Source of the DNA: Clostridiales bacterium
GTDB taxonomy: Bacteria > Bacillota > Clostridia > Oscillospirales > CAG-272
Direction: 5' to 3'
Assembly: GCA_012837425.1 (NCBI GenBank)
Contig: DURE01000040.1
Coordinates: 15,099 to 79,098, forward strand
DNA: 64,000 nucleotides
Shown: piece by piece, positions 1-64,000 of the stretch
How positions within the stretch are numbered: the stretch's first letter is position 1
Layout: each line of letters starts with the position of its first letter
Position numbers and translations under genes: made by a program
Notes under the pieces: generated by a model
What the model was told of the DNA's origin: nothing
The model's database searches: none
Seen by the model: the letters and a program-made list of their open reading frames with translations, nothing else

Positions 1-417
1 TTCTGTGACGGGGAGATGCTGGCACGGTTCCGGAAAATCCAGTACATCAAGGAATATCTGGAGCGGAAAACCGAGGAGATAGAGGCCTACAACAAGCAGC
101 ACGTGGTGGACGACACAAGTCTTGTCAACGGCCGGCACCTGACAAATATCGGAACCTTCCGCGCGTATGCCGAGGCATATCTGAAAAACCACCCGAAAAT
201 TCACAAGGGACTTATCCATATGGTACGGCAGCTTGCCCCCGGCGAGTTTGGCCTGCCTGTCGAGATTTACGCCTTTACCGCCACCACGGCCTGGGTGGAG
301 TACGAGGGTATACAGGCCGATATTTTCGACCACCTGCTTGCGGTGGTGCCCGAGTTCGACCTGCGCATATACCAGAGTCCGTCGGGACATGACCTGACCG
401 GTATAAAAACAAACTGA
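1..417 (+). CDS. Mechanosensitive ion channel (MscS/YbdG-like) family protein, C-terminal part; 5' end lies upstream of the window
   Basis: The frame is open from base 1 to TGA at 415-417. The tail GLPVEIYAFTATTAWVEYEGIQADIFDHLLAVVPEFDLRIYQSP resembles the conserved cytoplasmic C-terminal domain of small-conductance mechanosensitive channels (recalled similarity, not searched). Confidence 0.55.
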   Translation, partial: FCDGEMLARFRKIQYIKEYLERKTEEIEAYNKQHVVDDTSLVNGRHLTNIGTFRAYAEAYLKNHPKIHKGLIHMVRQLAPGEFGLPVEIYAFTATTAWVEYEGIQADIFDHLLAVVPEFDLRIYQSPSGHDLTGIKTN

Positions 418-453
418 CCATAAAAGGAACTGGCAAAGCCAAAAACTTGTAAT

Positions 454-1920
454 ATGAGAGAAACCAAACAAAAAGAACAAACGCAAAAAAACACAGCTCC
501 GGGTCTGGCCCCGATCATGCTGCGTTTTACCGAACTTGGCCCGGACAACATTGAGGAATACCGGAAACTGAGCCGGCACTGCCCCTATCTTCTGTCCTGT
601 TATTCCGCTGGGGTATTGTTCATGTGGAAAAGCTATTATAGCGCGGCATATGCCCTTTATTCGGGCTGCGTGATTATCAGGCTGACAATAAACAACAAAG
701 TGTGCTTTTTGTACCCCTTCGCCTACACAGACGGCGGCGATGTAAAAGAGGCGCTTGCCGCCATTGAGAAATACACCTCAAAAAACAGCATCCCCTACTC
801 ATTTTATGCGGTGCCTCGCGACGAGCTGCCGCGCCTTGCGCTGCGCTATACAAATATGTCTTTTTCGGTGAATCGGAACGAAAGCGAGTATATTTATGCC
901 GCCGGGGACATGAAAAGCTTTGCCGGCAGGAAATACTCGGGCCGGCGCAATCAGGTCAGAAGGTTTAAAAAACGATATCCCGATGCTGTTTTGCGTGAGT
1001 ATGATCAACCTGCCGACCACCGGAGGCTACAGCGCTTTTGGGAGAGGTTTGAGGACGGATTTAAAGCCGACGCACCGCTGGCGCTGGTTGAGCTGGAAAA
1101 ATCAAAGGAAGTATTTGCAAACCCTCATATTTACGGGGGACATTTTGCCTGCGTCGAGGAAGACGGGGAGATTGTCGCCCTCTGCTATGGCGAGATAGTT
1201 GGGGACATGCTGATAATACACATTGAAAAAGCGCTTGTCAGCTATGAGGGCGCATATCAGTTTATGTTCAGCGGCTTTGTAAACAAATATGGCGCGGGGT
1301 GCAGATATGTCAACCGCGAGGACGACGTCGGCAGCCCCGGCCTACGCAAATCCAAGCTGCAGTATCATCCGATAAAAATCGAGGAATATATCTCGGTTGA
1401 CGTGAACACCGAGCTGACAAGGCTAAGTGAGCCGCCAAAAATCGAAACCGAGCGGCTTGTGCTCGACCTGATAAGCGAGCGGGATGAAGAGGCCTACAAC
1501 CGGCTCTGTCTTGACGAGCAGCACAACAGGTATTGGGGCTACGATTACCGGGAGCAGGTTACCGGCACCCCGCCGCGCGACTATTTCTGGCGCGATGCCA
1601 TTGCTGATTATGAAAACAAGGTGAGCCTGACGCTGGCCATAAGGCGCGGGGGCGAGTTTATCGGCGAGGTGGTGATAAACGAATTTGACTATCGCGGCAG
1701 CGCAAACCTCGGTGTCCGCATTCTGCCTGAGTACACGGGCAGGGGCTACGGGCGCGAGGCGCTCTCGGCGGCGGCCGAATACGCCCTCTATAAAATAGGG
1801 CTTGACTCCGTCACAGCCTACTGCTACAAGGGAAACACAGCCTCATACCGCCTGCTGTCTTCCTGCATGAAGCTGGAGGGTGAGGATGAGAAGTTTTATT
1901 ATTTCCAAAGAAAGGCATAG
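454..1920 (+). CDS. Fusion protein: DUF2156 (MprF C-terminal/FemX-like) domain plus C-terminal RimJ/RimL-type GNAT N-acetyltransferase
   Basis: 488-aa ORF. The N-terminal ~300 aa (LFMWKSYY, NRNESEYIYAAGDMKSFAGRKYSGRRNQVRRFKKRYP) fit the DUF2156 pattern. The C-terminal ~165 aa (ETERLVLDLISERD...IGEVVINEFD...LGVRILPEYTGRGYGREAL) fit the GNAT pattern. The start is uncertain: ATG 454 or ATG 517, neither with a strong RBS. Confidence 0.6.
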   Translation: MRETKQKEQTQKNTAPGLAPIMLRFTELGPDNIEEYRKLSRHCPYLLSCYSAGVLFMWKSYYSAAYALYSGCVIIRLTINNKVCFLYPFAYTDGGDVKEALAAIEKYTSKNSIPYSFYAVPRDELPRLALRYTNMSFSVNRNESEYIYAAGDMKSFAGRKYSGRRNQVRRFKKRYPDAVLREYDQPADHRRLQRFWERFEDGFKADAPLALVELEKSKEVFANPHIYGGHFACVEEDGEIVALCYGEIVGDMLIIHIEKALVSYEGAYQFMFSGFVNKYGAGCRYVNREDDVGSPGLRKSKLQYHPIKIEEYISVDVNTELTRLSEPPKIETERLVLDLISERDEEAYNRLCLDEQHNRYWGYDYREQVTGTPPRDYFWRDAIADYENKVSLTLAIRRGGEFIGEVVINEFDYRGSANLGVRILPEYTGRGYGREALSAAAEYALYKIGLDSVTAYCYKGNTASYRLLSSCMKLEGEDEKFYYFQRKA

Positions 1921-2017
1921 GACAGCGGTGGCGCATTAGAAAAATATGCAAAACCCACAAGTGATGCCGTAATATTAGGGCAAATAACACAAAAAACAAA
2001 CAACCGGGTATAATCAC

Positions 2018-2046
2018 TTGACAAAGTATCCAAATGATTGTATCAT
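2018..2046 (+). promoter_or_regulatory. Sigma-A type promoter for the surface-protein gene
   Basis: TTGACA (2018-2023), 17-nt spacer, TATCAT (2041-2046). It lies inside the N-terminal extension of the tracked ORF, so that extension is not coding. Confidence 0.55.
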
Positions 2047-2071
2047 TAGAATATCATATAATTTGGGAGGA

Positions 2072-3151
2072 ATGATGAGCATGAAAAAAGCCGCATCAAT
2101 TGTTCTGCTCGCCACCATGATTATTACGGTGTTTGTCCTTACCATCCCCGTGACGGGTATCGCGGGTATGAACCCTGTTCCGACCGATATTACCGACCAG
2201 ATTAAGTGGTCTACGGTGTATGAAGTCTATTCAATGAAGCTCCCGGTTGTAAGGCTGGACGCGGTTTTTGTCCACGCTCAGGACTATGACATGGCGCTGG
2301 CGAAGGCAGCTCCGGGCAACGGCAACAGAACCGTGACATTTACCGACTGGAATCTTCCGTATTTCTTCGACGACCCCTTCAACCTCGGCGAAGGTGTTTT
2401 CTATTACGATAACGTAAAGTGGCAGAACCCGGCCAATAAGGAAGACGTCAACGACCACGGCACGCTTACATATGATATCGAGGTCAAAGAGGCTGGGACG
2501 TATGAATTTGTAGTGCTCGGGTGCGCTCAGATAACCGAGGCCAATCTTGATGTTGATGCCAAGGACCGCGGCTTCTGCTACAGCATCGACGGCGGACCGA
2601 TGTACCAGGTGAATATTTCGGATACGCTCGGGGTCTTCAGGGAGTATGCGTACACCTATTCAAGCGCCGAGCTCAAGGGAGGAGAACTCCAAACCACAAA
2701 CGGAGTGAATTCAACGTTTTACCAGCCGGTGTACTATTACAACATGTTCGCCGAGCTTACTGCCGGGAAGCATAAATTTGAGTTCCATGCACTGGCCTAC
2801 AGCGGCGACACCTTCACCCCGGCAAACTCCTCGCGTCTCAACTTTATGGGTTTCTATTACCAGAAGGCCATATCCGAGGTCGAATGGCTGGCCTACACAC
2901 ATCCGGAAGTGACAACTCCCGAAACTCCCGCAACCACAAAGTCGCCAGATACTACGAAATCACCTGATACCACAAAAACACCCGGAACCACAGAGGCGCC
3001 GGGCACCACAAAGGCTCCGGCCGAAACCACCACAGGGGCTGCGACCACTAAAGAGGAGACCGGAGGGGGCGGCTGCAAATCTGCCATAGGACCCGGAATG
3101 CTCGCCTTCATTCTTCCCGCCGCAGCAGTAATAAAAAAGAAAAAGCGTTGA
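2072..3151 (+). CDS. Secreted CBM-like surface protein with Thr/Pro-rich stalk and Cys-containing C-terminal anchor (GGGGC + TM helix + KKKKR)
   Basis: RBS GGGAGG at 2065-2070, followed by in-frame ATGs at 2072, 2075 and 2081. Sec signal MKKAASIVLLATMIITVFVLTIPVTGIAG. Beta-rich body with a CBM-like pattern (GTYEFVVLG..., AGKHKFEFHALAYSGD). TTK(S/T)P(D/G) repeats at 2909-3060. Tail ETGGGGCKSAIGPGMLAFILPAAAVIKKKKR. Confidence 0.7.
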   Translation: MMSMKKAASIVLLATMIITVFVLTIPVTGIAGMNPVPTDITDQIKWSTVYEVYSMKLPVVRLDAVFVHAQDYDMALAKAAPGNGNRTVTFTDWNLPYFFDDPFNLGEGVFYYDNVKWQNPANKEDVNDHGTLTYDIEVKEAGTYEFVVLGCAQITEANLDVDAKDRGFCYSIDGGPMYQVNISDTLGVFREYAYTYSSAELKGGELQTTNGVNSTFYQPVYYYNMFAELTAGKHKFEFHALAYSGDTFTPANSSRLNFMGFYYQKAISEVEWLAYTHPEVTTPETPATTKSPDTTKSPDTTKTPGTTEAPGTTKAPAETTTGAATTKEETGGGGCKSAIGPGMLAFILPAAAVIKKKKR

Positions 3152-3179
3152 ACCCCGGCATCCGTCCGGAGTAAAGAAT

Positions 3180-3224
3180 CAAACTATTATTGCCAGCGGC
3201 CTTGCCGTTGGCAATAATAGTTTG
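3180..3224 (+). terminator. Long hairpin downstream of the surface-protein gene (possible leaky terminator/attenuator)
   Basis: Inverted repeat with 16-nt arms, CAAACTATTATTGCCA ... TGGCAATAATAGTTTG. Only a weak T tract (TTTG) follows. A second small hairpin GGCCT-gccgc-AGGCC plus TGGTTTT lies at about 3277-3297. Confidence 0.45.
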
Positions 3225-3330
3225 TCAGCGCTTTCCAACAAGCCCCCGAGGCGGGAGCTTTCGGCTTTAGTCATCCGGCCTGCCGCAGGCCTGGTTTTCG
3301 GGCAGCAGTCGGCGCAAACTAACAAAAAGG

Positions 3331-4131
3331 ATGGTCAAAACAGTGTTTCCCGACGTTATGATATTGGGGCTTTCCCTGTATGAAATTTTTCTTGTCGCCG
3401 GCGTGATTTCGGCGCTTGTGGTGTTCCGCGTGTTGTCGGACAAAACCCGGCTTGACACCCGGCTCTTCAACTTCTGCCTTATTGCCGGGGTGGTGGCTAT
3501 AATCTCAGGATACGGCTTGTCGGTGATTTTTCAGGCCTACTACAATTATGCCGCGGGCGGCGTGTTCGAGATAACCGCTACTACCGGCACCACCTTTTAC
3601 GGAGGGCTTATCGGCGGTGCGGCGGTTTTCTTGCTAATATATTTTGTGATAGGACATTTCGTGTTCCGCGACATGCTTCATATCCGCGAATTTTATCACG
3701 TCTCAGGGATTGCCGCCTGCTGTATTGCCACCGCCCACTCGCTGGGGAGACTGGGCTGCCTTATGGCCGGCTGCTGTCACGGAATTGCCTCCGACGCCTG
3801 GGGGATATACATGGCCTATCCGGGGTACAAGGTGATACCTACCCAGCTTTATGAAGCGCTCTTTCTGGCCCTTATGTCGGTCTGGCTTATCACAAGGGTG
3901 CTGAGGGGCAAAAGCTGCAATTTCCCGCTCTATATGATAGCCTACGGCATCTGGCGATTCTTCATTGAGTATTTCAGGGGAGACGAGCGCGGGGCGACCT
4001 TTGTAAGTTTTCTTTCGCCCTCACAGCTCACGGCGATTATACTAATCCTCGGCGGCCTGGTTTTTTGGTATTTTGAAGGCCGACACGCCCCGAGGGTCGG
4101 CGGCACCCCGCAGGGCGACGGACAAAAATGA
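3331..4131 (+). CDS. lgt: Prolipoprotein diacylglyceryl transferase
   Basis: 266-aa polytopic membrane protein with Lgt hallmarks: YGGLIGG, HGIASDAWGI, IPTQLYEALF, YGIWRFFIEYFRGDERG. Confidence 0.85.
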   Translation: MVKTVFPDVMILGLSLYEIFLVAGVISALVVFRVLSDKTRLDTRLFNFCLIAGVVAIISGYGLSVIFQAYYNYAAGGVFEITATTGTTFYGGLIGGAAVFLLIYFVIGHFVFRDMLHIREFYHVSGIAACCIATAHSLGRLGCLMAGCCHGIASDAWGIYMAYPGYKVIPTQLYEALFLALMSVWLITRVLRGKSCNFPLYMIAYGIWRFFIEYFRGDERGATFVSFLSPSQLTAIILILGGLVFWYFEGRHAPRVGGTPQGDGQK

Positions 4132-4937
4132 TGAAACTCAAAAAAAACCGCGTTGAGCTTGCTGCGGTTATTGTCTGTGCGCTGGCCATGCTCTTTTTTG
4201 AGCTTGCCAAAATCAGCTTTTCGGATGACGAGACAATCTCGGGCATCATAAACATGGTAATAACCCGCGCCCTGGGCTCGGCAATGTTTGCCATACTGGT
4301 TTTCAGACTGGGTTACCGGGTGACAAACCCGCTGAGGGCCCCCCTCGGCAGGTCGTTGCTCTTCATTCTCCCCTGTCTTGTGGTCGTGGTCAACAACCTG
4401 CCGATAATTGCGCTCGTCTCGGGGAATGCCTACCTGGCTTATCCCCCGGCGGCAGTCGCGCTTTTTGCACTTGAATGCCTTTTTGTCGGCATGTTTGAGG
4501 AACTGGCCTTCAGGGGCGCCTTCTTTCTGATGATTCTTGAGAGCAGGCGGGAGACCAAAAAACAGATTTTTATCTCAACGGTTGTCTCGTCGGCGGTTTT
4601 CGGCGGGGTGCACCTGCTTAATTTGTTTGCAGGCACCGGACCGGGCGCGGTGATACTGCAGATTGGGTATTCGTTCCTTATCGGGGGCATGTGCGCCGTG
4701 GTGCTGCTCAAGACCAAGAATATATGGCTTTGTGTCCTGCTTCATGCCCTGTACAATTTCTGCGGAACACTTGTGCCGACGCTCGGGGACTTCAAATCCG
4801 GCGGCCAGTGGGATCCGGCGACAATTGCCATTACCGCCGTGCTGTCGGTAGTGGTTGCGGCATATATAATACTCTCGCTTATCAGGATAAACCCGGGGGA
4901 CATAGACGACATGTTCCCCGGGAAGGCAGAGAATTGA
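4128..4937 (+). CDS. CPBP family (CAAX-type, Rce1/Abi) intramembrane glutamic endopeptidase
   Basis: All three CPBP motifs are present: EELAFRG, FGGVH, HALYNF. The protein has multiple TM helices. Its ATG overlaps the lgt stop as ATGA (4128-4131). Confidence 0.85.
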   Translation: MMKLKKNRVELAAVIVCALAMLFFELAKISFSDDETISGIINMVITRALGSAMFAILVFRLGYRVTNPLRAPLGRSLLFILPCLVVVVNNLPIIALVSGNAYLAYPPAAVALFALECLFVGMFEELAFRGAFFLMILESRRETKKQIFISTVVSSAVFGGVHLLNLFAGTGPGAVILQIGYSFLIGGMCAVVLLKTKNIWLCVLLHALYNFCGTLVPTLGDFKSGGQWDPATIAITAVLSVVVAAYIILSLIRINPGDIDDMFPGKAEN

Positions 4938-4975
4938 TTGTCGGCTACAGCAGAACAGAAAGGAAAGGATGTATC

Positions 4976-5935
4976 ATGTACAGGATCGGAGTTGACCTCG
5001 GAGGAACCAAAATAGCCGTCGGACTAGTCGATGAAGGCTACCGAATAGTGACAAAGGCCACCCTGCCGACCGGCGCCGAGCGGCCCGGCGAGGCGATTGT
5101 CGACGATATTGCCCGGCTCTGCAAAAAAGTATGTGCCGACGCCGGTGTGCCGGCAGGCCTGATAGAGTCGGTCGGAATTGCGTCGCCCGGCATTGCAAAT
5201 AATGCCGCCGGCCGGGTGGAGTATGCCAACAACCTGCCCTTTCGCCGCTTTCCCATTGCCCGGTTGCTGCGCGAGCGCTTAGGGGTGGAGGGGGTCTATG
5301 TTGAGAACGACGCCAACGCCGCCGCCTGGGGAGAGGCGGTTGCCGGGGCGGCCAGGGGAACCCGCAACTCGGTGATGATTACGCTGGGGACCGGTGTGGG
5401 CGGCGGTATTATAATAGACAACAGGATTTTTACCGGCTCAAACTGCGCCGGGGCCGAACTGGGGCATATTGTTATTGTCTATGACGGATACCCCTGCACT
5501 TGCGGGCGTCGGGGCTGCTGGGAGTCCTACAGCTCGGCTACCGCACTTATCAGAATGACCCGCGAGGCTATTGCCGGGTGTGAGGCGGCCGGGCGGAAAA
5601 CGCTCATGAGCGAGCTTGCCGAAAAAAACAGCAGGGTCGACGGGCGCACGGCCTTTGACGCCGCCCGGCAGGGAGACGAGCCGGCTCGCGAGGTGTACGA
5701 CAAATATATCAGCTATCTGGCCTGCGGCATTACCAGCATAGTGAACATATTCCAGCCCGAGGTTATCTCGCTGGGCGGCGGCATCTCAAACGAAGGACAA
5801 CCGCTGGTCGATGCGCTGCTGCCGCTGGTTCGGGCTGAGCAATACGGCGGCGACATCGTCACACATACCGAAATACGCATAGCACAGCTTGGCAACGACG
5901 CCGGTATAATCGGGGCTGCGGCGCTGGGGGTATAA
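4976..5935 (+). CDS. glcK: ROK family glucokinase
   Basis: MYRIGVDLGGTKIAVGLVD N-terminus, ENDANAAAWGE, and the ROK zinc motif CTCGRRGCWESY. RBS AGGAAAGGA lies upstream of ATG 4976. The tracked ORF start at 4691 is an upstream extension overlapping the CPBP gene. Confidence 0.8.
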   Translation: MYRIGVDLGGTKIAVGLVDEGYRIVTKATLPTGAERPGEAIVDDIARLCKKVCADAGVPAGLIESVGIASPGIANNAAGRVEYANNLPFRRFPIARLLRERLGVEGVYVENDANAAAWGEAVAGAARGTRNSVMITLGTGVGGGIIIDNRIFTGSNCAGAELGHIVIVYDGYPCTCGRRGCWESYSSATALIRMTREAIAGCEAAGRKTLMSELAEKNSRVDGRTAFDAARQGDEPAREVYDKYISYLACGITSIVNIFQPEVISLGGGISNEGQPLVDALLPLVRAEQYGGDIVTHTEIRIAQLGNDAGIIGAAALGV

Positions 5936-5951
5936 ACATGCTAAAATGAGC

Positions 5952-5986
5952 AAAATGCGGAATCTGTGTTCCGCATTTTGTGTTTT
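5952..5986 (+). terminator. Rho-independent terminator after glucokinase
   Basis: Stem AAAATGCGGAA / TTCCGCATTTT with a 6-nt loop, followed by GTGTTTT. Confidence 0.65.
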
Positions 5987-6080
5987 ACGCCATGCAGCGG
6001 CAGTTAAGCCGGACAAAGCTGCAGATTGGAGCGAAACAAGCCGGTTTGTGTGATGTTGTCTATAAAATTAGCATATACTA

Positions 6081-6109
6081 TTGCAAAACAGACCGAAATG
6101 GTATACAAT
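6081..6109 (+). promoter_or_regulatory. Sigma-A type promoter for nifS-nifU
   Basis: TTGCAA (6081-6086), 17 nt, TACAAT (6104-6109). This supports ATG 6174 as the true nifS start. Confidence 0.5.
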
Positions 6110-6173
6110 ATTACGCATGTACAACATGATTCTGCAAAAAAAATATTGCCGCATGCCGCGCCACGGAGATAAT

Positions 6174-7376
6174 ATGCAGGACAACAACAAAAAAAGGATA
6201 TATGCCGATAATGCCGCCACAATGCCGGTGCTGCCCGAGGTTGTCGAGGCCATGCTACCGGTGTTTTATGATAATTGGGGGAACCCGTCAAGCCTGCACG
6301 AGGAGGGTCAACGCGCCGGCAGGGCGCTTGAAGCCGCCCGCACGACGGCGGCGGGGGTGCTCGGATGCCGTCCGGAGGAGCTTTATTTTACCTCCTGCGG
6401 TACCGAGTCGGACAACTGGGCAATAAAGGGTGCGGCATATGCCGCAAGAAATAAAAAGAATAAAATAATCACCAGTAAAATTGAGCATCATGCGGTGCTG
6501 AGCACCTGCGAGGCGCTTGAGAAAGACGGCTTTGAGGTCAAATACATCGGTGTCGACAAGGGCGGGCTGATTGACCTTGACGAGCTGCGCCAACAGGTCG
6601 ACGACAAAACCGCGCTTGTGGCTGTAATTATGGCAAACAACGAAATAGGAACCATTCAGCCGATTTCCGAGGTTGCCGAAATTGCTCATGGCGCCGGGGC
6701 GCTCTGTTTTACCGACGCGGTTCAGGCGGTCGGGAGCATACCGGTTGACCTCTCAAAACTGGGAGTCGATATGCTCTCGCTCTCGGGGCACAAGTTCGGA
6801 GCGCCCAAGGGTATCGGCGCACTTTATATCAAAAAGGGAGTCAGGATAAGGAATCTGCTGGAGGGCGGCGGGCATGAGAGAGGGCGGCGCAGCGGCACCG
6901 AAAACCTGCCCTATATCGTCGGACTTGCCCGCGCGCTTGAGATAGCCCGGGAACGAATGGGCGACATGAAGCGGGTTGCCGCCCTGCGCGACAGGCTTAT
7001 TGAGGGGCTGCTCGCCATACCGCACTCCTGCCTTAACGGCCATCCGACAGAGAGGCTGCCCGGAAACGTCAATGTTTCCTTTGAGTATGTCGAGGGCGAG
7101 GGCATGGTGCTCTGGCTCGACAAAATGGGCATCTCGGCCTCCACCGGTTCGGCCTGCTCGTCAAAATCGCTCGACCCGTCGCACGTGCTGCTCGCCATAG
7201 GGCTTCCGGTGGAGCTGGCCCACGGCTCGCTGAGGTTTTCGCTCTCACACGCAAACACCGAGGAGGATATAGAATACATCATCGCCGCAACCCGCGAGGT
7301 GGTGGAAAAGCTCAGGAAAATGAGCCCTATATATCCGGGGTATGAGGCAATACCCCCGATTCCTACAGAAAGGTAA
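6174..7376 (+). CDS. nifS: Cysteine desulfurase NifS (class V aminotransferase)
   Basis: IYADNAATMP, PLP-lysine motif SGHKFGAPKGIGALY, active-site loop STGSACSS. RBS GGAG precedes ATG 6174. Confidence 0.85.
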   Translation: MQDNNKKRIYADNAATMPVLPEVVEAMLPVFYDNWGNPSSLHEEGQRAGRALEAARTTAAGVLGCRPEELYFTSCGTESDNWAIKGAAYAARNKKNKIITSKIEHHAVLSTCEALEKDGFEVKYIGVDKGGLIDLDELRQQVDDKTALVAVIMANNEIGTIQPISEVAEIAHGAGALCFTDAVQAVGSIPVDLSKLGVDMLSLSGHKFGAPKGIGALYIKKGVRIRNLLEGGGHERGRRSGTENLPYIVGLARALEIARERMGDMKRVAALRDRLIEGLLAIPHSCLNGHPTERLPGNVNVSFEYVEGEGMVLWLDKMGISASTGSACSSKSLDPSHVLLAIGLPVELAHGSLRFSLSHANTEEDIEYIIAATREVVEKLRKMSPIYPGYEAIPPIPTER

Positions 7377-7386
7377 GGACAGGACA

Positions 7387-7827
7387 ATGGTTTACAGTGA
7401 AAAAGTAATGGACCACTTTATGAACCCGCGCAATGTCGGCGAGATACCCGACGCAGACGGTGTCGGCATGGTAGGAAACGCAAAGTGCGGCGATATAATG
7501 CAGATGTTCATAAAAGTCAGTGACAAGGGGATTATTGAGGATGTCAAATTCAAGACCTTCGGCTGCGGCGCGGCCATAGCTACCTCGTCGATGGCGACAG
7601 AGCTGGTTAAGGGCAAAACCATTGAGGAGGCGCTCAAGCTTACAAACGCTGCGGTGGTTGAGGCACTTGAGGGGCTGCCTCCGGTGAAAATCCACTGCTC
7701 GGTGCTGGCCGAGGAGGCAATAAAGGCGGCGATTACCGACTACTACAAGCGCCGGGGTATAGAAATGAATTTTGCACCCTCAGAACATAGCTGCTGTGAA
7801 CGCGATTGCGAACGCAGGAAAAATTAG
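7387..7827 (+). CDS. nifU: Fe-S cluster assembly scaffold protein NifU/IscU-like
   Basis: MVYSEKVMDHFMNPRNVG, GNAKCGDIM, FKTFGCGAAIA and IHCS conserved Cys motifs. RBS AAGGACAGGA. The gene lies immediately after nifS. Confidence 0.85.
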   Translation: MVYSEKVMDHFMNPRNVGEIPDADGVGMVGNAKCGDIMQMFIKVSDKGIIEDVKFKTFGCGAAIATSSMATELVKGKTIEEALKLTNAAVVEALEGLPPVKIHCSVLAEEAIKAAITDYYKRRGIEMNFAPSEHSCCERDCERRKN

Positions 7828-7835
7828 TAAAACTA

Positions 7836-7861
7836 CCCGGGCGGCCTGACCGCCCGGTTTG
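7836..7861 (+). terminator. Terminator after nifU
   Basis: CCGGGCGG-cctga-CCGCCCGG hairpin followed by TTTG. Confidence 0.5.
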
Positions 7862-8285
7862 CTGTGATGTGCGGCAAAAGGCTGAAGGAGGGCAGACAAG
7901 GCTCAAATCAGGGAAAACAAACCTAATTGAAATAACAACACATATGTAGAAAATCAGCCCTTAAATTTGTACAACATATACAAAATAACACAAAAAAACA
8001 TGGTTGCGAGCGCAATTATTAAAAATCCTCTTGGGTAATTGTTTATTACCCCGCAATCACCCTTGAAAACACAGGGATAATTGTGTAAAAAATCGGCCGG
8101 AATCAGCTCTTGACAGGTCGAAAACGAAACAACAATAGTAACTTATTATTACCCAACAAAGGCGCCGGATAAACATATGTCAATATTGCACTAAAAAAAT
8201 AGCTCAAATATCCGGATGGAAAAACCGGCCACCGAACTATGCTTTACCCCCGGGAATATATAATAAATATAAGATAAAACGACGC

Positions 8286-8314
8286 TTGACAAAAAAAAAA
8301 CGGTGTGGTATCAT
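8286..8314 (+). promoter_or_regulatory. Sigma-A type promoter for the large ABC/Yip1 locus, leaving a ~375-nt leader
   Basis: TTGACA (8286-8291), 17 nt, TATCAT (8309-8314). The first gene starts at 8697. Confidence 0.5.
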
Positions 8315-8696
8315 TACTTTGTGAATTCAGGACGATAGTGTATGGTTGCGCCGCTGCGCGGGCAAATTGTGCCGGTTTGATGTGAAATATCGCTTTTGCA
8401 CGACTTTGGCACCCAAATCCGATAGTCATTTTACACAAACAAATACAGACAGAATTGTATTGTGGTAAATGAATAAAACGACCGGTACACTCAAGCCAGG
8501 TCTTGCCGGGAAACCATTATGCTTGGCGACAGAATCATTGACATTCACCGGCCAAAGGCCAACGCTGCGGCACAGGACTGCGGCTTGCCGGCTGATGGCT
8601 GTTGATTTTTGATTGCCGGTTACAGCCGGAACTCAAGCCTCTGGTGCGGCACGGTAGAGCGCATCTCAAAATCATGGCAGGAGGAAGAACCCCATT

Positions 8697-11600
8697 ATGG
8701 AAAGAACGAAATTTACAAAGCTATGCGCTTTTCTCCTCGCATTGTCATTTCTGATACCCGGTGGCATGGTAGCCGCCGCGGCAGATGACACCGATTCAAG
8801 CTCGGTGACAGACAAGACGATTGACGATGTCAGGGAGCAGCTTAGTGCGATTTCGTATGATGAGTACAGCTCAAAGTATGCCAATGTTGGCAGAGCCGAG
8901 CGCGAAATCGTCATAAACGGTGTCGACTATGACAAGGAAAACACAACTGCCGCTGTTTATGCTGATACATATGACGGCGTGGAGGCGCTTTATACGCCCG
9001 ACACCGGCACGGTTTCCTGGAAGGTATCGATACCCGAGACTGCAAAGTACAGCATGATAGTAGAGTTTTATCCCGTCGTGGCCAAGTCCACTTCGGTTCA
9101 GCGCGTGCTGAGGATAGACGGCAGGATTCCCTTTGCCGAGTCGCGCTATATCACTATTTCAAAGAACTGGAAAAACGAATACCATGAGGGCGAGATAAAG
9201 GTCGGGAAGAATGAGAATCCGGACGATTATCTCGCTGCTGCAAGTGCAGCCGGAATAACCGCCAAGGCCGAGGCCAGGGAAGACGGGACCTACATACTTT
9301 ATTCGTTCCCCGAGTACTGGACGGCCGAGTCGTCAAAGCTGGTCGACGAAAACATAATACGATACTTCAGGCTGGATATCGACCGGAACGAAATACGCAA
9401 CACTATGTACCAGCAGCCCAAGTGGTCTGCCCTTGAGATGCGGGATATTGACGGCTTTTATCCCGAAAGCTTTGAATTTGTGTTTACCGCCGGCGAGCAT
9501 CAGATTTCGCTTGAGGCGGTTAACGAGCCTTTGGCTATAAAAGCCATAAGGCTTGTGCCCCATGAGGATTTGGTTCCCTATGAGGAATACAGAAGCCGCT
9601 ATGCAAACGAGCCCTACGGCACCGACAAAATCAAGATAGAGGGTGAATATACTTCGGCGATTTCCTCTCAGACCATTTACCCGGTCGAGGACAGAGCCGG
9701 CGCTATAAACTCGCCGACCGATACTTCAAGGACGGTTCTCAACACCATAGGCGGCGATAAATGGCAGACCTCGGGGCAGTGGGTTGAATACAGCTTCCGC
9801 CCGAGCACCGACGGCATATACCGGGTTGTGTTCAGGTTCAGGCAGAACATTCTTGACGGAATCTTTACCTCACGCGCAATGTATATCTACAGCGAGGGGC
9901 TCCAGGAGGGCGAGAAGGGCTATTACAACGGCATCCCCTTCAAGGAAGCTGCCGAGCTGGTCTTTAATTACTCTACAGACTGGCAGACCGGGTCGCTTCA
10001 GTACCCGATTAAGATTGAAGACGAAGAAGGCACCCTAAAAACCGAATATCGCGACATTGAGCTCTACTTCAAGGGCGGCGTGACCTATACGGTTAGATTC
10101 CAGGTCACGCTCGGAGCCATAGGAAGAATTGTGCGTCAGCTTAACGAGTCGCTGCTCTCGATAAACAACGACTATCTCTCGATTCTGAAGCTGACCGGCG
10201 CAAACCCCGACCCCTACCGCGATTACGGTTTTTACCGCATAATGCCGGATACCATAATAGACCTCAAGGTTCAGGCGCTTGTCCTTGAGAAAATTGCCGA
10301 CGAGCTTGCCTCAACCGCAGGAGTTAAGAGTACAAACGTCGCAACCCTTACCAAAATAGTCTGGCTGCTGCTCCGTATGAACGGTTCCGAGGACCAGGTT
10401 GCGCGCAACCTCAGCAACCTGAACAGCTATCTCGGAACGCTGGGTACGCTACTCAGCAACGTCAAGACCCAGCCGCTGCAGCTTGACTACCTGATAATCC
10501 AGTCGCCCGAAGAAAAGGTTCCGAAGGCAAAGCCGAACTTCTTTGAATCCTTCGCGCATGAAATTTCCAGCTTTATTATGAGCTTCATACGCAACTATGA
10601 CCGTATGGGAGCTACAGAGGCCTCACAGAGCAAGGACGCCATCGAGGTCTGGCTGGCCACTGGACGCGACCAGGCTCAGGTGGTCCGCAACCTCATCAAC
10701 AATGACTTTACGCCGCAGTTCGGACACCCGGTCAACCTGAAGCTGATTTCGGGCGCGACGCTTTTGCCCTCAATACTTGCGGGCAGGGGGCCGGATGTAT
10801 ACATAGGCCTTGGCGAGGACAATGTTATAAACTACGCAATACGCGGAGCCCTGATGAACGTCGAGAACTATGAGGGCTTCTATGATATTGCCATAAACGA
10901 AGAAACCCGCGAGTTCAACGAGGCAGCGATGCTGGTTCTCGGCATTTCCGACGCCGACGGTAATTACCATTATTATGGGCTTCCCGAAACGCAGCACTTC
11001 CCCATGATGTTCCTGCGAACCGATATCCTGTCCGACCTGGATATAGATATTCCGAGAACTTGGGACGACCTGCTTGAAGCCGTTCCGATACTTCAGGCAA
11101 ACAACATGCAGATAGGACTCAACTCGAGTCTTTCGCCCAACTACGGTGGCTCGGTTGCCAACGCTCCGCCTCCGGATTACAGAATATTCCTCTACCAGAT
11201 GGGCGGCACGCTTTTCGCTGATGACGGCATGAGAATAAATCTCGACTCGGATTTAGCACTCAAGGCCTTTGAGAAGATGTGCAACATGTTCACCATGTAT
11301 TCTTTCCCCTACAAATACGATTTTGCCAACCGCTTCAGGACCGGTGAGATGCCGATAGGCATATCTTCGTATACCAGCACGTATAACCTGCTTGTGGTTT
11401 ATGCTACTGAAATCAAGGGACTCTGGCAGTTCGTGCCGCTGCCCGGTTTTGAAGATGAAAACGGCAACATCGACAACACCACGGTTTCCACGGTGTCGGC
11501 TATAGTCATGATTGTCGGATGTGATAACGAGGAAGGCGCATGGGAGTTCATGAAATGGCATGCCGGCGCCGATTGCCAGAGCGCGTATGCCAATGAAATG

Positions 11601-12245
11601 GTTGCGATTCTCGGAGATTCGGCAAAGCACCCGACCGCCAACATCCACGCGCTCGAGAGCCTGCCCTGGACCACCGAGGAATACAATAACGTCAGCCTCC
11701 AGTTTAACAGACTCGCGTCGATTCCCAACTATCCCGGCTCCTACATAATCACCCGTTACGTCAAATTCGCATACCTGGATGCCTACAACGACAACAAGGA
11801 CCCGGTCGAAAGAATTCAGAACTATGTTCCGATTATCAACAAGGAGATAATCAAAAAGCGGCTCGAATTTGACCTTGAAGTGCTTGAGCTCGGACAGACT
11901 CTGGCCGAGAAGAGAATAGACCAGGTGTTGTGGCTCCTTGATAAGATTGAGGCATCGCTTTCATATTCCGCTGCATACGCCGAGGCAATACACGGAGTGC
12001 GCTATGCAATTGAGAGCGAAGAGCCTGCGGCAATGATTGTGTCGGCCGAAGCCATCACAAACATACTGAATACGCTTGACCCGACTGGCTCTATTGTTGA
12101 CAATGAGATAGACGCCGTCAAGAAGGCAAAGAACTGCTTTGCTTACGATGTGTACAAATATACCGATGATTTTGCAACCCTTATCTATTACACGGCAAAA
12201 TTTACAAACGAAGCAGGTAAGGCGCTTATTTCATACATACATTAA
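8697..12245 (+). CDS. Giant extracellular solute-binding protein (ABC, CUT1-like) with N-terminal CBM-like modules
   Basis: 1182 aa. Signal peptide MERTKFTKLCAFLLALSFLIPGGMVAAAADD with an AxA-type site and no lipobox. The N-terminal half is beta-rich and CBM-like (AKYSMIVEFYPV..., GQWVEYSFRPSTDGIYRVVFRF). The C-terminal half resembles family-1 SBPs (IEVWLATGRDQAQVVRNLINNDFTPQ..., ILAGRGPDVYIGLG). Confidence 0.7.
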   Translation: MERTKFTKLCAFLLALSFLIPGGMVAAAADDTDSSSVTDKTIDDVREQLSAISYDEYSSKYANVGRAEREIVINGVDYDKENTTAAVYADTYDGVEALYTPDTGTVSWKVSIPETAKYSMIVEFYPVVAKSTSVQRVLRIDGRIPFAESRYITISKNWKNEYHEGEIKVGKNENPDDYLAAASAAGITAKAEAREDGTYILYSFPEYWTAESSKLVDENIIRYFRLDIDRNEIRNTMYQQPKWSALEMRDIDGFYPESFEFVFTAGEHQISLEAVNEPLAIKAIRLVPHEDLVPYEEYRSRYANEPYGTDKIKIEGEYTSAISSQTIYPVEDRAGAINSPTDTSRTVLNTIGGDKWQTSGQWVEYSFRPSTDGIYRVVFRFRQNILDGIFTSRAMYIYSEGLQEGEKGYYNGIPFKEAAELVFNYSTDWQTGSLQYPIKIEDEEGTLKTEYRDIELYFKGGVTYTVRFQVTLGAIGRIVRQLNESLLSINNDYLSILKLTGANPDPYRDYGFYRIMPDTIIDLKVQALVLEKIADELASTAGVKSTNVATLTKIVWLLLRMNGSEDQVARNLSNLNSYLGTLGTLLSNVKTQPLQLDYLIIQSPEEKVPKAKPNFFESFAHEISSFIMSFIRNYDRMGATEASQSKDAIEVWLATGRDQAQVVRNLINNDFTPQFGHPVNLKLISGATLLPSILAGRGPDVYIGLGEDNVINYAIRGALMNVENYEGFYDIAINEETREFNEAAMLVLGISDADGNYHYYGLPETQHFPMMFLRTDILSDLDIDIPRTWDDLLEAVPILQANNMQIGLNSSLSPNYGGSVANAPPPDYRIFLYQMGGTLFADDGMRINLDSDLALKAFEKMCNMFTMYSFPYKYDFANRFRTGEMPIGISSYTSTYNLLVVYATEIKGLWQFVPLPGFEDENGNIDNTTVSTVSAIVMIVGCDNEEGAWEFMKWHAGADCQSAYANEMVAILGDSAKHPTANIHALESLPWTTEEYNNVSLQFNRLASIPNYPGSYIITRYVKFAYLDAYNDNKDPVERIQNYVPIINKEIIKKRLEFDLEVLELGQTLAEKRIDQVLWLLDKIEASLSYSAAYAEAIHGVRYAIESEEPAAMIVSAEAITNILNTLDPTGSIVDNEIDAVKKAKNCFAYDVYKYTDDFATLIYYTAKFTNEAGKALISYIH

Positions 12246-12289
12246 TTTTTCAATGAAATCAATGAAATCTATGTAAGGAGAGAGAACAC

Positions 12290-13237
12290 ATGTCGCAGAA
12301 AACGGCTGGAGTGCGAGCTGTAGCCCGTAAGGATATGACGCGCAGGCAGTGGATATGGAAAGAGATGAAGCGCAACAAGGTGGGCTATATCATGGTTGCG
12401 CCCTACATGATTCTTTTCACGATATTCACCGTCATACCCGTGCTGTTGTCAATGGTGATAAGCTTCACCGACTTCAACATGCTGCAGTGGCCGAATTTCG
12501 TATTCCTTGACAACTATATCAACCTGTTCCTCGATGACGACATTTTTCTTATAGCCGTTAAGAACACCTTCATTTTCGCGGCTATTGTGGGGCCGGCATC
12601 CTATCTGATGTCCTTCCTTGTCGCCTGGTTCATAAACGAGCTGCCGCCGAAAATCAGGGCCGTCGTCACGCTCATATTCTATGCGCCCTCAATTTCGGGT
12701 GAGGTCTACATGATTTGGAGGACACTCTTTTCGGGCGACTCGTACGGCTGGGTCAACGCGACACTGTTGCGGCTTGACATAATAACCAAGGAGATTCAGT
12801 TCTTTGAAGATAAAGACTGGGTTATGCCACTGTGTATTGTGGTTGCACTTTGGCTTTCGCTGGGCACCACCTTCCTGGCCTTCATCGCCGGCCTGCAGGG
12901 CGTGCGGCGTGAGCTTTACGAGGCCGGGGCGGTTGACGGTATCAGAAACCGCTGGCAGGAGTTGTGGTACATAACACTGCCCGAAATGAAGCCCCAGCTC
13001 ATGTTCGGAGCTATTATGTCGATTACCAGTTCGTTCGGGTTCGGCGCGGTTGTCACCAACCTTTGCGGCTACCCGTCGGTTGACTACGCGGCGCACACTA
13101 TTATGCACCACCTTGACGACTACGGGCACTTGCGGCTTGAAATCGGATATTCTTCGACGATAGCGGTTGTGCTTTTCGCAATAATGATTGGCGCAAACCT
13201 CTTGGTTTCGAAATTAATTTCAAAGGTGGGACGGTAA
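12290..13237 (+). CDS. Sugar ABC transporter permease (MalF-like)
   Basis: 315 aa with 6 TM helices and the EAA-loop region ELYEAGAVDGIRNRWQELWYITLPEMKP. RBS AAGGAGAG. Confidence 0.85.
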   Translation: MSQKTAGVRAVARKDMTRRQWIWKEMKRNKVGYIMVAPYMILFTIFTVIPVLLSMVISFTDFNMLQWPNFVFLDNYINLFLDDDIFLIAVKNTFIFAAIVGPASYLMSFLVAWFINELPPKIRAVVTLIFYAPSISGEVYMIWRTLFSGDSYGWVNATLLRLDIITKEIQFFEDKDWVMPLCIVVALWLSLGTTFLAFIAGLQGVRRELYEAGAVDGIRNRWQELWYITLPEMKPQLMFGAIMSITSSFGFGAVVTNLCGYPSVDYAAHTIMHHLDDYGHLRLEIGYSSTIAVVLFAIMIGANLLVSKLISKVGR

Positions 13238-13238
13238 T

Positions 13239-14111
13239 ATGGCAAAGCTTAGAACAAGAAAGCATAGAGTGGTTCTCAGCCGTTCGGCCGGCGGAGACAC
13301 CGGCATTACGATACTGCTGACATTTCTTGGGGCGTTTATGCTCCTGCCGATGCTCTATGCTATAATGCAGTCGCTAAAGCCCCTGGATGAACTTTGGAGG
13401 TTCCCCCCGAGATTCTATGTCACAAAACCCACCTTAAAGAATTTCAGGGACCTGTTCGTCCTGATGAATACGGCCTGGGTACCCTTTTCAAGGTATCTGT
13501 TCAACACCATGTTCACATCGATTGTAGGCACCACTGGGCACTTGTTTATCGCCTCGATGGCCGCGTATGCCATGGCGAAAATCCCCATGCCGGGCGGCAG
13601 AGCGATGTTCAGGACGGTGCGGATGTCGCTCATGTTCCATTCGACGGTAACCGCCGTGACCAGCTTCATTATAATGAGCGCCTTCGGGTGGATAGACACA
13701 TATCTTGCAATTATCTTTCCGGCGCTGGTCTTTACGCTCGGCCTTTACCTGATGAAGCAGTTCATGGAATCAAACGTTACTGATTCGGTGCTTGAGAGCG
13801 CCCGGATAGACGGCGCCTCGGAGTTCAGAATCTTCTGGGTCATTGCAATGCCGATGGTAAAACCCGCTTGGTTGACGCTTATCATCTACTGCTTCGAGAG
13901 GCTCTGGAACGCAGGGGTTTCGATTTATATACATTCAGAGCAGCTCAAATCCTTCAACTACGCTATTCACCAGATAATGGCGGGCGGAATCAAGCGTGCA
14001 GGAGCCGCCGCCGCCGCTACTGTTGTTATGATGGTTGTGCCTATTTCGGTGTTCGTTATTACGCAGTCGAACATCATTGAGACAATGGGCTCCAGCGGAA
14101 TGAAAGACTAA
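13239..14111 (+). CDS. Carbohydrate ABC transporter permease (MalG-like)
   Basis: 290 aa with the EAA loop SVLESARIDGASEFRIFWVIAMPMVKP. It starts immediately after the preceding permease gene. Confidence 0.85.
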   Translation: MAKLRTRKHRVVLSRSAGGDTGITILLTFLGAFMLLPMLYAIMQSLKPLDELWRFPPRFYVTKPTLKNFRDLFVLMNTAWVPFSRYLFNTMFTSIVGTTGHLFIASMAAYAMAKIPMPGGRAMFRTVRMSLMFHSTVTAVTSFIIMSAFGWIDTYLAIIFPALVFTLGLYLMKQFMESNVTDSVLESARIDGASEFRIFWVIAMPMVKPAWLTLIIYCFERLWNAGVSIYIHSEQLKSFNYAIHQIMAGGIKRAGAAAAATVVMMVVPISVFVITQSNIIETMGSSGMKD

Positions 14112-14128
14112 AGGGGGAGGTGAGAAAA

Positions 14129-16267
14129 ATGAAGAAAGCTGCCTCGATTCTGTGCCTTTTGTTTGTGCTTATCCTGCTCTTTTCAATTCCGATAAGCGCG
14201 GCAAAGCCCTATCAGACCTATACCTACAGCGCAGACCCCCCGAAGATGACCTACGCGCAGTATTCGCCCGACGCCTATACGCCGCTGATGACGGTTGACT
14301 CAACCTATATGGGGCTTGACGAGGCCATTTCCGACCCGCGGGATATTTTTGTCGACGACAGGATGAACGTATACATCGCCGACGCAAAGAACAACCGGAT
14401 AGTTGTGCTTGACCGCTACTACAAGCTAAAGTTCATTATCAAGGAGTTCATCAACGAATTCGGCATTGAAGACGAGTTCACGGCGCCTTCGGGCGTGTTT
14501 GTCACCAAGGATACCATCTATGTCTGCGACACCGATGCCAACCGGATTGTCACCTTTGACCGTGACGGCAATTACAAGAAGATAATCCCGCAGCCCGAGA
14601 GCAACCTGTTTGAAAACGATGCGGTCTACAAGCCTATAGCCGTCGCCGTCGACCAGTACGACAGAATCTATGTCGTTTCCTCGACCACATACGAGGGCAT
14701 TCTTGTCATGACATCGGACGGCGAGATGACCGGCTTTATAGGCGCTCAGGCGGTCACCATTTCAAAATGGGAGATTCTGTGGATGAGATTCCAGACCGCC
14801 GAGCAGAGGGCCCTGACCGCCTCCTTCATACCCACCGAGTTCAACAATATCACCATTACCCAGGATGGCTTCATCTACGCTACTATCGCGTCGATAGAGG
14901 ATTCTCAGGTCAGCAGCTTTATAAACGGCGGGAGCAGCAAATACTCGCCGGTTAAAATGCTCAACGCCGCCGGCGATGAAATTATGAGGCGGAACGGCTT
15001 TCAGGCGCCGGCCGGTGAAATCAGATTTGACAGAATGAACATGGAATCTATCACCGGACCCTCCAAACTGGTTGACGTTGCGGTGGGACCCGAGAAGACC
15101 TGGTCGATAATCGATGAAAAAAGAAGCAAGATATTCACCTATGACTTTGACGGCAACCTCCTTTTCGCCTTCGGAAACGACGGCTCGCAGCTCGGAAATA
15201 TCAAGACCATAAGGGCCGTTGCATATCAGGGCGACGCGCTCCTGGTGCTTGACAGCAACTTTAACAGCTTTACGGTCTTTGAGAGGACCGAGTACGGCAA
15301 TATCCTGATTCGTGCACTGGCCGATGAAAACGCGCGCCGCTACAGCAAGGCGGTTGAGGGCTGGACCGAGATACTTAAGCGAAACATCAACTTCGACACC
15401 GCCTATATCGGTATCGGCAAAGCGCTCTACAGGAGCGGCGAGTACGATAAGGCTATGGCCTACTACAGGGCGGCCTATGACACCACAAACTACTCGGAGG
15501 CCTACAAGGAGGTCCGCAAGGCCTGGATTTCCAGGTTCGTGCTGCTCATACCGGTAATTATTATCGTCATTGTTGTGGCATGTACCAAATTCATGCAGTA
15601 TGCGTCCAAGGTCAACAGGCGCGCGGCAACCGCCGGGGGCAAACGCACCTTCAAGGAGGAGCTGCTCTACGCTTTCCATGTAATCTTTCATCCCTTTGAT
15701 GGCTACTGGGACTTAAAGTATGAAAAACGTGGCTCAATGCGCGCGGCCGTGGTGATAATTCTGGCTACCATAATGACATATTACTATGACTCTATAGGCT
15801 CAGGCTATATAGTAAACCAATACGGCTTTTACAATTCGATAATGTCGGTTGCAATCAACAGCGTGCTGGCGCCTCTGTTCCTGTTTGCAACCGCGAACTG
15901 GTGCCTTACAACCCTGTTTGACGGCGAGGGAAGTTTCAAGAATGTTGTAGTAGCAATCTCATATGCACTTATCCCGTTGATTCTCACTCAGATTCCGGTC
16001 ACAATCATGTCGAACTTGGTGACAGTCGAGGAGGTAAACATCCTGAATCTGGTTACGACTATAGGAGTTATCTGGACCGGCATTTTGGTGTTCCTCGGCA
16101 TGATGGTAACCCACGATTATTCACTTTTCAAAGGCGTCACAACAACCATCGGAACGATTATCGGCATGGTGTTTATAATGTTCTTCGGAATATTGTTTGC
16201 GACCCTCCTTGGAAAGCTTGTGAGCTTCGTCACCAACATCGTCCTTGAAATCGGTTACCGAATATGA
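14129..16267 (+). CDS. Signal peptide + NHL-repeat beta-propeller + TPR + C-terminal Yip1-type polytopic membrane domain protein
   Basis: RBS GGGGGAGG, then ATG 14129. NHL-like repeats: RDIFVDDRMNVYIADAKNNRIVVLD, PSGVFVTKDTIYVCDTDANRIVTFD, PIAVAVDQYDRIYVVS. TPR-like segment GKALYRSGEYDKAMAYYRAAYD. About five C-terminal TM helices resemble Yip1 family proteins. Confidence 0.65.
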   Translation: MKKAASILCLLFVLILLFSIPISAAKPYQTYTYSADPPKMTYAQYSPDAYTPLMTVDSTYMGLDEAISDPRDIFVDDRMNVYIADAKNNRIVVLDRYYKLKFIIKEFINEFGIEDEFTAPSGVFVTKDTIYVCDTDANRIVTFDRDGNYKKIIPQPESNLFENDAVYKPIAVAVDQYDRIYVVSSTTYEGILVMTSDGEMTGFIGAQAVTISKWEILWMRFQTAEQRALTASFIPTEFNNITITQDGFIYATIASIEDSQVSSFINGGSSKYSPVKMLNAAGDEIMRRNGFQAPAGEIRFDRMNMESITGPSKLVDVAVGPEKTWSIIDEKRSKIFTYDFDGNLLFAFGNDGSQLGNIKTIRAVAYQGDALLVLDSNFNSFTVFERTEYGNILIRALADENARRYSKAVEGWTEILKRNINFDTAYIGIGKALYRSGEYDKAMAYYRAAYDTTNYSEAYKEVRKAWISRFVLLIPVIIIVIVVACTKFMQYASKVNRRAATAGGKRTFKEELLYAFHVIFHPFDGYWDLKYEKRGSMRAAVVIILATIMTYYYDSIGSGYIVNQYGFYNSIMSVAINSVLAPLFLFATANWCLTTLFDGEGSFKNVVVAISYALIPLILTQIPVTIMSNLVTVEEVNILNLVTTIGVIWTGILVFLGMMVTHDYSLFKGVTTTIGTIIGMVFIMFFGILFATLLGKLVSFVTNIVLEIGYRI

Positions 16268-16293
16268 GTTGCGGAAAGAGAGGTATTAATATA

Positions 16294-19200
16294 ATGAATA
16301 AATTTATCAAAACAATATCCCTGCTCTTGACTGCAATAACGCTGCTTGGCAGCCTTTCGTGGTTGTCGGTAATCGGAGTATCTGCTACGTCCTCGAAAGA
16401 AAAGGATGAAGGTCCTACCATCGAGGAAATTCTTGAGGGATATTTGACCAAAAAGTACGATACCCCCGAGGCGAAGCTCTCCACAATGGAACTCAGGCTC
16501 GAAAAAGACGGGTACGAGCTCTGGGTCGACAAGCAGAGCGGTGAAGTTGCGACGGTAGATCAGGCAACCGGCCAGATATTGTTTTCAAATCCTTATGATA
16601 TTGCCACCTCACACGGCTCTGCCTCCACAAAAGAACAGATTATGTCGCAGATTCATGTCAGGTATATTGACAATGACACCGAAAAATCCTTCTTCAGCTT
16701 TGTCGAGGCGGCCTACAGAGGGCAGATTAAGGTAAAGAACATCAAAAACGGCATCCGTGTCGAGTATACGCTCGGCCGCGAGGAAACCAGAATGCTGGTT
16801 CCCAGGCTTATCAGAAGAGACCGTTTCGAAACCTTAATCCGCGATGTTGCCGCGGCCGAGCTCGGAGAGGAAAACTTCACCTTCAAGAAACTGGATGCTT
16901 ACTATTCGTTAAAAGACCCTGACGAGCTCGTTTCAGACCGGGCAAGGGCGGAGCTGCATGCAGCATTTCCGATTACCAAGAGGATGGCGGTTTATATCTT
17001 TGACCCCACGGCGTCTGAGACCGAAATTCGCAAGATTGAGGAAATAATCAAGACATACTGTCCGCTGTATACATACGAGATGCTTGATGAAGACCATGAA
17101 ATTACCGAATTTGAGGGTACAGACCGCGCGCCCGCACTCTTCAAAATGGCACTTGAGTACACGCTTGACGAGTACGGCGTGAGCGTCAGGCTGCCGGCAA
17201 ACGGCATACGTTTTGACGAATCTCAATATAAGCTTGAGTATATTAGCATACTTCCGTACATGGGCGCCGGCGCAAGCTATTCGGCGGCCGACAAAACGAA
17301 AACCCAGACCGGCTATACCTTTTTCCCGGACGGCTCTGGCTCGCTTTTCAGGTTTGAGAAGCTTGCGCCCCTGCCGACCACAACCATAGCCGGCAAGGTT
17401 TATGGCCCCGACTACGCTTACCAGACGCTTACCGGCTCCAACCAGGAGATAATAAGATACCCCGCATTCGGCATTGTATCGAATGATATTATTTCACAGT
17501 ATGTCCGAGCCGAAATTGACGGCAAGATTTCGCTTGTGCTGCAGGATGTAATGGTTGACAACGGGTATCTTGCCGTGATAGAGGAGGGCGACGCGCTGAC
17601 CGATATTTACACCAACCATGCGGCACAGCTGCATAAATACAATTACATGGAGATGCGCGTCTATCCCCGGCCCAAAGACTCCTATAATATGAGAGACGCT
17701 ATCTCTGTCGGTATGAACACGACCTGGACGGTTGTCTCCTCCAGAAAATACGTGGGCAGCTACAAAGTCAGATATTTCATGCTGACCGATGACAATATCG
17801 CCAAGGAAAAGGGCTTTACGAAATATTACGAGGCCTCATGGCTCGGTATGGCGACCGCATACCGCGAGTATCTCGCCAAAACCGGCGTACTCGAGCGGCT
17901 TTCCGATGATGATGTCAAGCCCGATATTCCGCTTTACATCGAGACCTTCGGAGCAATTGAGACTATCGAGAAGATACTCTCAATTCCGGTGAGCACAATG
18001 GTTCCTCTGACCTCCTTTGAGGATATAAGGACGATGTACGACGAGCTGTCGGCAGACGGCATATCAAATATCAACTTCAAGCTCACCGGCTATGCCAACG
18101 GAGGCATGTACTCGTCAATTCCTTACAATCTGAAATGGGAGAAAGCAGTCGGCGGCAAGGATGGCTTCGAGGAGCTTATCGGGTATGCTGAGGAGAAGGA
18201 CTTCGGGGTTTATCCCGACTTCGACTTTGCCTATGCCTGGAGTGGGCTCAACGGGCTGTTTGACGGGCTCAGCCAAAAGCAGCATTACGCAAAGTCTATT
18301 GACAACAGGTACGCCAACCGGCGCGAATACAGCGCGCTCTATCAGACCTTCACGCAAAGGTTCGCATTTTCTTTCAGCATGGTTATCTCGCCAGCTTATT
18401 TCAGTCATTTCTATGAAAAGCTGTCCGACAACTATAAAAAGAGTGGCGCAACCTCTATTTCGGTGTCGACGCTCGGCTCATCTCTCAACTCGGATTTTGA
18501 CGAAAAAGAACCCTACAACCGCGAGGACTCCAAATTCTTCACGATTGAGGCCTTCAAATATCTGGACAGCAATTACGACAGCATTATGACCAGCGGCGGA
18601 AATGCCTATACCTGGAAATATGTCGACCACATACTTGATGTGTCGCTCGACTCGAGCCGCTATGTGAGGTCAAGCAACTCTGTTCCCTTTATCGGAACGG
18701 TGCTGCACGGCTCGGTTCAGTTTGCGGGCACCCCGCTCAATATGGAGGGCAATATCGGCTACGCAAAGCTGAGGATAATCGAGAACGGCGCCGCACCCTA
18801 CTTCATACTGTCATATCAGAATCAGACCCTTCTCAAGGAAGACAGGTATTTCAGCAAATACTATTCGGTGCGTTACGATATTTGGCATCGTGAGCTTGTG
18901 GACATCTACAACGAGCTCAACAGTCTGCTTGCAGATGTTCAGACAAAACTGATTATCGACCACAAATTCTTCATTGGCGAGCGTATTCCCGATGAGGACG
19001 AACTGCAGGCCGACATCCTTGAGGAGATGAACAGAATAGGCAAGGAGCATGCCGACGCCGAGGCCGAGGCCGAAGTCAAGGCAATCAAAGCCATACTTGA
19101 TGCCAGAATGACCGCCAAAAACAATGCCGCCAAGACCCAGGAGCTTCTTGCCACCGCAATCAAGGCGGCCGACGATGCCGAAGCGTCGATAACGGCTATC

Positions 19201-20616
19201 GAGGCGGCGCTGCTGGCAATACCCGCGGCCGAGGCCGCAATTGAGGCTGCCATAGAGGCCGAAGCCGAAGCGCTTGAGGCTTATAACGCCGCCAAGGCAG
19301 TAGCCGAAGAGGCCAAAGCGGCATACCAAAATGCCCTGTCCAGCGGCGACACCAACCTGATAAATACTACAAGAGATGCATATACGGCAGCTGCCGCAGC
19401 CGAAACTTCGGCAAGAGCCGCCCACACCAACGCGCAAAATGCCATAAAGACGGCACAGAATAATTTAACCGCCGCCAACAAGAACCTTGATGATGTTCTC
19501 AAGGCCGGCACCGACACGGTGGCTGCTGCAGCGGCGGCGGCTTCAGAGGCAGCGGTTCTCGCGGCCGACGCACGCGTTGCAGCCAGCTTTGTGAACACCG
19601 TCGAAAGCGCGACCGCCCAGATAAAACAGTCGGCTCTTGACTACGCGACTCAGGCCGAAAACGCCGCAGCCGAAGCCCTGACATATGCTACAAAGGCCAA
19701 AAACAACGCAGCCGCGGCAATAGCCATCAGCTCGGATAAATCGGTGGCAACCCTGATAAACACCGCAAAAACCACTGCAGCATCGGTCGATACAAGAGTG
19801 GCCGACGTTGCAATCAAGTATGAGGCCCTGCAAAACGCAATAATAAAGAGTGAGGAAGCCATCGTTGCTGAGGCCGAGGCGCTGCGGATTTATGAAGAAG
19901 CGCTGGCGGTTTATGAGGCGGCCAAAGCTGCGGCAGCCCTTTCGACGGCTACCCAGGCCGATAAAGAGGCAGCAACCGAAGCCGGCACCGCGATGAACAT
20001 GGCAAAGGCCGATTATATCACCGCGCAGTCAAATGCCACCAAAGCATCCAACTCGGTCAATCAAGCATTGACAGCCCTACGCATTTCGCTCCAGAGAGCG
20101 CTTGAAACCAAAAACACAGTGCTTGCAACCGCCGATTCGGTGGCAAAAGCCCTGAGTGATGCCTCGGATGCCATCGCCCTGCTCAACACACTTGAAGGTG
20201 TCAGCGATACCATCAAGACAGCGGCTACCGACGCATACCTCAGTGCCCAGGAGTTGTCTGTCGAAGTGAACATATTTGTCAATGCCGCAAATGCCAAATA
20301 CAACGAGGCGGCCGAGCTTGTCAAGGATTATGTGGTTATCGAGGAGCAGCCGGCCGACGACACTCCCACAACCCCGACACCGACGACGCCTGACCCCGTG
20401 CCCGGCGAGACCGAAAGCGAAGAATACGTATACACCAAGTATACCAATGACAACGGCAACATTGTTATGGTGACTTATGGCGACCAGGACAATGCCGGCT
20501 ACTACCTTGCGTACAAGACATTCGTCCTCAACTATAACTTCTTCGACGTGACGGTTGTTATCGAAGGAGTCAGATACACCATACCCGCCTCAGGATATGT
20601 TGCATTCTATCATTGA
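16294..20616 (+). CDS. Giant secreted protein: uncharacterised N-terminal ~880-aa domain (resembles proteins I recall as DUF5696), Ala-rich helical stalk, small C-terminal beta domain
   Basis: RBS GAGAGG, then ATG 16294. Signal/anchor MNKFIKTISLLLTAITLLGSLSWLSVIGVSA. There is no match to any catalytic motif I can name. The DUF5696 assignment is from memory and unverified. Confidence 0.5.
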   Translation: MNKFIKTISLLLTAITLLGSLSWLSVIGVSATSSKEKDEGPTIEEILEGYLTKKYDTPEAKLSTMELRLEKDGYELWVDKQSGEVATVDQATGQILFSNPYDIATSHGSASTKEQIMSQIHVRYIDNDTEKSFFSFVEAAYRGQIKVKNIKNGIRVEYTLGREETRMLVPRLIRRDRFETLIRDVAAAELGEENFTFKKLDAYYSLKDPDELVSDRARAELHAAFPITKRMAVYIFDPTASETEIRKIEEIIKTYCPLYTYEMLDEDHEITEFEGTDRAPALFKMALEYTLDEYGVSVRLPANGIRFDESQYKLEYISILPYMGAGASYSAADKTKTQTGYTFFPDGSGSLFRFEKLAPLPTTTIAGKVYGPDYAYQTLTGSNQEIIRYPAFGIVSNDIISQYVRAEIDGKISLVLQDVMVDNGYLAVIEEGDALTDIYTNHAAQLHKYNYMEMRVYPRPKDSYNMRDAISVGMNTTWTVVSSRKYVGSYKVRYFMLTDDNIAKEKGFTKYYEASWLGMATAYREYLAKTGVLERLSDDDVKPDIPLYIETFGAIETIEKILSIPVSTMVPLTSFEDIRTMYDELSADGISNINFKLTGYANGGMYSSIPYNLKWEKAVGGKDGFEELIGYAEEKDFGVYPDFDFAYAWSGLNGLFDGLSQKQHYAKSIDNRYANRREYSALYQTFTQRFAFSFSMVISPAYFSHFYEKLSDNYKKSGATSISVSTLGSSLNSDFDEKEPYNREDSKFFTIEAFKYLDSNYDSIMTSGGNAYTWKYVDHILDVSLDSSRYVRSSNSVPFIGTVLHGSVQFAGTPLNMEGNIGYAKLRIIENGAAPYFILSYQNQTLLKEDRYFSKYYSVRYDIWHRELVDIYNELNSLLADVQTKLIIDHKFFIGERIPDEDELQADILEEMNRIGKEHADAEAEAEVKAIKAILDARMTAKNNAAKTQELLATAIKAADDAEASITAIEAALLAIPAAEAAIEAAIEAEAEALEAYNAAKAVAEEAKAAYQNALSSGDTNLINTTRDAYTAAAAAETSARAAHTNAQNAIKTAQNNLTAANKNLDDVLKAGTDTVAAAAAAASEAAVLAADARVAASFVNTVESATAQIKQSALDYATQAENAAAEALTYATKAKNNAAAAIAISSDKSVATLINTAKTTAASVDTRVADVAIKYEALQNAIIKSEEAIVAEAEALRIYEEALAVYEAAKAAAALSTATQADKEAATEAGTAMNMAKADYITAQSNATKASNSVNQALTALRISLQRALETKNTVLATADSVAKALSDASDAIALLNTLEGVSDTIKTAATDAYLSAQELSVEVNIFVNAANAKYNEAAELVKDYVVIEEQPADDTPTTPTPTTPDPVPGETESEEYVYTKYTNDNGNIVMVTYGDQDNAGYYLAYKTFVLNYNFFDVTVVIEGVRYTIPASGYVAFYH
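19050..20330 (+). other. Ala-rich (A/E/K/T/N) low-complexity helical region inside the giant secreted protein
   Basis: About 427 codons dominated by GCN codons (AEAEAEVKAIKAILDA..., AAEAAIEAAIEAEAEALEAYNAAKAVAEEAKAAY...). The region produces many spurious antisense ORFs in the track. Confidence 0.8.
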
Positions 20617-20634
20617 TGAAAGAGAGGTACAGTA

Positions 20635-21618
20635 ATGACAAGCGAAGTAAAACTTAAGAATACCGTCAGTAACAAGGGTGCCTCGAAAAAAAGACGCCAC
20701 GCCTCTCTTGACAAGCGCAAGGCGCGGGCGGGCTGGCTGTTTGTGTTGCCTTTTGTGGTCGGTTTTCTGATTATCTATCTGCCGGTCATATTCGACTCCA
20801 TAAGGCTCAGTTTTTACCACATCAAGGTCCTTCCGGGCGGGGGATATACCCTCGACCCGGTCGGATGGGGCAACTACAAAGAGGCACTTTTCGTAGACCC
20901 CGACTATGTTCAGACCCTGCTGACAGGCATAAGACAGCTGATATTTGACATTCCCGCGATTATCATGTTCTCGCTGTTTATGGCGGTTCTGCTGAACCAG
21001 AAGATGGCGGGACGGGCAGTCTTCCGCGCAATATTCTTTGTTCCGGTTATTCTGGCTACAGGAATTATGGCGTCGATTGATTCCCAGAACATTCTTTCCG
21101 AGTACATGGAAGAGGAAGAAGGAATCAATACCGGCACAGGGCAGAGTGCTGCCGCCGAGATAGTCACGGCGATGGACATATCAAACCTGTTCCGAAACAT
21201 GAGGTTTTTCAGCGGTATGGAGGAGTATGTCGCGACAGCCATCAATAACATCTACGACATAGTCAACCGTTCGGGCGTGCAGATGCTGATATTCCTTGCT
21301 GGCCTTCAGTCTATTGACCCGAAGATTTACGAGTCCTGCCAGATAGACGGCGCGACCAGCTGGGAGACCTTCTGGAAGATTACCTTCCCGATGATAAGTC
21401 CGATGATTCTGGTCAATGCGGTTTACACGATAATAGACTCATTTACGGCGGGCTCAAATCAGGTGATGCAGTTCATCTCAAGGGTTTATCAAAGACCCGA
21501 CGGCAACGTGGTGAGCGCAGCAATGTCGTGGATGTACTTCCTGATAGTCATGTTGATAATAGCAGCCGTTGCCGGCCTCATGTCAGCATATGTGTTCTAT
21601 CAGAGACGCGATACATAA
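20635..21618 (+). CDS. Sugar ABC transporter permease (second pair, MalF-like)
   Basis: 327 aa with 6 TM helices and the EAA loop IYESCQIDGATSWETFWKITFPMISP. RBS GAGAGG. Confidence 0.85.
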   Translation: MTSEVKLKNTVSNKGASKKRRHASLDKRKARAGWLFVLPFVVGFLIIYLPVIFDSIRLSFYHIKVLPGGGYTLDPVGWGNYKEALFVDPDYVQTLLTGIRQLIFDIPAIIMFSLFMAVLLNQKMAGRAVFRAIFFVPVILATGIMASIDSQNILSEYMEEEEGINTGTGQSAAAEIVTAMDISNLFRNMRFFSGMEEYVATAINNIYDIVNRSGVQMLIFLAGLQSIDPKIYESCQIDGATSWETFWKITFPMISPMILVNAVYTIIDSFTAGSNQVMQFISRVYQRPDGNVVSAAMSWMYFLIVMLIIAAVAGLMSAYVFYQRRDT

Positions 21619-21630
21619 GGAGGCAGAAAG

Positions 21631-22719
21631 ATGAATTCTCAGAACATCGAAAAACCGAGAGTCCTAAAGGAGACCAAAAACAAGATAAGGGTCGAATTTG
21701 AGAGAACTCCTCTGCTTGAAAGACTCAAGGTAAAGTTCATCTCGATGCACTTCCTTGTGAGTCTTATATGGTACATCTTCCGGCTGATTCTTCTGATAGG
21801 AATCTCATATATCATACTTTATCCCTTCTATACCAAGATAGCCGGCTCGTTCATGATTCCCGACGATTTCGTCAATGTGACGGTTCGGCTCATTCCGACG
21901 CAACTCACGCTCAATACCTACAAGCAGATTTTTATTGAGATGGAATACTCCAAGGCGTTTGTCAACACTCTTTTGCTGTCGGGTACAGCCGCCATAATAC
22001 AGACCTTTGTCTGCTGCTTTATTGGGTACGGGCTTGCCAAATTCAGGTTCAAGGGCGGGAGGATCCTCTTGCTGCTGGTTATTTTAACCCTGATTGTACC
22101 TCACCAGACACTCCAGCTCTCGCTTTTCATGAACTTCAGATACTTTGACATTTTCGGCATACTGAAATTTTTGAGCGGCGGCGCCACGGTAGGAGTGGCG
22201 TGGATTGACAATATCCTCTCGAAGATAAAGATATTGCCTTTCCCTTACGGACTGACGCTGACCAACACCTTCTGGCCGATGATACTGCTCTCGGCCACCG
22301 GCCTTGCATTCAAGAACGGACTTTACATCTTTATGATGCGCCAGTTCTTCCGCGGAGTGCCCGATGAGCTTGAGGAATCGGCATATATTGACGGCTCGGG
22401 AGTGGTCAGAACATTTCTTACAATCATAATCCCCCTGTCGATACCCATGATGATTACCGTATTTCTCTTTGCCTTCTCGTGGCAGTGGACGGACTCTTTC
22501 TATACCAACCTTTTCTTCACTACAACGCAGACCATACTGATGCCGAAAATCGTCGGTATCCCAAGCACTCTCGAGACCAACTTCGCAGGGCAGAACCTCT
22601 ACTACGCCGCAATCCGCAATACCTGCGGACTGATGATTATCGCGCCGCTGGTAGTGCTCTTCCTGTTCTGCCAGAAGTTCCTTATCCAGGGCATCGAGCG
22701 CTCGGGTATCACAGGCTAA
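21631..22719 (+). CDS. Carbohydrate ABC transporter permease (second pair, MalG-like, enlarged)
   Basis: 362 aa with the EAA loop ELEESAYIDGSGVVRTFLTIIIPLSIP. RBS AAGGAGG. Confidence 0.85.
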   Translation: MNSQNIEKPRVLKETKNKIRVEFERTPLLERLKVKFISMHFLVSLIWYIFRLILLIGISYIILYPFYTKIAGSFMIPDDFVNVTVRLIPTQLTLNTYKQIFIEMEYSKAFVNTLLLSGTAAIIQTFVCCFIGYGLAKFRFKGGRILLLLVILTLIVPHQTLQLSLFMNFRYFDIFGILKFLSGGATVGVAWIDNILSKIKILPFPYGLTLTNTFWPMILLSATGLAFKNGLYIFMMRQFFRGVPDELEESAYIDGSGVVRTFLTIIIPLSIPMMITVFLFAFSWQWTDSFYTNLFFTTTQTILMPKIVGIPSTLETNFAGQNLYYAAIRNTCGLMIIAPLVVLFLFCQKFLIQGIERSGITG

Positions 22720-22737
22720 TAACAAAACAAACAAAAC

Positions 22738-22778
22738 AAAGGGGAAAGCTTCGCATGAAGCGTTCCCCTTTTGTTGTT
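22738..22778 (+). terminator. Rho-independent terminator ending the ABC/Yip1 locus
   Basis: AAAGGGGAAAGCTTC-gcat-GAAGCGTTCCCCTTTT followed by GTTGTT. Confidence 0.75.
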
Positions 22779-22931
22779 AGGCATCAGATATTAGATACTA
22801 GTGTATGCGGGAAATAAGGAAGCGCGGCGACCCCGGCGCCCCCCATACCCCTCTCCGATTGAACCGGTATGCTACGAGCAGCAAAGCGCGGGATGTGGGG
22901 CTCGCGCTGCTTTATTTGCGATTTAGTTTCA

Positions 22932-23007
22932 GGAGGTTTTTTGAGGATTCTCAGGGGATTTTTTCAATAAAGTTCCTTGAGCGAGGGGTATGTGGGCAGC
23001 GCCCCGC
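22932..23007 (+). repeat. Intergenic hairpin repeat family, copy A (abuts the alaS stop)
   Basis: GGAGGTTTTTTGAGGATTCTCAGGGGATTTTTTCAATAAAGTTCCTTGAGCGAGGGGTATGTGGGCAGCGCCCCGC aligns by eye, at roughly four positions in five, with the reverse complement of 36180-36254. Confidence 0.75.
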
Positions 23008-23014
23008 AATATTT

Positions 23015-25657
23015 TTATCGCAGCATAGCGGTAAGGGCGCCGGAGGCCGAGGCGAGGGCATCATCGAGCTTGGAGGCATCGCGGCCGCCTGCCATGGCAT
23101 TGTCAGGCCGCCCGCCGCCCTTGCCGCCGGCAATGGCGCTGATACTGCCCACCAGCTTTCCGGCGTGGGCGCCGCGGGCGACGGCCTCGGCCCCGGCAAC
23201 GGCGATAAAGTTGAGTTTTCCGCCGTTGTCTGTGGCGATTATGGCCACGGTATCGGGGTTTCGGGCTTTTATTTCGTCAGCAAGGCTGCGGGCGACATCG
23301 AGCTCCATACTGTCAAACCGGGCGGTGACCAGCTTTACCGGCCCTATGGTGACGGCTGATTTTAATATGTCATCAAGCTTTGTGGCTGCAAGCTTTGTGT
23401 TGAGAGCTTCAATTTCGCGCAGGGCGTCGCGCAGCTCGGTCTGGAGCGCGGCCGCTTTTTTGACAATATCGGAGGGATTTTGGGCTTTGAGCTCGCGGGC
23501 AGCGTCGCTGAGCAGCCGGCGCTCGCGGGTAATAAGGCTGAGCACGCCCTTGCCGGTGGTAGCCTCAATGCGGCGGACGCCGGCGGCGACCGAGGACTCG
23601 GCGAGGATTTTAAACAGCCCGATTTTAGCGGTGTTGTCGACATGCGTGCCGCCGCAGAGCTCCACCGAGCTCTCGCCCATGCGTACTACGCGCACCGTAT
23701 CGCCGTACTTCTCGCCGAAAAAGGCCAGCGCGCCGAGCCTTTGGGCTTCGTCGAGCGGCATTTCGGTCATGCTGCCGGGTGCTCCCCGGAGTATTTCATC
23801 GTTGACCAAATCCTCAACCCTTGAAATTTCCTCAGGGGTGAGGGCTGCAAAATGTGTAAAGTCAAAGCGCAGCCGCGCCTCGTCCACATAAGAGCCGGCC
23901 TGCTCTATATGTGAGCCCAAAACCCTGCGGAGCGCCGACTGGAGCAGATGGCAGGCCGAGTGGTTGCGCATGATGTTTTTGCGGCGGTCTTCATCAATAT
24001 GAGCCATAACCGTGTCGCCGACCCGGATTCTGCCGCTTATATTTGTGGCAATATGCAGATACACGCCGTCGGCTTTTTTGGTGTCGGTGACAATGGCCTC
24101 CATGCCGGGGCCTGAAATATTGCCGGTGTCGCCGACCTGGCCGCCGCCCTCGCCGTAGAAGGGGGTTTTGTTGAGTATGAGGGTAAAATCGCCCTCGTTG
24201 ACCTCTTCAACTGCGCGGGCGCCCTCCTCGTCCTCAATGATTATTGCAATCACCCTTGCCTCGGCGACGGGCGTGGTATAGCCGCAGAACTTGGTTTTCG
24301 GGAGGTTTTGGAGCAGCTTCTTTGAGTCGTCGCTCCAGCCGCCGACGCTGCCGCGGGCGGCCCTTGCGCGCTCACGCTGGGCTTGCATTAAGCTCCGGAA
24401 GGTTTCCTCGTCAACTCCGAGCTGTGCCTCGGCGGCTATTTCGCGGGTGAGGTCAGGCGGGAAACCGAAGGTGTCATAGAGCCTGAACACTTCCTCGCCC
24501 GACAAATGTGTCCTGCCAGCCGACCGGGCGTCGGCTATGAGGTCTGAGAGCTTGGCCAGCCCGGCATCTATGGTGGCGTTAAAGCGCTCCTCCTCGATTG
24601 AGATGACCTTCTTTATATATTCGGCCCGCTTGCCCAGCTCGGGATAGGGCGCGACGTTTTCGGCAATAGCGACATCGCATAACTCGGCCAGGAACCGACG
24701 CCCTATGCCGAGCAGCTTGCCGTGCCGGCAGGCGCGGCGGATTATGCGGCGCAGCACGTACCCCCGCCCTTCGTTTGAGGGGGTAATGCCGTCGCATATC
24801 ATGAACATTGCACCCTTGATGTGGTCGGTGATGACACGGATTGAAACATCGCTGTTTTTGTCGACACCGTATGTTTTGCCCGAAATCTGGCAGACCTTGT
24901 CGAGTATATTTTTGATGCTGTCAACCTCGAACATATTGTCGACACCCTGAATTACACAGGCCAGCCGCTCAAGTCCCAGGCCGGTGTCGATGTTCTTTTG
25001 CCTGAGCTCGGTATAGTTGCCCTGCCCGTCGTTGTAGAACTGTGTGAAGACGTTGTTCCAGATCTCCATGTAGCGGTCGCAGTCGCAGCCGGGTTTGCAG
25101 TCGGGGCTGCCGCAGCCGTATTTTTCGCCGCGGTCAAAGTAGATCTCGGAGCAGGGGCCGCAGGGACCCTGCCCGTGCTCCCAGAAGTTGTTGTCCTTGT
25201 CGAGCCGGACAATGCGCTCGGCCGGGACACCGACTATATCCCGCCAGATGGCGAATGCCTCATCATCCTTCTCGTAAATTGAAGGCCAGAGCAGCCCGGC
25301 AGGAATCTCAAGGTCTTGGGTGAGGAACTCCCACGCCCAGATGATGGCTTCCTTTTTGAAATAGTCGCCGAAGCTGAAGTTGCCGAGCATTTCAAAAAAG
25401 GTGCCGTGCCGCGCGGTGTGTCCCACCCGCTCAAGGTCGGGGGTGCGTATGCACTTCTGGCAGGTGGTAATTCGGCGGCGGGGAGGTGCCTCCTCGCCGG
25501 TGAAGTATTTTTTCATCGGCGCCATGCCCGAATTTATCAGGAGAAGCGATTTATCGCTGTCTGGTATAAGCGAAAACGAGGGGAGGCGGAGGTGGTCTTT
25601 CGACTCAAAGAAGGCGAGAAACTTCTCGCGCAGCTCATTAAGAGACATCCACTGCAT
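23015..25657 (-). CDS. alaS: Alanine--tRNA ligase
   Basis: 880 aa. Diagnostic AlaRS features: MQWMSLNELREKFLAFFESKDH, FTNSGM-like INSGMAPMK, HTFFEMLGNFSFGDYFK, editing-domain HSACHLL, and C-terminal DHHA1-like GGKGGGRPDNA. Confidence 0.95.
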   Translation of the reverse strand: MQWMSLNELREKFLAFFESKDHLRLPSFSLIPDSDKSLLLINSGMAPMKKYFTGEEAPPRRRITTCQKCIRTPDLERVGHTARHGTFFEMLGNFSFGDYFKKEAIIWAWEFLTQDLEIPAGLLWPSIYEKDDEAFAIWRDIVGVPAERIVRLDKDNNFWEHGQGPCGPCSEIYFDRGEKYGCGSPDCKPGCDCDRYMEIWNNVFTQFYNDGQGNYTELRQKNIDTGLGLERLACVIQGVDNMFEVDSIKNILDKVCQISGKTYGVDKNSDVSIRVITDHIKGAMFMICDGITPSNEGRGYVLRRIIRRACRHGKLLGIGRRFLAELCDVAIAENVAPYPELGKRAEYIKKVISIEEERFNATIDAGLAKLSDLIADARSAGRTHLSGEEVFRLYDTFGFPPDLTREIAAEAQLGVDEETFRSLMQAQRERARAARGSVGGWSDDSKKLLQNLPKTKFCGYTTPVAEARVIAIIIEDEEGARAVEEVNEGDFTLILNKTPFYGEGGGQVGDTGNISGPGMEAIVTDTKKADGVYLHIATNISGRIRVGDTVMAHIDEDRRKNIMRNHSACHLLQSALRRVLGSHIEQAGSYVDEARLRFDFTHFAALTPEEISRVEDLVNDEILRGAPGSMTEMPLDEAQRLGALAFFGEKYGDTVRVVRMGESSVELCGGTHVDNTAKIGLFKILAESSVAAGVRRIEATTGKGVLSLITRERRLLSDAARELKAQNPSDIVKKAAALQTELRDALREIEALNTKLAATKLDDILKSAVTIGPVKLVTARFDSMELDVARSLADEIKARNPDTVAIIATDNGGKLNFIAVAGAEAVARGAHAGKLVGSISAIAGGKGGGRPDNAMAGGRDASKLDDALASASGALTAMLR

Positions 25658-25720
25658 AAAGGTTAGGTCCTTTCGGAGAATTTATGGCTGCTGCCGCAGG
25701 CGCGGCAGCAGCAGTATCCA

Positions 25721-25749
25721 ATTATACCATCGAGGGCAAAAGGTGTCAA
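25721..25749 (-). promoter_or_regulatory. Consensus sigma-A promoter for alaS
   Basis: On the minus strand: TTGACA (25749-25744), 17 nt, TATAAT (25726-25721). A perfect 11-bp hairpin GCTGCTGCCGC/GCGGCAGCAGC (25687-25712) sits at the predicted 5' end of the transcript. Confidence 0.6.
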
Positions 25750-25763
25750 GTTGCCGCGCCGGC

Positions 25764-27050
25764 TCAATCAGCGTTAAAGCAGGTACAGGTTTGTTTTTTG
25801 CCGAAAAGGTCGCGGTGTATATCGAGAGTCGCAAAATAATCCTCGGGGGTTTCGGCGCGTCTTATCAGCTCAAATGTGCCGTCCTCTTTTTTCAGGATTT
25901 CGGCGCAGTGGAGCTTGCCGTTGTAATTGTAGCCCATCGAATAGCCGTGCGCTCCGGCGTCATGTATAACCAAAATATCGCCGATGTCGATTATAGGCAG
26001 CGAGCGGTTTATGGCAAATTTGTCGTTGTTCTCGCAGAGTGAACCCACGACGTCGTATACCATGTCGCACTCGCGGTCTTCTTTTCCCAGAACCGTGATA
26101 TGGTGGTAAGCCCGGTACATTGCCGGTCGCATCAGGTTTGCCGCGCAGGCGTCAACTCCGATATAATTTTTATATATTTCTTTTCTGTGAATGGCGGTGG
26201 TGACCAGCTGACCGAAGGGGCCGGTTATATACCGACCCAGCTCGGAGCATAGGGTGATATGCCCCAGCCCGGCCGGCACTAAAATTTCATTATATGCCCG
26301 ACGCACCTCCTCGCCGATATAGCGTATGTCAACCGGCTGCTGCTCAGGCCGGTAGGGAATTCCGATGCCGCCCGAGAGATTGACTACCGAGAGGGCGATG
26401 CCATGGTCGCGCCTGAGTTTTGCCGCGACCTCAAAAAGCGTGCGCGCCAGCGTGGGGTAATAGTCGTTCTCAAGGCAGTTGCTGGCAAGAAAGGCATGTA
26501 TACCAAGCTTTTTCACGCCGCGCGACAAAAGTTCCTTGTAGCCCTCTACAAGCTGCGGGTAGGTAAAGCCATATTTCGCCTCGCCTGGGTTGTCCATGAT
26601 TTTGTTGTTTATTTTGAATTCATCCCCCGGGTTATAGCGGCAGCATATCTCCTCAGGGAGGCCGGCGAGCGAGCCGAGAAATTCAATATGCGTTATATCG
26701 TCAAGGTTAATCCGGGCGCCGAGCCCCCTGGCATACAAAAAGTCGGCAGCAGGCGTTTCGTTGGACGAAAAGAAAATATCGTCGCCCCGCGCGCCCAGGA
26801 CCTCGGCTAGCATCAGCTCGGTGTATGACGAGCAGTCAAAGCCGCAGCCCTCTTCCCTGAGGATTTTCAGGATAATAGGATTAGGGTTGGCTTTTACCGC
26901 GAAATACTCACAGAATCCCGGGTTCCAGGAAAAGGCCGCAAGAAACTCCCGCAGGTTTTCCCTTATACCCTTTTCATCATAAATATAAAACGGGGTTGGA
27001 TATTCGGCCTTGAGTTCAAGTGCCTCTGCCAAGGTAAGAATCGGTCTCAT
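25764..27050 (-). CDS. Type III PLP-dependent decarboxylase of the Orn/DAP/Arg family (diaminopimelate decarboxylase-like)
   Basis: YFAVKANPNP (PLP lysine), SGGIGIPY, GSLCENNDKF. ATG 27050 with RBS AAAGGA is preferred over the GTG at 27056. Substrate is not assignable from sequence alone. Confidence 0.7.
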   Translation of the reverse strand: MRPILTLAEALELKAEYPTPFYIYDEKGIRENLREFLAAFSWNPGFCEYFAVKANPNPIILKILREEGCGFDCSSYTELMLAEVLGARGDDIFFSSNETPAADFLYARGLGARINLDDITHIEFLGSLAGLPEEICCRYNPGDEFKINNKIMDNPGEAKYGFTYPQLVEGYKELLSRGVKKLGIHAFLASNCLENDYYPTLARTLFEVAAKLRRDHGIALSVVNLSGGIGIPYRPEQQPVDIRYIGEEVRRAYNEILVPAGLGHITLCSELGRYITGPFGQLVTTAIHRKEIYKNYIGVDACAANLMRPAMYRAYHHITVLGKEDRECDMVYDVVGSLCENNDKFAINRSLPIIDIGDILVIHDAGAHGYSMGYNYNGKLHCAEILKKEDGTFELIRRAETPEDYFATLDIHRDLFGKKQTCTCFNAD

Positions 27051-27086
27051 TTGCACATCCTTTTTTATCTTGCGTAATAATATAAT

Positions 27087-27115
27087 ATTTTATCATATTA
27101 TAGCAATTATATCAA
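27087..27115 (-). promoter_or_regulatory. Putative promoter for the decarboxylase gene
   Basis: Minus strand: TTGATA, 17 nt, TAAAAT. Confidence 0.4.
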
Positions 27116-27168
27116 CAAAAAAATTCGGGGGCGGTCCGGTAAAAATGAAAGCGGCGAGGCGGCTTATA

Positions 27169-27197
27169 TTGACATTAGCTTCTGTGTGTGCTAAAAT
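27169..27197 (+). promoter_or_regulatory. Sigma-A type promoter for the MBL lipoprotein gene
   Basis: TTGACA (27169-27174), 17 nt, TAAAAT (27192-27197). Confidence 0.55.
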
Positions 27198-27272
27198 GCA
27201 ATCAGAAGCCCTGCCGGACGCTCTGTGACCGGCAGGAGCCCACGGCAAATTTTTGAGAGAAGGGGAACTGAT

Positions 27273-29453
27273 ATGAAAAGGATCCCGGTATTTTTGCTCT
27301 GCCTGATAATGCTTGTTGCATCTCTCGCCTCCTGTAACCAAACCGGCCCTCAGACCGATACCGAGACCGGTGAGGAAGATATAATTGAAGTTGATATAAC
27401 AAAGTACACCTTAATCCGCCCCGAATTCCTCTCAAATACGCTGCTCAGGGCGGTTGTCCAGATGAAAAAGGATATTGACAGCAGGCTCGGCATCTCCATC
27501 AAGCTAAAGGATGACTGGGTTATGAGGGGAACCGAGCCGGACGACGAGGAATACGAAATTCTGATAGGGGCGACCAACCGGCGCCAGACCGGCGAGGTGC
27601 TCTCGCAAATTGAGGGCTCGGCCTACAGAATTGCTGTGGTGGGTCACAAAATTGTCATAATAGGCACCAACGATGCGGCAACGGTTGACGGGCTAAAGTA
27701 TTTCATGGACACATACGTCGGCGCGTCGCAAAACGGCGTTATCTCGCTGCCTAAAAGCTATACCAGCGCCCAGTACAACATGATAGAGCTTGTCTCGGGC
27801 GGCAAATGCAGGTATTCGGTGGTTTACAAGGAAGGCCTTGACAACACCACGGGTACAAGCTCAAACGACCGCTTTGACTACGAGGTGCAGCTTGCCCAGA
27901 ATGTCAGAGAGCGGCTCATTAAACTGACAGGTGCGTCGGTTGCAATCAGCACCGACTGGCTCAAGTCCGGGGACAGTGCCGGAGATAAATATGAAATATT
28001 GATAGGCGGCACCAACCGGCCCGAGACGGCCGAGGCAAAGGCCGGACTGGGTGCGGCCGACTGGTGCGTTAAGATAATCGGGAAAAAAATTGTGATCTGC
28101 GGCTGGACCGAAACCACAACCGGTATGGCGGTCGATTCCTTTCTCTCGCTGCTCGAGGAGTCGGTGACTCAGGACAGCGAAGGGCACAAGGGAATCAGCT
28201 TTATCGACTTCGGGGAAATGACCGGAACCTATTCGGAGTGGATAACCGACATTCCCGAATATGAGGGTGGAGAGTTCTCAGGCTGCGTGGACGCCAACTT
28301 CGGGCAGCTCGAGTACTACATTACCGGTACAACGGCAACCGAGTTTATCGCCTACAAGGCAAAGCTCGAGGCCTCAGGATACGAACTTTATTTTGAAAAC
28401 GAGTCTGCCGGAAATCTCTACGCCACCTATACCCGAAACAGCGCAATGATACATGCCTACTATGTCGACAGTCAAAACGCGACAAGGATAATTACCGGGC
28501 GGCCGGACGGCGAGGTAAGCCTGCCGAATGTTATAGAGGAGAGCTATGAAAAGGTTACCGAGTCGGCGATAACCCAGATGACGCTCGACTATGCTTCGGG
28601 CAACTTCGGCATGTGTTATGTGATAACGCTTGAGGACGGCAGTTTTATTGTGTTTGACGGCGGCGGGAGCGACGGGAACAAGGACCATATAAGGCTCTAT
28701 AATCTCCTGAGTAAGCTGAACAAGCGCCCCGACGGGAAAATTGTAATTGCGGCCTGGATTCTCACCCACGAGCACTGGGACCACTTCATGGTTTTCTATA
28801 ATTTCTGCAATACCTACGGCCGGCAGGTCACCGTCGAGCAGTATATTGCCAACACCCCTTCTAAAGTAGTCGGTTACAACTCATACAACCCGAACACATA
28901 CATAGAGGACGGTTATTTTGCCACCGCGTCGGCCGCGGCCGGGGGCATAAAACTTGTAAAGCCGCACACCGGGCAGGTAATCAAAATCCGCAACGCCGAA
29001 GTCGAGGTAATCTTCACTCAGGAAGACCTTTACCCGAGAAAACTGTATTTTTACAACGACGCAACCATGATAACCCGCATGAAGATTGCCGGCCAGACAA
29101 TAATGTGGCTGGGCGACACTTGTGACGTCGCCTCGGATATAGTCTGCGATATGTACGGCTCATATCTCAAAAGCGACATGGTTCAGGTGGCGCACCACGG
29201 ATATAACGGCGCGACGCGCGAATTCTACACACTTATCGCACCGAAGTTCGCCTTCTGGCCTACCTCGGCAGACGAGTTTGCCAGGCAGACCAACGGAACC
29301 AATAAGTCGGGCTACTATGCCGTGGACTACTTTGTCGCGCATGAGCTGGGCGTGCTTGAAATATATTGCGCCAGCCCCGACAACATTTCAATAACCCTGC
29401 CCTATGTCCCAGGGAGCAATAAGGCCGAGATGATTGACGTGCCGGCGGGCTGA
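27273..29453 (+). CDS. Lipoprotein with duplicated N-terminal alpha/beta domain and C-terminal metallo-beta-lactamase-fold domain
   Basis: Lipobox LASC in MKRIPVFLLCLIMLVASLASCNQ. An internal duplication is visible (YEILIGATNRRQTGEV...YRIAVVGHKIVIIG versus YEILIGGTNRPETAEA...WCVKIIGKKIVICG). MBL motif THEHWDH and a later HHGYN. Confidence 0.65.
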   Translation: MKRIPVFLLCLIMLVASLASCNQTGPQTDTETGEEDIIEVDITKYTLIRPEFLSNTLLRAVVQMKKDIDSRLGISIKLKDDWVMRGTEPDDEEYEILIGATNRRQTGEVLSQIEGSAYRIAVVGHKIVIIGTNDAATVDGLKYFMDTYVGASQNGVISLPKSYTSAQYNMIELVSGGKCRYSVVYKEGLDNTTGTSSNDRFDYEVQLAQNVRERLIKLTGASVAISTDWLKSGDSAGDKYEILIGGTNRPETAEAKAGLGAADWCVKIIGKKIVICGWTETTTGMAVDSFLSLLEESVTQDSEGHKGISFIDFGEMTGTYSEWITDIPEYEGGEFSGCVDANFGQLEYYITGTTATEFIAYKAKLEASGYELYFENESAGNLYATYTRNSAMIHAYYVDSQNATRIITGRPDGEVSLPNVIEESYEKVTESAITQMTLDYASGNFGMCYVITLEDGSFIVFDGGGSDGNKDHIRLYNLLSKLNKRPDGKIVIAAWILTHEHWDHFMVFYNFCNTYGRQVTVEQYIANTPSKVVGYNSYNPNTYIEDGYFATASAAAGGIKLVKPHTGQVIKIRNAEVEVIFTQEDLYPRKLYFYNDATMITRMKIAGQTIMWLGDTCDVASDIVCDMYGSYLKSDMVQVAHHGYNGATREFYTLIAPKFAFWPTSADEFARQTNGTNKSGYYAVDYFVAHELGVLEIYCASPDNISITLPYVPGSNKAEMIDVPAG

Positions 29454-29455
29454 GC

Positions 29456-29517
29456 GCGGGGGCTCTGCCCTCGCCCCCTTTTTAAAAAGGCCTAAGAATC
29501 CCAAAAACTTTCGAACC
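29456..29517 (-). repeat. Intergenic hairpin repeat family, copy D (short)
   Basis: GCGGGGGCTCTGCCCTCGCCCCCTTTTTAAAAAGGCCTAAGAATCCCAAAAACTTTCGAACC parallels 36146-36254, sharing the GGGGCTCTGCCC module and the A/T-centred palindrome. Confidence 0.55.
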
Positions 29518-29719
29518 ATATCTCTAAAGAAGCAGCGCGGGTTTCACAGTCTGCGCCGTATAGTTAATTAGATATTTGACATTAGACATCAGTGGATGCG
29601 GGGGAAACGTGGGCAGATTATATCTTCCCCTACGGTGCAGGAATAGAGAGGGTGGCACACATACGGCGGTGCGCCCTACAATGAGGGAGCGCGGGGCGAT
29701 GCCCCGCGCAAACCTTTTC

Positions 29720-30571
29720 TTATTCCTCAAGCCCGAGGAGTGCTGCGCCGATTACCGTGCCGAACTGGGCGTTGTCAGGAACAATGAAGTTGACGTTAAA
29801 CGAGGGACCGAGCCGGACTATGGTGTCCCGGATGGGAACAAAGGAGGTCAGGTTTCCGGTAAGCACAATTTTGTCTATTTTGTATATGCGGGCGGCAAAG
29901 ATTGACATCATGGCGATTATCTCGGCCACCATGTTGGCAATGCCGAGCGCGATGTCGTTCGGCCCGGCCAGGTCACTGAGCTTACCGAAGTTTGAGGCGG
30001 TGAGTTCATGGTTTATGCTCGGGAAAAGCGAGAGGTCCGAGATATCCTTAACTCTCAGATCGACTTTGTTGAGGTCGCCGCCCGCGCAAAGCTGCTCGAT
30101 GTGTTCTATGGTGTCCACTCCCAGCATCTTGCGCGACAGGCCGATAAGCGTGCCGCCACCGATGCCGGTGCCGCCGAGATAATTAATTTCTGTCTTTTTC
30201 TTGGTGCGTTTGGCGTGGATCACCGGGGTGCCGGTGCCCATGCTGACCACAATGGCCTCATTCAGCCCCGAGAGGTAAAGCCCGCCGACGCCTATGCTGG
30301 TGAATTCGGGCACCGAACGGCATTTGAGCGAGTATATCGGCTTTGTCACAAAGGTTGAGCCGACACCGGTCATCATAACCCGGTCTATGTCGCGGAGCTC
30401 AAGGTTATTGAGGTCAAGGAAGCGGCCGAAAGCGCCGTAGATTGAGGTTATCGGGTCTGTCGCCCGCACAATCTGTGGCTCAACAAGCTCTATATTTTCA
30501 TCTTCATAGATGCGAAATCCGACGATTTTAGTCGTGCTGCCGCCGACGTCGATTCCGATAATTGTACGCAT
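29720..30571 (-). CDS. coaW: Type II pantothenate kinase (CoaW-like, ASKHA fold)
   Basis: GIDVGGSTTKIVG, MGTGTP, GGTGIGGGTLIGLS, GDLNKVDLRVKDI, LTASNFG and FGTVIGAALLG line up with the Staphylococcus CoaW sequence as I recall it. Confidence 0.7.
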   Translation of the reverse strand: MRTIIGIDVGGSTTKIVGFRIYEDENIELVEPQIVRATDPITSIYGAFGRFLDLNNLELRDIDRVMMTGVGSTFVTKPIYSLKCRSVPEFTSIGVGGLYLSGLNEAIVVSMGTGTPVIHAKRTKKKTEINYLGGTGIGGGTLIGLSRKMLGVDTIEHIEQLCAGGDLNKVDLRVKDISDLSLFPSINHELTASNFGKLSDLAGPNDIALGIANMVAEIIAMMSIFAARIYKIDKIVLTGNLTSFVPIRDTIVRLGPSFNVNFIVPDNAQFGTVIGAALLGLEE

Positions 30572-30614
30572 TCTCAGTCACACCTCTCTTTAATGAATAA
30601 AGTATAACATACCC

Positions 30615-30643
30615 TTGCAAAAATTGCAATAAAATGATATAAT
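30615..30643 (+). promoter_or_regulatory. Consensus-like sigma-A promoter for the HAD-IIA gene
   Basis: TTGCAA (30615-30620), 17 nt, TATAAT (30638-30643). Confidence 0.55.
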
Positions 30644-30690
30644 AACTTCGGCTTTCTGCCGAATGAAAACAAGCATATCGAGGTTTTTCA

Positions 30691-31515
30691 ATGAATTTTA
30701 TCAATCCCGACCCGCGCATTTTGTCCGAAAAAAAGCTCTACATCTTCGACATGGACGGCACAATATATCTCGGATACCGGCCGTTTGATTATGCAATCCG
30801 CTTCATAAACAACCTGCGTGGTGCCGGAAAGCAGATTCTGTTTTTTACAAACAACGCCTCCCACACTCCCGAATACTATTTAAAAAAGCTTGACAAACTC
30901 GGCTTTTCACCGACCCCGGACGAAATAATGACCTCCGGGGACGTTACAATAGAGTTCTTAAGGCGCCACCGGCCGGGCAAGAGTGCCTATCTTGTCGGAA
31001 CCGACGAGTTGGTGGAGAGCTTTCGCAAGAGCGGGATAAATATTGTAAGCGGCGACCTGCCAAAGGTGGATATTGTGGTGACAAGCTTTGACACCACCCT
31101 GACCTATCAGAAGCTGAGCGACGCCTGCCGGCTTATCAGGGGGGGCGCCGAGTATCTCTCCACTCACCCGGATTTCAACTGCCCGACAGAGGACGGCTTT
31201 ATCCCCGACAGCGGGGCAATTGCCGCATTTGTCACGGCCTCGACCGGCAAGGTGCCGACCTATTTCGGCAAGCCCTACAAAGAGACCATCGAGATGATAA
31301 GCGAGGCCACGGGGTACAAGCTCGGGGAGATGTGCATTTTCGGCGACCGGCTTTATACCGATATTGCCATCGGAAAGAAGCACGGCGTCACCGCCGTTCT
31401 TGTACTATCGGGCGAGACGCAGCCCGAGGATGTCGACCGGGCCTCGCCGGCCGAAAAACCTGATTTTGTCTTCAACTCACTTGACGATGTTGACAGAGTG
31501 ATGTTTGGTAAATAA
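30691..31515 (+). CDS. HAD-IIA family hydrolase (NagD-like sugar phosphatase)
   Basis: Motif I FDMDGTIYLG, FFTNNAS, GKP, and motif IV FGDRLYTDI. Confidence 0.8.
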   Translation: MNFINPDPRILSEKKLYIFDMDGTIYLGYRPFDYAIRFINNLRGAGKQILFFTNNASHTPEYYLKKLDKLGFSPTPDEIMTSGDVTIEFLRRHRPGKSAYLVGTDELVESFRKSGINIVSGDLPKVDIVVTSFDTTLTYQKLSDACRLIRGGAEYLSTHPDFNCPTEDGFIPDSGAIAAFVTASTGKVPTYFGKPYKETIEMISEATGYKLGEMCIFGDRLYTDIAIGKKHGVTAVLVLSGETQPEDVDRASPAEKPDFVFNSLDDVDRVMFGK

Positions 31516-31593
31516 GAAGTGCCCGTTTGTTTTGCAAACAACGCATTTAGCTTACTTAAATTTATAAAGTGTTCACGGTTTAAAATCAGTGTA

Positions 31594-31705
31594 AAGTTTT
31601 TGGGGTTTCCAAAGGGGGATTTTTCAAAAATCCCCCTTTGGCGGGGGTCTGGGGGCGGAGCCCCACGATAAATCCTTTAAGGGGGTGCGGGGGCTTAGCC
31701 CCCGT
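31594..31705 (+). repeat. Intergenic hairpin repeat family, copy C (most complete; immediately upstream of rqcH)
   Basis: Contains the perfect palindrome CCAAAGGGGGATTTTT-C-AAAAATCCCCCTTTGG (31609-31641), then GGGGGCGGAGCCCCAC, then GGGGGCTTAGCCCCC. It is collinear with the reverse complement of copy B. Confidence 0.75.
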
Positions 31706-31715
31706 AAAAAAACTC

Positions 31716-33485
31716 ATGGCATTTGATGCTGGCATGCTTGCCTGTGTGGTGAGCGAACTGAAAAAAAGCGCCGTTGGCGGCAGGGTGGAGAGGATTCACC
31801 AGCCCGAGCTCGACGAGATAATAATACAGCTGCGGACGGTGCAGGGCGGGCGGCGGCTGCTTATCAACGCCGGCTCGCGCAGCCCGCGCATCGGCTACAC
31901 CGCGCTTGCAAAGGAAAACCCGGCCACACCGCCGAACTTCTGTATGCTGCTGCGAAAGCATCTGGGGAGCGCGAGGCTGAAGGATATAGCGCAGCAGGGG
32001 TTTGAGCGGGTGGTGTGGTTGGGCTTTGAGTGCCGGGACGAGCTGGGCTTTGAGGGTACGAAATATCTTATTGCCGAGGTTATGGGGAAGTACAGCAACC
32101 TGATACTCGCCGATGCAAGTCTCAGGATAATAAACGCGCTTCGCCCGGTGGATTTCACCACCAGCAGCCGCAGGCAGGTGCTGCCCGGGATGAAGTACGA
32201 GCTCCCGCCGCCGCAGGACAAGGCCGACCCTATGGTGACAGGCCGTGAGGAGTTTTTTGCGGCGGTGGCAGCCGCCCCGGCCGGGCAGAAGGCCGAGAGG
32301 TTTATCATCGACACATTCATAGGTATATCGGCGGCGCTGGCGCGCGAGATAGTGTTCAGGGCGAGCCGACGCACCGACGCACCGCTGAGCTTTTGTGATA
32401 AAAACCGGCTTTGGCGGGAATTTTCAGAGGTTTTTGACGTGATAAGGGAGGAAAAATTCGCTCCCACACTGATAAGCCTTGAGGGTCAGCCGGTTGAGTA
32501 TTCATTTGTCGACCTGACGCACTACGGCGCGGGTACCGGGCGCCGGCATTTTGAGAGCGCGGGAGAGCTGCTCGACGCGTTTTATGGCGAGCGAGACCAA
32601 AAGTTCAGGTTAAGGCAGCAGGCGGCCGACATGCTGCGCATAATGTCGGTAGCCCGGGCGCGTATTTCGCGCAAGCTTGAGAACCAGCGCGGGGAGCTGG
32701 CCGACTGTGCGCGGGGGGAGGAATACCGCCGGGACGCCGACCTTATCACCGCAAATTTACATGCAATAAAAAAGGGCGACACGAGCGCGCTGCTTGTCAA
32801 TTATTCGGACGTGAAGGAGGACGGGAGTTACGGGGTGCGAGTGGTAAAACTTGACCCGCAGCTCTCGCCGGCCGGGAACGCGCAGCGGCTTTATAAAAAG
32901 TACAATAAGCTAAAGCACGCAAAAGTCGAGCTTTCGCGGCAAATTGAGCTGGGGGAGGCCGAGCTTGTATATATCGCCAGCGTGCTCGACTCGCTTGAGC
33001 GTGCCGAGACCTCGGACGACCTTGCCGAAATCCGGGACGAGCTGTTCAAGGCGGGCTACATGTCAAGGGCAAAAAATTATGCCCCGCCAAAGAAGCAGAA
33101 GCCCGGAATTATGACCTTTAGGACCGACGGGGGGTATACCGTGCTCTGCGGGCGTAACAACCTGCAAAACGAGTATATAACCCATCAGCTCGCCTCAAGG
33201 GATGACTATTGGTTCCATGTCAAAGGGAGGCCGGGCGCGCATGTGGTGCTGGTGAGGGGCGGGCGCGAGCCGGGGGAGACCGATTTTACGCAGGCCGCGC
33301 GGATTGCGGCGCTATATTCGAGCGCTAAGGACGGGCAGAACGTGGCGGTTGACTATACGCCGGTAAAGCACCTCAAAAAGACGCCGGGGGGCCGGCCGGG
33401 GTTTGTAATCTACCACACCAACTGGACGGCCTACGTCACGCCCGACCCCGCGGAGACCGAGAGGCTCAGGGTCGGGGAGAAGTGA
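31716..33485 (+). CDS. rqcH: Ribosome quality-control protein RqcH (NFACT/FbpA family)
   Basis: MAFDAGMLACVVSELKK N-terminus, central coiled coil, and C-terminal NFACT-R region (DDYWFHVKGRPGAHVVL...). The tracked start at 31638 reads through repeat copy C and is rejected. Confidence 0.8.
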   Translation: MAFDAGMLACVVSELKKSAVGGRVERIHQPELDEIIIQLRTVQGGRRLLINAGSRSPRIGYTALAKENPATPPNFCMLLRKHLGSARLKDIAQQGFERVVWLGFECRDELGFEGTKYLIAEVMGKYSNLILADASLRIINALRPVDFTTSSRRQVLPGMKYELPPPQDKADPMVTGREEFFAAVAAAPAGQKAERFIIDTFIGISAALAREIVFRASRRTDAPLSFCDKNRLWREFSEVFDVIREEKFAPTLISLEGQPVEYSFVDLTHYGAGTGRRHFESAGELLDAFYGERDQKFRLRQQAADMLRIMSVARARISRKLENQRGELADCARGEEYRRDADLITANLHAIKKGDTSALLVNYSDVKEDGSYGVRVVKLDPQLSPAGNAQRLYKKYNKLKHAKVELSRQIELGEAELVYIASVLDSLERAETSDDLAEIRDELFKAGYMSRAKNYAPPKKQKPGIMTFRTDGGYTVLCGRNNLQNEYITHQLASRDDYWFHVKGRPGAHVVLVRGGREPGETDFTQAARIAALYSSAKDGQNVAVDYTPVKHLKKTPGGRPGFVIYHTNWTAYVTPDPAETERLRVGEK

Positions 33486-33487
33486 AT

Positions 33488-33522
33488 AAAGAGCGCCCGC
33501 CGGGGTTCGGCGGGCGCTCTTT
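33488..33522. terminator. Bidirectional terminator between rqcH and the convergent CPBP-like gene
   Basis: AAAGAGCGCCCGCC-ggggttc-GGCGGGCGCTCTTT, flanked by an A tract and a T tract. Confidence 0.75.
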
Positions 33523-33532
33523 ATTTCATAAC

Positions 33533-34090
33533 TTATTCGCTTGGCGATGTGTATGATGGCGGCGTATAATCGGGCGGTTTATCTGACGGAGGTGTATACT
33601 CCGGCGGGGTGTTTGACGGAGGGAGATACTCAGGAGGGTTGTTTTCAGGGGGAGTTTTCGGGGACAGAGGTTCAGAGGGACGGGGAATCACTCCGTCCTC
33701 TTTTTTCGGCTTCATAAAGTAGAGCACCGCAATGCCGATTGCGAGTACCAGCGTGACGGCCAGGCCTCCCTCGAGCCCGAATCCGCCGCCGTTTACAAGC
33801 CGTCCGGTCTCGGTCAGTTCGCTTGTCAATACCGAGGAGCCAACCTTCAGTCCGCTTACCTGTATGCCGAAAAAATTGCCCTGCACAAAATTCCAGGTGC
33901 TGTGAAAGGCAGCAACCCCCCAGATGCTGCCCCGGCGAATAAAATAAAGAGCGGCGAATATGCCGTAGAGAACCAGATTAAAAAAGGCTAGCAGCGAAAG
34001 CCCCTTGTTCAGCGAATGCGCCAGGGCGAACATAACCGAGCTTGCCAGTATAGCTGTCGGCAGCGAATACCGCCGGGAGACCAACACCAT
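33533..34090 (-). CDS. N-terminally truncated CPBP-like membrane protein with C-terminal PPxY-repeat tail (catalytic motif 1 missing)
   Basis: Carries FALAH (motif 2) and FHSTWNF (motif 3) but no EExxxR. An in-frame TGA lies 16 codons upstream of the ATG. Tail: PPEYLPPSNTPPEYTPPSDKPPDYTPPSY. Confidence 0.5.
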   Translation of the reverse strand: MVLVSRRYSLPTAILASSVMFALAHSLNKGLSLLAFFNLVLYGIFAALYFIRRGSIWGVAAFHSTWNFVQGNFFGIQVSGLKVGSSVLTSELTETGRLVNGGGFGLEGGLAVTLVLAIGIAVLYFMKPKKEDGVIPRPSEPLSPKTPPENNPPEYLPPSNTPPEYTPPSDKPPDYTPPSYTSPSE

Positions 34091-34254
34091 AATATCTCGA
34101 TAACAAGGCTTCGCGAGCCCGGGGTTTGCCCGGCTTCAAGCATGCAGGCCGGTCGGCTCAGAATGTCACCGTGGCGGACAGTGGGCTGTGTCGAACTTGT
34201 TCATATCGTACTTGCATATAAAATTTTCGGAAAAACCGGCGCTCTGACAGTAAA

Positions 34255-34283
34255 ATTATAACCAGTTTTTATATTTCTGTCAA
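34255..34283 (-). promoter_or_regulatory. Perfect consensus sigma-A promoter driving the truncated CPBP-like gene
   Basis: Minus strand: TTGACA (34283-34278), 17 nt, TATAAT (34260-34255). The leader is about 158 nt. Confidence 0.6.
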
Positions 34284-34379
34284 CATTTTGCTGTCTTTGC
34301 AATATTGGCCGCTCTGCTTCACATAATATAGTGCGTAAAAGTAGCCGGGCATCAGCCCGGAACTGTGGAGGGCGGCAAA

Positions 34380-35480
34380 ATGGAAAGAACCGACTGGCAG
34401 AAGTGGGCTGCCGTTATATTCTGCGCGGCGGCGGCGGTTGTCGCCGGCTGGCTTATAATAAAATACCTGCTCGGCATATTCATACCCTTCCTTATAGCCT
34501 GGGGGGTGGCGCTGGCAGTGGTCCCGGCCGCCGGGTGGGTCTCAAAGAAAACCAAAATCCCGCAAAAACTTTGTGCTTTTGTATTGCTTCTTCTTGTGCT
34601 GGTAATAATTATAATGACAGCGACACTTGTCATAGACCGCTTGATTTTTGAGCTGAGGCAGATGGTGGAGCGGATACTGTCGGGTGAGGGCGGGTTGGGC
34701 GAGAGTATAAAGCATATTGCCGGCCAGCTTCAAAACCTCGGTGATAAGATACCCTTCCTTCGCGACCTGCGCGGGCAGGCCGGATTTGAGTCCTTCCTTG
34801 AGAACTTCAACAGCCTGATTGTAAAACTGCTCACCGACCTGATTTCAGGGCTTAGCTCCTTTTTGCCCTCGGTCATCCTGCGGACGGTGGCAAAGCTGCC
34901 CTCGGCGATTTTGCTTCTTATAGTTACGGTTGTTGCCTGTTTTTATTTTTGCATGGATCTCAAATCCATACACGCCTCACTGCTCCTGCTGCTGCCCGGC
35001 GGGGTGGCAGAGCGCATGCCCGAGCTCAAATCAAAGGTTTTCTGTGCTGTGGGAAAGTGGCTTCGGGCCTACACAATCCTTTTAGGAATTACGTTTGCCG
35101 GTCTTTTTGTCGGTCTTATGATACTCGGGGTTGAGTACCCGCTTTTTGTAGCCCTGGTCGGCTCGCTGGTCGATATTCTGCCGGTTCTGGGGGTCGGGAC
35201 AATTCTTGTGCCCTGGAGCATTTATGAGCTTATAACCAGGAACTTCAGGCTCGGCTTCGGGCTTTTAATCCTGTACGCCGTCATGGTTATTGTGCGGCAG
35301 GTGGCCGAGCCGCGAGTGGTGGGGGACAGCTTCGGGATTCACCCGCTGGCAACGCTTGTCGCGATGTACGCGGGACTGAGACTCTTCGGGGTTGCGGGGA
35401 TGATTCTGCTGCCCGCTCTTGTGATGCTGATCGGGAGCATGGTAAAACCTAAGGAGCCGGCAAAGGACAAAAAAGGCTGA
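34380..35480 (+). CDS. ytvI: Sporulation integral membrane protein YtvI (AI-2E/PerM family)
   Basis: 366-aa polytopic protein with the AI-2E family layout (FIPFLIAWGVA..., C-terminal VAEPRVVGDSFGIHPLATL). RBS GGAGGG, then ATG 34380. Confidence 0.7.
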   Translation: MERTDWQKWAAVIFCAAAAVVAGWLIIKYLLGIFIPFLIAWGVALAVVPAAGWVSKKTKIPQKLCAFVLLLLVLVIIIMTATLVIDRLIFELRQMVERILSGEGGLGESIKHIAGQLQNLGDKIPFLRDLRGQAGFESFLENFNSLIVKLLTDLISGLSSFLPSVILRTVAKLPSAILLLIVTVVACFYFCMDLKSIHASLLLLLPGGVAERMPELKSKVFCAVGKWLRAYTILLGITFAGLFVGLMILGVEYPLFVALVGSLVDILPVLGVGTILVPWSIYELITRNFRLGFGLLILYAVMVIVRQVAEPRVVGDSFGIHPLATLVAMYAGLRLFGVAGMILLPALVMLIGSMVKPKEPAKDKKG

Positions 35481-35603
35481 AGCTCGCCTCTGAAAACAAA
35501 GATTTAACTTATTGTAAACATTCGGTTAACACCGGAACCCCCGAGGGCAAAATAACGTCAAATAAAAGTAAGAATTCAAAAAGAAAGGAAGGGCCGAGGG
35601 GCA

Positions 35604-36134
35604 ATGATTATTGTCGTTATACTGGTCTGCCTTGTACTGCTTGTGCTTTTTGCATCCGACAGCCAGATACAAAGCGAGAGTAACAAGGCCTGGGGTCTGC
35701 CGTCGCCGTATGATCATCCACCCCCGTCGGCCCTAAGCACCGGTGCACCGACAGGTTTTTCCGACCTGCCGGACGACTTTAGCTTTTCCCTGAGCTGGAA
35801 TATAAACGGCCACGGCTCTTATGACAGCGCAAAAGGGATACTGACATGGGGTGCCGGCGGTGAGCAGCGCCGGGAGCTGATACTTAGCAACGAGAAAAAG
35901 CGGGCGATACGCGAAATACTCTTGCAGCTAAATTTGTCCGACTACCCCGACGCCGCCAGGCCGGAGGTGTGCAGCCCGGGCGAGCTGATACTTACTATAC
36001 GCTGCGGACGCGCCGAGAAGACCGTGGGCTGCACCGGGGGCTCCCGGGCGGGCAATTCCCGCCTGGCCAGCGCCTGCTATGCAATAATCGGCATTATTAC
36101 CTCTTCCGAGGAGGAAGGGGCGCTGCTTGCGTGA
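35604..36134 (+). CDS. Hypothetical membrane-anchored protein
   Basis: 176 aa with an N-terminal TM helix (MIIVVILVCLVLLVLFA), a Pro-rich linker and a ~120-aa domain containing 4 Cys. I recognise no family. Confidence 0.45.
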   Translation: MIIVVILVCLVLLVLFASDSQIQSESNKAWGLPSPYDHPPPSALSTGAPTGFSDLPDDFSFSLSWNINGHGSYDSAKGILTWGAGGEQRRELILSNEKKRAIREILLQLNLSDYPDAARPEVCSPGELILTIRCGRAEKTVGCTGGSRAGNSRLASACYAIIGIITSSEEEGALLA

Positions 36135-36145
36135 CTTTGTTATGC

Positions 36146-36254
36146 AGGGGCTCTGCCCCCGCACCTCCGCGGGAACGCTTGTGGGACTCCGCCCCACGCC
36201 CCGCTCAAGGGACTTTTTAGAAAAAATCCCCTTGAGAATCCTCGAAAAACCTCC
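36146..36254 (-). repeat. Intergenic hairpin repeat family, copy B (inverted relative to A, C and E)
   Basis: AGGGGCTCTGCCCCCGCACC...GTGGGACTCCGCCCCAC...TCAAGGGACTTTTTAGAAAAAATCCCCTTGAGAATCCTCGAAAAACCTCC. Its reverse complement aligns with copies A and C. Confidence 0.75.
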
Positions 36255-36313
36255 AAAAAAACACAGCGGCGCGCCACGGCGGAATACTGCGCGATACGCC
36301 GTGTGGCTGCGCC
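36251..36313 (-). terminator. Second (distal) terminator downstream of fba, contiguous with repeat copy B
   Basis: Minus strand: hairpin GGCGCAGCCACACGGCG ... CGCCGTGGCGCGCC followed by GCTGTGTTTTTTT. Confidence 0.55.
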
Positions 36314-36378
36314 TTAAAGCATATTGCGCGTGAAAGAAATGAACAAGAATTAAGCAAGACAAATGCATAATTACAATT

Positions 36379-36412
36379 AACCGGCTGCAGCGCATTCGCG
36401 TTGCAGCCGGTT
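36379..36412. terminator. Hairpin terminator immediately downstream of fba
   Basis: AACCGGCTGCA-12 nt-TGCAGCCGGTT, an 11-bp stem. Confidence 0.6.
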
Positions 36413-36435
36413 TGCAGGGGGCTTTCTGTCGGGCC

Positions 36436-37392
36436 TTATGCCTTTCCGTCAGAGCCGAGCACGTTTACTATCTTGTGGGCGACCATTTTCTTTACCTCGC
36501 TGCGCGCCACCGCAAGATAGGAGCGGGGGTCAAAGGCCGAGGGGTCGGAGGCAAGGGCGCGGCGGATGGCCGCGGTCATCGCAAGGCGGATGTCGGAGTC
36601 TATGTTAATCTTGCAGACCGCCATTTTTGCAGCCTTCCTCAGCATTTCTTCGGGAATGCCTATGGCGTCGGGCATTTTGCCGCCCAAGGCGTTGATTTCG
36701 TTGACATACTCCTGCGGGACCGAGGAGGCGCCGTGCAGCACAATAGGAAAGCCCGGGAGCCTTCTCTCGACCTCCTCAAGAATGTCGAACCTCAGGCGGG
36801 GCTTTGTGCCGGGCTTGAATTTATATGCGCCATGGGAGGTGCCTATGGCTATTGCCAGCGAATCCACCCCGGTTTTCTCGACGAATTCCTCAACCTCGTC
36901 GGGGTTTGTGAACATCGCTTCGTCGGCCTTGACCTTCACCTCGTCCTCAATTCCGGCCAGTATGCCCAGCTCGCCCTCGACCACGACACCGCGCTCGTGG
37001 GCATAGTCGACGACTCTTTTGGTCAGGGCTACATTGACGTCAAACGGAAATTTTGAACCGTCTATCATAACTGAGGAAAACCCGGAATCGACGCAGCCCT
37101 TAACCTGCTCAAACGCGGCATCCGGCTCAAGCCCCGCGCCGCCATGGTCGAGATGAAGCACAAGGTCCAGCCCGGTATCCTCGATAGCCGCCTTGACCAG
37201 TGCCATGAGATAGGGCTGCTTTGCGTACTTGCGGGCTCCGGCCGAGACCTGCAGGATTACCGGGGATTTAAGCTCTGCCGCTGCCTCGGTAATAGCCTGT
37301 ATGATTTCCATGTTGTTGATATTGAAGGCGCCAACGGCATACCCGCCGACATAGGCCTTTTTGAACATTTCGGTGGTGGTGACAAGTGCCAT
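36436..37392 (-). CDS. fba: Class II fructose-1,6-bisphosphate aldolase
   Basis: MALVTTTEMFKKAYVGGYAVGAFNINNMEI, VILQVS, LHLDHG, GTSHGAYKF, LHGASS. Confidence 0.9.
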   Translation of the reverse strand: MALVTTTEMFKKAYVGGYAVGAFNINNMEIIQAITEAAAELKSPVILQVSAGARKYAKQPYLMALVKAAIEDTGLDLVLHLDHGGAGLEPDAAFEQVKGCVDSGFSSVMIDGSKFPFDVNVALTKRVVDYAHERGVVVEGELGILAGIEDEVKVKADEAMFTNPDEVEEFVEKTGVDSLAIAIGTSHGAYKFKPGTKPRLRFDILEEVERRLPGFPIVLHGASSVPQEYVNEINALGGKMPDAIGIPEEMLRKAAKMAVCKINIDSDIRLAMTAAIRRALASDPSAFDPRSYLAVARSEVKKMVAHKIVNVLGSDGKA

Positions 37393-37523
37393 AGTGTTTT
37401 CTCCTTGCGGTACATTTATTATCGATATATATTGTACCCGCTTGCAAGGCGAAAATCAAGAGGCCGGGGAAAAAATATGTTGAATTGTTGCGATATAACT
37501 AAGTTGAGTAAACCCGGCAGCCC

Positions 37524-38048
37524 TTATGCTATGACATTTCCCATTCCGCCCTCGCTGCCGGGGGGCTCGACAACCGCTGCCGCAGCCCCGGTCGCCGGCA
37601 TTCCGAGGTCGCCCAAAACCCTTGCCGGGGCAGGCTTTTCGGGCTGAGCCACGGCCGCCGCCGCGGCCGGAGCCGGCTCATATGTCTCCTCGGGCACTAT
37701 TATTCCGTCAAGCCCGAAGCTAATGGCTATAGCCGCATTTACTTCGTTCATGATAGCGTCATCCAGATGTCCTATCTTCTCCTTGAGCCGTCGCTTGTCA
37801 AGCGTTCTTATCTGCTCGAGCAGTATAACCGAGTCCTTGGCCAGTCCTGCCTTTTCGGCGTAAATATCGATATGAGTCGGTAGTCGCGTTTTGCCCATGC
37901 GTGAGGTAATGGCCGCGGCAATCACCGTCGGGCTGTATTTGTTGCCGACATCGTTCTGAATTATAAGTACCGGACGAAGTCCTCCCTGCTCGGAGCCGAT
38001 TACAGGCGATAAGTCGGCGTAAAAAATATCTCCGCGTTTAATTATCAT
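37524..38048 (-). CDS. ndoA: MazF/EndoA-type endoribonuclease toxin with ~60-aa Ala/Pro-rich C-terminal extension
   Basis: [48 protein letters not shown]...[17 protein letters not shown] is near-collinear with B. subtilis EndoA (116 aa). It continues [31 protein letters not shown]... RBS AGAGAGGA. Confidence 0.8.
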
Positions 38049-38435
38049 TACCCAAATCCTCTCTTTTCGTTCCGGCGCCCCGCGCAAAAACAGCCGGGCT
38101 TGCGGGTGCCGTTTTGCTTTTCAAGTATATTTTTACCTTGCCCGTAGTTTTTTTAATCATCTTTGAGATGATTTGCGGGGTGGTATTTTGTTCCACTAAT
38201 ATCATATTGCATCGGATGTCGGAATGTGTCGACAAAGCCCAAAAAAATTTCAGGCCTGTCCTGGGGTTGTACATAAGTACAGGATAAAAGGCAAAGCCTG
38301 TCCGGCGCGGCTTTTTTGGCTGCCGTAATTTTTGGAGAGGCGGCCGGAAACATTAAGGGGCAACGCCCGCGGCGGCCTTCGCGTCAACAGTTTGAATAAT
38401 TCACACAAAATATCGGTGAATTGTCCGAAAAACTA

Positions 38436-38465
38436 TTGCAATTATATACAATTAGATGTTATAAT
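38436..38465 (+). promoter_or_regulatory. Sigma-A type promoter for the MoxR operon
   Basis: TTGCAA (38436-38441), 18 nt, TATAAT (38460-38465). A leader hairpin lies at 38487-38508. Confidence 0.5.
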
Positions 38466-38564
38466 ATCTTTGTCTTATGCGGCAGTCCGGGGACGGCATG
38501 TCCCCCGGCCGCCGGAGCATTGGAAAATAATCAAACCAAAATAAGAAAGGCATGGAACCTGCTA

Positions 38565-39551
38565 ATGAACAAAGAGACAGACAAGACCAACGCTGGGTTT
38601 GACGCAGTCGCCGCTCACGCCAAGGTCATCTCGGTTATCAACGAAATTGAAAAGGTTATCGTAGGCAAACGCCCCGAAGTGATACTCCTGATGACCGCCC
38701 TTTTGTCGGGCTCGCATGTGCTCATCGAGGACGTGCCGGGAACCGGTAAAACCTCGCTTGCCGCCTCGCTCGCCAAAGCGACCGGCCTTGATTTTAAAAG
38801 AGCCCAGTTCACCCCCGACGTCATGGCCTCCGACATCACCGGCTTTAACATATACAACCGGCAGAAGGAGAGTTTTGAGTTCCGCGAGGGGCTTGTCATG
38901 TGCAACCTCCTCTTGGCAGACGAGGTAAACCGCGCCTCGCCCAAGACCCAGTCGGCGCTGCTTGAAGCGATGGAGGAAAACCGGGTTACGGTCGACGGCG
39001 TTACATATCAGATACCCGACCCCTTCATGGTAATAGCTACGCAAAACCCGACAGGATATGTCGGCACCTACCCGCTGCCCGAGGCGCAGCTTGACCGCTT
39101 TGCGCTCAAAATCAGGATGGGATATCCGTCAGCCGAGGAGGAGATTGACATCATAAAGGCGCGCCGCGGCGTAAATCCGCTCGACAGGGTAGATGAAATT
39201 ATCGGCATCGAGGAGATACGCCAGATACGCAGGCATATCTCGGATATACGCATAGATGACGAGCTCTATGGCTATATTGTCGCGCTTGTCACCTCCACGA
39301 GAAAGCACCCGCAGCTTGCCCTCGGAGCCAGCCCGCGCGCCTCGGTAGCGCTCATGCACCTCTCTCAGGCTTATGCCTTTATCCGCGGCCGCGAATATGT
39401 GCTGCCCGACGATATAGGCGCGCTTTTCCGCCCGGCAATAGGGCACAGGCTCATGCTGCGGCAGGAGGCCAAGCTGTCAAACCAGTCGGCCGATACCATA
39501 CTCGGTGAAATCCTGCGCACAACAGACGTTCCGTACAAGGGAAAGAGATGA
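38565..39551 (+). CDS. MoxR-like AAA+ ATPase
   Basis: Walker A EDVPGTGKT, Walker B LLADEVNR, FMVIATQNP, and the DRF motif QLDRFALKI. Confidence 0.85.
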   Translation: MNKETDKTNAGFDAVAAHAKVISVINEIEKVIVGKRPEVILLMTALLSGSHVLIEDVPGTGKTSLAASLAKATGLDFKRAQFTPDVMASDITGFNIYNRQKESFEFREGLVMCNLLLADEVNRASPKTQSALLEAMEENRVTVDGVTYQIPDPFMVIATQNPTGYVGTYPLPEAQLDRFALKIRMGYPSAEEEIDIIKARRGVNPLDRVDEIIGIEEIRQIRRHISDIRIDDELYGYIVALVTSTRKHPQLALGASPRASVALMHLSQAYAFIRGREYVLPDDIGALFRPAIGHRLMLRQEAKLSNQSADTILGEILRTTDVPYKGKR

Positions 39552-39558
39552 GCCTGAT

Positions 39559-41208
39559 ATGAACGCGAGTGCAGTTGGTTTATCCGAAACAAAAAGACCC
39601 GGCGCAATAAGGCATTACCCGAAGGTATCGCTGACCGGCAATTTTATCGTATATATCGTCATCTTTGTCGCCGCCCTAATTTTCACACAGGCGCTGCGGT
39701 CCAAGGCGTCGAATATATTTTTTGCATTTGTATTCTTTTTGCCCTGGGCAATGCTCATATACGCCCTCACGGCGCGCTCGACACTGAAAACTTATATGCT
39801 CTCGGACTCCGCGACAATTATAAAGCTCGAGCCCTATACATACCGGCTGCGGATTATTAACGAGTCGATTTTTCCCTATCCCTTTATCGACGCTATAATG
39901 CGTCTGCCGCAGAAAAACAGCGTGCGCTGCACCGACCGCTCGGTAAGCCTTGCTATGTCGCCGCTGGCCTCATATACGATAAGCAACACCGTAAAATTCC
40001 GCTATCGCGGCACATATGAGATAGGTGTGAGTTGCCTTTATGTCTATGATTTTTTCAGAATGCTGAGGGTCCGCGTCGATGTCGGCATGTTTGACACGGT
40101 ATCGGTGCTGCCGCGCCGGCTGATTATGGGTGAGGGTGAGGAGAGTGCGGTGTCAGACTCGGCCCGGGAAAGCAAAAAAGACCCGAACTCATATGAGAAG
40201 ATAGAAATCAGCGACATACGCGAGTATGTAACCGGGGATCCGCTAAAAAGCATACACTGGAAGCTTTCCTCGAAGGCCGAGGATTTTCTGGTGTGCGACT
40301 ATGACACCGGCTCTTCCAAAAAGACGCTGTTATTCTGCGACCTGTCGGCGCGCTTTCCCTCCGAGCCGCCCGAGCGGGTTGAGGAAAAGGCACCCGCCAA
40401 GGCTAAGCGGAAGGGCGCCAAAAAAGCAAAGAAGCGAAATGAGAGGACCCAGGTAGAGGAACCGGAGACACCCGACGAAAAGCCCGATGCCAGAACGAGC
40501 GCCGACCGGGTTCCCACATTTGCCGCCGAGGACGAAAACAACCGCGAGATGTCCGGCGAGTCTGTTTTAACCGGGACAGAGGCCCGAGCCAGAGCCCGCG
40601 GACAGAGGCGCAAAAAGAAGCTAAAGGGCGCTCAGTACCGTGAGAATAAGCTTGAGGCCGAAACACTGCAGGACAACGCCCAAAATCAGGTCGACGTAAG
40701 CGAGCTGACCGACGACGCCTACTACGACGATATGAACGAATACTGCGCAGACGGCGTGGTGGAGCTGACGGTTGCGGCGGTATTGCGCGAGCTGCGCGAC
40801 AACAACGAGTGCACGCTGTTTTGGTTTGACCGTCGCTCTGAAACCGGGGTCTACAGCTTTACGCTGCGTGGCATCGAGGACTTCAACGCCATATACAAGC
40901 TCTTTGCCACCTCACCGCTCTGCCCGGCCGAAGAGACGGTTGCGCGGCTCTCAAGGATGGTAGAGGATACGCAGGACACAAAACAGCTTTATATCACCTC
41001 TGCTATAGACCCCGAAGCGGTGCGCGACCTCTGTTCGTTGCCGAATGTGTCGGACGGTGCATCATTCGGCTCGTCAGGAGTTATATTGTACAATCCCGAG
41101 GAGAGATTTGCCCATAGAAGGGAAAGGAAACTGTATATCGAGGGCTGCCGCTCTCAGCTTATGTCAAAGGGACTTAAGCTCATCGAGGGCAGACTTGATA
41201 GAGACTGA
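39559..41208 (+). CDS. DUF58 domain protein (vWA-like partner of MoxR) with a large basic low-complexity insert
   Basis: Two N-terminal TM helices. DUF58 signature IREYVTGDPLKSIHWKLSSK. Insert KAPAKAKRKGAKKAKKRNERTQVEEPETPDEKPD...RGQRRKKKLKG. Confidence 0.75.
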   Translation: MNASAVGLSETKRPGAIRHYPKVSLTGNFIVYIVIFVAALIFTQALRSKASNIFFAFVFFLPWAMLIYALTARSTLKTYMLSDSATIIKLEPYTYRLRIINESIFPYPFIDAIMRLPQKNSVRCTDRSVSLAMSPLASYTISNTVKFRYRGTYEIGVSCLYVYDFFRMLRVRVDVGMFDTVSVLPRRLIMGEGEESAVSDSARESKKDPNSYEKIEISDIREYVTGDPLKSIHWKLSSKAEDFLVCDYDTGSSKKTLLFCDLSARFPSEPPERVEEKAPAKAKRKGAKKAKKRNERTQVEEPETPDEKPDARTSADRVPTFAAEDENNREMSGESVLTGTEARARARGQRRKKKLKGAQYRENKLEAETLQDNAQNQVDVSELTDDAYYDDMNEYCADGVVELTVAAVLRELRDNNECTLFWFDRRSETGVYSFTLRGIEDFNAIYKLFATSPLCPAEETVARLSRMVEDTQDTKQLYITSAIDPEAVRDLCSLPNVSDGASFGSSGVILYNPEERFAHRRERKLYIEGCRSQLMSKGLKLIEGRLDRD

Positions 41209-41220
41209 GGCTGAAGCAAG

Positions 41221-44200
41221 ATGCAGAATTATGAAGATAAATACGCCCACGGGACTAGGGCGGGGAGGGCTGAGGTCAAAAAGCCCGTCCGAAAAAAGAA
41301 AAAGAAGAAGGCAGTTCCGCCCGGGCAGCGTCCGATAATCTGCCCGCCCGACAAGGCCGGCATGGAGCCCAGGCTGCGCATTCTGGGATACATAGCGCGC
41401 GCGGCTGTGATTGCAACAGCGGTTTTTGCGCTGGTTTTCTTTGTGCTCGACGCGCTAAAGCTTGAGGCGCAGGACATAAAGATTCCGACTGGCCTTGTGG
41501 CGCTGATAAGCTTTGTCTCTGTTGCGGTCTTTTCAATGATGCGGCTGTCAAAGCACGGACGTGTTGCCGGCGCGGCGGTGCTCCTTGGCACCGGCGTCTG
41601 GGCTGTACTTTATACCGGCAACATCGTATCCTTTGCCATAAAGGTGTTTCTGACCGTCAAAAACGTTGCCCTGACCAGGCTTTACAACCTCGGATACTAC
41701 GCGGTCATAAAATATATGTCCGAGGTAACCTATACCCCGGCACACACAAAAGAGCTTTGCTTTTATTTCGGGGTGGCGGTCTTTACTGTGCTGCTCTCTT
41801 TGATATTTACTTTACCGATAATAAAGAGGGCGCGGCTTGCGCTGCCGGCGGTAATAAGCACGCTTTTGATTGGTGTGATTTTCACTTATAATATTTCGCG
41901 CTCGAACTGGGGGGTTGCGCTGATTATCGCCTCCTTCACCGGGATTTTGGTGATGGCCGCCTATGACAGGATTTTTGCAGTCAAGCCCGACCCGGAAAAA
42001 TACGACACCGAAACGATACTTTTTGAGGACGCCGACGAAAACCGGCCAAAGCTGCCCGAAAACCTGCCGAAGACGCCGCGGCAGCTCAGGCGCGAGCAGA
42101 AAAAAAAGCTGCGAGAACTGAAAAAGCAGCGCAGAAAAGAAAAAAAGCCAAGAAGCGTCGACGAGGAGCTGACCGAGTATTTCGGCAGGCCGCCAAAGCA
42201 GAGGGCTGCCCGCGCTGAAAAAAAGAAGAAGCTGACCCCCGAGGAAAAGAAGGCAAGGCGGGCCGAGCGGCGCGAGACCCAGCGACAGCTCCGCGCGGTC
42301 AGGGAATATGACAGGGTAATAGAAGACTCAAAAGTTGCCCAGGGCGGCTTTATGGCCTTCGGCGCATTTCTCTTGATGTTCTTGTTGCTCCTTATACCGG
42401 CGCTGACCATTTCCGGCAACTTTACCACTATCGACGTCATAGACCGGCGAATGGAGTACTATCGCGAGTATATCACCGCCCTTCTGATGGGGGACGACCC
42501 GATACTTGACTTGCTGGGTTACCAGAACGACAAGAGCAACTTCGAGCCGCATTCTACCGACGCCGTAAAGCAGAATTTTACCGGGGCCAGACTATTTACG
42601 GTTGAGACCCAATACAACACGGCGGTCTACATGCGCGGTTGGATAGGCGTAAACTACCAGGACGGTGCATGGTACGCCGCCGACTCCGAGCAGCTTAAGC
42701 GATACCGCGAACTTTACGGCACCCACCTTGACCCGACCGAGACCATGTTTGAAAACTTCTACAGCATAATGAACCCGGCGCTCATAGAAGCCCGGGATTT
42801 CCCGAAGCAGTACACCAGCAACACAAAATACGGGTTTGTTGTGATGCAGGTGAATGTAAAGCGGGTAAAGACTCAGGACTCACTGGTCTATATGCCCTCA
42901 TTTTTGCGGAGCGACGCGCTGACCAGAGCCGGGCGGGCCGAGGGGAGAGGGCTTTACGAGTACGGCACCGACACCCCGGCGGATGTCACCTTTGTCAACT
43001 ACTTTGACGGCCTTTATACCGGGCGGAAGTTCATGACCGAGCTTCAGTACGCCTCGGTTTCCAACGTCACCACCATGAAAAATACCGAGTGGTACCGGTA
43101 TGTGGCCGAATATATCGCCGAATATAATGTGGGCTATCTTGATGCCTACAACGAAATTGACAAATACGCCGAGCGACGGGCCAAGGGCAGGAGCGCCTCG
43201 ATTGATACCGCAGTTGAGGTGATGTTTTCAGAGGAGCCCGAAGACCTTATCTCGGTAGTCGTCGATGAGGAGACAGGGAACAAGATTATCTCGGTTCAGT
43301 ACTCGCGCGGTGTCGGGGTATATACCTATTCGGCCGAGGGCGAGCTGCTCGGCAAACGGGCTACAGACCTTGTGGTCGAGACCTATATTGACCCCTTGAC
43401 CGGCGAGGAGCAGACATATACCGTGGCATTCGTGCCCCCCGACCTGCCGCTTCCTATCCGATACCGTGTGATTATGAACCAGGCCGAGCGGCGGACGGTG
43501 GCCTATGCTTATTACTACCAACACCTCTACAGTGATTTCGTATACGATACATACCTGCAAAAATCGGGCAGCAGTATTGTTTCCGATCTGCTAAAAACAA
43601 TTGTTGACTCGGCAACAGAGATTGTAAGGGAAACAGACGACGAGGGCGAAGTGACCGAAAGGGTGGCTCAAAAGGATTTTTCAAAGGCCGCCGAGCGGAA
43701 TTCGGACGATGCCGAGACCTATATGCAGCGCCATGAGCTGATAATGGAAATTGTCAATTACCTAAAAGAAAATTATACATACACGCTTGACCCGGCGCAG
43801 CCGGTCAACGAGTCGCTTGACGGCACCGAAAATTTCCTTTCGGTCACCAAAGAGGGCTATTGCGTACAGTATGCGTCGGCGCTGACCCTACTGCTCCGGG
43901 AGGCCGGAGTTCCTGTGCGATATGTCGAGGGATATGTCGCCTCGGATTTCAGGCGCAATTATGCCGAGGACATGGTCGGGCGCTATATCGGAAATGTCCG
44001 CGACTACAACGCGCATGCCTGGGTTGAGGTTTGGTATGACGGAGTTGGCTGGGTCCAGTACGAGGCCACCCCGGTGTATTACAACGATATGTATATCAGG
44101 GAAACCGGCGAGAGCAGCGGCGGCATCATAAGACCCTGGGAACCTGAGGAGGAATACACCGAGGAGGAAATGCTGCTTGAGGAACTGCGGAGTTCTATTG

Positions 44201-45000
44201 ATGTCGCCGCATTCCGGATTGACAACATGAGGGACGACATATCCCTGCTGCTCGGCAACAAGGAGATTAAAAAAGCGCTTGACGGCATTGAGGCGCTGCT
44301 CGGAAATTACCGTGAGAACCAAAAGAAGCTGAGCGACTACTATACCGAAAACAGGGACAGCGCCAAATATGACCGGGTCGATTTCCTTAACGCACTGTAT
44401 TCCTTTGCCGATTCCTTCAATACAAATATCACCGAGGTGCTGAACTATCAGGATACAAGGATTGACAGCCTCTTGGCACTGAACCGGCTGATATGGACTG
44501 CAGTGGCGCTGGCGCTGATAGCGCTTGCCCTGACGGTTGTCGGAATAGTCATCAGCATTCTGGCAAAGAAGGCCGAGCAGAAGCGGGCCGGGACGGTCGA
44601 GCGTGTTGCCAACGGCAGCTTTGCCGATGATGAAAAAAGAAAATTGGCCCGGGAGCTTATCGACTGGCTGACCGACCTTCTGGCCGCATATGGTTCGGCG
44701 CCAAAGAAGGGAGAATTCCGCGACGAATATGCCCAGCGGCTTGAGGCCGAGTATTCAGATGTGTTCGGCCGGCCTATAGACTCGGATGACTCGACCATCG
44801 ACAGGCCGTCACAGCGGATCAGCGACACCGACTTTATAAAGATTTTCGCTGCAATTGCCGCCGAGGAATTTGGCTTTGGCATGACCCGGGAGGAACTGTG
44901 TGAGCTTGCGGCGTTCTACCGCCGTATGCGCGCTGCCGCCGACAAGCGCCTGGGACGCCTGCGCCGCATAAAGTATCGTTATATCAAGCGGATTATTTAA
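41221..45000 (+). CDS. Transglutaminase-like (TgpA-type) polytopic membrane protein
   Basis: Multiple N-terminal TM helices. Transglutaminase core GYCVQYASALTLLLREAGVPVRYVEGY...NAHAWVEVWYDGVGWVQYEATP (Cys/His/Asp-type). Basic insert RQLRREQKKKLRELKKQRRKEKKPR... One C-terminal TM helix. Confidence 0.75.
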   Translation: MQNYEDKYAHGTRAGRAEVKKPVRKKKKKKAVPPGQRPIICPPDKAGMEPRLRILGYIARAAVIATAVFALVFFVLDALKLEAQDIKIPTGLVALISFVSVAVFSMMRLSKHGRVAGAAVLLGTGVWAVLYTGNIVSFAIKVFLTVKNVALTRLYNLGYYAVIKYMSEVTYTPAHTKELCFYFGVAVFTVLLSLIFTLPIIKRARLALPAVISTLLIGVIFTYNISRSNWGVALIIASFTGILVMAAYDRIFAVKPDPEKYDTETILFEDADENRPKLPENLPKTPRQLRREQKKKLRELKKQRRKEKKPRSVDEELTEYFGRPPKQRAARAEKKKKLTPEEKKARRAERRETQRQLRAVREYDRVIEDSKVAQGGFMAFGAFLLMFLLLLIPALTISGNFTTIDVIDRRMEYYREYITALLMGDDPILDLLGYQNDKSNFEPHSTDAVKQNFTGARLFTVETQYNTAVYMRGWIGVNYQDGAWYAADSEQLKRYRELYGTHLDPTETMFENFYSIMNPALIEARDFPKQYTSNTKYGFVVMQVNVKRVKTQDSLVYMPSFLRSDALTRAGRAEGRGLYEYGTDTPADVTFVNYFDGLYTGRKFMTELQYASVSNVTTMKNTEWYRYVAEYIAEYNVGYLDAYNEIDKYAERRAKGRSASIDTAVEVMFSEEPEDLISVVVDEETGNKIISVQYSRGVGVYTYSAEGELLGKRATDLVVETYIDPLTGEEQTYTVAFVPPDLPLPIRYRVIMNQAERRTVAYAYYYQHLYSDFVYDTYLQKSGSSIVSDLLKTIVDSATEIVRETDDEGEVTERVAQKDFSKAAERNSDDAETYMQRHELIMEIVNYLKENYTYTLDPAQPVNESLDGTENFLSVTKEGYCVQYASALTLLLREAGVPVRYVEGYVASDFRRNYAEDMVGRYIGNVRDYNAHAWVEVWYDGVGWVQYEATPVYYNDMYIRETGESSGGIIRPWEPEEEYTEEEMLLEELRSSIDVAAFRIDNMRDDISLLLGNKEIKKALDGIEALLGNYRENQKKLSDYYTENRDSAKYDRVDFLNALYSFADSFNTNITEVLNYQDTRIDSLLALNRLIWTAVALALIALALTVVGIVISILAKKAEQKRAGTVERVANGSFADDEKRKLARELIDWLTDLLAAYGSAPKKGEFRDEYAQRLEAEYSDVFGRPIDSDDSTIDRPSQRISDTDFIKIFAAIAAEEFGFGMTREELCELAAFYRRMRAAADKRLGRLRRIKYRYIKRII

Positions 45001-45010
45001 CACAAGTAGT

Positions 45011-45047
45011 GGCGCCGGAGGGCATTGCCTTCCGGCGCTGGGGTTTT
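45011..45047 (+). terminator. Terminator after the MoxR operon
   Basis: GGCGCCGGAGGG-catt-GCCTTCCGGCGC stem with one mismatch, followed by TGGGGTTTTG. Confidence 0.5.
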
Positions 45048-45198
45048 GCACTTGCAGGCGCGCATAATACTGCCGGGAATACTGCCGGGAGCCGGGATTC
45101 CGGGCTGCCGGCCCTCCTGTGCCGCCTTTTATGCGGCGGTGTCGCGGGCGTACCGGCCGGGGTACCCCGCGCAGGTCCGGTAAGCTTTAATCTTTTTC

Positions 45199-45227
45199 TT
45201 GACAAAACCATGTTTTTTATGTAAAAT
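45199..45227 (+). promoter_or_regulatory. Sigma-A type promoter for rny
   Basis: TTGACA (45199-45204), 17 nt, TAAAAT (45222-45227). Confidence 0.55.
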
Positions 45228-45317
45228 AACAGTATGCCCGGCCGGGCAGCATACCGGCCGCCCGAAGATGGGTATAATGTTCTTTGAAATGTGAATATGA
45301 AAGTAAGGAGGTGTAAT

Positions 45318-46874
45318 ATGGACAATCCTGTAGTGGTAGGCTTAGTCATCGGCGCCGCACTTGTGCTTGGAGTCATAGTCGGGATCATCATCGGAATAGC
45401 CTACCGAAAAAAGGTGGCCGAAGCCGCCATCGGCTCTGCCGAGGTCAAAGCCCAGAGAATTGTCGAGGAAGCGACAAAGCAGGCCGAAACTCTGAAAAAG
45501 GAAGCTCTTCTTGAAGCGAAGGAAGAAATCCTCCGCATCAGAAACGAATCCGAACGCGAAATCAAGGAACGCAGGGGCGAAGTTGCCCGAATGGAAAGGC
45601 GACTGACCCAAAAGGAAGAAGCCCTCGATAAAAAAACCGAGAATCTTGAACGGAGAACCGAGCTGCTCGAAAAAAAGCTTCACGACATCAACATTTTGCA
45701 CGAGCAGGTTGAGGAGGAGTTGGCAAAGCACGTCAAGGTGCTCGAGCAGTTATCCGGGCTAACCTCAGCAGAAGCCAGAGAGGAGCTGCTAAGGCGTGTC
45801 GAGGCTGAAATGAAGGACGAGCTCGGCCAGAGGATGATTGAGCTGGAGGAGCAATTCAAAGAGGACGCCGACACCAAGGCCAGAAATATTATCTCACTCG
45901 CAGTTCAGCGCTATGCAGCCGACCAGGTGGCCGAAACGGCAATCTCGGTGGTGCCCCTGCCCACAGAGGAGATGAAGGGCAGAATTATAGGCCGGGAGGG
46001 CAGAAACATCCAAAAGCTTGAAACGCTCACCGGTGTCGAGCTGATTATCGACGACACACCCGAGGCCATTACCCTTTCGGGATTTGACCCGGTACGGCGT
46101 GAGGTAGCAAGGCTGGCGCTTGAGAAGCTGATAGCCGACGGGCGGATTCACCCGGCACGCATCGAGGAGATGGTAGAGAAGGCCAAGCGCGAGGTCGACG
46201 CGGCTATAAAGCAGGCCGGAGAACGCGCAGTCTTCGAGGTAGGAGTTCACGGGCTCAATCCCGAGCTTGTAAGATTGCTTGGCAGACTGAGGTACAGGAC
46301 AAGCTACGGACAAAATGTACTCAAACACTCTGTCGAGGTTGCTTTCCTGGCTAGCATTATAGCCGATGAGCTGGGAGCAGACAGCGCTACCGCCAAGCGC
46401 GCGGGGCTGCTGCACGACATAGGCAAAGCCTTCCCGCACGACGTCGAAGGCTCACATGTACAGATAGGTGTAAACGCGGCAAGGAAATTCAAAGAATCAC
46501 GAGATGTAATCCACGCTATTGAAGCGCATCACAACGATGTGGAACCCGAAACGATAATCGCTGTTATAGTTCAGGCCGCAGACGCAATCTCAGCCGCAAG
46601 GCCGGGCGCGCGCCGCGAGGACCTTGAGAGCTATATAAAGCGGCTTGAAAAGCTTGAGGAAATAGCACTCGGCTTTGAGGGCATCGAGAAGGCATACGCG
46701 ATTCAGGCCGGCCGCGAAATCCGCGTCATGGTCAAGCCGGAAGAAGTCAGCGATGACGCTATGAAGGTCATAGCGCGGGATATGGCAAACAAAATCAAAG
46801 GCGAGGTTAAATATCCCGGACAGATTAAAATCAATCTAATTCGCGAGAGCCGCGCCGTAGACTATGCAACATAG
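45318..46874 (+). CDS. rny: Ribonuclease Y
   Basis: N-terminal TM helix, coiled coil, KH domain ([15 protein letters not shown]), and HD domain (LLHDIGKA...HH). RBS AAGGAGG. Confidence 0.9.
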
Positions 46875-47023
46875 TCAAACTCAGTAATAATCTTTCTCCT
46901 GAAGGATGTATATAGAGCAAACATAAAACCCCGCAGGTATCAATAACGGCAAATGCCGTTTTGATTATAGATTTATTGAGTTTATGGGCTGCCGCCGTCC
47001 GTCGGCAGCCCTGAAAAATTTCA

Positions 47024-47047
47024 GCGCCGCAAAGCGGCGCTTTTTTT
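47024..47047 (+). terminator. Strong rho-independent terminator after rny, last of three consecutive hairpins
   Basis: GCGCCGC-aaa-GCGGCGC followed by TTTTTTT. It is preceded by hairpins at 46945-46960 and 46986-47011. Confidence 0.75.
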
Positions 47048-47256
47048 ATGCAGCAAATTGCATATTCTGGCTATTTTATCCCACAATATAATAATGCCTG
47101 CTCACAAAAACCGGGGAGAGTGTCCCTGTACCTGCTGGACGCAGTGGTAACACCAGAGAGCATCGTGACTTTTGCTATGCCGGGCGCCTGAAATGGTGGC
47201 TCTGTTCCCGGGTGTCGGGCGCGGTCCGAAACAAGTATAGCGAGGGGGATATATTT

Positions 47257-48582
47257 ATGTCAGTTTTAACGTCACCGGCAGCACAGACCGGCATGATGAA
47301 GCGCATAGGTCGCGCGCTGATGCTGCCTTTGGCAATTCTGCCGGTGGCCGGCCTGTTGCTCGGTGTCGGCCGGACATTTACCGACAGCGCGATAATCGGG
47401 CATAACGACCTGCTCACAAATATCGGTCCGGGGAGTGCGGCGCACGCGATATTTTGGGTCATGGCGAGGGTGGGCACGGCGATATTTGCCAACCTTCCGC
47501 TTATATTTGCCATAGGTGTAGCGCAGGGGCTGGCCGACGACGAGAAGGGCGCCGCGGCGCTCTCGGCGGCGGTGGCCTTTTTTGTCATGCACACGACAAT
47601 TGCGGCGTTGCTGCAGTTGAGCGGCAAAACCGCCGACGGCTCGCTGCCCGACGGGGCGCTTGTCGAGGTCTTCGGCGCCAGGACGCTCGACATGGGCATT
47701 TTCGGGGGTATTATTGTCGGGCTGGGGGTCGCAAGGCTCCACAACAAATATCGCGCGGGACAGCAAAGGCCGCTTTCCTTTTTTGGCGGGGTGCGGTCGG
47801 TTCCTATTATTGCGTCAGGGGTGTATATCGCCATCGGCGTGCTGACCTTTTTTGTCTGGCCGCTGGCAGCCGAGGCGGCATACGCGCTGGGGAGGCTGGT
47901 TGTAAGGGCAGATAACGGCGGGGTAATGCTCTACGGCTTTCTTGAGCGCCTGCTCAGGCCGCTGGGGCTTGAGCAGGTGTTTGTACTGCCATTTGAAGAG
48001 ACTAGTGTAGGGGGCATAGCTCTTATCGACGGGGTAAAGTATTACGGGCTCAAAAACATCTTCCTTGCTGAGTTTAACTCGCCCTCGATAAACACAATAT
48101 CGCCAAATACCACAAGATACATGAGCGGACTGTATCCGTTTGTTATGTTCGGCCTGCCCGGCGTGGCGCTGGCCATGTATCTCTCTGCCGACAAGAGAAA
48201 AAAGGCTGCCGGGGGTTTTCTTTTCCTCGCCTCGCTGGCCGCAATAATTGCCGGGGTGACCGAGCCGCTCGAGTACACCTTTTTATTCGCGGCGCCGGTG
48301 CTCTATCTTGTTCACTGCATTTTTGCCGGAGCCTCGTGTTTGATAACCTATATTCTGCGGACCGGGGTGGGGACAAGCTTCTCGGGCGGTTTTCTGGACT
48401 TGCTGTTTTTCGGAATCCTTGAGGGGAACGACAGGACCCGCTGGGTGATGATTCCGGTTGTCGGGGCGTTTTACTTCCTTATCTATTTCTTTTTCTTCAG
48501 TTGGATTATCAGAAGATACGAGCCGGCACCCGACGTTAAGGAGGAAAAGAAAGACCTGTCGAAGGTTTCCGATAAGGCCTGA
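47257..48582 (+). CDS. PTS EIIC component (glucose/N-acetylglucosamine/maltose family), stand-alone
   Basis: MKRIGRALMLPLAILPVAGLLLGVG and GIFGGIIVG are typical of Glc-family EIIC. No EIIB Cys motif and no EIIA domain are present in the protein or nearby. RBS GAGGGGG. Confidence 0.8.
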   Translation: MSVLTSPAAQTGMMKRIGRALMLPLAILPVAGLLLGVGRTFTDSAIIGHNDLLTNIGPGSAAHAIFWVMARVGTAIFANLPLIFAIGVAQGLADDEKGAAALSAAVAFFVMHTTIAALLQLSGKTADGSLPDGALVEVFGARTLDMGIFGGIIVGLGVARLHNKYRAGQQRPLSFFGGVRSVPIIASGVYIAIGVLTFFVWPLAAEAAYALGRLVVRADNGGVMLYGFLERLLRPLGLEQVFVLPFEETSVGGIALIDGVKYYGLKNIFLAEFNSPSINTISPNTTRYMSGLYPFVMFGLPGVALAMYLSADKRKKAAGGFLFLASLAAIIAGVTEPLEYTFLFAAPVLYLVHCIFAGASCLITYILRTGVGTSFSGGFLDLLFFGILEGNDRTRWVMIPVVGAFYFLIYFFFFSWIIRRYEPAPDVKEEKKDLSKVSDKA

Positions 48583-48618
48583 ATTGACGGGTCGGCGAAA
48601 ATCGGCAAAAATACAATA

Positions 48619-48647
48619 TTGACAAAACCGGTCCGATGTGTTATCAT
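48619..48647 (+). promoter_or_regulatory. Sigma-A type promoter upstream of tRNA-Arg
   Basis: TTGACA (48619-48624), 17 nt, TATCAT (48642-48647). Confidence 0.55.
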
Positions 48648-48727
48648 AACTAAGCAGCCAAAAAACACCCGGGTGCCGGCACATACGGCCGCCTCGGGGC
48701 GCGGGTTTTTGCGTTGCAAAGGCCGTT

Positions 48728-48804
48728 GCGGCGTTAGCTCAGTTGGATAGAGTGATTGGCTACGAACCAATAGGCCAGGGGTTCGAGTCCCTTACGCCGC
48801 GCCA
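48728..48804 (+). tRNA. tRNA-Arg (anticodon ACG), CCA encoded
   Basis: Folded manually. Acceptor GCGGCGT/ACGCCGC, D stem GCTC/GAGT, anticodon stem ATTGG/CCAAT with loop CTACGAA, T stem AGGGG/CCCTT with loop TTCGAGT, discriminator G, then CCA. Confidence 0.9.
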
Positions 48805-48847
48805 AGAGCCCTGTCAACCGCTTTTAGCGGCTGGCAGGGCTCTTTTT
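48805..48847 (+). terminator. Rho-independent terminator after tRNA-Arg
   Basis: AGAGCCCTGTCAACCGC-tttta-GCGGCTGGCAGGGCTCT followed by TTTT. Confidence 0.8.
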
Positions 48848-48875
48848 ATGAGGGTGTTTTGCAGCGGCAGGCTTA

Positions 48876-51623
48876 TTACTCGGGTGTGCTGACCTGCGCG
48901 GCTATGAAGGCCTTTAAGGCCTCCGCTATCCCGGCTGCTGCAGACAACACCGCCGGGTCGGGCGAGGTGTGGGCACCTATCGCTGCGAGCAGCCCGAGTA
49001 GCCGTGTCCGGTCGGTCTCAACCTGCCGGGCATAGTCGGGGATGTAGTCGACAACCGCCCGCACACCGAGCGGCGACGGCAGGTATTCTCTCGATACCCC
49101 GTCGTATATGACAAGCTCCTCGTCTCCGCCGGTCGCAACCCGGTAGGAGTCCGGCTCGCTTATGTCTGTAATCTCGGCCTCGGCCCTCTCGTAGTAAACG
49201 GTAAGGCTGCTGACCTCCCTTGAAAGTGTCAGTGTGTTCCCCGTAATGCTTCCGATGTCCCCCTCGGCGCAGAGATAGGCCGTCCCGGATTTTGCTCCGG
49301 CAAGGGCTACCGCCCCGCCGGCAGGTCCGCTTATTGTCTGGGAGGCAACTTTCCGGCAGAGCCTCCGGTTCTCAAGGTCAAGCAGGTCGGCGACCCCGCT
49401 TGGCAGCCGGCTTAGCTCGTAATTCTGCGACAGGCAGAGCTCCGAAACAAACTGGTTGTCGGCCGTGCCACAACTCCTGATCCCGCCGACTGATGCATTG
49501 TGCAGTCCCCGCCCGTGATATACATCGCCGAGCAGCCTGTCAAGCTCGGCTACCGTGAAGTCCTTGAGCCCGAGTTGTGTCAGGTCATACACGGCAAAGC
49601 TGCCTGTCTTAATTACATCGGGCATAAGCTCAAGCGAGACGGTAATTTCAGCCCCGTTTGCCGGCGAGCCTGAAACCGAGCCGGTTATGCCGTAATCCGA
49701 CAGCTCAACCTTGGTGCCGTCCTCGAATGTCCAGCCAACACCGCTGACGTATGTAAACACATAGTCTCCGCGCCTGGCCGCGGAGCCGAGCGCGCCGGCA
49801 AATTCAGCGGCGTTTACCGAAATGTCCGAAAGCCCGGTCTTGCCTGAGGCGGCAAGTAAGGCTGTGGCCTCCTTTGCAAATGGATATGTGAACCTGACCG
49901 TGATGGTCGAGCCCTGGCGCGCCTGCTCTGTTGAGCCCGGTTTCCAGGCTGAAATTATGCCGAAATCTGCCGGTTCCACGCCCGGATGGCCGCTTGTGTG
50001 GCGCCACTCGTAGTTGTTGTAGACAAAGGTATAATCCCCGCTTGAAGCCGGGGAGTGAGCCTTTATGCGGCGGGAGAATCTCTCGGCGTCAACCGACGCC
50101 CAGCCCACCTCCCCTGTGTAGGATATGCTTGCCGTCACCCGGCGCAGGTCCCGTACACCGACGCGGCCGAGACCGGTTTCGGTAGCGTCAAAGCTGCCGC
50201 TCACGCGCTGCCAGTCGTTTAAGCCGGCGCTGCCCAACTCCTGTTCGGCACCGCCGGCACCGGCAAACAGAATTATGCCGGAGGCGGGTGCCGGGCTCTT
50301 TATTTTGGCGCTGACATAATACCTGCGACCGGATATGAAGTTGAAAGCTCTCGACACCTGAGCCGGTTCCTCCTGGGCAGAGGACTCCTCCACCACCCGG
50401 ACAACAAACGCGGCAATTTCGTCATAATAATCGGGGTCGTCAAACACCCTGACAGTCGTCGTCCCGATAGCAAGGCCGCAAAGCTCCCAGCCCTCGCCCG
50501 AGGACAGTTCGGTGACACTTATAATTTCGGGGTTGTCGGCCACGCAGGTCTGCATGCTCGTGTCGTAGCCGTCAAGCCCGACAGTTTGCCCGACCTCAAG
50601 TGTGTAATCGGCCTCGGCTCCTGCGCTCTTCTCAGGAATATTAGGGGTGAGCGAGCAGACATTATCCTCAGCCAGCGCAGTTCCGCCCGACACCTCCCAG
50701 CCGGTCATATCGGTAAAATTGCCGTTTTCAAGCAGTTGGACCACGCTCATGCCGGATATGCTCCTTACCCGGGCAAATGCCAGCTCGCACTCGCGCTCGC
50801 CCCCGGCACTTTTGCGGCACAACAGTATACTATCGGTCACAATCCGGCGCGCTGGGCTGAGGTTTTTGGCAAAGCCGGCTACAAGCCCCGCGCATTCGCC
50901 CGAGAGCGGGGCATATTGCAAGTCGTGGTTGTGCACTGAGGGGGCATAGCTTGAGTCGTGATTGTGCCCGGCCGGGGCGTATGTACCGCTGTGATTATGT
51001 GAGGCATCTGCCTTTCCGGCAAGGGCGGCATACACTCCGCCCGAGGTGATGCCCCTTGTACTTCCGGTTATCGGTGTGCTGTCAAGTACGGGTTTATTTT
51101 TAATGTAGTCGCAGGCAGAGCTGTCGGTCTGCGCCCAGTCGGGCTGAACGTTTGCCTGTGCCCCGCACTCAATGCCGGCAAGCTTTAGCCTCTCGGCGTC
51201 GGTATAGTCATTTGAGGACAACCCCATGCCCGGAACCGCTTCGATCTTGCTCTCAAGCATTCCCATAATCTGCGAAAACTGGCTCGGAGTCGGAGCAAGC
51301 GCGGTGTTTTCAACAGGCACGCTGGTCTCAAGCACGCGGATAAGCCCCTCGGCGGTTATGAGCACCTTTTCGTCTTTATATCCGCTGACTACGAATTTGG
51401 TGGTTCCGCTGCAGCTCATGACCTCAGCCGGTATGCAGAAGGGCTCACCGGTATAAATTATTGCTACCGGGTCGCCCTCGGGGGGATAAAAGCTGACAGA
51501 TACCGCCAGCCCCTCCCACTCACGGCTCAGCTCAAAATCAAGCTGCTCAATGCCGTAGCTGCCTTTGGTTCCGGCCACAAATCTCCCCGGAACCAGGACG
51601 TAATTATCAACCTTAATTATCAC
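48876..51623 (-). CDS. Phage tail-fibre / receptor-binding-like protein, orphan
   Basis: 915 aa with a GTG start and RBS GAAGG. N-terminal BppU-like beta domain. Tail-fibre motif SSNDYTDAERLKLAGIE...PDWAQTD. Three HxH triads SHNHSGTYAPAGHNHDSSYAPSVHNHD. A Big_2-like segment. No signal peptide. Confidence 0.6.
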   Translation of the reverse strand: MIIKVDNYVLVPGRFVAGTKGSYGIEQLDFELSREWEGLAVSVSFYPPEGDPVAIIYTGEPFCIPAEVMSCSGTTKFVVSGYKDEKVLITAEGLIRVLETSVPVENTALAPTPSQFSQIMGMLESKIEAVPGMGLSSNDYTDAERLKLAGIECGAQANVQPDWAQTDSSACDYIKNKPVLDSTPITGSTRGITSGGVYAALAGKADASHNHSGTYAPAGHNHDSSYAPSVHNHDLQYAPLSGECAGLVAGFAKNLSPARRIVTDSILLCRKSAGGERECELAFARVRSISGMSVVQLLENGNFTDMTGWEVSGGTALAEDNVCSLTPNIPEKSAGAEADYTLEVGQTVGLDGYDTSMQTCVADNPEIISVTELSSGEGWELCGLAIGTTTVRVFDDPDYYDEIAAFVVRVVEESSAQEEPAQVSRAFNFISGRRYYVSAKIKSPAPASGIILFAGAGGAEQELGSAGLNDWQRVSGSFDATETGLGRVGVRDLRRVTASISYTGEVGWASVDAERFSRRIKAHSPASSGDYTFVYNNYEWRHTSGHPGVEPADFGIISAWKPGSTEQARQGSTITVRFTYPFAKEATALLAASGKTGLSDISVNAAEFAGALGSAARRGDYVFTYVSGVGWTFEDGTKVELSDYGITGSVSGSPANGAEITVSLELMPDVIKTGSFAVYDLTQLGLKDFTVAELDRLLGDVYHGRGLHNASVGGIRSCGTADNQFVSELCLSQNYELSRLPSGVADLLDLENRRLCRKVASQTISGPAGGAVALAGAKSGTAYLCAEGDIGSITGNTLTLSREVSSLTVYYERAEAEITDISEPDSYRVATGGDEELVIYDGVSREYLPSPLGVRAVVDYIPDYARQVETDRTRLLGLLAAIGAHTSPDPAVLSAAAGIAEALKAFIAAQVSTPE

Positions 51624-51709
51624 TTGAGCCTTCTTTCAGGCGCTATTTGTTATCCCGGTAGAATTATAATACCCTAATGCCGGCCTGTGGCTGACAGGTT
51701 TCCGTCAGT

Positions 51710-51763
51710 GCAAAAGGGCGGGGCGGAGGCCCACAAAAAACGGGGGCAGGGCCCCCGCAAAAT
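51710..51763 (+). repeat. Intergenic hairpin repeat family, copy E (partial); doubles as terminator of the oxidoreductase gene
   Basis: GGGCGGGGCGGAGGCCCACA...GGGGGCAGGGCCCCCGCAAAA parallels the GGGGCGGAGTCCCACA...GGGGGCAGAGCCCCTGCA part of the family. On the minus strand the GGGGGC/GCCCCC hairpin is followed by TTTTTT. Confidence 0.5.
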
Positions 51764-51766
51764 TAT

Positions 51767-52831
51767 TCAGCAATCGCTGAAATCAATCGGACGCCTGAGT
51801 CTGTCAGACTCAAACGCAGCCTCCATTATCTTCATTACCCGCATTACCTGGGGGTGGGTCACAATCTGCTTTTCGCGCCCGTCAATTGCGGCGACGAAAT
51901 TCCGGTAAAAGTTGTGAACATCAGACTCGGGGCGGGGAATAAAGCGCTCGGCGAGGGTTCTTTCGTCGCGGGGCGCCATGGTCCTGGTGATTCCCGCGGC
52001 GGTTATCACCGGGGTCACATTCTGCTCGTCCCGGTTTCGGCAGGACACGACGCGGCACTCGTCGCGCCAGTCGCCAATAATAGCCGACCCGTCGGTGCCG
52101 GTTATGTAAAACCGCGGCATCGAAATAAAGTTGCTGGTCCCGACCTCTATAAGCGCGACAAGCCCGCCTTCGAAGTAAAGCTCAAGGCGAAAGCCGTCGT
52201 CTACCTCATGGTTTGTTATATGGCTCAGGCGGCAGTACAAGCGCTCAATCCTCCGGTCAAAAACAATGCCGAGCATCTGGTCGATAAGGTGGACTCCCCA
52301 GTCAAGCAGCATTCCGCCGCCGTGCTCGCGTTGTCCTCTCCAGTCGCCGGGAATTCCGCGCGAGCCGTGAATGCGCGACTCAATGGAGGTGACCTCACCG
52401 AGCAACCCTTCGGCGTAAACCTGCTTTATCATAAGATAATCGCAGTCCCAACGGCGGTTCTGGTGCACGGTAAAGAGCCTTTGGTATTTTGTCGAGGCGT
52501 CAATCATGTCTTTCAGGTCGGCGCTTGAGACGGTTACCGGCTTCTCGCATATCACATGCTTGCCGGCACTCAGCGCGGCTATAGTCTGCGGCTTGTGCAG
52601 GTCATTTGGCGTGGCGATTACCACAATATCAACCGTGTTATCGGCCAGCAGTTCCTCAAGCGAACTGTAAACATGGATATGATTTTCGCTGGCAAGCGCG
52701 CAGCGCTCAGACCTGATATCATAAATTCCGGCGGGCTGGACGACGTCGCTGCTCTGAATATGGCGGATATGCCATGACCCCATTGACCCATAACCCACCA
52801 CGGCAGCTCTTTTTTTGGTATTGTTGCTCAT
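51767..52831 (-). CDS. Gfo/Idh/MocA family oxidoreductase
   Basis: N-terminal Rossmann AAVVGYGSMGSWH, EKP motif ICEKPV, and a C-terminal alpha/beta domain. Confidence 0.85.
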   Translation of the reverse strand: MSNNTKKRAAVVGYGSMGSWHIRHIQSSDVVQPAGIYDIRSERCALASENHIHVYSSLEELLADNTVDIVVIATPNDLHKPQTIAALSAGKHVICEKPVTVSSADLKDMIDASTKYQRLFTVHQNRRWDCDYLMIKQVYAEGLLGEVTSIESRIHGSRGIPGDWRGQREHGGGMLLDWGVHLIDQMLGIVFDRRIERLYCRLSHITNHEVDDGFRLELYFEGGLVALIEVGTSNFISMPRFYITGTDGSAIIGDWRDECRVVSCRNRDEQNVTPVITAAGITRTMAPRDERTLAERFIPRPESDVHNFYRNFVAAIDGREKQIVTHPQVMRVMKIMEAAFESDRLRRPIDFSDC

Positions 52832-52983
52832 GTTAAATTCCTTTTTTAATAGACAATAATCCCAGCTACATTATATGACTAAAAACACGAAATATCAAGA
52901 CACAATTAGGTGAAAACAAGACAAAAATTGCTCCCGGGTTTAGTCGCAATAGGCCTACAATCAAAAGCAGTCCGGCAAAATGA

Positions 52984-53012
52984 TTAAAAGTAAATCACTT
53001 CCATGGTATAAT
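52984..53012 (+). promoter_or_regulatory. Extended -10 promoter for the serpin gene
   Basis: TTAAAA (52984-52989), 17 nt, TATAAT (53007-53012), with TG at 53004-53005. Confidence 0.5.
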
Positions 53013-53107
53013 ATATTTGGTGGCAAAATTCTGACCGACGGAACTTTGGCGGCGCTTGTGCGTCTTGATAAGTAGGATTTGCATTATATTGATAGGAAGG
53101 CTCGATT

Positions 53108-54406
53108 ATGAAAAAATATCTCAGAATTCCCGCGCTGGCCTTATTGGCAGCGGTTCTGCTCAGCATTTCGGCCTGCTCGGGGAGCGGCATCAAAATTCCG
53201 GATGAAACGCTAGCTCCGAGTAGCACAATTTCTGTCGGGCCGGGCATAACCCTGCTCAGCGCGAACACCGGCGTGCAGCGTGAGGCGGCAGGCAAACTTG
53301 ACGCCGACAATGTGCGCGCTACGGCAGATTTTGCGCTCGATTTGCTGAGGGAGGCCACCGAAAAAAACAAGAATGAGCTTATCTCCCCGCTCTCGGTTAT
53401 GCTGGCGCTTGCCATGACCGCAAACGGCGCATGGGGCGAGACCCGCGCCGAGATGGAGGAGGTGCTCGGCATGAGCGTGGAGGAGCTCAACAGTTTTCTC
53501 AACTCGTATGTCCAGTCGCTGAAAAACACCGAGGACGCATCTCTTGTCGCCGCAAACTCGGTCTGGATAAGCAACGACCGCGGCTTCAGTGTCCGCTCGG
53601 ATTTTATCGAGAAGGTTGTCAGGTACTATGACGCCGGGATTGTCAGCGCCCCGTTTAACGACGAGAAGACGCTTGAAGCCATCAACAACTGGGTCAGCGA
53701 CAACACCGACGGGATGATTGAGAAAATATTAGACGAGCTTGACCACGAGGCTATCATGTTGCTTATCAATGCCCTGAGTTTCGATGCTTTCTGGCAGAAA
53801 AAATTTGAGGTGGAGGCACGCGACGGGCCATTCACCAATGCCGACGGCTCGACTATAACGGCGAAGTTCATGTCGGGCGCGGTGTCAGACTATATTTCAG
53901 GGTTCGGCTGCACCGGCTTTAAAAAGAATTATGCCGGCGGCGCTTACAGCTATGTTGCGCTGCTGCCCGAAAAAGGGAAGTCAACAAGCGACTTTCTTGC
54001 CTCGCTTGATGGCGATGATTTCCTTTCGCTTGTAAACAATTCTGTCAAAACCGGCGTCGAAATCAAAATGCCTAAATACACGCTCGACTATCAGCTTAAC
54101 ATGAACGATGTTTTAAAGAAGCTCGGAATGAAACAGGCCTTTGACGGCGGCAAGGCCGACTTCTCGGCACTCGGCAACATGGAGGGCGGGCAGAATATCT
54201 TTATCTCGCGTGTCGTTCATAAAACCCATATCGAGGTTGACGAGTCGGGGACCCGCGCGGCTGCGGTTACCGCGGTTGAAATGAAACCGACAAGCTTTCC
54301 GGTGTATGAAAAATCGGTAATTCTTGACCGGCCGTTTGTCTATGCGATAGTCGACAATGCGACCGGCATGCCGATATTTATCGGGACGGTTGAGAATCTC
54401 GGATAA
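53108..54406 (+). CDS. Serpin family protease inhibitor, lipoprotein
   Basis: Lipobox LLSISACSG. Serpin core (LSPLSVMLALAMTANGA, NALSFDAFWQKKF). Hinge/RCL ESGTRAAAVTAVEMKPTS. C-terminal LDRPFVYAIVDNATGMPIFIGTVENL. Confidence 0.85.
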   Translation: MKKYLRIPALALLAAVLLSISACSGSGIKIPDETLAPSSTISVGPGITLLSANTGVQREAAGKLDADNVRATADFALDLLREATEKNKNELISPLSVMLALAMTANGAWGETRAEMEEVLGMSVEELNSFLNSYVQSLKNTEDASLVAANSVWISNDRGFSVRSDFIEKVVRYYDAGIVSAPFNDEKTLEAINNWVSDNTDGMIEKILDELDHEAIMLLINALSFDAFWQKKFEVEARDGPFTNADGSTITAKFMSGAVSDYISGFGCTGFKKNYAGGAYSYVALLPEKGKSTSDFLASLDGDDFLSLVNNSVKTGVEIKMPKYTLDYQLNMNDVLKKLGMKQAFDGGKADFSALGNMEGGQNIFISRVVHKTHIEVDESGTRAAAVTAVEMKPTSFPVYEKSVILDRPFVYAIVDNATGMPIFIGTVENLG

Positions 54407-54414
54407 GCTAAAAT

Positions 54415-54449
54415 AAAGCGGCGCCGCAAACCATTGCGGCGCCGCTTTT
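54415..54449. terminator. Bidirectional terminator between the serpin gene and the convergent EPS genes
   Basis: AAAGCGGCGCCGCAA-acca-TTGCGGCGCCGCTTT. Confidence 0.75.
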
Positions 54450-54455
54450 CATTTA

Positions 54456-55211
54456 TTATCGTTTGCTGCTATTATCGTTTGCTGCGGCCTTGTGTTTTGT
54501 CTTCTTCTTTTTCTCAGGCTGGGTTGCATAGTATCCGTAGCCCTTGTAGTTCCCGTAATACTTTTTGCTGTATGCACCGTTTAATTTATGTACATGGTTG
54601 AGCACCACCCCAAGCACGTGGCAGCCACTCTTTTCAATCTGCTGCTTGACCTGCTGAACAAAACGATAGCTTATCACACCGGCGCTGACCACAATAATTG
54701 CGCTGTCGCAACATGCCGAGACAACCGCGCCGTCAATAACCATTCCGACCGGCGGCGTGTCGATTAAAATGTAATCGTAGTTTTCCTTTTCTTCTTCGAG
54801 CAGCTGTCTGAAACAATTGCTGCCAAGCAGCTCGACCGGATTAGGCGGGAAAATTCCGGCAAAAATCAAATCAAAGCCGCCGTTTTCGACCGTGTAGATA
54901 ACCTCATCCCGCCCTGCCATGCCCGAGAGGTAATGCGAGAGCCCGACAAAACCGGTTTCTTCGGTATATCTGCTGGTTATGACCGATTTGCGCATGTCGG
55001 TGTCGATAAACAGAACCTTATGCCCACCCTCGGCCATCGCCCGGGCAAGCTCGATACAGACAAAGGTCTTGCCCTCGTTTGATTCGCAGCTTGTAAGAGC
55101 GATTACTTTGATGTCGGCACCGCAAAACTGGATATTCGTGCGAAGCACCTTGAAGGCTTCCCGGATGTAGTAATCGTTGGAATTCTCAAAATTAAACTTG
55201 ATTGGTTTCAT
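54456..55211 (-). CDS. CpsD/CapB-type tyrosine-protein kinase (BY-kinase, cytoplasmic subunit)
   Basis: Walker A SCESNEGKTF, Walker A' FIDTDMR, Walker B ILIDTPP, and a C-terminal Tyr cluster YSKKYYGNYKGYGYY. Confidence 0.85.
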   Translation of the reverse strand: MKPIKFNFENSNDYYIREAFKVLRTNIQFCGADIKVIALTSCESNEGKTFVCIELARAMAEGGHKVLFIDTDMRKSVITSRYTEETGFVGLSHYLSGMAGRDEVIYTVENGGFDLIFAGIFPPNPVELLGSNCFRQLLEEEKENYDYILIDTPPVGMVIDGAVVSACCDSAIIVVSAGVISYRFVQQVKQQIEKSGCHVLGVVLNHVHKLNGAYSKKYYGNYKGYGYYATQPEKKKKTKHKAAANDNSSKR

Positions 55212-55228
55212 TTCAGGTGCTCCTATCC

Positions 55229-55996
55229 TTAATGTTTGCGGTATCCGCTGTATTGCTGGTATTTATACTTGCCGTATTTGTACTTCCTGCTCCGGGGGTC
55301 GAGCTCTGCGTTTGAGTTCGGAATAAGACCGAGCACTGTGAGCCCGAGGTATTTTTCAACGTCATCGGCCGTTTTTATCTTGTCGTCGAGGATGTACACA
55401 ACTACATAAATACCGAAAACTACAACCGCAGTCAGCAAACCCGCCACAAAGGAATAGGGCCTTATCATCGAGTTGGAAGGGGTTTCGCTGTATGTCCCCT
55501 CGTCGATAGGGTTTACCTGATTGATGCCGAGGGTCTCCATTATGATGGCAGCGCCGACGCTGCAAAGCTCATCGACTATTATCTTGGCATCAGTAGGGCT
55601 CGGAGCCCTTACCGACACTTCAAGAATTCGCGTAGAAGGGGGATTCCTGATAGATATCATCGTCTTTAGTTTTTCATATTGTATCGGCATTCCGAGGTTC
55701 TCAATTACCCGGTCGAGCACCTTATGGCTGGTCAGCAGTACCGTGCAGTCGTTGACCGTGCTCAGCGCTAAGCTGAAATCGGCGTTGTTAACTGACGAGC
55801 CGCCCCCTTCGTTGTCCTGGCGCAGTATGTAAATTGTCGCCGATGACGTATATTCGGGCTTGTACGTAATGACAGAATAGCTGGTTACCGCCGCAAATAC
55901 AAGCACGGCCGCGGCAATAATTACAAGGTAATGGTTTGCAAAAATACTCCAAAGATCGCCGAGCGACAATGAGTTTTGGGTTTCGTTGTGTTCCAT
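55229..55996 (-). CDS. Wzz/CpsC-type chain-length determinant (BY-kinase transmembrane activator)
   Basis: Two TM helices flank an extracytoplasmic Wzz domain. The cytoplasmic tail is Tyr/Lys-rich: RKYKYGKYKYQQYSGYRKH. Confidence 0.8.
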   Translation of the reverse strand: MEHNETQNSLSLGDLWSIFANHYLVIIAAAVLVFAAVTSYSVITYKPEYTSSATIYILRQDNEGGGSSVNNADFSLALSTVNDCTVLLTSHKVLDRVIENLGMPIQYEKLKTMISIRNPPSTRILEVSVRAPSPTDAKIIVDELCSVGAAIIMETLGINQVNPIDEGTYSETPSNSMIRPYSFVAGLLTAVVVFGIYVVVYILDDKIKTADDVEKYLGLTVLGLIPNSNAELDPRSRKYKYGKYKYQQYSGYRKH

Positions 55997-56017
55997 GTGA
56001 ATGAATACCTCTTGTTT

Positions 56018-56740
56018 TTACAGTCCGAGAATTCTATCGGGATTGATTTTGAGCAGCAATTCGGTATAGTCCTCTCCGAAATACTTGTTGAGGATAGCTG
56101 CGGCGCTGTCAAGGCAGGGATTTCTCGTGGTTGTGTTGTGGGCGTCGGATGCCACGACATCAGCAAGCCCCCCCTTCAGTATCTTGAGCGCTCGTTTGCG
56201 AAGGGCATCTCCCCTTCTGCCGGTAAGCGAGGATGCGCTGAGCTGGATGACGACACCCAGCGAACTCAACTCATAAAGCTGTTCGAGCAGGGAGGTAAAA
56301 CAGTCATACCTTTCGGCATGGGCAAAAACCGGAACATACCCGTAGCTCAGCAGCTCAAGAAGTGCGCTACGTATTTGAAAGTAGGACTCCCCGAGATGAA
56401 AATCGACCAACACATGCTTCCCACCGTTGAGTGTCCTGCATTTTCCCCGGTTCAGTTGGTCTATGCTACTCTGGCTGTAGCAGATTTCATTGCCGGTATA
56501 AAGGGACATGTCCGGATATTTTTCCGCCGCGTATTCACTCAGCCCGGCAAATGCTTCACTAAACTCCTGACTGTTGTCGCCCCAGATTTCGGGGTTGAAA
56601 TGCGGCGTGAGACAGATGCGCCGGGTCCCGGTTCTGTAGGCCAGGTCAAGCATGGAAAGCATTTCGCTGTCATCGGCTGCGCCGTCGTCGACCCCGCAGA
56701 GCAAATGGGAGTGAATATCAGTGTAATATTCTATCAACAA
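56018..56740 (-). CDS. CpsB/CapC-type PHP-family tyrosine-protein phosphatase
   Basis: TDIHSHLLCGVDDGA N-terminus, a later HAERY motif, and SDAH. Probable TTG start with RBS GGGGAG. Confidence 0.8.
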   Translation of the reverse strand: MLIEYYTDIHSHLLCGVDDGAADDSEMLSMLDLAYRTGTRRICLTPHFNPEIWGDNSQEFSEAFAGLSEYAAEKYPDMSLYTGNEICYSQSSIDQLNRGKCRTLNGGKHVLVDFHLGESYFQIRSALLELLSYGYVPVFAHAERYDCFTSLLEQLYELSSLGVVIQLSASSLTGRRGDALRKRALKILKGGLADVVASDAHNTTTRNPCLDSAAAILNKYFGEDYTELLLKINPDRILGL

Positions 56741-56778
56741 TAAAATCTCCCCTGGCGCTAAGTCAAATATCTCATTGC

Positions 56779-56807
56779 ATTATAGCACCAAAAAATGATA
56801 GTGTCAA
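56779..56807 (-). promoter_or_regulatory. Perfect consensus sigma-A promoter for cpsB-cpsC-cpsD
   Basis: Minus strand: TTGACA (56807-56802), 17 nt, TATAAT (56784-56779). Confidence 0.6.
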
Positions 56808-56871
56808 TGAAAACATACTGGAAACCCCCGCTGAGCGGCTGCTCCTGAGCTGCCCTTGATCGGCGGGACAT

Positions 56872-58725
56872 CTATTTGACCTGTATTGCAGGTGTGTATG
56901 TAGGAACTATTTCATGCAATATGCCGCGAATATCCTCGCGTTCGTAGAGAAGTGCGGCTCTGAGCTCCTCAAGCCTCTGATAGAATTTTTCTTCGTTAAA
57001 TTCAAGCGGCCGGCCGATGTAAATCAGCTTGTTTGAGGTGCTTGTCAGCCCTTCATCCTTCATCAGGATTTCCTCATACAGCTTCTCGCCGGGGCGCAGG
57101 CCGACAAATCTGATGTCGATATCCTTGTAGGGAGTATAACCCGAGAGCCTTATCAGGTTTTCGGCAAGTGTCAGAATTTTTACCGGCTGTCCCATGTCAA
57201 GCACGAATATCTCGCCGCCCTTTGCGTCGACGCCGGTTTCAAGCACCAGCGACACCGCCTCGGGGATGGTCATGAAATATCTCTCTATATCGGGGTGTGT
57301 CACGGTCACCGGTCCGCCGGCTTCAATCTGCTTTTTGAAAAGCGGGATTACGCTGCCGTTTGAGCCAAGCACGTTGCCGAAGCGCACCGCGACAAATTCG
57401 GTTCTTGATTTTTTCGCATATGACTGGACAATCATCTCGCAGATACGCTTGGTCGCCCCCATGACGTTTGTCGGGTTGACCGCCTTGTCGGTTGAAATTA
57501 ATACGAACCGCCCGACTCCGAACTTATCGGCCGCCTGCACCATATTGAACGTACCGAATACATTGTTCTTAACGGCTTCGCCGGGGCTTTCCTCCATCAG
57601 CGGCACATGCTTGTGGGCCGCTGCGTGATATATGATGTCGGGACGATACTCCGCGAGCACCTTATCTACCCGGGCGGTGTCGCGCACCGAGCCGATAAGG
57701 GTAACAAGGTCCAGGTCGGGATACTTGTGTTGTAGCTCGTTTTGTATGTCATAAGCGTTGTTTTCGTATATATCAAATACTATGAGGCGACCGGAGCCGT
57801 AGGACGCAATCTGCCGGCACAGCTCGCTGCCTATTGAGCCGCCCCCGCCGGTCACCATAACGGTTTTCCCGGCAATAAAACTCCTGACATTGGCAAGGTT
57901 GAGCTTTACCGGCTCGCGCCCGAGCAGGTCCTCGACCTGCACGCTCCGGACATTTCGCATGCTGACATGTCCGTTTACCATCTGGGAGAGACTGGGCAGC
58001 GTCCTTACCTCGCAGCCGGTTTTGCTGCAGTCGCTTAAAATCCGCGCTCTTACGTCGAGGGGACAGGAGGGAATAGCAAATAATATCACCGATATGTTGT
58101 ACTTTTTTACGTTTTCGGCAATGGTTTTGGTGTCGCCTACTACCTTGACCCTCCCCAGCGAGCTGCCGATTTTGGTTTTGTCATCATCAATGAAGCAGGC
58201 CGCCCTGTATCCCGACATTTCGGGGCTGTTTCTCAGGTCGTGGAGCAGCATGTTCCCGGCGCTGCCTGCTCCGATAATCATCACATTTTTTTTGCCGGCG
58301 GCAAGCAGTTCCTCACCGGTTTTTCGGTTTTTTATTCTGTAGATTATCTTGTATACAGCCCTGACAAACAAAAGAGCGCAGGCTATGAAGACCGTCGAGG
58401 TTACATATACGCTCAGCGGATAGCCTCCGGTTATCAGCGTGTGAACGATAGTGTAGGGAACGCTAGCCAAAACGACTATCAGGCAAAGCTCGAGGCGGTC
58501 GCGCATACCTGCGAATTTCCAGAGTATCCTGTAGCCGTTGAATATCACCATCATCGCAAGATATAACAATATGAAAACAGGGAGGCCTATCAAATACTTT
58601 CCGGCATACCCTGAAATTTCGGGTATGCTGAATTCGCATTCCAGAACGACAGCGGCTCCCGATGCTAAAGCAATTACAATAACATCTATCAGGAAGTGCA
58701 CTACTTTTTTCAATATTTTGTTCAT
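56872..58725 (-). CDS. CapD/PglF-like membrane-anchored NDP-sugar 4,6-dehydratase/epimerase
   Basis: Four N-terminal TM helices and two Rossmann motifs (IIGAGSAG, VTGGGGSIGSE). The catalytic region with HAAAHKHVP and the overall length fit the polysaccharide biosynthesis protein CapD family. Confidence 0.85.
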   Translation of the reverse strand: MNKILKKVVHFLIDVIVIALASGAAVVLECEFSIPEISGYAGKYLIGLPVFILLYLAMMVIFNGYRILWKFAGMRDRLELCLIVVLASVPYTIVHTLITGGYPLSVYVTSTVFIACALLFVRAVYKIIYRIKNRKTGEELLAAGKKNVMIIGAGSAGNMLLHDLRNSPEMSGYRAACFIDDDKTKIGSSLGRVKVVGDTKTIAENVKKYNISVILFAIPSCPLDVRARILSDCSKTGCEVRTLPSLSQMVNGHVSMRNVRSVQVEDLLGREPVKLNLANVRSFIAGKTVMVTGGGGSIGSELCRQIASYGSGRLIVFDIYENNAYDIQNELQHKYPDLDLVTLIGSVRDTARVDKVLAEYRPDIIYHAAAHKHVPLMEESPGEAVKNNVFGTFNMVQAADKFGVGRFVLISTDKAVNPTNVMGATKRICEMIVQSYAKKSRTEFVAVRFGNVLGSNGSVIPLFKKQIEAGGPVTVTHPDIERYFMTIPEAVSLVLETGVDAKGGEIFVLDMGQPVKILTLAENLIRLSGYTPYKDIDIRFVGLRPGEKLYEEILMKDEGLTSTSNKLIYIGRPLEFNEEKFYQRLEELRAALLYEREDIRGILHEIVPTYTPAIQVK

Positions 58726-58759
58726 TCAGGGCTCCGATTTGTAATAGTTGTCAGGATTG

Positions 58760-58788
58760 ATAATATCATAAATCAGTATTATTGTCAA
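58760..58788 (-). promoter_or_regulatory. Sigma-A type promoter for capD-like gene
   Basis: Minus strand: TTGACA (58788-58783), 17 nt, TATTAT (58765-58760). Confidence 0.5.
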
Positions 58789-58794
58789 TGCCAT

Positions 58795-60171
58795 TTACTT
58801 CATATTAGGCGTAATACTGTCAGAATAGTCGACCATAACAAATATTAGGACGGCAGTCAACGCATAGGGAGGCGAGAACTCGCCGGGGTTGACCTGCGAC
58901 ATAAGGAAAAGCCCTAAATACGACAGGCCGAGCACAATTTTAAAGGCGTCTGTTTTACGCAAAACACTGTAAGCACGGATAGTAAACTGGAGAATATAAG
59001 CAAAAACCCCGAGCACCCCCAGACTTCCGATTATCTGCGGTATCATCATGTGATACCAGTGCATTGCGCCCTTTACCGGATTGTATATATCCGAATTTCC
59101 GGAGTAACCAAGACCCCGGCCAAACAGCATATTTGATTTTATATCGGTCCCGACGCGCCTTAGCAGCTCATATCTCGCCTCATTATGGGACACGAGCTCG
59201 CCAAGTGTGTCGATTTTATAAAAACTAAGCAGATTGTCGACGCTAAAAAAAATCAGCGCAGCAACAGCGAATATTGAGCAAATATAGACTATCCGGAATT
59301 TCTTCTCAACCGCGGCAAGATATACAAGGCATATGAAAAATTCGATTGTGCCCATTACCAGCCCGCCGCGCGAGCCCGACAGGAACAGGCAAACAAATAT
59401 AAGCAAAAATCCGAGCAGATGCACTTTGTTTTTTCTTGAGAACCAACAAGAAAAGGGCATTGCAATCATAAGGAAGGTTGCCAGGTTGTTGCTCGCCTGA
59501 AATTCGGCCAGCGTGCAGGTCTCCCAAACCATGTCGCGCTGTACCCAGTAGTAATGGAGCACCGAAAAGCAGGCAAGCGCCCCCATGGCGTAAAAGATAC
59601 CGGCGAATTTATTGAAAATATCATACTCTTCCCGCTCTCTCATGCACGTCATCGCCCAGAGATAATATACCACCGCGCCAATGCCGAGCAGCCCGACATA
59701 CAGCAGCGAGGTCGCGTTCCAGTATTCGCCGGCTGTTATGGTGCCGAGCCCGCCGAGGGTCACCGCCACAGCCACCGCAACTATGCCCCAGAAGTTCGGC
59801 GTTATTCTGGTTCTTCTGCCGTAGGCAAAAAGGTGAATGAGCCCCGCGAGTGCTGCCGGCAGGGCGACCCATGCCCAGGGAAGAAATGTATCGGCCGAAT
59901 CATAGCATTTTGTGAGAAAGACGCTCATCATAAGGCAGGGCATCAAGGACGCCAACATATCATTGCAGAGCACGAGGGTGGCGATGGCAAGAAATGTAAA
60001 GGCTACAGCCCCCATAACCTCCCGGCCGAGCACAATAATTACGCAGGCGGCGGCAAATTCGGCAAGCATAAGATACCGGCTCATAAACAACCTGTTAATG
60101 TAGGGTTTGAGGCCGAGCCAGAACTTTACCGGGGGAAACTCCGCGGCAGACTTTGTTGTTGATTCGTCCAT
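58795..60171 (-). CDS. O-antigen ligase/polymerase family (Wzy_C) polytopic membrane protein
   Basis: At least 10 TM helices and the Wzy_C-like loop FLSGSRGGLVMG. ATG 60171 with RBS GAGGAG is preferred over the tracked start at 60231. Confidence 0.7.
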   Translation of the reverse strand: MDESTTKSAAEFPPVKFWLGLKPYINRLFMSRYLMLAEFAAACVIIVLGREVMGAVAFTFLAIATLVLCNDMLASLMPCLMMSVFLTKCYDSADTFLPWAWVALPAALAGLIHLFAYGRRTRITPNFWGIVAVAVAVTLGGLGTITAGEYWNATSLLYVGLLGIGAVVYYLWAMTCMREREEYDIFNKFAGIFYAMGALACFSVLHYYWVQRDMVWETCTLAEFQASNNLATFLMIAMPFSCWFSRKNKVHLLGFLLIFVCLFLSGSRGGLVMGTIEFFICLVYLAAVEKKFRIVYICSIFAVAALIFFSVDNLLSFYKIDTLGELVSHNEARYELLRRVGTDIKSNMLFGRGLGYSGNSDIYNPVKGAMHWYHMMIPQIIGSLGVLGVFAYILQFTIRAYSVLRKTDAFKIVLGLSYLGLFLMSQVNPGEFSPPYALTAVLIFVMVDYSDSITPNMK

Positions 60172-60214
60172 GCATAACTCCTCTGTGAGCACGGTATTTG
60201 GCCTTGCGGGTTTT

Positions 60215-60415
60215 TCAGCCGGCGCTCGCAATCAGTTCGATAAGGTCAGCGATAGCACCCTCATCACTTGAGCAGAGCCGAATATCGCTTATCTCACTAA
60301 TGCTCTCAATGGCGTTTGACGGGCAGGCAGCCAGGTCGGCCGCAAGGAGCATATCGTAATCATTTTCAAAATCCCCGACGGCGTATATCCGTAGTTTTCG
60401 CTCTGCAAATCCTTC
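60215..60415 (-). pseudogene. Remnant of a Cof-type HAD-IIB hydrolase (C-terminal ~65 codons only)
   Basis: IYAVGDFENDYDMLLAADLAACPSNAIESISEISDIRLCSSDEGAIADLIELI is HAD motif IV plus the C-terminal helix. The ~200 N-terminal residues are absent. The tracked ORF gains its Met only by running into the 3' end of rluD. Confidence 0.5.
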
Positions 60416-60419
60416 TGTC

Positions 60420-61385
60420 TTATTGTGTTGTGTCGGCGGCAGTTCTTTTCCTGAGTTTGTCAAGCAGCGCAACAAAGTTCCCGGGGAGCCCTGCGGTAAA
60501 GGTCATCTGCTCGCCTGTCCTCGGGTGGGTGAGCTGCAGTTCCTTGGCAAAAAGGCACTGACCGCGTATATATTGACTGTTCTCGCGCTCAAATCCGGTT
60601 CTCCCGCCGCCATAGAGCAGGTCTCCGAGCAGCGGGTGGCCAACTCCCGACATGTGGACGCGAACCTGGTGGGTTCTGCCGGTCTCAAGCTCGCAGCAGA
60701 GATAGGTAAACCCCGGGTAACGCTCAAGCACCCGCCAGTGGGTTATTGCATTTCTCGTTTTTTTTGCCGGGTCGTAAATTATCGCCATCCGTTTGCGGTT
60801 TTTGGGGTCTCTTCCTATCGGCGCGTCTATTGTGCCGCGGTCTGAATTGAATAAGCCTGTGGCTATCGCGTGATAAATCCGGCTGACCTTATGCTGCTTT
60901 AGCTGGGCAGAGAGGCTTCTGTGCGCATCGTCGTTCTTGGCGGCGACCATAAGCCCGCCGGTGTCCTTGTCGAGCCGGTGTACTATCCCGGGACGCAGCA
61001 CCCCTCCGACCCCCGAGAGCGAAGGCCCGCAGTGGGCGAGCAGGGCGTTGACCAGCGTTCCGCCGGGGTTACCCGCCGCCGGGTGCACGACCATGCCGGC
61101 CGGCTTATTTATTACAATAATATCGTCATCCTCATATACGACATCAAGCGCTATATCCTCGGGCAGCGCTATGCTTGGCTCGGGGTCGGGAAATGTGACT
61201 AAAACCACGTCTCCAGCCCCCAGGCGGTAATTTTTCTTCGCGCTCCTGCCGTTGACTGTTATTCTGCCTTCCTCGGCCAGACGCGCGGCCGCCGAGCGGG
61301 TCAGTGTCGAGGCGGCCGAAGCTGCAAAGACATCCAGCCGCAGGCCTTCGTCACCGGGGGCTGCTGTCAGCTTCAGAGTTTTCAT
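60420..61385 (-). CDS. rluD: RluA-family 23S rRNA pseudouridine synthase (RluD-like)
   Basis: S4 domain (RLDVFAASAASTLTRSAAARLAEEGRITVNG). Catalytic motif HRLDKDTGGLMV. Also HQVRVH. The start is taken at MKTLKL (61385). The tracked ORF extends 34 Lys/Pro/Gln-rich codons further, to 61487. Confidence 0.8.
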   Translation of the reverse strand: MKTLKLTAAPGDEGLRLDVFAASAASTLTRSAAARLAEEGRITVNGRSAKKNYRLGAGDVVLVTFPDPEPSIALPEDIALDVVYEDDDIIVINKPAGMVVHPAAGNPGGTLVNALLAHCGPSLSGVGGVLRPGIVHRLDKDTGGLMVAAKNDDAHRSLSAQLKQHKVSRIYHAIATGLFNSDRGTIDAPIGRDPKNRKRMAIIYDPAKKTRNAITHWRVLERYPGFTYLCCELETGRTHQVRVHMSGVGHPLLGDLLYGGGRTGFERENSQYIRGQCLFAKELQLTHPRTGEQMTFTAGLPGNFVALLDKLRKRTAADTTQ

Positions 61386-61947
61386 CTTCTGTTTTAGGTG
61401 GTTTTCCGGCGCGCGCTGTACCGGTTGTTGCTTCTGGAGCGTCACGGGTTGTTCCGGCTGCTGCTTTTTCGGCTTTGGCTTCGGCAATGGTTGAGGTTAT
61501 CAGATATAAGGCCAGCAGTCCCGCGCCTGTTGTTATACATGCGTCGGCTACATTGAATACCCAGACCCATATGCTCGGGAAGGCGTGGAAATCTATAAAG
61601 TCTATCACATAGCCGAGCAGCACGCGGTCTATCATGTTGCCAATTCCGCCGCCGACAAGCAGCACGAGCGAGAGGCTCAGCAGCCGGCTCCCGGGCTTTT
61701 TGACAAACAGAAACCAGATCATTCCCGAAATGGCAACCGCAGATATTGAGATGAAAATCCAGCGGTGTTCCGAGAGCATCCCGAAGGCGGCACCGGTGTT
61801 CTCGACATAGGTGAACCTGAGGACCCCGTTTATTACCGGCAAGCCGCTCTCGGGCAGATAGGTGATAATAAGCCATTTGGTGAGCTGGTCGAGATATATT
61901 ATCGCGGCTATTACGGCTATTTTCAGCAGCATTGAGAACCTCGCCAT
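61351..61947 (-). CDS. lspA: Signal peptidase II (lipoprotein signal peptidase) with ~45-aa C-terminal tail
   Basis: DQLTKWLI, VENTGAAFG, GGIGNMIDR and FNVAD motifs. Tail AEAKAEKAAAGTTRDAPEATTGTARAGKPPKTEDENSEADSSPR. Confidence 0.85.
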   Translation of the reverse strand: MARFSMLLKIAVIAAIIYLDQLTKWLIITYLPESGLPVINGVLRFTYVENTGAAFGMLSEHRWIFISISAVAISGMIWFLFVKKPGSRLLSLSLVLLVGGGIGNMIDRVLLGYVIDFIDFHAFPSIWVWVFNVADACITTGAGLLALYLITSTIAEAKAEKAAAGTTRDAPEATTGTARAGKPPKTEDENSEADSSPR

Positions 61948-61983
61948 GACAACACGCCGGGTGGGCCCCGGCTGTGTCGTTTT

Positions 61984-64000
61984 TTATTTTCCGATTACCG
62001 AAAGACATCTTGAGCAGACAAACCCGTCCTCGATATGCTCCCCGTCCTCCGAATACATCCAGCAGCGGTCGCACTTCTCGCCGTCGGCCGGGGCTACCAA
62101 AACGGAAATTCCCGACATAGTATCGGCAAAGGCGCCGTCGGGCGCTTTATTCTGAGATAGTTTTGCTTCCGAGACGATAAACACTGTGGAGAGCCGGTCG
62201 GAAAAGCTCTCGAGCAGCGCGTATGTCTCTTCATCCCCGGTGTATATTATCACCTTGGCGTCAAGCGATTTGCCGATAAGTTTGTCGGCGCGGGCGAGCT
62301 CAAGCGCCTTCATCACGTCGTCGCGCAGGTCAAAGAGCCTGTTCCATACTTCATACCTGTCCTCAAACCCGCTAATATAGGTTGCTTCGGGCAGCCTGTT
62401 GAGGAAAACGCTTAGCTTGTTTTCGGCCCTGATGTGCGGCATGGCCTGCCAGATTTCCTCGGCGGTAAAGGATATTATCGGGGCTATAAGCCTTGTCAGT
62501 GCCGAGAGAATTAAGAACATTGCGCTCTGCGCGCTCCGGCGGCCGGGGCTGTTTTTTGCGCTGGTGTAGACGCGGTCTTTGGTGATGTCTATATAGAGCT
62601 TTGAGAGGTTTATGGTGCAGAAGTTATTCACAGCATGATAGACTATATGGAACTCGTAGGTGTCATATGCCCTTTTGCATTCGGAAATCAGCTCATCAAG
62701 TCCTGCCAGTATCCATTTGTCGAGTTCGTCCATGTCGGAGGTGTTGACCATGTCTGCCTCGGGGTCGAAGTCCCCGAGGTTGGCGAGCAGAATTCGCGCG
62801 GTATTTCTTATTTTCCGATAGACTTCCGAGAGCTGTTTGAAGATGGCGTCCGAGACCCGCACGTCTGCCCTGTAGTCGCTTGACGCAGCCCACAGGCGTA
62901 CCAGCTCGGCGCCGTATTTCTTAATCATGTCTTCGGGGGCTATTGTGTTGCCCAGGGATTTGTGCATGGCGTGACCTTCGCCGTCTACCGTCCAGCCGTG
63001 CGTGAGCACCGTTCGGTAGGGCGCGCCGCTCCCCCGCGCTCCGACTGCCGTAAGCAGAGAAGACTGGAACCAGCCGCGGTATTGGTCGGCCCCCTCAAGG
63101 TACATGTCGGCCGGCCACTTTATGTCCTTGGGCCAGGCCGGGTGGTATCCGCCGTTCTCGAGCGCCGCAAAGTGAGTGACGCCCGAGTCAAACCAGCAGT
63201 CAAGCGTGTCGGTTTCCTTGGTAAATTGAGTGCCGCCGCAGAAGGGGCAGGAAAAACCACGGGGCAGAATGTCGGCCGCCTCGGTTTCATACCAGCTGTT
63301 GGATCCCCGCCCGGCAAAAAGGGTTGCTACCGCCTCGGTGGTCTCGGGCGTGCAGACCGGCCTGCCGCACCCGCTGCAGTAGAAGACCGGGATAGGCAGC
63401 CCCCAGTGCCGCTGGCGCGAAATACACCAGTCGGCGCGCTCTCTTATCATCTGCGTAATCCGGTCAAGCCCCCATGCGGGCAGCCACTGTACCTGCTCAC
63501 AGGCGGCCACCGCCGCGTCTTTGAATGAATCAACCGAGCAGAACCACTGCGGTGTGGCCCTGAATATTACAGGTTCCTTGCAGCGCCAGCAGTGTGGATA
63601 CTCGTGTTCTATCTGTTCGTGTGCAAAGAGCGCCCCGCTCTCCTTCATGTCGGCAAGTATGGCAAGGTTTGACTTATCATACCGAAGCCCGGCATACTTA
63701 CCGGCATCTGAGGTCTGGTATCCCCTGTCGTCGACCGGGACTATGGTCTCGATTCCGTGTTTTGTGCAGGTCTTACAGTCGTCTACGCCAAAGCCGGGTG
63801 CTGTGTGAACGCAGCCGGTGCCGCTATCGGTGGTGACGTAATCGGCAAGCAGCACAACGCTATCGCGGTCAAGGAAGGGGTGCCGGGTTTTGACAAATTC
63901 GAGTTCGTGCCCGAGCAGGTTTGCCAAGATTCTGTATTCGGTTATGCCGCCGGCGACCATGGTTTTTTCGACAAGCTCCTTGGCGACGATATAGAAGCTG
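61984..64000 (-). CDS. ileS: Isoleucine--tRNA ligase, C-terminal ~670 codons; N-terminus beyond the window
   Basis: Editing-domain segment TGCVHTAPGFG, KMSKS-variant AMHKSLGN, and C-terminal zinc knuckles CDRCW...CSRC. The frame is open to the window edge. Confidence 0.9.
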   Translation of the reverse strand, partial: SFYIVAKELVEKTMVAGGITEYRILANLLGHELEFVKTRHPFLDRDSVVLLADYVTTDSGTGCVHTAPGFGVDDCKTCTKHGIETIVPVDDRGYQTSDAGKYAGLRYDKSNLAILADMKESGALFAHEQIEHEYPHCWRCKEPVIFRATPQWFCSVDSFKDAAVAACEQVQWLPAWGLDRITQMIRERADWCISRQRHWGLPIPVFYCSGCGRPVCTPETTEAVATLFAGRGSNSWYETEAADILPRGFSCPFCGGTQFTKETDTLDCWFDSGVTHFAALENGGYHPAWPKDIKWPADMYLEGADQYRGWFQSSLLTAVGARGSGAPYRTVLTHGWTVDGEGHAMHKSLGNTIAPEDMIKKYGAELVRLWAASSDYRADVRVSDAIFKQLSEVYRKIRNTARILLANLGDFDPEADMVNTSDMDELDKWILAGLDELISECKRAYDTYEFHIVYHAVNNFCTINLSKLYIDITKDRVYTSAKNSPGRRSAQSAMFLILSALTRLIAPIISFTAEEIWQAMPHIRAENKLSVFLNRLPEATYISGFEDRYEVWNRLFDLRDDVMKALELARADKLIGKSLDAKVIIYTGDEETYALLESFSDRLSTVFIVSEAKLSQNKAPDGAFADTMSGISVLVAPADGEKCDRCWMYSEDGEHIEDGFVCSRCLSVIGK

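Follow-up and report, generated by a model that had tools for sequence, protein, structure and literature searches.

In Myxococcus xanthus, the intramembrane protease MrtX has been demonstrated by experiment to cleave the MYXO-CTERM signal in a Cys-dependent manner; for the acyltransferase of the MrtX system, Lgt is so far only the leading candidate (PMC11980579; bioRxiv 10.1101/2023.06.07.544157). The locus described here resembles this system in its tripartite, Gly-rich signal with an invariant Cys (GCGC-like in MYXO-CTERM, GCGS-like here) and in its CPBP/Rce1-family intramembrane protease, and both systems are modelled as lipidation of the Cys followed by cleavage (PMC11980579). However, MrtX systems occur in diderm hosts, depend on a T2SS, act on Arg-rich tails and have a genetically unlinked transferase, whereas the present system occurs in Clostridia, has Lys-rich tails and a protease that fails the Mrt_core model, and has an Lgt paralog that is translationally coupled to the protease. 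The tail model closest to ours is that of the Synerg-CTERM/MrtS system of Synergistota (TIGR04564, NF040589), in which a Ser/Gly cluster runs up to one invariant Cys, the helix follows without a spacer and frequently contains Pro, and the predicted protease is a CPBP; it differs in host phylum and in its association with a divergent T2SS, and no linkage to lgt has been reported. In the JDVT-CTERM/MrtJ cassette, as here, a substrate with a Cys-containing signal is encoded beside its own CPBP protease, but that cassette has a DP motif, a Leu-rich helix, a single substrate and proteobacterial hosts, and is without lgt.

Likenesses extend to pathways of other kinds. The canonical lipoprotein pathway (Lgt, then LspA) also uses an Lgt-family enzyme on a Cys that stands where a helix meets the outer face of the membrane, the residue at −1 being small (G or S), and a membrane protease subsequently takes off the helix; in our system the topology is mirrored, with the Cys ahead of a C-terminal helix and no hydrophobic −3 lipobox residue, a CPBP stands in place of the aspartyl peptidase LspA, and the transferase lacks GRxGNFxNxE and fails TIGR00544. 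In eukaryotic and archaeal CaaX processing (prenyltransferase, then Rce1/MmRce1), a C-terminal Cys is likewise lipidated and an Rce1-family enzyme cuts directly after it; there the substrates are cytosolic, the lipid is prenyl and only three residues are removed, whereas here the exported substrates would probably carry diacylglyceryl and would lose some 25 residues, the helix among them. The PGF-CTERM/archaeosortase ArtA system also swaps the C-terminal helix of a surface protein for a lipid anchor, but it is archaeal, its signal is Cys-less, and its enzyme belongs to an unrelated family with a Cys protease mechanism.

The features of the locus, with coordinates in the window (the whole stretch of DNA that was analysed, 64,000 nucleotides), are as follows.

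2018..2046, + strand, promoter-like site TTGACA-17-TATCAT upstream of the surface-protein gene (11/12 consensus matches; consensus match only)
2081..3151, + strand, tail-bearing secreted surface protein, 356-aa product (ORF check and gene callers)
N-terminus of 2081..3151, + strand, Sec-type signal peptide MKKAASIVLLATMIITVFVLTIPVTGIAG (sequence)
2903..3067, + strand, Thr/Pro/Lys-rich low-complexity stalk with imperfect TTK(S/T)P(D/G) repeats (ORF and repeat scan)
3068..3082, + strand, signature motif G-G-C-K-S with the Cys codon at 3074-3076, proposed lipidation site (sequence)
3083..3133, + strand, single hydrophobic transmembrane helix of the tail, AIGPGMLAFILPAAAVI (sequence and tail comparison)
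3134..3148, + strand, predicted cytoplasmic basic cluster KKKKR, then stop codon 3149-3151 (sequence and tail comparison)
3180..3224, + strand, strong hairpin with a 21-bp stem after the surface-protein gene (folding of the 191-nt region)
3277..3291, + strand, second, terminator-like hairpin, GGCCTGCCGCAGGCC then TGGTTTTCGG (sequence)
3331..4131, + strand, Cys-type Lgt paralog, proposed diacylglyceryl transferase for the tail Cys (Pfam LGT, 97.8 bits)
4128..4937, + strand, CPBP/Rce1-like glutamic-type intramembrane protease, proposed tail remover (Pfam Rce1-like, 60 bits)

From sequence comparison, we think it likely that the three genes form a dedicated, myxosortase-like module for C-terminal protein sorting with its transferase encoded in the same cassette, most likely a new clostridial form of myxosortase-type sorting that is linked to Lgt. 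A three-gene pathway of lipidation and cleavage had been proposed in the earlier note, and the in silico tests run (pair adjacency, spread of the tail, a second lgt and likeness to Synerg-CTERM) support it. Cysteine-type C-terminal sorting signals have lacked an assigned enzyme for their lipidation, and the trio suggests that the Lgt family supplies it.

In the proposed mechanism, the substrate would be exported through Sec via its N-terminal signal peptide and anchored by the C-terminal helix so that the K/R cluster faces the cytoplasm (the anatomy is observed, the topology predicted); the G-C-[G/K]-S motif would then sit at the membrane interface on the outside. The Cys-type Lgt paralog may then put a lipid, most likely diacylglyceryl from phosphatidylglycerol, on the thiol of the tail Cys, as suggested by its family membership, its retained Arg/Tyr residues and its genetic coupling. 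The translationally coupled CPBP would cut just after the lipidated Cys, comparable to Rce1 acting on CaaX, and free the helix and basic cluster; the invariant catalytic motifs and the MrtX precedent argue for this step. The mature protein would be held at the surface by a C-terminal S-lipidated Cys at the end of its long Thr/Pro stalk, and ordinary N-terminal lipoproteins would be left to a separate canonical Lgt and LspA.

The surface-protein ORF had first been drawn at 2072-3151; its end, the Cys codon and the tail stand, but the likely start is ATG 2081, as judged from the gene callers and from GGGAGG spaced 10 nt ahead of this ATG, with 2072 (three codons upstream) and 2075 as in-frame alternatives. 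The repeats noted in the Thr/Pro stalk were found again as an 18-nt tandem repeat (2933-2982, 2.8 copies). The body gave no Pfam match and no PDB sequence match, so its fold is unassigned by either search and its earlier description as CBM-like is unsupported. Relatives of the protein are few (54 among 1.84 billion representatives), and the G-C tail is kept in 11/11 full-length homologs with an intact C-terminus, down to 34% identity. Two weak hairpins and no recognisable promoter had been described between this gene and lgt. The hairpins are present but the first, with its 21-bp stem, is not weak (the 191-nt intergenic region folds at −80.7 kcal/mol, z = −3.7), and a promoter-like site (11/12 matches) is present at 2018-2046, upstream of the surface-protein gene. 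That the hairpins stand between the substrate gene and lgt counts against the module, and co-transcription of the three genes therefore cannot be claimed.

The surface protein ends ...ETGGGGC-KSAIGPGMLAFILPAAAVI-KKKKR, with the stop at 3151. Among 73 non-redundant tails, pre-selected by a regular expression for [GSAT]-C, the Cys is preceded by G 70 times and by S 3 times; at +1 stand G (45 tails), K (15) and A (5), and at +2 S (55) and G (13). The basic cluster lies 19-24 residues beyond the Cys in 73/73 tails, Pro is found within the helix in 24, the terminal K/R cluster has 3-6 residues in nearly all, and acidic/Thr/Pro linkers comparable to the stalk stand before the Cys. Compared with NCBIfam sorting-signal models, the window's tail resembles a Cys-type signal, scoring 22.3-23.6 bits at the Synerg-CTERM cut-off of 22.5; only 6/53 tails reached E < 0.01 with this model. 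The window holds a single such tail, directly beside the lgt-CPBP pair; given that dozens of species share this arrangement, its position is no coincidence. Only three species genomes have the strict form of this protein's tail pattern, each of them once, which counts against a module.

The overlap of the lgt stop with the CPBP start as ATGA (4128-4131) and the lgt ORF (3331-4131) were confirmed at the positions first reported. This CPBP subfamily is encoded in 327 species genomes; in 77 of the 80 best loci among them, CPBP has an lgt homolog as its immediate upstream neighbour (different species, 46-85% CPBP identity), with overlapping reading frames in most, and the adjacency is conserved well beyond the strain. 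Pair order is reversed in locus L010 and divergent in L011, and the genes adjoin in both. Only 10/80 loci retain the surrounding ROK/NifS/NifU synteny; the pair thus travels as one unit. The arrangement of surface protein, lgt and CPBP recurs in dozens of species; the source genomes are all uncultured MAGs, and the hosts are gut and digester Clostridia.

A scan of pair neighbourhoods for ORFs of ≥200 aa with the C-terminal order [G/S]-C-xx, helix, K/R cluster returned 44, 32 of them within 400 nt of the pair. Per 10 kb there are 5.5 of them inside this 400-nt range and 0.03-0.18 farther out, an enrichment of about 30-fold (binomial P≈3e-30). Signal peptides are present in 43/44 products, whose bodies form 9 non-homologous clusters, 7 of them with members beside the pair; in L074, L091 and L064 the pair is flanked by 3-4 different tail proteins. 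Carriage by at least nine unrelated families, concentrated beside the pair, supports the earlier suggestion that the tail acts like a sorting domain, not as a peculiarity of one protein. In 27/68 loci a same-strand tail gene has its end <400 nt ahead of lgt, and this frequency of only about 40% for a gene directly upstream counts against the module. The roughly 60% of pair loci without an adjoining tail gene would suit a plain type I anchor, in which an unprocessed stop-transfer helix with its positive cluster holds the protein, the Cys is incidental or disulfide-bonded, and lgt-CPBP is unrelated housekeeping nearby; so would the hairpins and the Cys-less helix-plus-KKKK C-termini of related proteins (P0253, P0271, P0294; L081 12023-15928). 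This reading is made very improbable by the tail-gene enrichment, by the G-C at the helix start, which is common to the 9 families and found in every transmembrane-tail ORF adjoining the pair, and by L080 and L083, where a canonical Lgt is also present and the coupled Lgt is thus a paralog.

These two loci carry a canonical Lgt (GRWGNFFNGE) on the pair's contig, scoring 190.6 and 185.7 bits on the Lgt equivalog TIGR00544 (cut-off 118.9), whereas the CPBP-coupled Lgt scores 71-73 bits there and is only 29% identical; by sequence, the coupled enzyme is therefore a second, divergent Lgt-family paralog in both. This answers the earlier question of a second lgt for these two related genomes; among the roughly 90 that were sampled, one turned up only in them, where it chanced to fall within 10 kb of the pair. 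The window's Lgt paralog (alternative GTG start at 3343) scores 71.1 bits on TIGR00544. The window also encodes canonical lipoproteins and lspA, so the canonical lipoprotein pathway exists alongside. These genes would also fit a rival role for the Lgt paralog and CPBP in serving lipobox lipoproteins, with the CPBP a non-proteolytic partner or chaperone and the tail proteins not substrates. A precedent is LnsB of staphylococcal lipoprotein N-acylation, a CPBP protein that acts without proteolysis and has dispensable CPBP motifs (PMC7387801, PMC13559823), and 4/44 tail proteins have a lipobox-like N-terminus. We hold this to be distinctly unlikely, given that the other 40/44 neighbouring tail proteins have no lipobox, that the CPBP motifs are invariant here but degenerate and dispensable in LnsB, and that Lgt was the sole NCBIfam lipoprotein-maturation model matched; nor would this role explain why G-C tails are enriched at the pair.

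The signature of the Lgt paralog is GRxGCxxAGCCHG where canonical Lgt has GRxGNFxNxE: the equivalents of E. coli R143, R239, E243, Y26 and Y235 are retained, and those of N146 and E151, which are required or important in E. coli Lgt (PMC13251419), are both Cys. The AF2 model (pLDDT 88) had E. coli Lgt (5AZB) as its sole match (E = 6e-7, TM 0.67). The Cys-type motif occurs widely in other phyla with no CPBP adjoining, which counts against the module reading, and it is therefore no marker of C-terminal sorting function. The two substitutions would fit a CPBP that recognises and cuts the Cys tail alone, the Cys being bare or modified by the canonical Lgt or another enzyme and the coupled Lgt-like protein an inactive scaffold or receptor. 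The N146C carrier MSMEG_5408 is presumed to have low activity (PMC13251419), and MrtX processed its substrate in E. coli, whose only Lgt is the housekeeping one (PMC11980579). This CPBP-only reading is nonetheless unlikely: across 130 relatives the H..GRxGCxxAGCC[H/Y]G motif, with its three Cys and one His, and the equivalents of R143, R239, Y26, Y235, E243 and G154 are invariant, which argues for a conserved active site; Leptospira Lgt with N146C partly complements E. coli (PMC13251419); and coupling over hundreds of species suggests two enzymes acting jointly.

The protease motifs had been called intact, and the CPBP ORF does contain all three (EELAFRG, FGGVH, HALYNF); E124, E125, R129, F158, H162 and H206 are invariant in 38 relatives and position 210 is N or D, so that the CPBP looks active. 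It passed none of the curated Mrt models (Mrt_core, 16.5 bits against a cut-off of 100; MrtJ, 22.7 against 75), and its structural model gave no significant PDB match by Foldseek; both results count against the module, as does the existence of CPBP proteins that work without proteolysis, such as LnsB. For 38 members of the CPBP subfamily the nearest NCBIfam models were MrtJ (37/38 matched), Mrt_core (29/38) and, weakly, MrtS (6/38), with scores well short of the cut-off in each case. MroQ also matched weakly and, as the CPBP family has members in bacteriocin immunity and peptide processing, the protein might be an Abi-type or CAAX-type immunity or peptide-processing protein with a coincidental lgt partner. 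This is extremely improbable, since pair neighbourhoods hold no bacteriocin or peptide-precursor genes, lgt is the constant partner, and the commonest neighbours are large secreted Cys-tail proteins.

On re-reading of the window, the open reading frames and motifs that the earlier note had described for a surface protein, an Lgt-family protein and a CPBP protease were found as reported, in the following layout:

2081–3151 (+ strand): gene for a secreted surface protein (likely start ATG 2081, end of the stop codon 3151; 356 aa according to gene callers)
3074–3076: Cys codon of the C-terminal tail of this protein, which reads GGGGC-KSAIGPGMLAFILPAAAVI-KKKKR
3180–3224: strong 21-bp hairpin in the 179-nt spacer 3' of the surface gene
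3277–3291: terminator-like hairpin in the same spacer
3331–4131: Lgt-family gene (Pfam LGT, 97.8 bits)
4128–4937: CPBP/Rce1-like gene (Pfam, 60 bits)
4128–4131: ATGA, in which the Lgt-family stop and the CPBP start overlap

The surface protein has an N-terminal Sec-type signal peptide and a Thr/Pro/Lys-rich stalk containing an 18-nt repeat; an alternative start at 2072 lies in the same frame, three codons 5' of ATG 2081. Its body had been called CBM-like, a description rejected here because Pfam and PDB sequence searches returned no match. The earlier note was right that two hairpins follow the surface gene but not in calling both weak, given the 21-bp stem at 3180–3224; because of these two hairpins, co-transcription of the surface gene with the lgt-CPBP pair (hereafter, the pair) is not established. 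No other C-terminal tail consisting of a helix plus a basic cluster was found in the 64-kb window. Directly 5' of the surface gene, at 454–1920 (+), lies a gene with PF09924 (lysyl-phosphatidylglycerol-synthase C-terminal) and GNAT acetyltransferase domains, that is, a phosphatidylglycerol (PG)-related enzyme adjoining a PG-using transferase; since this gene is kept in only 2 of 80 related loci, its placement is probably coincidental.

The pair itself recurs widely. In a first scan, limited to one genome per species, an lgt homolog adjoined the CPBP gene in 9 of 11 CPBP relatives, including one locus (L010) in which the order is reversed with the genes still overlapping and another (L011) in which they are divergently transcribed. 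A profile scan then placed the CPBP subfamily in 327 species genomes; the best 80 of these all belong to uncultured Clostridia from gut, rumen or digesters, and in 77 of the 80 loci an lgt homolog lies immediately 5' of the CPBP gene, usually overlapping it, so the adjacency holds well beyond the strain in which it was noticed. Among the other three loci, one ends at a contig boundary and two are true absences. The ROK/NifS/NifU genes found 3' of the window pair are kept in only 10 of the 80 loci; the wider neighbourhood is thus not conserved and the pair travels as a unit, and the use of this housekeeping synteny as a sign of a sole lgt was dropped for the same reason. An apparent Lgt-CPBP fusion in one locus (L065) is an artefact of a run of N bridging two genes and was discarded as evidence.

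The CPBP protein matches PF02517 at 60 bits (against 22.4) and carries all three motifs of the family, EExxxR, FxxxH and HxxxN/D. Across 38 relatives, E124, E125 and R129 of motif 1, F158 and H162 of motif 2 and H206 of motif 3 are invariant or nearly so, and position 210 is N or D, a pattern of conservation that fits an active enzyme. None of the NCBIfam models for sorting proteases of this type (MrtX, MrtC, MrtP, MrtJ, MrtS, MrtA and Mrt_core) reached its cut-off with the window protein or the 38 relatives; the window CPBP scored 16.5 bits against 100 for Mrt_core (NF040914) and 22.7 against 75 for MrtJ. Matches, all far below cut-off, were frequent among the 38 proteins for MrtJ (37), an ABC-permease/CPBP fusion model (35) and Mrt_core (29), and rarer for MrtS (6), MrtP (5) and MrtC (5). 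The subfamily resembles the sorting proteases and belongs to no curated family. A confident AF2 model (pLDDT 91.9), compared with the PDB by Foldseek for similarity to MmRce1, had no significant match, and a phmmer search of PDB sequences with the CPBP sequence returned no match.

At 97.8 bits, the Lgt-like protein exceeds the PF01790 gathering score of 24.9, and its AF2 model (pLDDT 88) has E. coli Lgt (5AZB) as its sole match (TM 0.67, E = 6e-7). It scores 71.1 bits on TIGR00544, failing the equivalog cut-off of 118.9, and the canonical signature G-R-x-G-N-F-x-N-x-E-x-x-G is absent; the window motif is GRLGCLMAGCCHG, with Cys at the positions of both E. coli N146 and E151. This form of the protein, termed Cys-type Lgt here, has its own constancy: 130 relatives all share H..GRxGCxxAGCC[H/Y]G, and likewise invariant are Y17, R140, G151, Y205, R209 and E213, which correspond to E. 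coli Y26, R143, G154, Y235, R239 and E243. A recent survey reported that N146C and E151C are found among Lgts it calls "distantly related", that a Leptospira Lgt with N146C partially complements E. coli, and that H103 is replaced by Tyr in Firmicutes Lgts, so that a Tyr there is not unusual (PMC13251419, 2026). That CPBP alone processes the tail beside a catalytically dead Lgt-like partner is an unlikely reading, to be weighed with the two Cys substitutions on one side and the invariant residues and the Leptospira complementation on the other.

A second lgt does exist alongside the coupled gene in at least some genomes. In two loci from different species (L080 and L083), the CPBP-coupled Cys-type Lgt scores 71–73 bits on TIGR00544, and a canonical Lgt (339 aa, GRWGNFFNGE) encoded about 7.7 kb downstream on the same contig scores 190.6 and 185.7 bits, respectively, above the cut-off; the coupled and canonical copies share 29% identity. 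In these genomes, therefore, lgt has a diverged second paralog, the coupled gene. No second lgt was found within the 64 kb of the window. Two lgt copies occur in some 1,300 of around 13,000 genomes (PMC13251419).

The Cys-type motif is not confined to the pair. A DNA-pattern scan found it in over 120 genomes from many phyla, and most of the 120 loci read (L106–L225) have no adjacent CPBP gene; the motif alone is thus no marker of the system and was rejected as one. These Lgts (for example, L165 3651–5149 and L215 5708–7215) come from Acidobacteriota, Bacteroidota, Desulfobacterota, Bdellovibrionota, Elusimicrobiota, Mycoplasmatota and other Clostridia, and two Elusimicrobiota loci hold a tandem pair of copies. 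They may serve as the sole Lgt or as a specialised paralog. In a complete Mycoplasmatota genome (CP134495.1; L106 6711–7958, minus strand), a 415-aa protein ending GCGAASASIAGIGLLGIILFFVKRRDWI is encoded with a Cys-type Lgt roughly 5 kb away; either the match is due to chance or similar tails may exist outside Clostridia.

The window tail at first appeared to be a one-off: its strict DNA pattern recovered only three orthologous loci (once per genome) and five chance matches, and a protein word-index search with the tail alignment gave 4 candidates and no hits. That view was abandoned when a looser class of G-C tails surfaced across the 80 further loci, in which, among ORFs of 200 aa or more, 44 terminate in [G/S]-C-xx, 13–26 uncharged residues and a K/R cluster. 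These genes concentrate at the pair. Of 68 loci whose upstream sequence was long enough, 27 have one of them ending under 400 nt upstream of lgt in the same orientation, and three or four flank the pair in each of L074, L091 and L064. Up to 400 nt from the pair they number 5.5 per 10 kb, farther off 0.03–0.18, and 32 of the 44 fall inside 5.8% of the sequence (binomial P = 3e-30), a linkage by gene neighbourhood between the tails and the PF02517 protease. By their bodies, the 44 proteins (337 to 2145 aa) fall into 9 non-homologous clusters, 43 of the proteins have signal peptides, and 7 of the 9 clusters include pair-adjacent members; with seven unrelated clusters beside the pair, the association is not one inherited synteny block. 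The tail is thus a tripartite signal (an invariant-Cys motif, one transmembrane helix and a basic cluster) common to several unrelated secreted proteins, as in a sorting domain.

Among 73 non-redundant tails, the Cys is preceded (position −1) by G in 70 and by S in 3, is followed by G, K or A (+1) and then by S or G (+2), and lies 19–24 residues from the basic cluster; the Cys and the residue class at −1 were pre-selected by the search expression and are not independent evidence. An exhaustive search with the window surface protein found only 54 relatives, and all 11 full-length ones with an intact C-terminus retain G-C-[G/K]-[S/G/A]; many further proteins of the global library match it in nothing but the linker and tail. 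Every pair-adjacent ORF with a helix-tail has the Cys, and Cys-less helix-tails were seen only elsewhere. That the tail is simply an unprocessed type I anchor, for which a single helix and a basic cluster would suffice, is set against this distribution of the Cys and is improbable.

The bodies of the other tail proteins are mostly unannotated, the exceptions being a single CHAP domain and a single GLUG motif; a match to CBM30 was under its cut-off. The CHAP (peptidoglycan hydrolase) domain belongs to a pair-adjacent tail-bearing protein (L065 5496–7028, minus strand), which points to the cell wall as the site of action of some of the system's substrates. A bacteriocin or immunity role for the system, considered beside these large and diverse secreted bodies, is scarcely credible.

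A canonical lipoprotein pathway is clearly in use in the organism, as seen from the lipobox lipoproteins and lspA of the window. Textbook lipobox signal peptides occur at 53108–54406 (+; LLSISAC|SGSG) and 27273–29453 (+; VASLASC|NQTG), so canonical Lgt activity must exist in this genome. The lspA gene (minus strand, region about 61351–63960) was recognised by its NTGAAFG and FNVAD motifs and lies directly downstream of a large ORF (61984–63960, minus strand) which, given the well-known ileS-lspA gene order, we regard as ileS. In the region 8697–14111 (+), the gene for an extracellular solute-binding protein of very large size (1182 aa), with a non-lipobox signal peptide, is followed by two ABC permease genes; solute-binding proteins of this sort in Firmicutes are normally lipoproteins, and one without a lipobox is unusual.

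The pair might, in principle, act on such N-terminal lipoproteins, with CPBP as a chaperone. However, the lipobox expected of an Lgt substrate ([LVI][ASTVI][GAS]C) is absent from 40 of the 44 neighbouring tail proteins, which weakens this rival and leaves it with little probability, and the tail and the lipobox have only the small −1 residue and the Cys in common. The remaining four have a lipobox-like N-terminus (e.g., MKKIVSLALCVIMIMSIAC); these may carry a lipid anchor at each end, unless the resemblance is a hydrophobic-core coincidence:

L030 2049–3719: lipobox-like tail protein
L034 6221–7987: lipobox-like tail protein
L041 347–2050: lipobox-like tail protein
L081 5315–8011: lipobox-like tail protein

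MYXO-CTERM and related signals are cleaved by CPBP "myxosortases"; in the published model for Cys-type C-terminal signals, the Cys is lipidated by an unknown enzyme before CPBP cleavage, and the Cys-modifying protein is stated as unknown in an in-silico paper (bioRxiv 10.1101/2023.06.07.544157). Experimental work has since shown cleavage by MrtX to be Cys-dependent, including in E. coli, and named Lgt as the leading candidate for the Cys-modifying enzyme (PMC11980579, 2025). The earlier note's proposal of Lgt lipidation and then CPBP cleavage of the tail Cys is supported by the comparative genomics assembled here, in silico. The tail's anatomy and its genetic linkage to the pair were observed directly; for the topology, the nature of the lipid, the site of cleavage and the succession of steps, we infer the following course. 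The substrate would be exported by Sec and kept in the membrane by its C-terminal helix; the Lgt paralog would lipidate the Cys at the interface; CPBP would cut immediately past the lipidated Cys; and the product would be a long-stalk surface protein held by its C-terminal lipidated Cys. This course of export, lipidation, cleavage and C-terminal lipid anchoring is the best explanation of the data and is probably correct. More tentatively, and with confidence a little short of even, the Lgt paralog and CPBP may constitute a two-enzyme "C-terminal lipoprotein" pathway in Clostridia, in which a diacylglyceryl group is placed on the pre-helix Cys (a mirror-image lipobox), the helix is removed and the S-lipidated Cys serves as the anchor.

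In comparison with the curated CTERM models (TIGR03901, TIGR04564, TIGR04288 and JDVT), the window tail scored 17.8 to 23.6 bits on Synerg-CTERM (TIGR04564, cut-off 22.5), varying with the flank supplied, and one relative reached 26 bits, with E < 0.01 in only 6 of 53 tails. The MYXO-CTERM, CGP-CTERM and Firmicu-CTERM models gave no match. Sortase sorting uses an LPXTG motif that is absent here, the window-type motif being G-C-[G/K]-S, and matches of the tails to Rumino_NPXTG are weak and cover only the helix portion. The LnsAB system differs on two counts: the CPBP motifs of LnsB are dispensable (PMC13559823), whereas those of the pair's CPBP are invariant, and LnsAB pairs a CPBP with the NlpC/P60 protein LnsA, whereas here lgt, and no NlpC/P60 gene, is the constant neighbour. 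Neither the pair's protease nor its Lgt paralog nor the tail is covered by a current NCBIfam model. The system is a variant of myxosortase-type sorting in Clostridia; it has a tail class of its own, a CPBP subfamily not yet modelled and, so far uniquely among systems of this type, an Lgt paralog that is physically coupled. Our literature search found no report linking an lgt gene to a Cys-CTERM/CPBP system and none of such a system in Clostridia; the pair, in which an Lgt paralog is translationally coupled to a CPBP protease, adjoins many unrelated putative substrates with Cys tails in dozens of the species loci sampled, and no earlier direct link in genomes between the Lgt and CPBP families came up in that search.

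If the lipidation reading is correct, the lipid transferase long sought for myxosortase-type signals generally would belong to the Lgt family, the widespread Cys-type Lgt paralogs of other phyla might have the same role, and bacteria would possess a second, mirror-image route to lipoproteins. Cys-type sorting would also extend to Clostridia, which are abundant members of gut and rumen communities. The system is worth following up because its compact three-gene cassette, testable in a heterologous host, brings the open lipid-transferase question to a direct test of Lgt lipidation of C-terminal signals.

Some of the loci contain split genes. The homolog of the window surface protein upstream of lgt in L080 (8009–9109) is read as two ORFs (155 aa and 104 aa), likely through a frameshift or as a pseudogene, and a second, intact tail protein is encoded just upstream (6800–7885). 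In a 99%-identical ENA contig (L012), the genes for ROK kinase (11634–12589) and NifU (14041–14480) are each divided into two ORFs; their window counterparts, at 4977–5935 (ROK) and 7387–7827 (NifU), are single ORFs, and the splits are probably assembly or sequencing frameshifts in the metagenome contig.

Follow-up and report, generated by a model that had tools for sequence, protein, structure and literature searches.

A conserved seven-gene cassette with two ABC permease pairs, an NHL/TPR/Yip1 protein and a DUF5696 protein, a candidate glycan-uptake operon of Firmicutes

What is the role of a sugar-transporter-like locus that combines two complete permease pairs with one outsized solute-binding protein (SBP), a Yip1-type membrane protein and a second giant protein? 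The question is raised by a 64-kb stretch of DNA from a Clostridiales bacterium (64,000 nucleotides, referred to here as the window), in which an earlier note had described a seven-gene locus bracketed by one promoter and one terminator, with no ATPase, regulator or known enzyme. All seven forward-strand ORFs lie where it placed them (Table 1), and Pfam backs its assignment of the SBP, the four BPD_transp_1 permeases and the NHL/TPR/Yip1 protein. The giant secreted protein is likewise real, but its length is 1440 aa rather than 1441 aa, counted from the ATG that carries a ribosome-binding site; this product equals database protein P0001.

Table 1. Coordinates of the cassette and its signals in the window
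Feature	Position	Strand	Description	Basis
Promoter	8286..8314	+	Sigma-70 type, TTGACA-17 nt-TATCAT with TG extension	11/12 score
Leader	8315..8696	+	~380 nt, 5' of the SBP gene	~80% conserved, three relatives
Giant SBP	8697..12245	+	1182 aa	Pfam SBP_bac_1/SBP_bac_8
Permease P1	12290..13237	+	MalF/UgpA type, 315 aa, EAA loop	BPD_transp_1
Permease P2	13239..14111	+	MalG/UgpE type, 290 aa, EAA loop	BPD_transp_1
NHL/TPR/Yip1 protein	14120..16267	+	NHL beta-propeller/TPR/TM/Yip1, 715 aa	Pfam Yip1, NHL, TPR_16
DUF5696 protein	16294..20616 (alternative ATG 16264)	+	1440 aa	Pfam DUF5696
Permease P3	20635..21618	+	MalF/UgpA type, 327 aa, EAA loop	BPD_transp_1, 5.7e-11
Permease P4	21631..22719	+	MalG/UgpE type, 362 aa, EAA loop	BPD_transp_1
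Terminator	22738..22775	+	Intrinsic hairpin, then U-rich tract	Folding energy

The genes, which together span 8697-22719, are tightly packed, with intergenic gaps of 44, 1, 8, 26 (or -4), 18 and 12 nt and a Shine-Dalgarno sequence ahead of each. The promoter is the top-scoring promoter-like site within 6000-25000, and is identical at every base, AT-rich upstream region included, in two relatives (L004 and L072); the leader that follows matches no Rfam family, and no cre site was found in it. The terminator hairpin, with UUUUGUUGUU directly on its 3' side, has a dG of -23.2 kcal/mol (z -4.15), and none of 200 shuffles folds equally well. The seven genes thus form a single predicted operon with one conserved promoter and one terminator. 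Its flanks are ROK, NifS and NifU genes upstream and alaS downstream, and no regulator gene flanks it in the window.

The synteny comparison took in 83 + 9 loci, drawn from both Clostridia and Bacilli, gene order being judged wherever a locus was long enough. In all sufficiently long loci among the 83 from uncultured Clostridia the order is SBP-P1-P2-NHL/TPR/Yip1-DUF5696-P3-P4; it stays constant while the flanking genes vary, and is also held at 41% DUF5696 identity. Butyrivibrio, Roseburia, Acetatifactor, Paenibacillus and Cohnella have the same order with position-wise orthology at a DUF5696 identity of 24-26%, and start and stop codons overlap in relatives' cassettes. Orthology holds for every gene at its own position in the order, so that both permease pairs are ancestral; by these comparisons the cassette has come down as a single unit in Clostridia and Bacilli alike. 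In the window clade at least 477 species-level genomes carry it, and there it lies among housekeeping genes (NifS/NifU, alaS, spoIIIA, suf, pur). The gene-neighbourhood comparison proposed in the earlier note therefore yields a fixed seven-gene order from Clostridia to Bacilli, and RefSeq loci of the kind it pointed to, whose products bear the names 'YIP1 family protein' and 'DUF5696 domain-containing protein', do occur with the same gene order in Butyrivibrio fibrisolvens and Paenibacillus cellulosilyticus. The conserved cassette that it supposed is borne out, as no locus of adequate length among those compared lacks either permease pair, the Yip1 gene or the giant SBP; we accordingly reject both a chance insertion of the Yip1 gene and the view that the two permease pairs are independent neighbours. 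The cassette is an ancient, widespread and so far unstudied predicted sugar-uptake system of Firmicutes.

EAA motifs can be read in the translations of all four permeases, and the MalF-type and MalG-type subunits that a CUT1 importer requires are both present twice, as P1P2 and P3P4. P1 gives weak UgpA/MalF NCBIfam matches, P2 matches GlcU, UgpE and MalG, and P4, which is extended at its N-terminus, matches UgpE and MalG; P3 has an extracytoplasmic loop of ~70 aa. Identity of P1 is 70-82% across the window clade. Its orthologue in the distant loci is their P1 (56% in Butyrivibrio, 44% in Paenibacillus), that of P2 is their P2 (58% and 34%), that of P3 their P3 (43% in Butyrivibrio, 34% in Paenibacillus) and that of P4 their P4. 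Cross-pair identities are 24% for P1 and P3 and 23% for P2 and P4. The two pairs are thus predicted to be two complete CUT1-type heterodimers of ancient divergence. No ABC ATPase with LSGGQ and Walker A motifs is encoded in the entire 64-kb window, in agreement with the earlier claim that the locus has none. A missing ATPase gene is common for CUT1 systems that use a shared ATPase, and the suggestion that one is shared here fits the orthologous operon of P. cellulosilyticus, in which the first gene, ugpC, encodes a UgpC/MsmK-type ATPase.

The giant SBP contains a sole Pfam SBP_bac_1/SBP_bac_8 region (aa 676-966, with SBP_bac_1 at aa 676-957; E 1.4e-19) and begins with a hydrophobic helix (aa 9-27) without a lipobox cysteine, whereas conventional SBPs of related loci do have a lipobox. 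Its AF2 model (pLDDT 78) comprises two beta-sandwiches (aa ~70-290 and ~310-470), a helical stalk of four long helices (aa 473-590), an SBP fold (aa ~595-1030) and a C-terminal helical bundle (aa 1036-1181). In Foldseek comparisons the protein matches the oligosaccharide SBPs 5ysf, 9xf5, 3k01 and 5f7v at target-normalised TM scores of 0.70-0.78. The two modelled beta-sandwiches look like carbohydrate-binding modules; among 32 homologues, CBM_35 is found in six and Golvesin_C in 12. Across loci the dedicated SBP of the cassette measures 965-1182 aa. There is one SBP-like ORF and no second in the whole 64-kb window, and the window clade has one SBP for two permease pairs.

The protein encoded between P2 and the DUF5696 gene has a signal peptide, an NHL propeller (aa ~60-390), TPRs (aa ~399-462), a TM helix (aa 470-488) and a Yip1 domain (aa 519-689) with five hydrophobic segments; the conserved cytoplasmic motif FHVIFHPFDGYWDLKYE lies between the TM helix and the Yip1 domain. 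The Yip1 assignment (PF04893) has an E-value of 6.5e-15 and scores 55.9 bits, above the 28.6-bit cut-off, over profile positions 1-170 of 173, and PDB sequence matches include NHL propellers, among them the PknD sensor (1rwi), and consensus TPRs. The propeller and TPRs are extracellular and joined to the Yip1 membrane domain. In Butyrivibrio, Roseburia and some Paenibacillus there are separate NHL and Yip1 genes, the break falling right after the TM helix. Alignment shows strong conservation of the cytoplasmic motif, FHVIxHPFDGFWDLKxE, and of polar residues inside the Yip1 helices.

The DUF5696 protein matches its family (PF18952) with an E-value of 6.9e-137 and a score of 458 bits, above the gathering threshold of 25.6; a literature search found no paper naming DUF5696. 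The protein is predicted to be extracellular and anchored at its N-terminus. From there it consists of a membrane anchor or signal, an alpha/beta domain, a beta-sandwich and a (beta/alpha)8 barrel (nt ~17839-18960), followed by an Ala-rich coiled-coil insertion of ~450 aa (nt ~19039-20388), a Pro/Thr linker and C-terminal beta strands (nt ~20449-20613). The protein owes its giant size to the coiled coil, which is specific to the window clade and absent from the 757-870-aa relatives in cultured species. Its AF2 model (pLDDT 77.5, pTM 0.73) is matched by Foldseek to GH129 (5opq, E 3.3e-19; 5wzr, 2.5e-16), GH101 (1e-11), and GH31 and GH36 (1e-9 to 1e-8), with probability 1.00, a target-normalised TM of ~0.6 and 9-11% identity; the top matches are all active enzymes. 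The modelled core resembles the beta-sandwich and (beta/alpha)8 architecture of GH129, GH101, GH31 and GH36 alpha-glycosidases. DUF5696 nevertheless has no match to a GH family in Pfam at a threshold as loose as E<=10 and none in PDB searches by phmmer and hmmsearch, and its hhalign comparison with YihQ is non-significant (E 0.4-0.9) and pairs YihQ Asp405 with Ser/Thr and not with Asp734. Modelling of the two large proteins, proposed earlier, has therefore given an oligosaccharide-type fold for the SBP and an alpha-glycosidase-like fold for DUF5696, the latter without a GH sequence match; the claim of no known enzyme holds for membership in GH sequence families but not for predicted architecture, and the protein is not a sequence member of the GH129, GH101, GH31 or GH36 families, Pfam, phmmer and hmmsearch having given no GH match and hhalign against YihQ no significant one.

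Residues conserved family-wide in DUF5696 (1440-aa numbering) are D346, D373, D734, R743, N770, H805, N816 and E830. Asp734, present in 98 of 100 diverse members, lies ~10 residues past barrel strand 4 in a loop modelled with a pLDDT of ~58, and two further Asp residues are invariant. Within the window clade D734, D778 and D786 are each at least 97% conserved, Asp778 and Asp786 being conserved in that clade only; Asp778 is aligned with the acid/base residue of YihQ, at a GH129-like spacing. In clade B, that of Butyrivibrio and Paenibacillus, the acid/base positions of the GH31/GH36 type vary.

Gram-positive polysaccharide utilization loci (PULs) bring together a transporter, a regulator and one or more degrading enzymes. 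No transcriptional regulator or recognised CAZyme occurs in the window locus or in loci L001-L003, which agrees with the earlier observation that a regulator and a known enzyme were missing; the lack is nonetheless confined to the window clade, as regulators and recognised CAZymes are found in Lachnospiraceae and Paenibacillaceae versions of the cassette. Those of cultured relatives adjoin LacI or two-component (HK/RR) regulators, and conventional lipoprotein SBPs are encoded beside them. The adjoining glycanases are a GH53 lipoprotein with an intracellular GH53 in some relatives, intracellular GH26/GH113 in others, and a GH43 lipoprotein with intracellular GH35/GH42 in a further set. Given these differing regulators and glycanases, the cassette looks like a generic glycan-import module, and its ties to beta-1,4-galactan, beta-mannan or arabinogalactan enzyme sets indicate that its specificity probably differs between clades. 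The presence of the same invariant DUF5696 residues beside such chemically different beta-glycan loci fits poorly with a substrate-specific alpha-glycosidase.

We favour, with a probability of roughly 0.55, the reading that the locus is one operon for the capture, processing and import of glycans at the cell surface of Gram-positive bacteria, polymer capture itself being an inference. The giant SBP would hold a surface glycan through its CBM-like domains and pass oligosaccharides on to a single permease pair; P1P2, next to it in gene order, is the simplest candidate. DUF5696 would trim or debranch the captured glycan, with Asp734 as candidate nucleophile and Asp778 as candidate acid/base, and P3P4 would import a second product, in cultured relatives perhaps served by the lipoprotein SBPs of adjoining genes. 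A shared UgpC/MsmK-type ATPase from elsewhere in the genome would energise the permeases, and the NHL-TPR-Yip1 protein may assemble the parts into a complex, by analogy with YknW for YknXYZ. An extended version, which we think unlikely, makes the seven proteins one membrane supercomplex, in which NHL-TPR-Yip1 ties two ABC translocators to a DUF5696 ectoenzyme, and DUF5696 or the giant SBP feeds P3P4 directly. If true, the cassette would represent a type I ABC importer that is both enzyme-coupled and dual-channel, with P3P4 lacking a binding protein of its own, and a mode of substrate delivery undescribed for such importers.

It is possible, if doubtful, that the core is not enzymatic at all, DUF5696 being a GH-fold platform for glycan binding or docking and NHL-TM-Yip1 a sensor or gate, with hydrolysis left to other enzymes. 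The canonical acid/base positions do vary in clade B while the invariant set is kept across mannan, galactan and arabinogalactan loci, the PknD sensor has a similar succession of propeller, TM helix and inner domain, the cytoplasmic motif and polar Yip1-helix residues are strongly conserved, and a giant SBP without a lipid anchor needs a protein tether. Such a protein would couple the state of the outside glycan to both transporters via the conserved cytoplasmic motif. A non-enzymatic role accords less well with the nearly invariant Asp734, which is near the GH31/GH129 nucleophile site, with the two other invariant Asp residues, with the conservation of all three window-clade aspartates, and with the fact that the best structural matches are active enzymes. 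The alternative that the cassette recycles or remodels an envelope glycopolymer of the cell itself, DUF5696 cleaving it and the transporters recovering the fragments, seems quite unlikely: cultured relatives carry the cassette in classical inducible sugar loci with intracellular enzymes that degrade plant oligosaccharides, and the giant SBP resembles oligosaccharide importers for dietary glycans. In its favour, the window-clade locus lacks a regulator and any further GH, sits among housekeeping genes and is present in very many genomes of that clade, the invariant DUF5696 residues are independent of the adjoining glycanases, and the long coiled-coil stalk could cross the wall.

Import of a private cyclic oligosaccharide is known from the Listeria cycloalternan and cycloisomaltooligosaccharide systems, and DUF5696 might similarly be a transglycosylase that turns a public polysaccharide into a private (e.g. 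cyclic) oligosaccharide for its own transporter. GH31 transglycosylases belong to the same fold class, and the SBP matches include cycloalternan-binding Lmo0181 (5f7v) and a cycloisomaltooligosaccharide-binding protein (9xf5); these two matches are, however, no better than those to many other CUT1 SBPs, and the relatives' adjoining enzymes target beta-mannan, beta-galactan and arabinogalactan rather than alpha-glucans, so that we hold this to be very unlikely. That two unrelated ABC transporters and unrelated genes merely lie side by side is hardly credible. The low identity between the pairs would allow it, and internal promoters are possible on sequence alone, but identical order and position-wise orthology in 83 + 9 loci with changing flanks, gaps of 1-44 nt, start/stop overlaps in relatives, and one conserved promoter with one terminator all argue against it.

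Surface glycan capture, processing and import, the reading that we prefer, can be set beside several known systems. GH129 (NagBb, ZgGH129) and GH101 (EngBF, SpGH101), the best structural matches of the modelled DUF5696 core, are built of an N-terminal beta-sandwich and a (beta/alpha)8 barrel that is partly broken (PMC8106489). They are extracellular and free a sugar imported by a CUT1 transporter (the bifidobacterial GNB/LNB ABC importer); DUF5696 differs from them in the absence of any sequence-level link, in the extra alpha/beta domain at its N-terminus, in the coiled-coil insertion of its window-clade members, and in the position of its gene inside the transporter operon. GH31 and GH36 (clan GH-D), e.g. 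E. coli YihQ, share its overall fold class at the Foldseek values given above, and the SDF(D)E motif past strand 4 of DUF5696 resembles the YihQ nucleophile motif ADFGE. In Bacillus subtilis the Yip1-family protein YknW has been reported to modulate assembly of the YknXYZ ABC transporter (PMC4887032), and YknWXYZ thus also has a Yip1-family membrane protein encoded in an ABC transporter operon; YknYZ, though, is no type I importer but an exporter of the MacB type that has a membrane fusion protein, and YknW lacks the NHL/TPR ectodomain. The PknD sensor has, like the NHL/TPR/Yip1 protein, an outside six-bladed NHL propeller, one TM helix and an inner module, which is a kinase in PknD and a Yip1 membrane domain in the cassette. 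With CUT1 importers (TC 3.A.1.1) and the Gram-positive PULs of Roseburia and Eubacterium the cassette shares an SBP_bac_1-type SBP, MalF/MalG-type heterodimers with EAA loops, an ATPase often encoded elsewhere and, in relatives, GH genes and LacI or two-component regulators. It departs from them in always having two different permease heterodimers per operon (with a single SBP in the window clade), in a giant, non-lipoprotein SBP that has a helical stalk besides its CBM-like domains, and in the obligatory NHL-Yip1 and DUF5696 proteins at a fixed place between the permease pairs. On sequence grounds the cassette belongs with the CUT1 ABC sugar importers, as an uncharacterised variant of them.

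The earlier note described a seven-gene co-directional locus, and ORF, Pfam, promoter and terminator analysis bears out all of its essentials. The genes, separated by 1–44 nt and each preceded by a Shine–Dalgarno sequence, encode a giant solute-binding protein (SBP), a permease pair (P1 and P2), an NHL/TPR/Yip1 protein, a DUF5696 protein and a second permease pair (P3 and P4). The DUF5696 gene likely starts at ATG 16294, which has a ribosome-binding site and yields the database protein, since the in-frame ATG at 16264 lacks such a site and was discarded. The single promoter and strong terminator proposed in that note are likewise recovered. The promoter-like site has the top score of the region (11/12, TG extension) and, like the AT-rich stretch 5' of it, is unchanged in two relatives at about 86% protein identity; the terminator is a hairpin of −23.2 kcal/mol (z −4.15) followed by a U-rich tract. 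Its observation of a missing ATPase also stands, as a signature search found no ABC ATPase across the 64-kb window, in which there is only one SBP-like ORF.

Features of the cassette and of other parts of the window, with amino acid identity to the window protein in most of 83 related loci
Feature	Position	Strand	Description	Identity
SBP	8697-12245	+	1182 aa	43-69%
P1	12290-13237	+	315 aa, permease	70-82%
P2	13239-14111	+	290 aa, permease	70-82%
NHL/TPR/Yip1	14120-16267	+	715 aa	51-72%
DUF5696	16294-20616	+	1440 aa	48-71%
P3	20635-21618	+	327 aa, permease	51-78%
P4	21631-22719	+	362 aa, permease	51-78%
Promoter-like site	8286-8314			
Leader	8315-8696		~380 nt	
SBP start, no lipobox	8697-8790			
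Cytoplasmic motif, Yip1-domain start	15617-15700			
Ala-rich insertion	19039-20388		DUF5696 aa ~916-1365	
Terminator hairpin	22738-22775			
LPG_synthase_C–GNAT fusion	454-1920			
NifS/NifU	6081-7827			
MoxR-type ATPase group	38421-45000			
tRNA gene	48728-48801			
915-aa ORF	48876-51623	-		

The leader, which separates the conserved promoter from the SBP gene, shows about 80% conservation in two relatives and has GC-rich segments that resemble hairpins. It matches no Rfam family and a search with the cre consensus found no site in it; it possibly acts as a regulatory RNA in place of the regulator gene absent from the window clade, the 83 loci of uncultured Clostridia. The cassette is flanked by ROK, NifS and NifU genes upstream and alaS downstream. 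We note that it lies just downstream of Fe–S cluster assembly genes in two contexts, NifS/NifU in the window and SufC/SufBD (1-1467) in the related locus L002, which may be coincidence. Elsewhere in the window, genes for a MoxR-type AAA+ ATPase (376 aa), a 567-aa protein without a Pfam match and a 1259-aa transglutaminase-like protein apparently form one operon; a 915-aa ORF adjoining a tRNA gene matches no Pfam family at E<=1e-4; and an LPG_synthase_C domain (MprF C-terminal-like) is fused to a GNAT acetyltransferase domain, with the MprF membrane part absent.

The cassette is widespread. The DUF5696 region has at least 1961 matches in the candidate set, and phmmer searches of 1.84 billion representatives gave 4061 protein clusters (50% identity) at E<=1e-3 and 1369 at E<=1e-30; a genome scan found at least 477 relatives in species-representative genomes, all of them uncultured gut or digester Clostridia. 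The gene-neighbourhood comparison suggested in the earlier note, performed by tblastn of the seven window proteins against the 83 loci, returned both permease pairs and the Yip1 gene, with the whole gene order on one strand, in all sufficiently long loci, departures being due to contig ends. The closest two relatives (L004 and L072) have proteins 83–95% identical to those of the window. The genes on either side vary by locus (alaS and spoIIIA, enolase and pur genes, or UvrD/AddB), so the unit that moves is the cassette, and exactly one SBP-like ORF is present within 10 kb either side in window-clade loci.

More distant relatives (clade B) occur in cultured species. By tblastn against plasmids, DUF5696 identity is 26% for Butyrivibrio fibrisolvens pNP243 and 24% for a Paenibacillus cellulosilyticus replicon, and RefSeq gives for both the order solute-binding protein (977 or 986 aa), two permeases, NHL/YIP1, DUF5696 domain-containing protein and two permeases, so that the loci mentioned in the earlier note under the names 'YIP1 family protein' and 'DUF5696 domain-containing protein' do exist. 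The NHL repeat and YIP1 family proteins are encoded by two genes in B. fibrisolvens and by one fused gene (719 aa, 'YIP1 family protein') in P. cellulosilyticus, whose operon begins with ugpC. With the Butyrivibrio protein as query, a search revealed further contexts in which the core is unchanged. A GH43 lipoprotein and one or two conventional SBPs, separate ordinary lipoproteins, accompany it in Acetatifactor, with a histidine kinase upstream, and in contig L090, with GH35, GH42 and LacI; in Roseburia its neighbours are LacI, an intracellular GH53, a conventional SBP and an 800-aa GH53 lipoprotein, and in P. alkalitolerans, P. catalpae and Cohnella they are LacI, a conventional SBP and intracellular GH26 and/or GH113. 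The regulators are of the sugar-operon type, and none of the small GH26, GH113, GH53, GH35 and GH42 enzymes has a signal peptide, so their substrates are imported oligosaccharides. From this gene context we predict a role in oligosaccharide uptake; as the cassette is joined to enzyme sets for different glycans, it would be a generic engine whose specificity must reside in its variable parts.

All four permeases contain BPD_transp_1 and, like the SBP domain, belong to the CUT1 class. P1 and P3, and P2 and P4, are only 23–24% identical in the window. Across clades, BLASTP identities are 56% and 44% between P1 proteins and 43% and 34% between P3 proteins, with cross-pair scores well below these position-wise ones. 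The two-pair layout therefore arose before the cassette spread through Clostridia and Bacilli. Recent duplication of one pair is excluded by the low identity together with the position-wise orthology across classes.

In the giant SBP, Pfam SBP_bac_1/8 covers aa 676–966 only. In the AF2 model (pLDDT 78), an N-terminal helix precedes two beta-sandwiches and four long helices, after which come an SBP fold that structurally resembles oligosaccharide SBPs and a C-terminal helical bundle. At E<=10 Pfam gave a weak Golvesin_C match alone in the extensions; some homologues have CBM_35 or Golvesin_C signals. NCBIfam has no model for the protein, and in BLASTP across clades giant SBPs match only one another. 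Every conventional SBP in related loci has a lipobox, whereas the giant SBPs of the window and of loci L086–L093 have none. No orthologue has a lipobox Cys, which excludes a lipoprotein and implies surface retention by an uncleaved anchor or a protein partner.

The NHL/TPR/Yip1 protein (Pfam Yip1, 6.5e-15, with NHL and TPR) has an NHL propeller and TPR behind its signal peptide, then one TM helix and, after it, a conserved cytoplasmic motif and the Yip1 domain; the split versions break directly after the TM helix. The motif, FHVIxHPFDGFWDLKxE, aligns near-identically from Clostridia to Paenibacillus, and several polar residues (N, H, Y, E, R) within the Yip1 helices are conserved, a pattern which suggests that the domain is more than a passive anchor.

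The large protein matches Pfam DUF5696 (6.9e-137), and has a signal or membrane anchor at its N-terminus in every member. The AF2 model of aa 40–960 (pLDDT 77.5, pTM 0.73) is closest to the GH129 structure 5opq (3.3e-19) and NagBb 5wzr (2.5e-16), followed by GH101 (~1e-11), GH31 (Escherichia coli YihQ, ~1e-9) and GH36, all at 9–11% identity. Single-sequence and profile searches of the PDB gave low-complexity coiled-coil matches only, Pfam at E<=10 found no further family in the core, N-terminal region or C-terminal half, and NCBIfam has no model. Across 100 members of both clades, and in the numbering of the 1440-aa protein, D346 and D373 in the beta-sandwich (PDGSG and YGxD motifs), D734 in an SDF motif that follows barrel strand 4, R743, N770, H805, N816 and E830 are near-invariant. 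D778 lies at a GH129-like distance from D734, and opposite the YihQ acid/base residue in a collinear but non-significant hhalign alignment; its conservation is limited to the window clade and does not extend to clade B. An active site is therefore plausible. The coiled-coil insertion (~450 aa, 30% Ala), followed by a Pro/Thr linker, is probably a long antiparallel stalk, as it separates the conserved C-terminal strands from the last strand near the barrel; it is variable in length among homologues (933–2545 aa in total) and absent from relatives of 757–870 aa in Butyrivibrio and Paenibacillus.

These findings support an ABC sugar-import operon that combines two translocators with a fixed extracellular/membrane accessory module. 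The giant SBP would capture glycan chains and load one permease pair, DUF5696 would trim or debranch the glycan at the cell surface, and P3P4 would import a second product, probably served in clade B by the adjacent lipoprotein SBPs; the NHL–Yip1 protein may organize the complex, by analogy with Bacillus subtilis YknW (PMC4887032), and the ATPase would be shared and encoded elsewhere. We give this reading, of surface glycan capture, processing and import, a probability of about 0.55. With D778 confined to the window clade and other residues near-invariant in both, a central module acting as a non-catalytic scaffold or sensor is conceivable if rather doubtful. Recycling of a self-glycan is unlikely, the cultured carriers having sugar-operon-type regulators and intracellular glycan-degrading enzymes beside the cassette, and less likely still is a DUF5696 transglycosylase that makes a private oligosaccharide. 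Chance adjacency is very improbable for an order seen in every sufficiently long locus.

If capture, processing and import are indeed what the cassette performs, it would supply a reason for two translocators in one sugar importer and, for the Yip1 family, a first role in bacterial nutrient import, and would alter the annotation of Gram-positive glycan utilization loci and the modelling of oligosaccharide uptake by gut Firmicutes. Its carriers include major gut and rumen fibre degraders (Roseburia, Butyrivibrio, Acetatifactor and many uncultured Clostridia) and soil Paenibacillaceae, and as cultured ones are tied to known substrates (galactan, mannan, arabinogalactan) direct testing is possible. 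Literature searches across 8 million papers found no mention of DUF5696, and nothing relevant on PF18952, on 'YIP1 family protein' with ABC permease or on Yip1/NHL with Roseburia or Paenibacillus. No described system that they returned has an obligatory second permease pair, a non-lipidated SBP bearing CBM-like domains, a Yip1/NHL component or an embedded GH-fold protein. DUF5696 shares its predicted fold with GH129, GH101 and GH31 but is not classifiable under them, and would on this reading constitute a new glycoside-hydrolase-like family, distantly akin to all three.

Follow-up and report, generated by a model that had tools for sequence, protein, structure and literature searches.

In the gene-transfer agent RcGTA of Rhodobacter capsulatus, whose particle is siphovirus-like, genes for tail fibres, head spikes and lysis are found outside the main structural cluster, and one dedicated activator, GafA, controls all loci. 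Lone chromosomal tail-fibre genes are usually dismissed as prophage debris. FpGTA of Faecalibacterium prausnitzii is a domesticated podovirus-like capsid system of Gram-positive anaerobes (Borodovich et al., Nat Commun 2026, PMC12946183). It combines a compact TerS, TerL, portal, scaffold and MCP operon with a tail fibre, RBP and holin whose genes occupy another site in the chromosome. With regard to fibres, BppU-Nt (1-122) and a trimeric helical linker form a conserved anchoring module, which in TP901-1 (BppU) and 80alpha (FibU/FibL) anchors fibres or RBPs to Dit or to the tail-tube ring (PMC7291167). The holin-dependent release of signal-less proteins is likewise established (PMC9527704, PMC10847048).

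Here we describe a fibre gene, located in a 64,000-nucleotide stretch of a Clostridiales bacterium genome (the window), that is under selection, has a promoter-defined regulon partner in the form of a holin pair, and belongs to a genome with a conserved capsid/packaging operon. As in FpGTA, this operon (on contig C31) has the matching gene content and the fibre and holin are encoded elsewhere. In contrast to the two-operon layout of FpGTA, fibre and holin pair each stand by themselves at loci of their own with a common promoter, neither a baseplate gene nor a co-regulated endolysin was found, and the fibre has a BppU-type anchor. The separation of fibre and lysis genes from the structural cluster also recalls RcGTA, although the phylum is another one and the head operon here has a repeat array that differs from the fibre/holin promoter. 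BppU of Lactococcus phage TP901-1 and FibU/FibL of Staphylococcus phage 80alpha, with a ~120-aa beta-sandwich followed by a helical linker, are the closest structural match; however, the fibre has no Pfam BppU_N match, its remainder is unrelated to theirs, and its gene stands alone in a chromosome in which no Dit was found. Finally, TcdE-type export or T10SS (PMC9527704, PMC10847048) shares with this locus a phage-derived holin without a phage and a large, signal-less cytoplasmic cargo, but that cargo is a toxin or enzyme whose gene is usually adjacent, whereas here it would be a particle-anchoring fibre, the distant loci being linked by a shared promoter.

The fibre gene and its surroundings

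The 915-aa product described in the first-pass annotation is borne out by the open reading frame list and translation, and the span given there (48728-51763) comprises the reading frame, the tRNA and the promoter region (Table 1). The gene is indeed convergent with tRNA-Arg(ACG), the sole tRNA of the window according to ARAGORN, and it has its own start signals: the terminator of the upstream GFO/IDH/MocA oxidoreductase gene is followed by a conserved promoter and a ribosome-binding site. By inspection, the N-terminus is without a signal-peptide-like segment, as had been stated.

The adjacency to tRNA-Arg is incidental. The tRNA adjoins the fibre gene only in the genome studied (G000) and in its nearest relative (G003), and there is no att-like repeat; we therefore reject the tRNA as an integration site. 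The comparison of this locus in relatives does not support the earlier tRNA/att framing, while the observation behind it, that the window holds no second tRNA 3' end, was reproduced in a search allowing up to 3 mismatches. The suspected GC richness holds for the gene as a whole (GC 0.59 against 0.50-0.56 in the flanks) but not for third codon positions, whose GC3 of 0.676 equals the genome median. Because GC3 lies at the median, the excess reflects amino-acid composition rather than foreign origin, and we reject a foreign composition of the gene. The claim that no other phage gene is present is correct as far as the neighbourhood goes; elsewhere the genome does carry phage genes, namely the head/packaging operon on contig C31. 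An integrase-family gene on contig C49 was considered as a prophage marker and rejected, as this only PF00589 match of the genome is Xer-like and lies among housekeeping genes.

Table 1. Positions of the features discussed (window coordinates, except for the operon on contig C31)
Feature	Position	Strand	Description and basis
tRNA-Arg(ACG)	48728..48804	plus	ARAGORN; neighbour only, outside the system
Hairpin terminator of tRNA-Arg(ACG)	48806-48850
Fibre-like reading frame	48876..51623	minus	915 aa, GTG start, stop codon within span; reading frame list and translation
Distal part, residues 240-915	48879..50906	minus	AF2 and weak Foldseek matches; alignable genus-wide
Stalk, residues 129-239	50907..51239	minus	three HxH repeats preceded by NDYT/KLAGIE and QPDW motifs
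HxH repeats, residues 208-233	50925-51002		three, 11-residue period
N-terminal anchor domain, residues 1-128	51240..51623	minus	beta-sandwich 1-100 and helix 113-128, BppU-Nt-like
Ribosome-binding site GAAAGAAGG	51629..51637	minus	5 nt upstream of GTG; conserved in orthologues
Conserved leader/start region CGGGATAACAAATAGCGCC	51639..51657	minus	GGGAT invariant in 20 promoters
-10 box TATAAT	51663..51668	minus	T47, A48 and T52 invariant columns in 20 promoters
Weak -35-like GCCACA	51685-51690	minus	abuts operator
Operator CTGACG-GAAACC-TGTCAG	51691..51708	minus	two CTGWCA-type half-sites; conserved at every fibre orthologue and every holin-pair promoter
Terminator of upstream GFO/IDH/MocA oxidoreductase gene	51740..51758	minus	terminator scan; separates that gene from the fibre promoter
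Head/packaging operon	C31:3584-10906		TerS-like, TerL, 571-aa virion protein, portal, 243-aa ORF, major head protein, 131-aa ORF

Domain architecture of the fibre

The BppU-like N-terminal domain proposed earlier is supported by its fold and not by Pfam, where a scan of the fibre at E<=1 gave no BppU_N match. Residues 1-100 were modelled by AF2 with pLDDT >90, and the suggested Foldseek comparison assigned the domain to a phage baseplate fold, with matches to TP901-1 BppU (4v96), the fibres of the 80alpha baseplate (6v8i) and the baseplate of NF5 (prob 1.0, E 5e-5 to 4e-4 and TM 0.45-0.52 against chains of 4v96, 6v8i and 9m8o). A helix at residues 113-128 is predicted at low confidence. The domain has 134 viral matches in BFVD at E<=1e-3, matches phrog_19695, a family with no annotated function (E 2.6e-5), and is N-terminal in every one of the 1,843 protein clusters that contain it; in phage tail modules, homologues occupy the fibre position.

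The stalk has short matches to a cyanophage tail fibre, mycobacteriophage minor tail proteins and PHROG tail families. It carries both elements reported for it, namely the SNDYTDAERLKLAGIE...PDWAQTD motif at residues 136-167 and the three HxH triads. Iron-binding HxH fibres are described in the literature (PMC11705849, PMC6116203), and the repeated, regularly spaced HxH that is a feature of HxH metal-binding fibre stalks is present in this fibre, whose metal binding is putative. Among the orthologues the stalk is highly variable: it is missing in four species, and the number of HxH ranges from 0 to about 13, the latter in P0007.

The full-length AF2 model of the fibre is poor (pLDDT 50), and its Foldseek matches are to be read as a weak hint of CBM-like domains; within it, confidence is moderate for residues 340-670 and 740-850. 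The predicted distal elements are a CBM-like jelly-roll with a beta insert at about residues 296-495, two tandem ~85-aa alpha/beta modules at residues 497-666, a further beta domain at 740-850 and a conserved C-terminal helix at 864-912. Judged from these models and from weak Foldseek matches to CBM6/CBM4 modules (prob 0.84-0.99), the ~680-aa distal part, which can be aligned across the genus at ~30% identity, looks carbohydrate-binding. The 'Big_2-like module' annotated previously is not confirmed by Pfam, whose sole result is a weak Big_3 match at residues 630-666, where AlphaFold places a beta-rich insert with moderate confidence.

Conservation and selection

Fibre orthologues are intact in eight of the 11 genus genomes, at 30-77% identity, and the remaining three lack the gene. 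Since identities span this range, recent transfer of a single sequence among the orthologues is excluded. The divergence of the fibre parallels that of its syntenic neighbours, chromosomal synteny of the locus is kept in the genus, and phage genes are found at none of the loci; the comparison with related strains that had been recommended therefore yielded no complete prophage. The dN/dS is 0.12-0.25 in all regions of the gene and 0.05-0.20 in the N-domain, the most conserved portion. Our results indicate that the gene is inherited vertically and maintained by selection, as judged from these sequence comparisons.

These patterns bear directly on the question of whether the gene is debris. The suggestion that it is all that is left of a prophage, taken to mean that it has decayed and lost its function, is contradicted by intact reading frames down to 30% identity, by purifying selection and by a strongly conserved promoter. 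It might still be argued that an ancient prophage left the gene behind as a neutral relic that does nothing today, since the gene stands alone, is of phage origin and was lost from three of the 11 genus genomes. We find this hardly credible, however, given that the 2.7-kb frame has stayed open across lineages in which dS is saturated, under the dN/dS values given above, and that the promoter is kept at the nucleotide level in nine orthologues.

A promoter shared with a holin pair

The fibre promoter, composed of CTGWCA-N6-TGTCAG, TATAAT and the leader CGGGATAACA, occurs in exactly two copies in the genome, the second of which drives two phage lysis genes on contig C19, one for a TM-coiled-coil protein and one for a holin. 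A profile trained only on the fibre promoters of other species retrieved just these two sites from the 1.85-Mb genome, that of the fibre with E 2e-13 and that of the holin pair with E 6e-9. The holin pair with the shared promoter is present in 11/11 genus genomes, and the promoter model (R1) finds two sites in each genome with the fibre and one in each genome without it. In the alignment of 20 promoters from 11 species and the two loci, the -10 box and leader contain invariant positions (Table 1); transcription would start at the G of CGGGATAAC. The holin matches phrog_297 (E 5e-8), and homologues of the TM-coiled-coil protein adjoin endolysins in phages (IMG/VR). Searches of sequenced phages by tblastn with both proteins returned almost nothing, and it was profile and IMG/VR searches that detected relatives. 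The holin pair is as isolated in the chromosome as the fibre gene.

A phage origin of the promoter gained no support, as IMG/VR, scanned twice for exact patterns, and the viral loci, searched with the model, gave no match to it. This result also concerns the idea that the two loci defend the cell, with a fibre induced upon infection that fills the baseplate sites of siphophages and renders their progeny defective, and a holin that lyses the cell early in an abortive response. It is true that the N-domain is the module by which siphophages mount fibres on Dit, that the genome is without its own Dit, and that a tightly controlled holin would be plausible as a suicide effector. However, an operator that is not found in viral contigs, a syntenic and vertically inherited fibre locus with no sign of a defence island, and a distal part with purifying and no sign of diversifying selection make such an anti-phage decoy improbable.

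An equally low probability, in our estimation, attaches to a role in sporulation, where the fibre would be a BclA-like spore-surface appendage built in the mother cell and the holin pair would serve mother-cell lysis. The -10 box is of the (extended) sigma-A type with no sigma-E or sigma-K signature and, as inspection showed that sigma-E, -K, -F, -G and -H patterns do not fit, we reject sporulation sigma promoters at these loci. The organism does carry gpr and spoIIP, mother-cell proteins need no signal peptide, and the order of conserved N-terminal anchor, stalk and putatively trimeric head, together with a stalk length that differs among species, would be that of BclA. Moreover, one fibre gene (in G009) directly follows gpr-spoIIP and one holin pair (in G020) abuts a spoIIIA-like operon; yet such adjacency to sporulation genes is limited to 2 of about 20 contexts, the N-domain has a phage baseplate fold, and the module, in contrast to the widespread ability to sporulate, is confined to a few genera.

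A conserved head and packaging operon

The operon on contig C31 is flanked by ordinary genes and is without replication, lysogeny or integrase genes. It is compact and podovirus-like, with a P22/SU10-type portal and a scaffold-like protein, and its genes have profile matches (TerL 5e-43, portal 5e-30, major head protein 1e-51). The first profile searches of the genome (PF04984, PF10145, PF05065, PF03354, PF05709 and PF04860) had given no match; TerL was found with PF03237, and the head proteins belong to the P22/SU10-portal and Phage_capsid_4 families, which were outside that set. The major head protein is present in 11/11 genus genomes at 73-92% identity, and it also occurs in 23 of 60 other genera and in all four other genomes that carry the fibre/holin promoter; the TerS-like gene, too, is present in 11/11 genus genomes. 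In a genome of another genus of the same family (G072), a fibre with the N-domain and a holin lie between TerL and the head/portal genes, and the TerL of that cluster is 45% identical to the one studied here (E 3e-134).

On this evidence, we lean towards the view that the gene encodes a domesticated, vertically inherited phage fibre, and that this fibre is the host-attachment part of a dispersed, FpGTA-like system. The proposal, made in the first-pass annotation, that a GTA-like particle encoded elsewhere makes use of a domesticated fibre thus becomes the leading explanation by virtue of the conserved C31 operon and the G072 cluster, although the evidence connecting fibre and capsid is circumstantial. 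The genome search for prophage, tailocin or GTA clusters called for there returned the TerL/portal/major-head operon on C31 but no contractile sheath (PF04984). Our analysis shows how the domains fold, that the fibre gene is under selection and syntenic, that it has a promoter in common with the holin pair, and that a head operon exists and is conserved; from the sequences we infer that the fibre would be mounted on the C31 particle, and that this particle would be made and would package DNA. According to this model, a phage-derived gene set run by the host from three chromosomal loci (the fibre, the C19 lysis pair and the C31 head operon) would together build and release a particle resembling a gene-transfer agent. 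The BppU-type N-domain and helical linker, predicted to trimerise, would plug the fibre into the phage particle, the optional HxH/NDYT stalk would set fibre length, and the distal ~680 aa with carbohydrate-binding-like modules might recognise a cell-surface glycan. Because the fibre and the holin pair have a common operator-dependent promoter without a proper -35, fibre synthesis and membrane permeabilisation or lysis would be switched on together.

Several findings count against the connection to a GTA. The head operon does not have the fibre/holin promoter and has its own, different repeat array (TGKCAC x4); BppU-type domains are known to dock on Dit or the tail-tube rings of siphophages, but the genome gave no match to Dit (PF05709, Sipho_tail), tape-measure (PF10145) or sheath families and has no relatives of the proteins from those phage tail modules in which the N-domain occurs, and the head operon looks podovirus-like; and three genus genomes have the head operon and holin pair without the fibre. 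Furthermore, because most genera of the family with the major head protein are without this type of fibre, the fibre is at best an optional part.

The absence of the promoter from the head operon, when it is common only to the fibre and holin loci, could instead speak for a function free of any particle. A lectin-like trimeric fibre released by the holin might by itself serve in adhesion, mask receptors or bind in the manner of a bacteriocin, the fibre and holin pair being a self-contained two-operon module, with or without lysis, to which the capsid operon is unrelated. The fibre, as a cargo without signal peptide, would fit the precedent of holin-dependent release (PMC9527704, PMC10847048). 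We nevertheless consider this unlikely, as the best-conserved portion of the fibre is a particle-anchoring N-domain that would be superfluous in a free lectin, the fibre and holin of G072 are embedded in a TerL-head-portal cluster, and no toxin or enzyme domain was detected in the fibre by Pfam, PHROG or Foldseek.

Implications and regulation

Returning to the dispersed GTA-like system, should the three loci act in concert, DNA exchange of the GTA kind would reach a further family of uncultured Clostridia, and the shared promoter would provide a simple sequence tag for locating the dispersed components of such systems in MAGs, in which searches for gene clusters fail. A bolder version, which we regard as possible but rather doubtful, is that one dedicated transcription factor reading TGTCA-core repeats controls the fibre, the holin pair and the head operon and thereby a functional GTA with a podovirus-type head and a BppU-anchored fibre. 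The head operon would then join the TGTCA-core regulon through its sister repeat array, and the GTA would be made in a family of spore-forming Clostridia that are uncultured and live in anaerobic digesters and guts. In either version, a siphovirus-type anchoring module would have been reused on a podovirus-looking particle, a combination of podovirus-type head and siphovirus-type BppU-anchored fibre that, to our knowledge, has not been described for any GTA.

The defined operator also offers a handle for finding the regulator by which the lysis of a subpopulation is timed. An XRE-S24 repressor encoded on contig C6 was considered as the operator-binding regulator and set aside; since it is widespread in the family whether the promoter is present or not, it gives no specific link. 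The operator itself has a possible resemblance to CtsR heptads or the Pho box of E. coli, but its spacing to the -10 box is different.

The fibre gene and its product

The first-pass annotation had reported a lone tail-fibre-like gene, and this observation is confirmed. The motifs that it listed are found in the protein (see the table), which lacks a signal peptide as stated. The oxidoreductase gene 5' of the ORF closes in a terminator, which leaves the ORF with a promoter and RBS of its own. The raised GC noted for the gene was borne out (0.59), but its GC3 (0.676) equals the genome median, and composition is therefore no sign of recent import.

The Pfam scan of the protein gave no match over threshold, the PHROGs search only weak tail matches, and the PDB sequence search zero matches. 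In the orthologue alignment three parts are visible: a highly conserved N-terminal domain (residues 1-128), a stalk that is missing in four species and has 3, 5 or ~13 HxH repeats in others, and a distal part of ~680 aa that aligns across all orthologues with identity falling to 30%. The structure prediction of the N-domain, built on an alignment with viral homologues added, is confident (pLDDT >90 at residues 1-100, followed by a helix at 113-128). In structure the domain comes closest to TP901-1 BppU (4v96), fibres of the phage 80alpha baseplate (6v8i) and the NF5 baseplate. It is matched by 134 BFVD viral proteins annotated as BppU-domain, baseplate or tail-fibre, and by 1,843 clusters when 1.84 billion proteins were searched with its profile, without exception at the N-terminus, with partners of 97-1,471 aa behind it. 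On IMG/VR contigs it occupies the fibre position, 3' of TMP-Dit-Tal or 5' of the endolysin. PMC7291167 describes BppU-Nt, together with its trimeric helical linker, as the conserved unit by which fibres and RBPs are attached to the Dit ring. That the fibre acts as an anti-phage decoy seems unlikely to us.

The full-length structure model is poor; its weak Foldseek matches are CBM6/CBM4 modules, which would agree with the NGNF...W signature of the protein and are only a hint. The predicted tandem modules coincide with an internal duplication and were placed in no family. The annotated start of the homologue P0007 (L002:9971-10000) is set 30 nt too far 3'; its frame extends 5' as MITIKVENYT, which fits the family N-terminus and has a good RBS before it.

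Coordinates of the features (window positions, or contigs C19 and C31 of the genome studied, G000)
Feature	Location	Strand	Details
Fibre ORF	48876-51623	minus	915 aa, GTG start; ORF list and translation
tRNA-Arg(ACG)	48728-48804		convergent with fibre ORF; sole tRNA in window
Terminator of upstream oxidoreductase gene	51740-51758		terminator scan
NDYT/KLAGIE/QPDW motifs	fibre residues 136-167
HxH, n=3	50925-51002; fibre residues 208-233
Two tandem ~85-aa alpha/beta modules	49626-50135; fibre residues 497-666		predicted, pLDDT ~70-87
Phage lysis pair	C19:17715-18286	minus	83-aa TM-coiled-coil protein and 75-aa holin (phrog_297, 5e-8); closely upstream of dnaA
TGKCAC array	~C31:3490-3580		upstream of C31 operon; orthologous sites in loci L082-L091; -10 = TAAAAT/TATATC
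Head/packaging operon	C31:3584-10906 (locus L080:585-7907)		outside window; compact, 7.3 kb
Gene 1	C31		TerS-like, weak GP3_package match
Gene 2	C31		TerL (phrog_979, 5e-43)
Gene 3	C31		571-aa virion protein
Gene 4	C31		P22/SU10-type portal (5e-30)
Gene 5	C31		243-aa ORF
Gene 6	C31		major head protein, Phage_capsid_4 (1e-51)
Gene 7	C31		131-aa ORF
Cluster of G072 (another genus)	L092 (G072:C1:27200-36900)		chromosomal; secG and RNase R upstream

Retention of the gene

Full-length relatives are rare (six clusters in 5.8 billion proteins), and all come from uncultured 'Eubacteriales/Clostridiales' MAGs of a single genus. The gene is present in 8 of the 11 genus genomes and in 0/26 other genera (first sample), and stands solitary amid chromosomal genes in every genome that carries it. 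The apparent ancestral order runs from GFO/IDH/MocA oxidoreductase through fibre and AP_endonuc_2 to PGM/PMM, a locus that adjoins serpin and capsule-kinase genes. The divergence of the gene parallels that of its neighbours, and its dN/dS is 0.12-0.25 across all regions, with the minimum in the N-domain. Given these selection data, the tracking of neighbours and the chromosomal setting, the decayed prophage remnant first proposed was rejected, and a neutral relic is highly improbable. An origin by insertion at a tRNA att site was also rejected, since the tRNA adjoins the gene in G000 and its nearest relative only, and the window, as previously reported, holds no second copy of the tRNA 3' end.

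In the relative G009, the fibre gene is placed after gpr-spoIIP and holds the slot behind spoIIP. In G000, an XRE-HTH and S24-peptidase (CI/LexA-like) regulator lies 3' of gpr-spoIIP (C6:3774-7635); its orthologues, at least 57% identical, are widespread in the family.

A promoter common to the fibre and a holin pair

The 5' regions of all fibre orthologues are conserved in nucleotides, despite saturated coding dS. The promoter starts with the operator CTGWCA-N6-TGTCAG directly against a weak -35, followed by a 15-17 nt spacer, TATAAT (often extended), a 6-7 nt spacer, CGGGATAACAnAAAGCGC and the RBS. A profile made solely from the fibre promoters of other species matches two sites in the 1.85-Mb genome, at the fibre gene (E 2e-13) and on C19 (E 6e-9), where the promoter precedes an isolated phage lysis pair without endolysin. 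This pair and its promoter are found in 11/11 genus genomes. It has a conserved position in G000 and the relatives G003, G004 and G006, flanked by an AMP-ligase gene and dnaA; the AMP-ligase side is also visible in G009, where the locus stops short of dnaA. A 20-promoter model finds two sites per genome with the fibre and one per genome without it. Two further genera carry the holin pair under this promoter, which in G063 (another genus) drives a gene with the same N-domain and a different distal part and is also present in one gut-metagenome contig. Phage relatives of the TM-coiled-coil protein adjoin amidase endolysins; no endolysin co-regulated with fibre and holin was found, nor was the operator in viral contigs. 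A spore appendage coupled with mother-cell lysis is, in our judgement, as unlikely as the decoy.

G000 has two more CTGACA-N6-TGTCAG palindromes, one perfect, at C9:6285-6440; they lack a -10 box and leader and lie within or 5' of an unknown ORF, followed by a cas5c-like gene (type I-C CRISPR-Cas). In G003 and G004 (loci L018 and L019), ~130 bp missing in G000 separate the oxidoreductase terminator from the fibre promoter; the insert, GGGGCTCTGCCCCACACCCC...GGGAGAAACTTCTTGAAAGAAGTTTCTCCC..., is rich in GC and hairpins and may represent a small repeat element of intergenic regions.

A head and packaging operon as possible partner

A PF03237 search of the genome recovered TerL on C31, within an operon bordered by ordinary genes; integrase and replication genes are absent. 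Its major head protein is present in 11/11 genus genomes (73-92% identity), in 23/60 other genera and in all genomes where the fibre/holin promoter was detected, a co-occurrence that is supportive only, as related genomes are not independent. The operon lacks that promoter; in 11/11 species it is preceded by four direct TGKCAC repeats, one every 10 bp, and then by a T-run, a -10 box and TCGGCACA. The array resembles the fibre/holin promoter in design (TGTCA-core repeats, no -35) while differing in sequence, and in G000 it also resembles a terminator hairpin.

We suggest that the fibre might serve the C31-encoded capsid in trans, as part of a particle like a gene-transfer agent (GTA). Of the two options first offered, this is the one that stands; it is the best-supported reading, with a probability that we place slightly above even. 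Against it, a fibre of this type is missing from three genus genomes and from the majority of genera that have the major head protein. Dit, tape-measure and sheath families, which could offer a docking partner to a BppU-type domain, were not found in the genome. A particle-independent fibre let out by the holin is a doubtful alternative, less improbable than the decoy.

The clearest indication that fibres with this N-domain and a holin would belong functionally with the packaging/head module comes from G072, a member of the same family, with the order TerS-like, TerL, a 714-aa fibre with the N-domain, holin (phrog_199, 6e-23), ..., major head protein, ..., portal. Its TerL is 45% identical to that of G000 (E 3e-134), and its major head protein belongs to a different PHROG family. 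This arrangement suggests that the genus of G000 has the same set scattered over three loci, and in G072 the system may be present in its undispersed form.

In FpGTA, the GTA of Faecalibacterium prausnitzii, a head operon encodes TerS, TerL, portal, scaffold and MCP, and a second, separate operon encodes fibre, RBP, holin and endolysin (PMC12946183). Relative to FpGTA-like systems, three features are new: the proposed pairing of a podovirus-like head with a BppU-anchored fibre, the dispersed architecture in the genus of G000, and the promoter tag common to fibre and holin.
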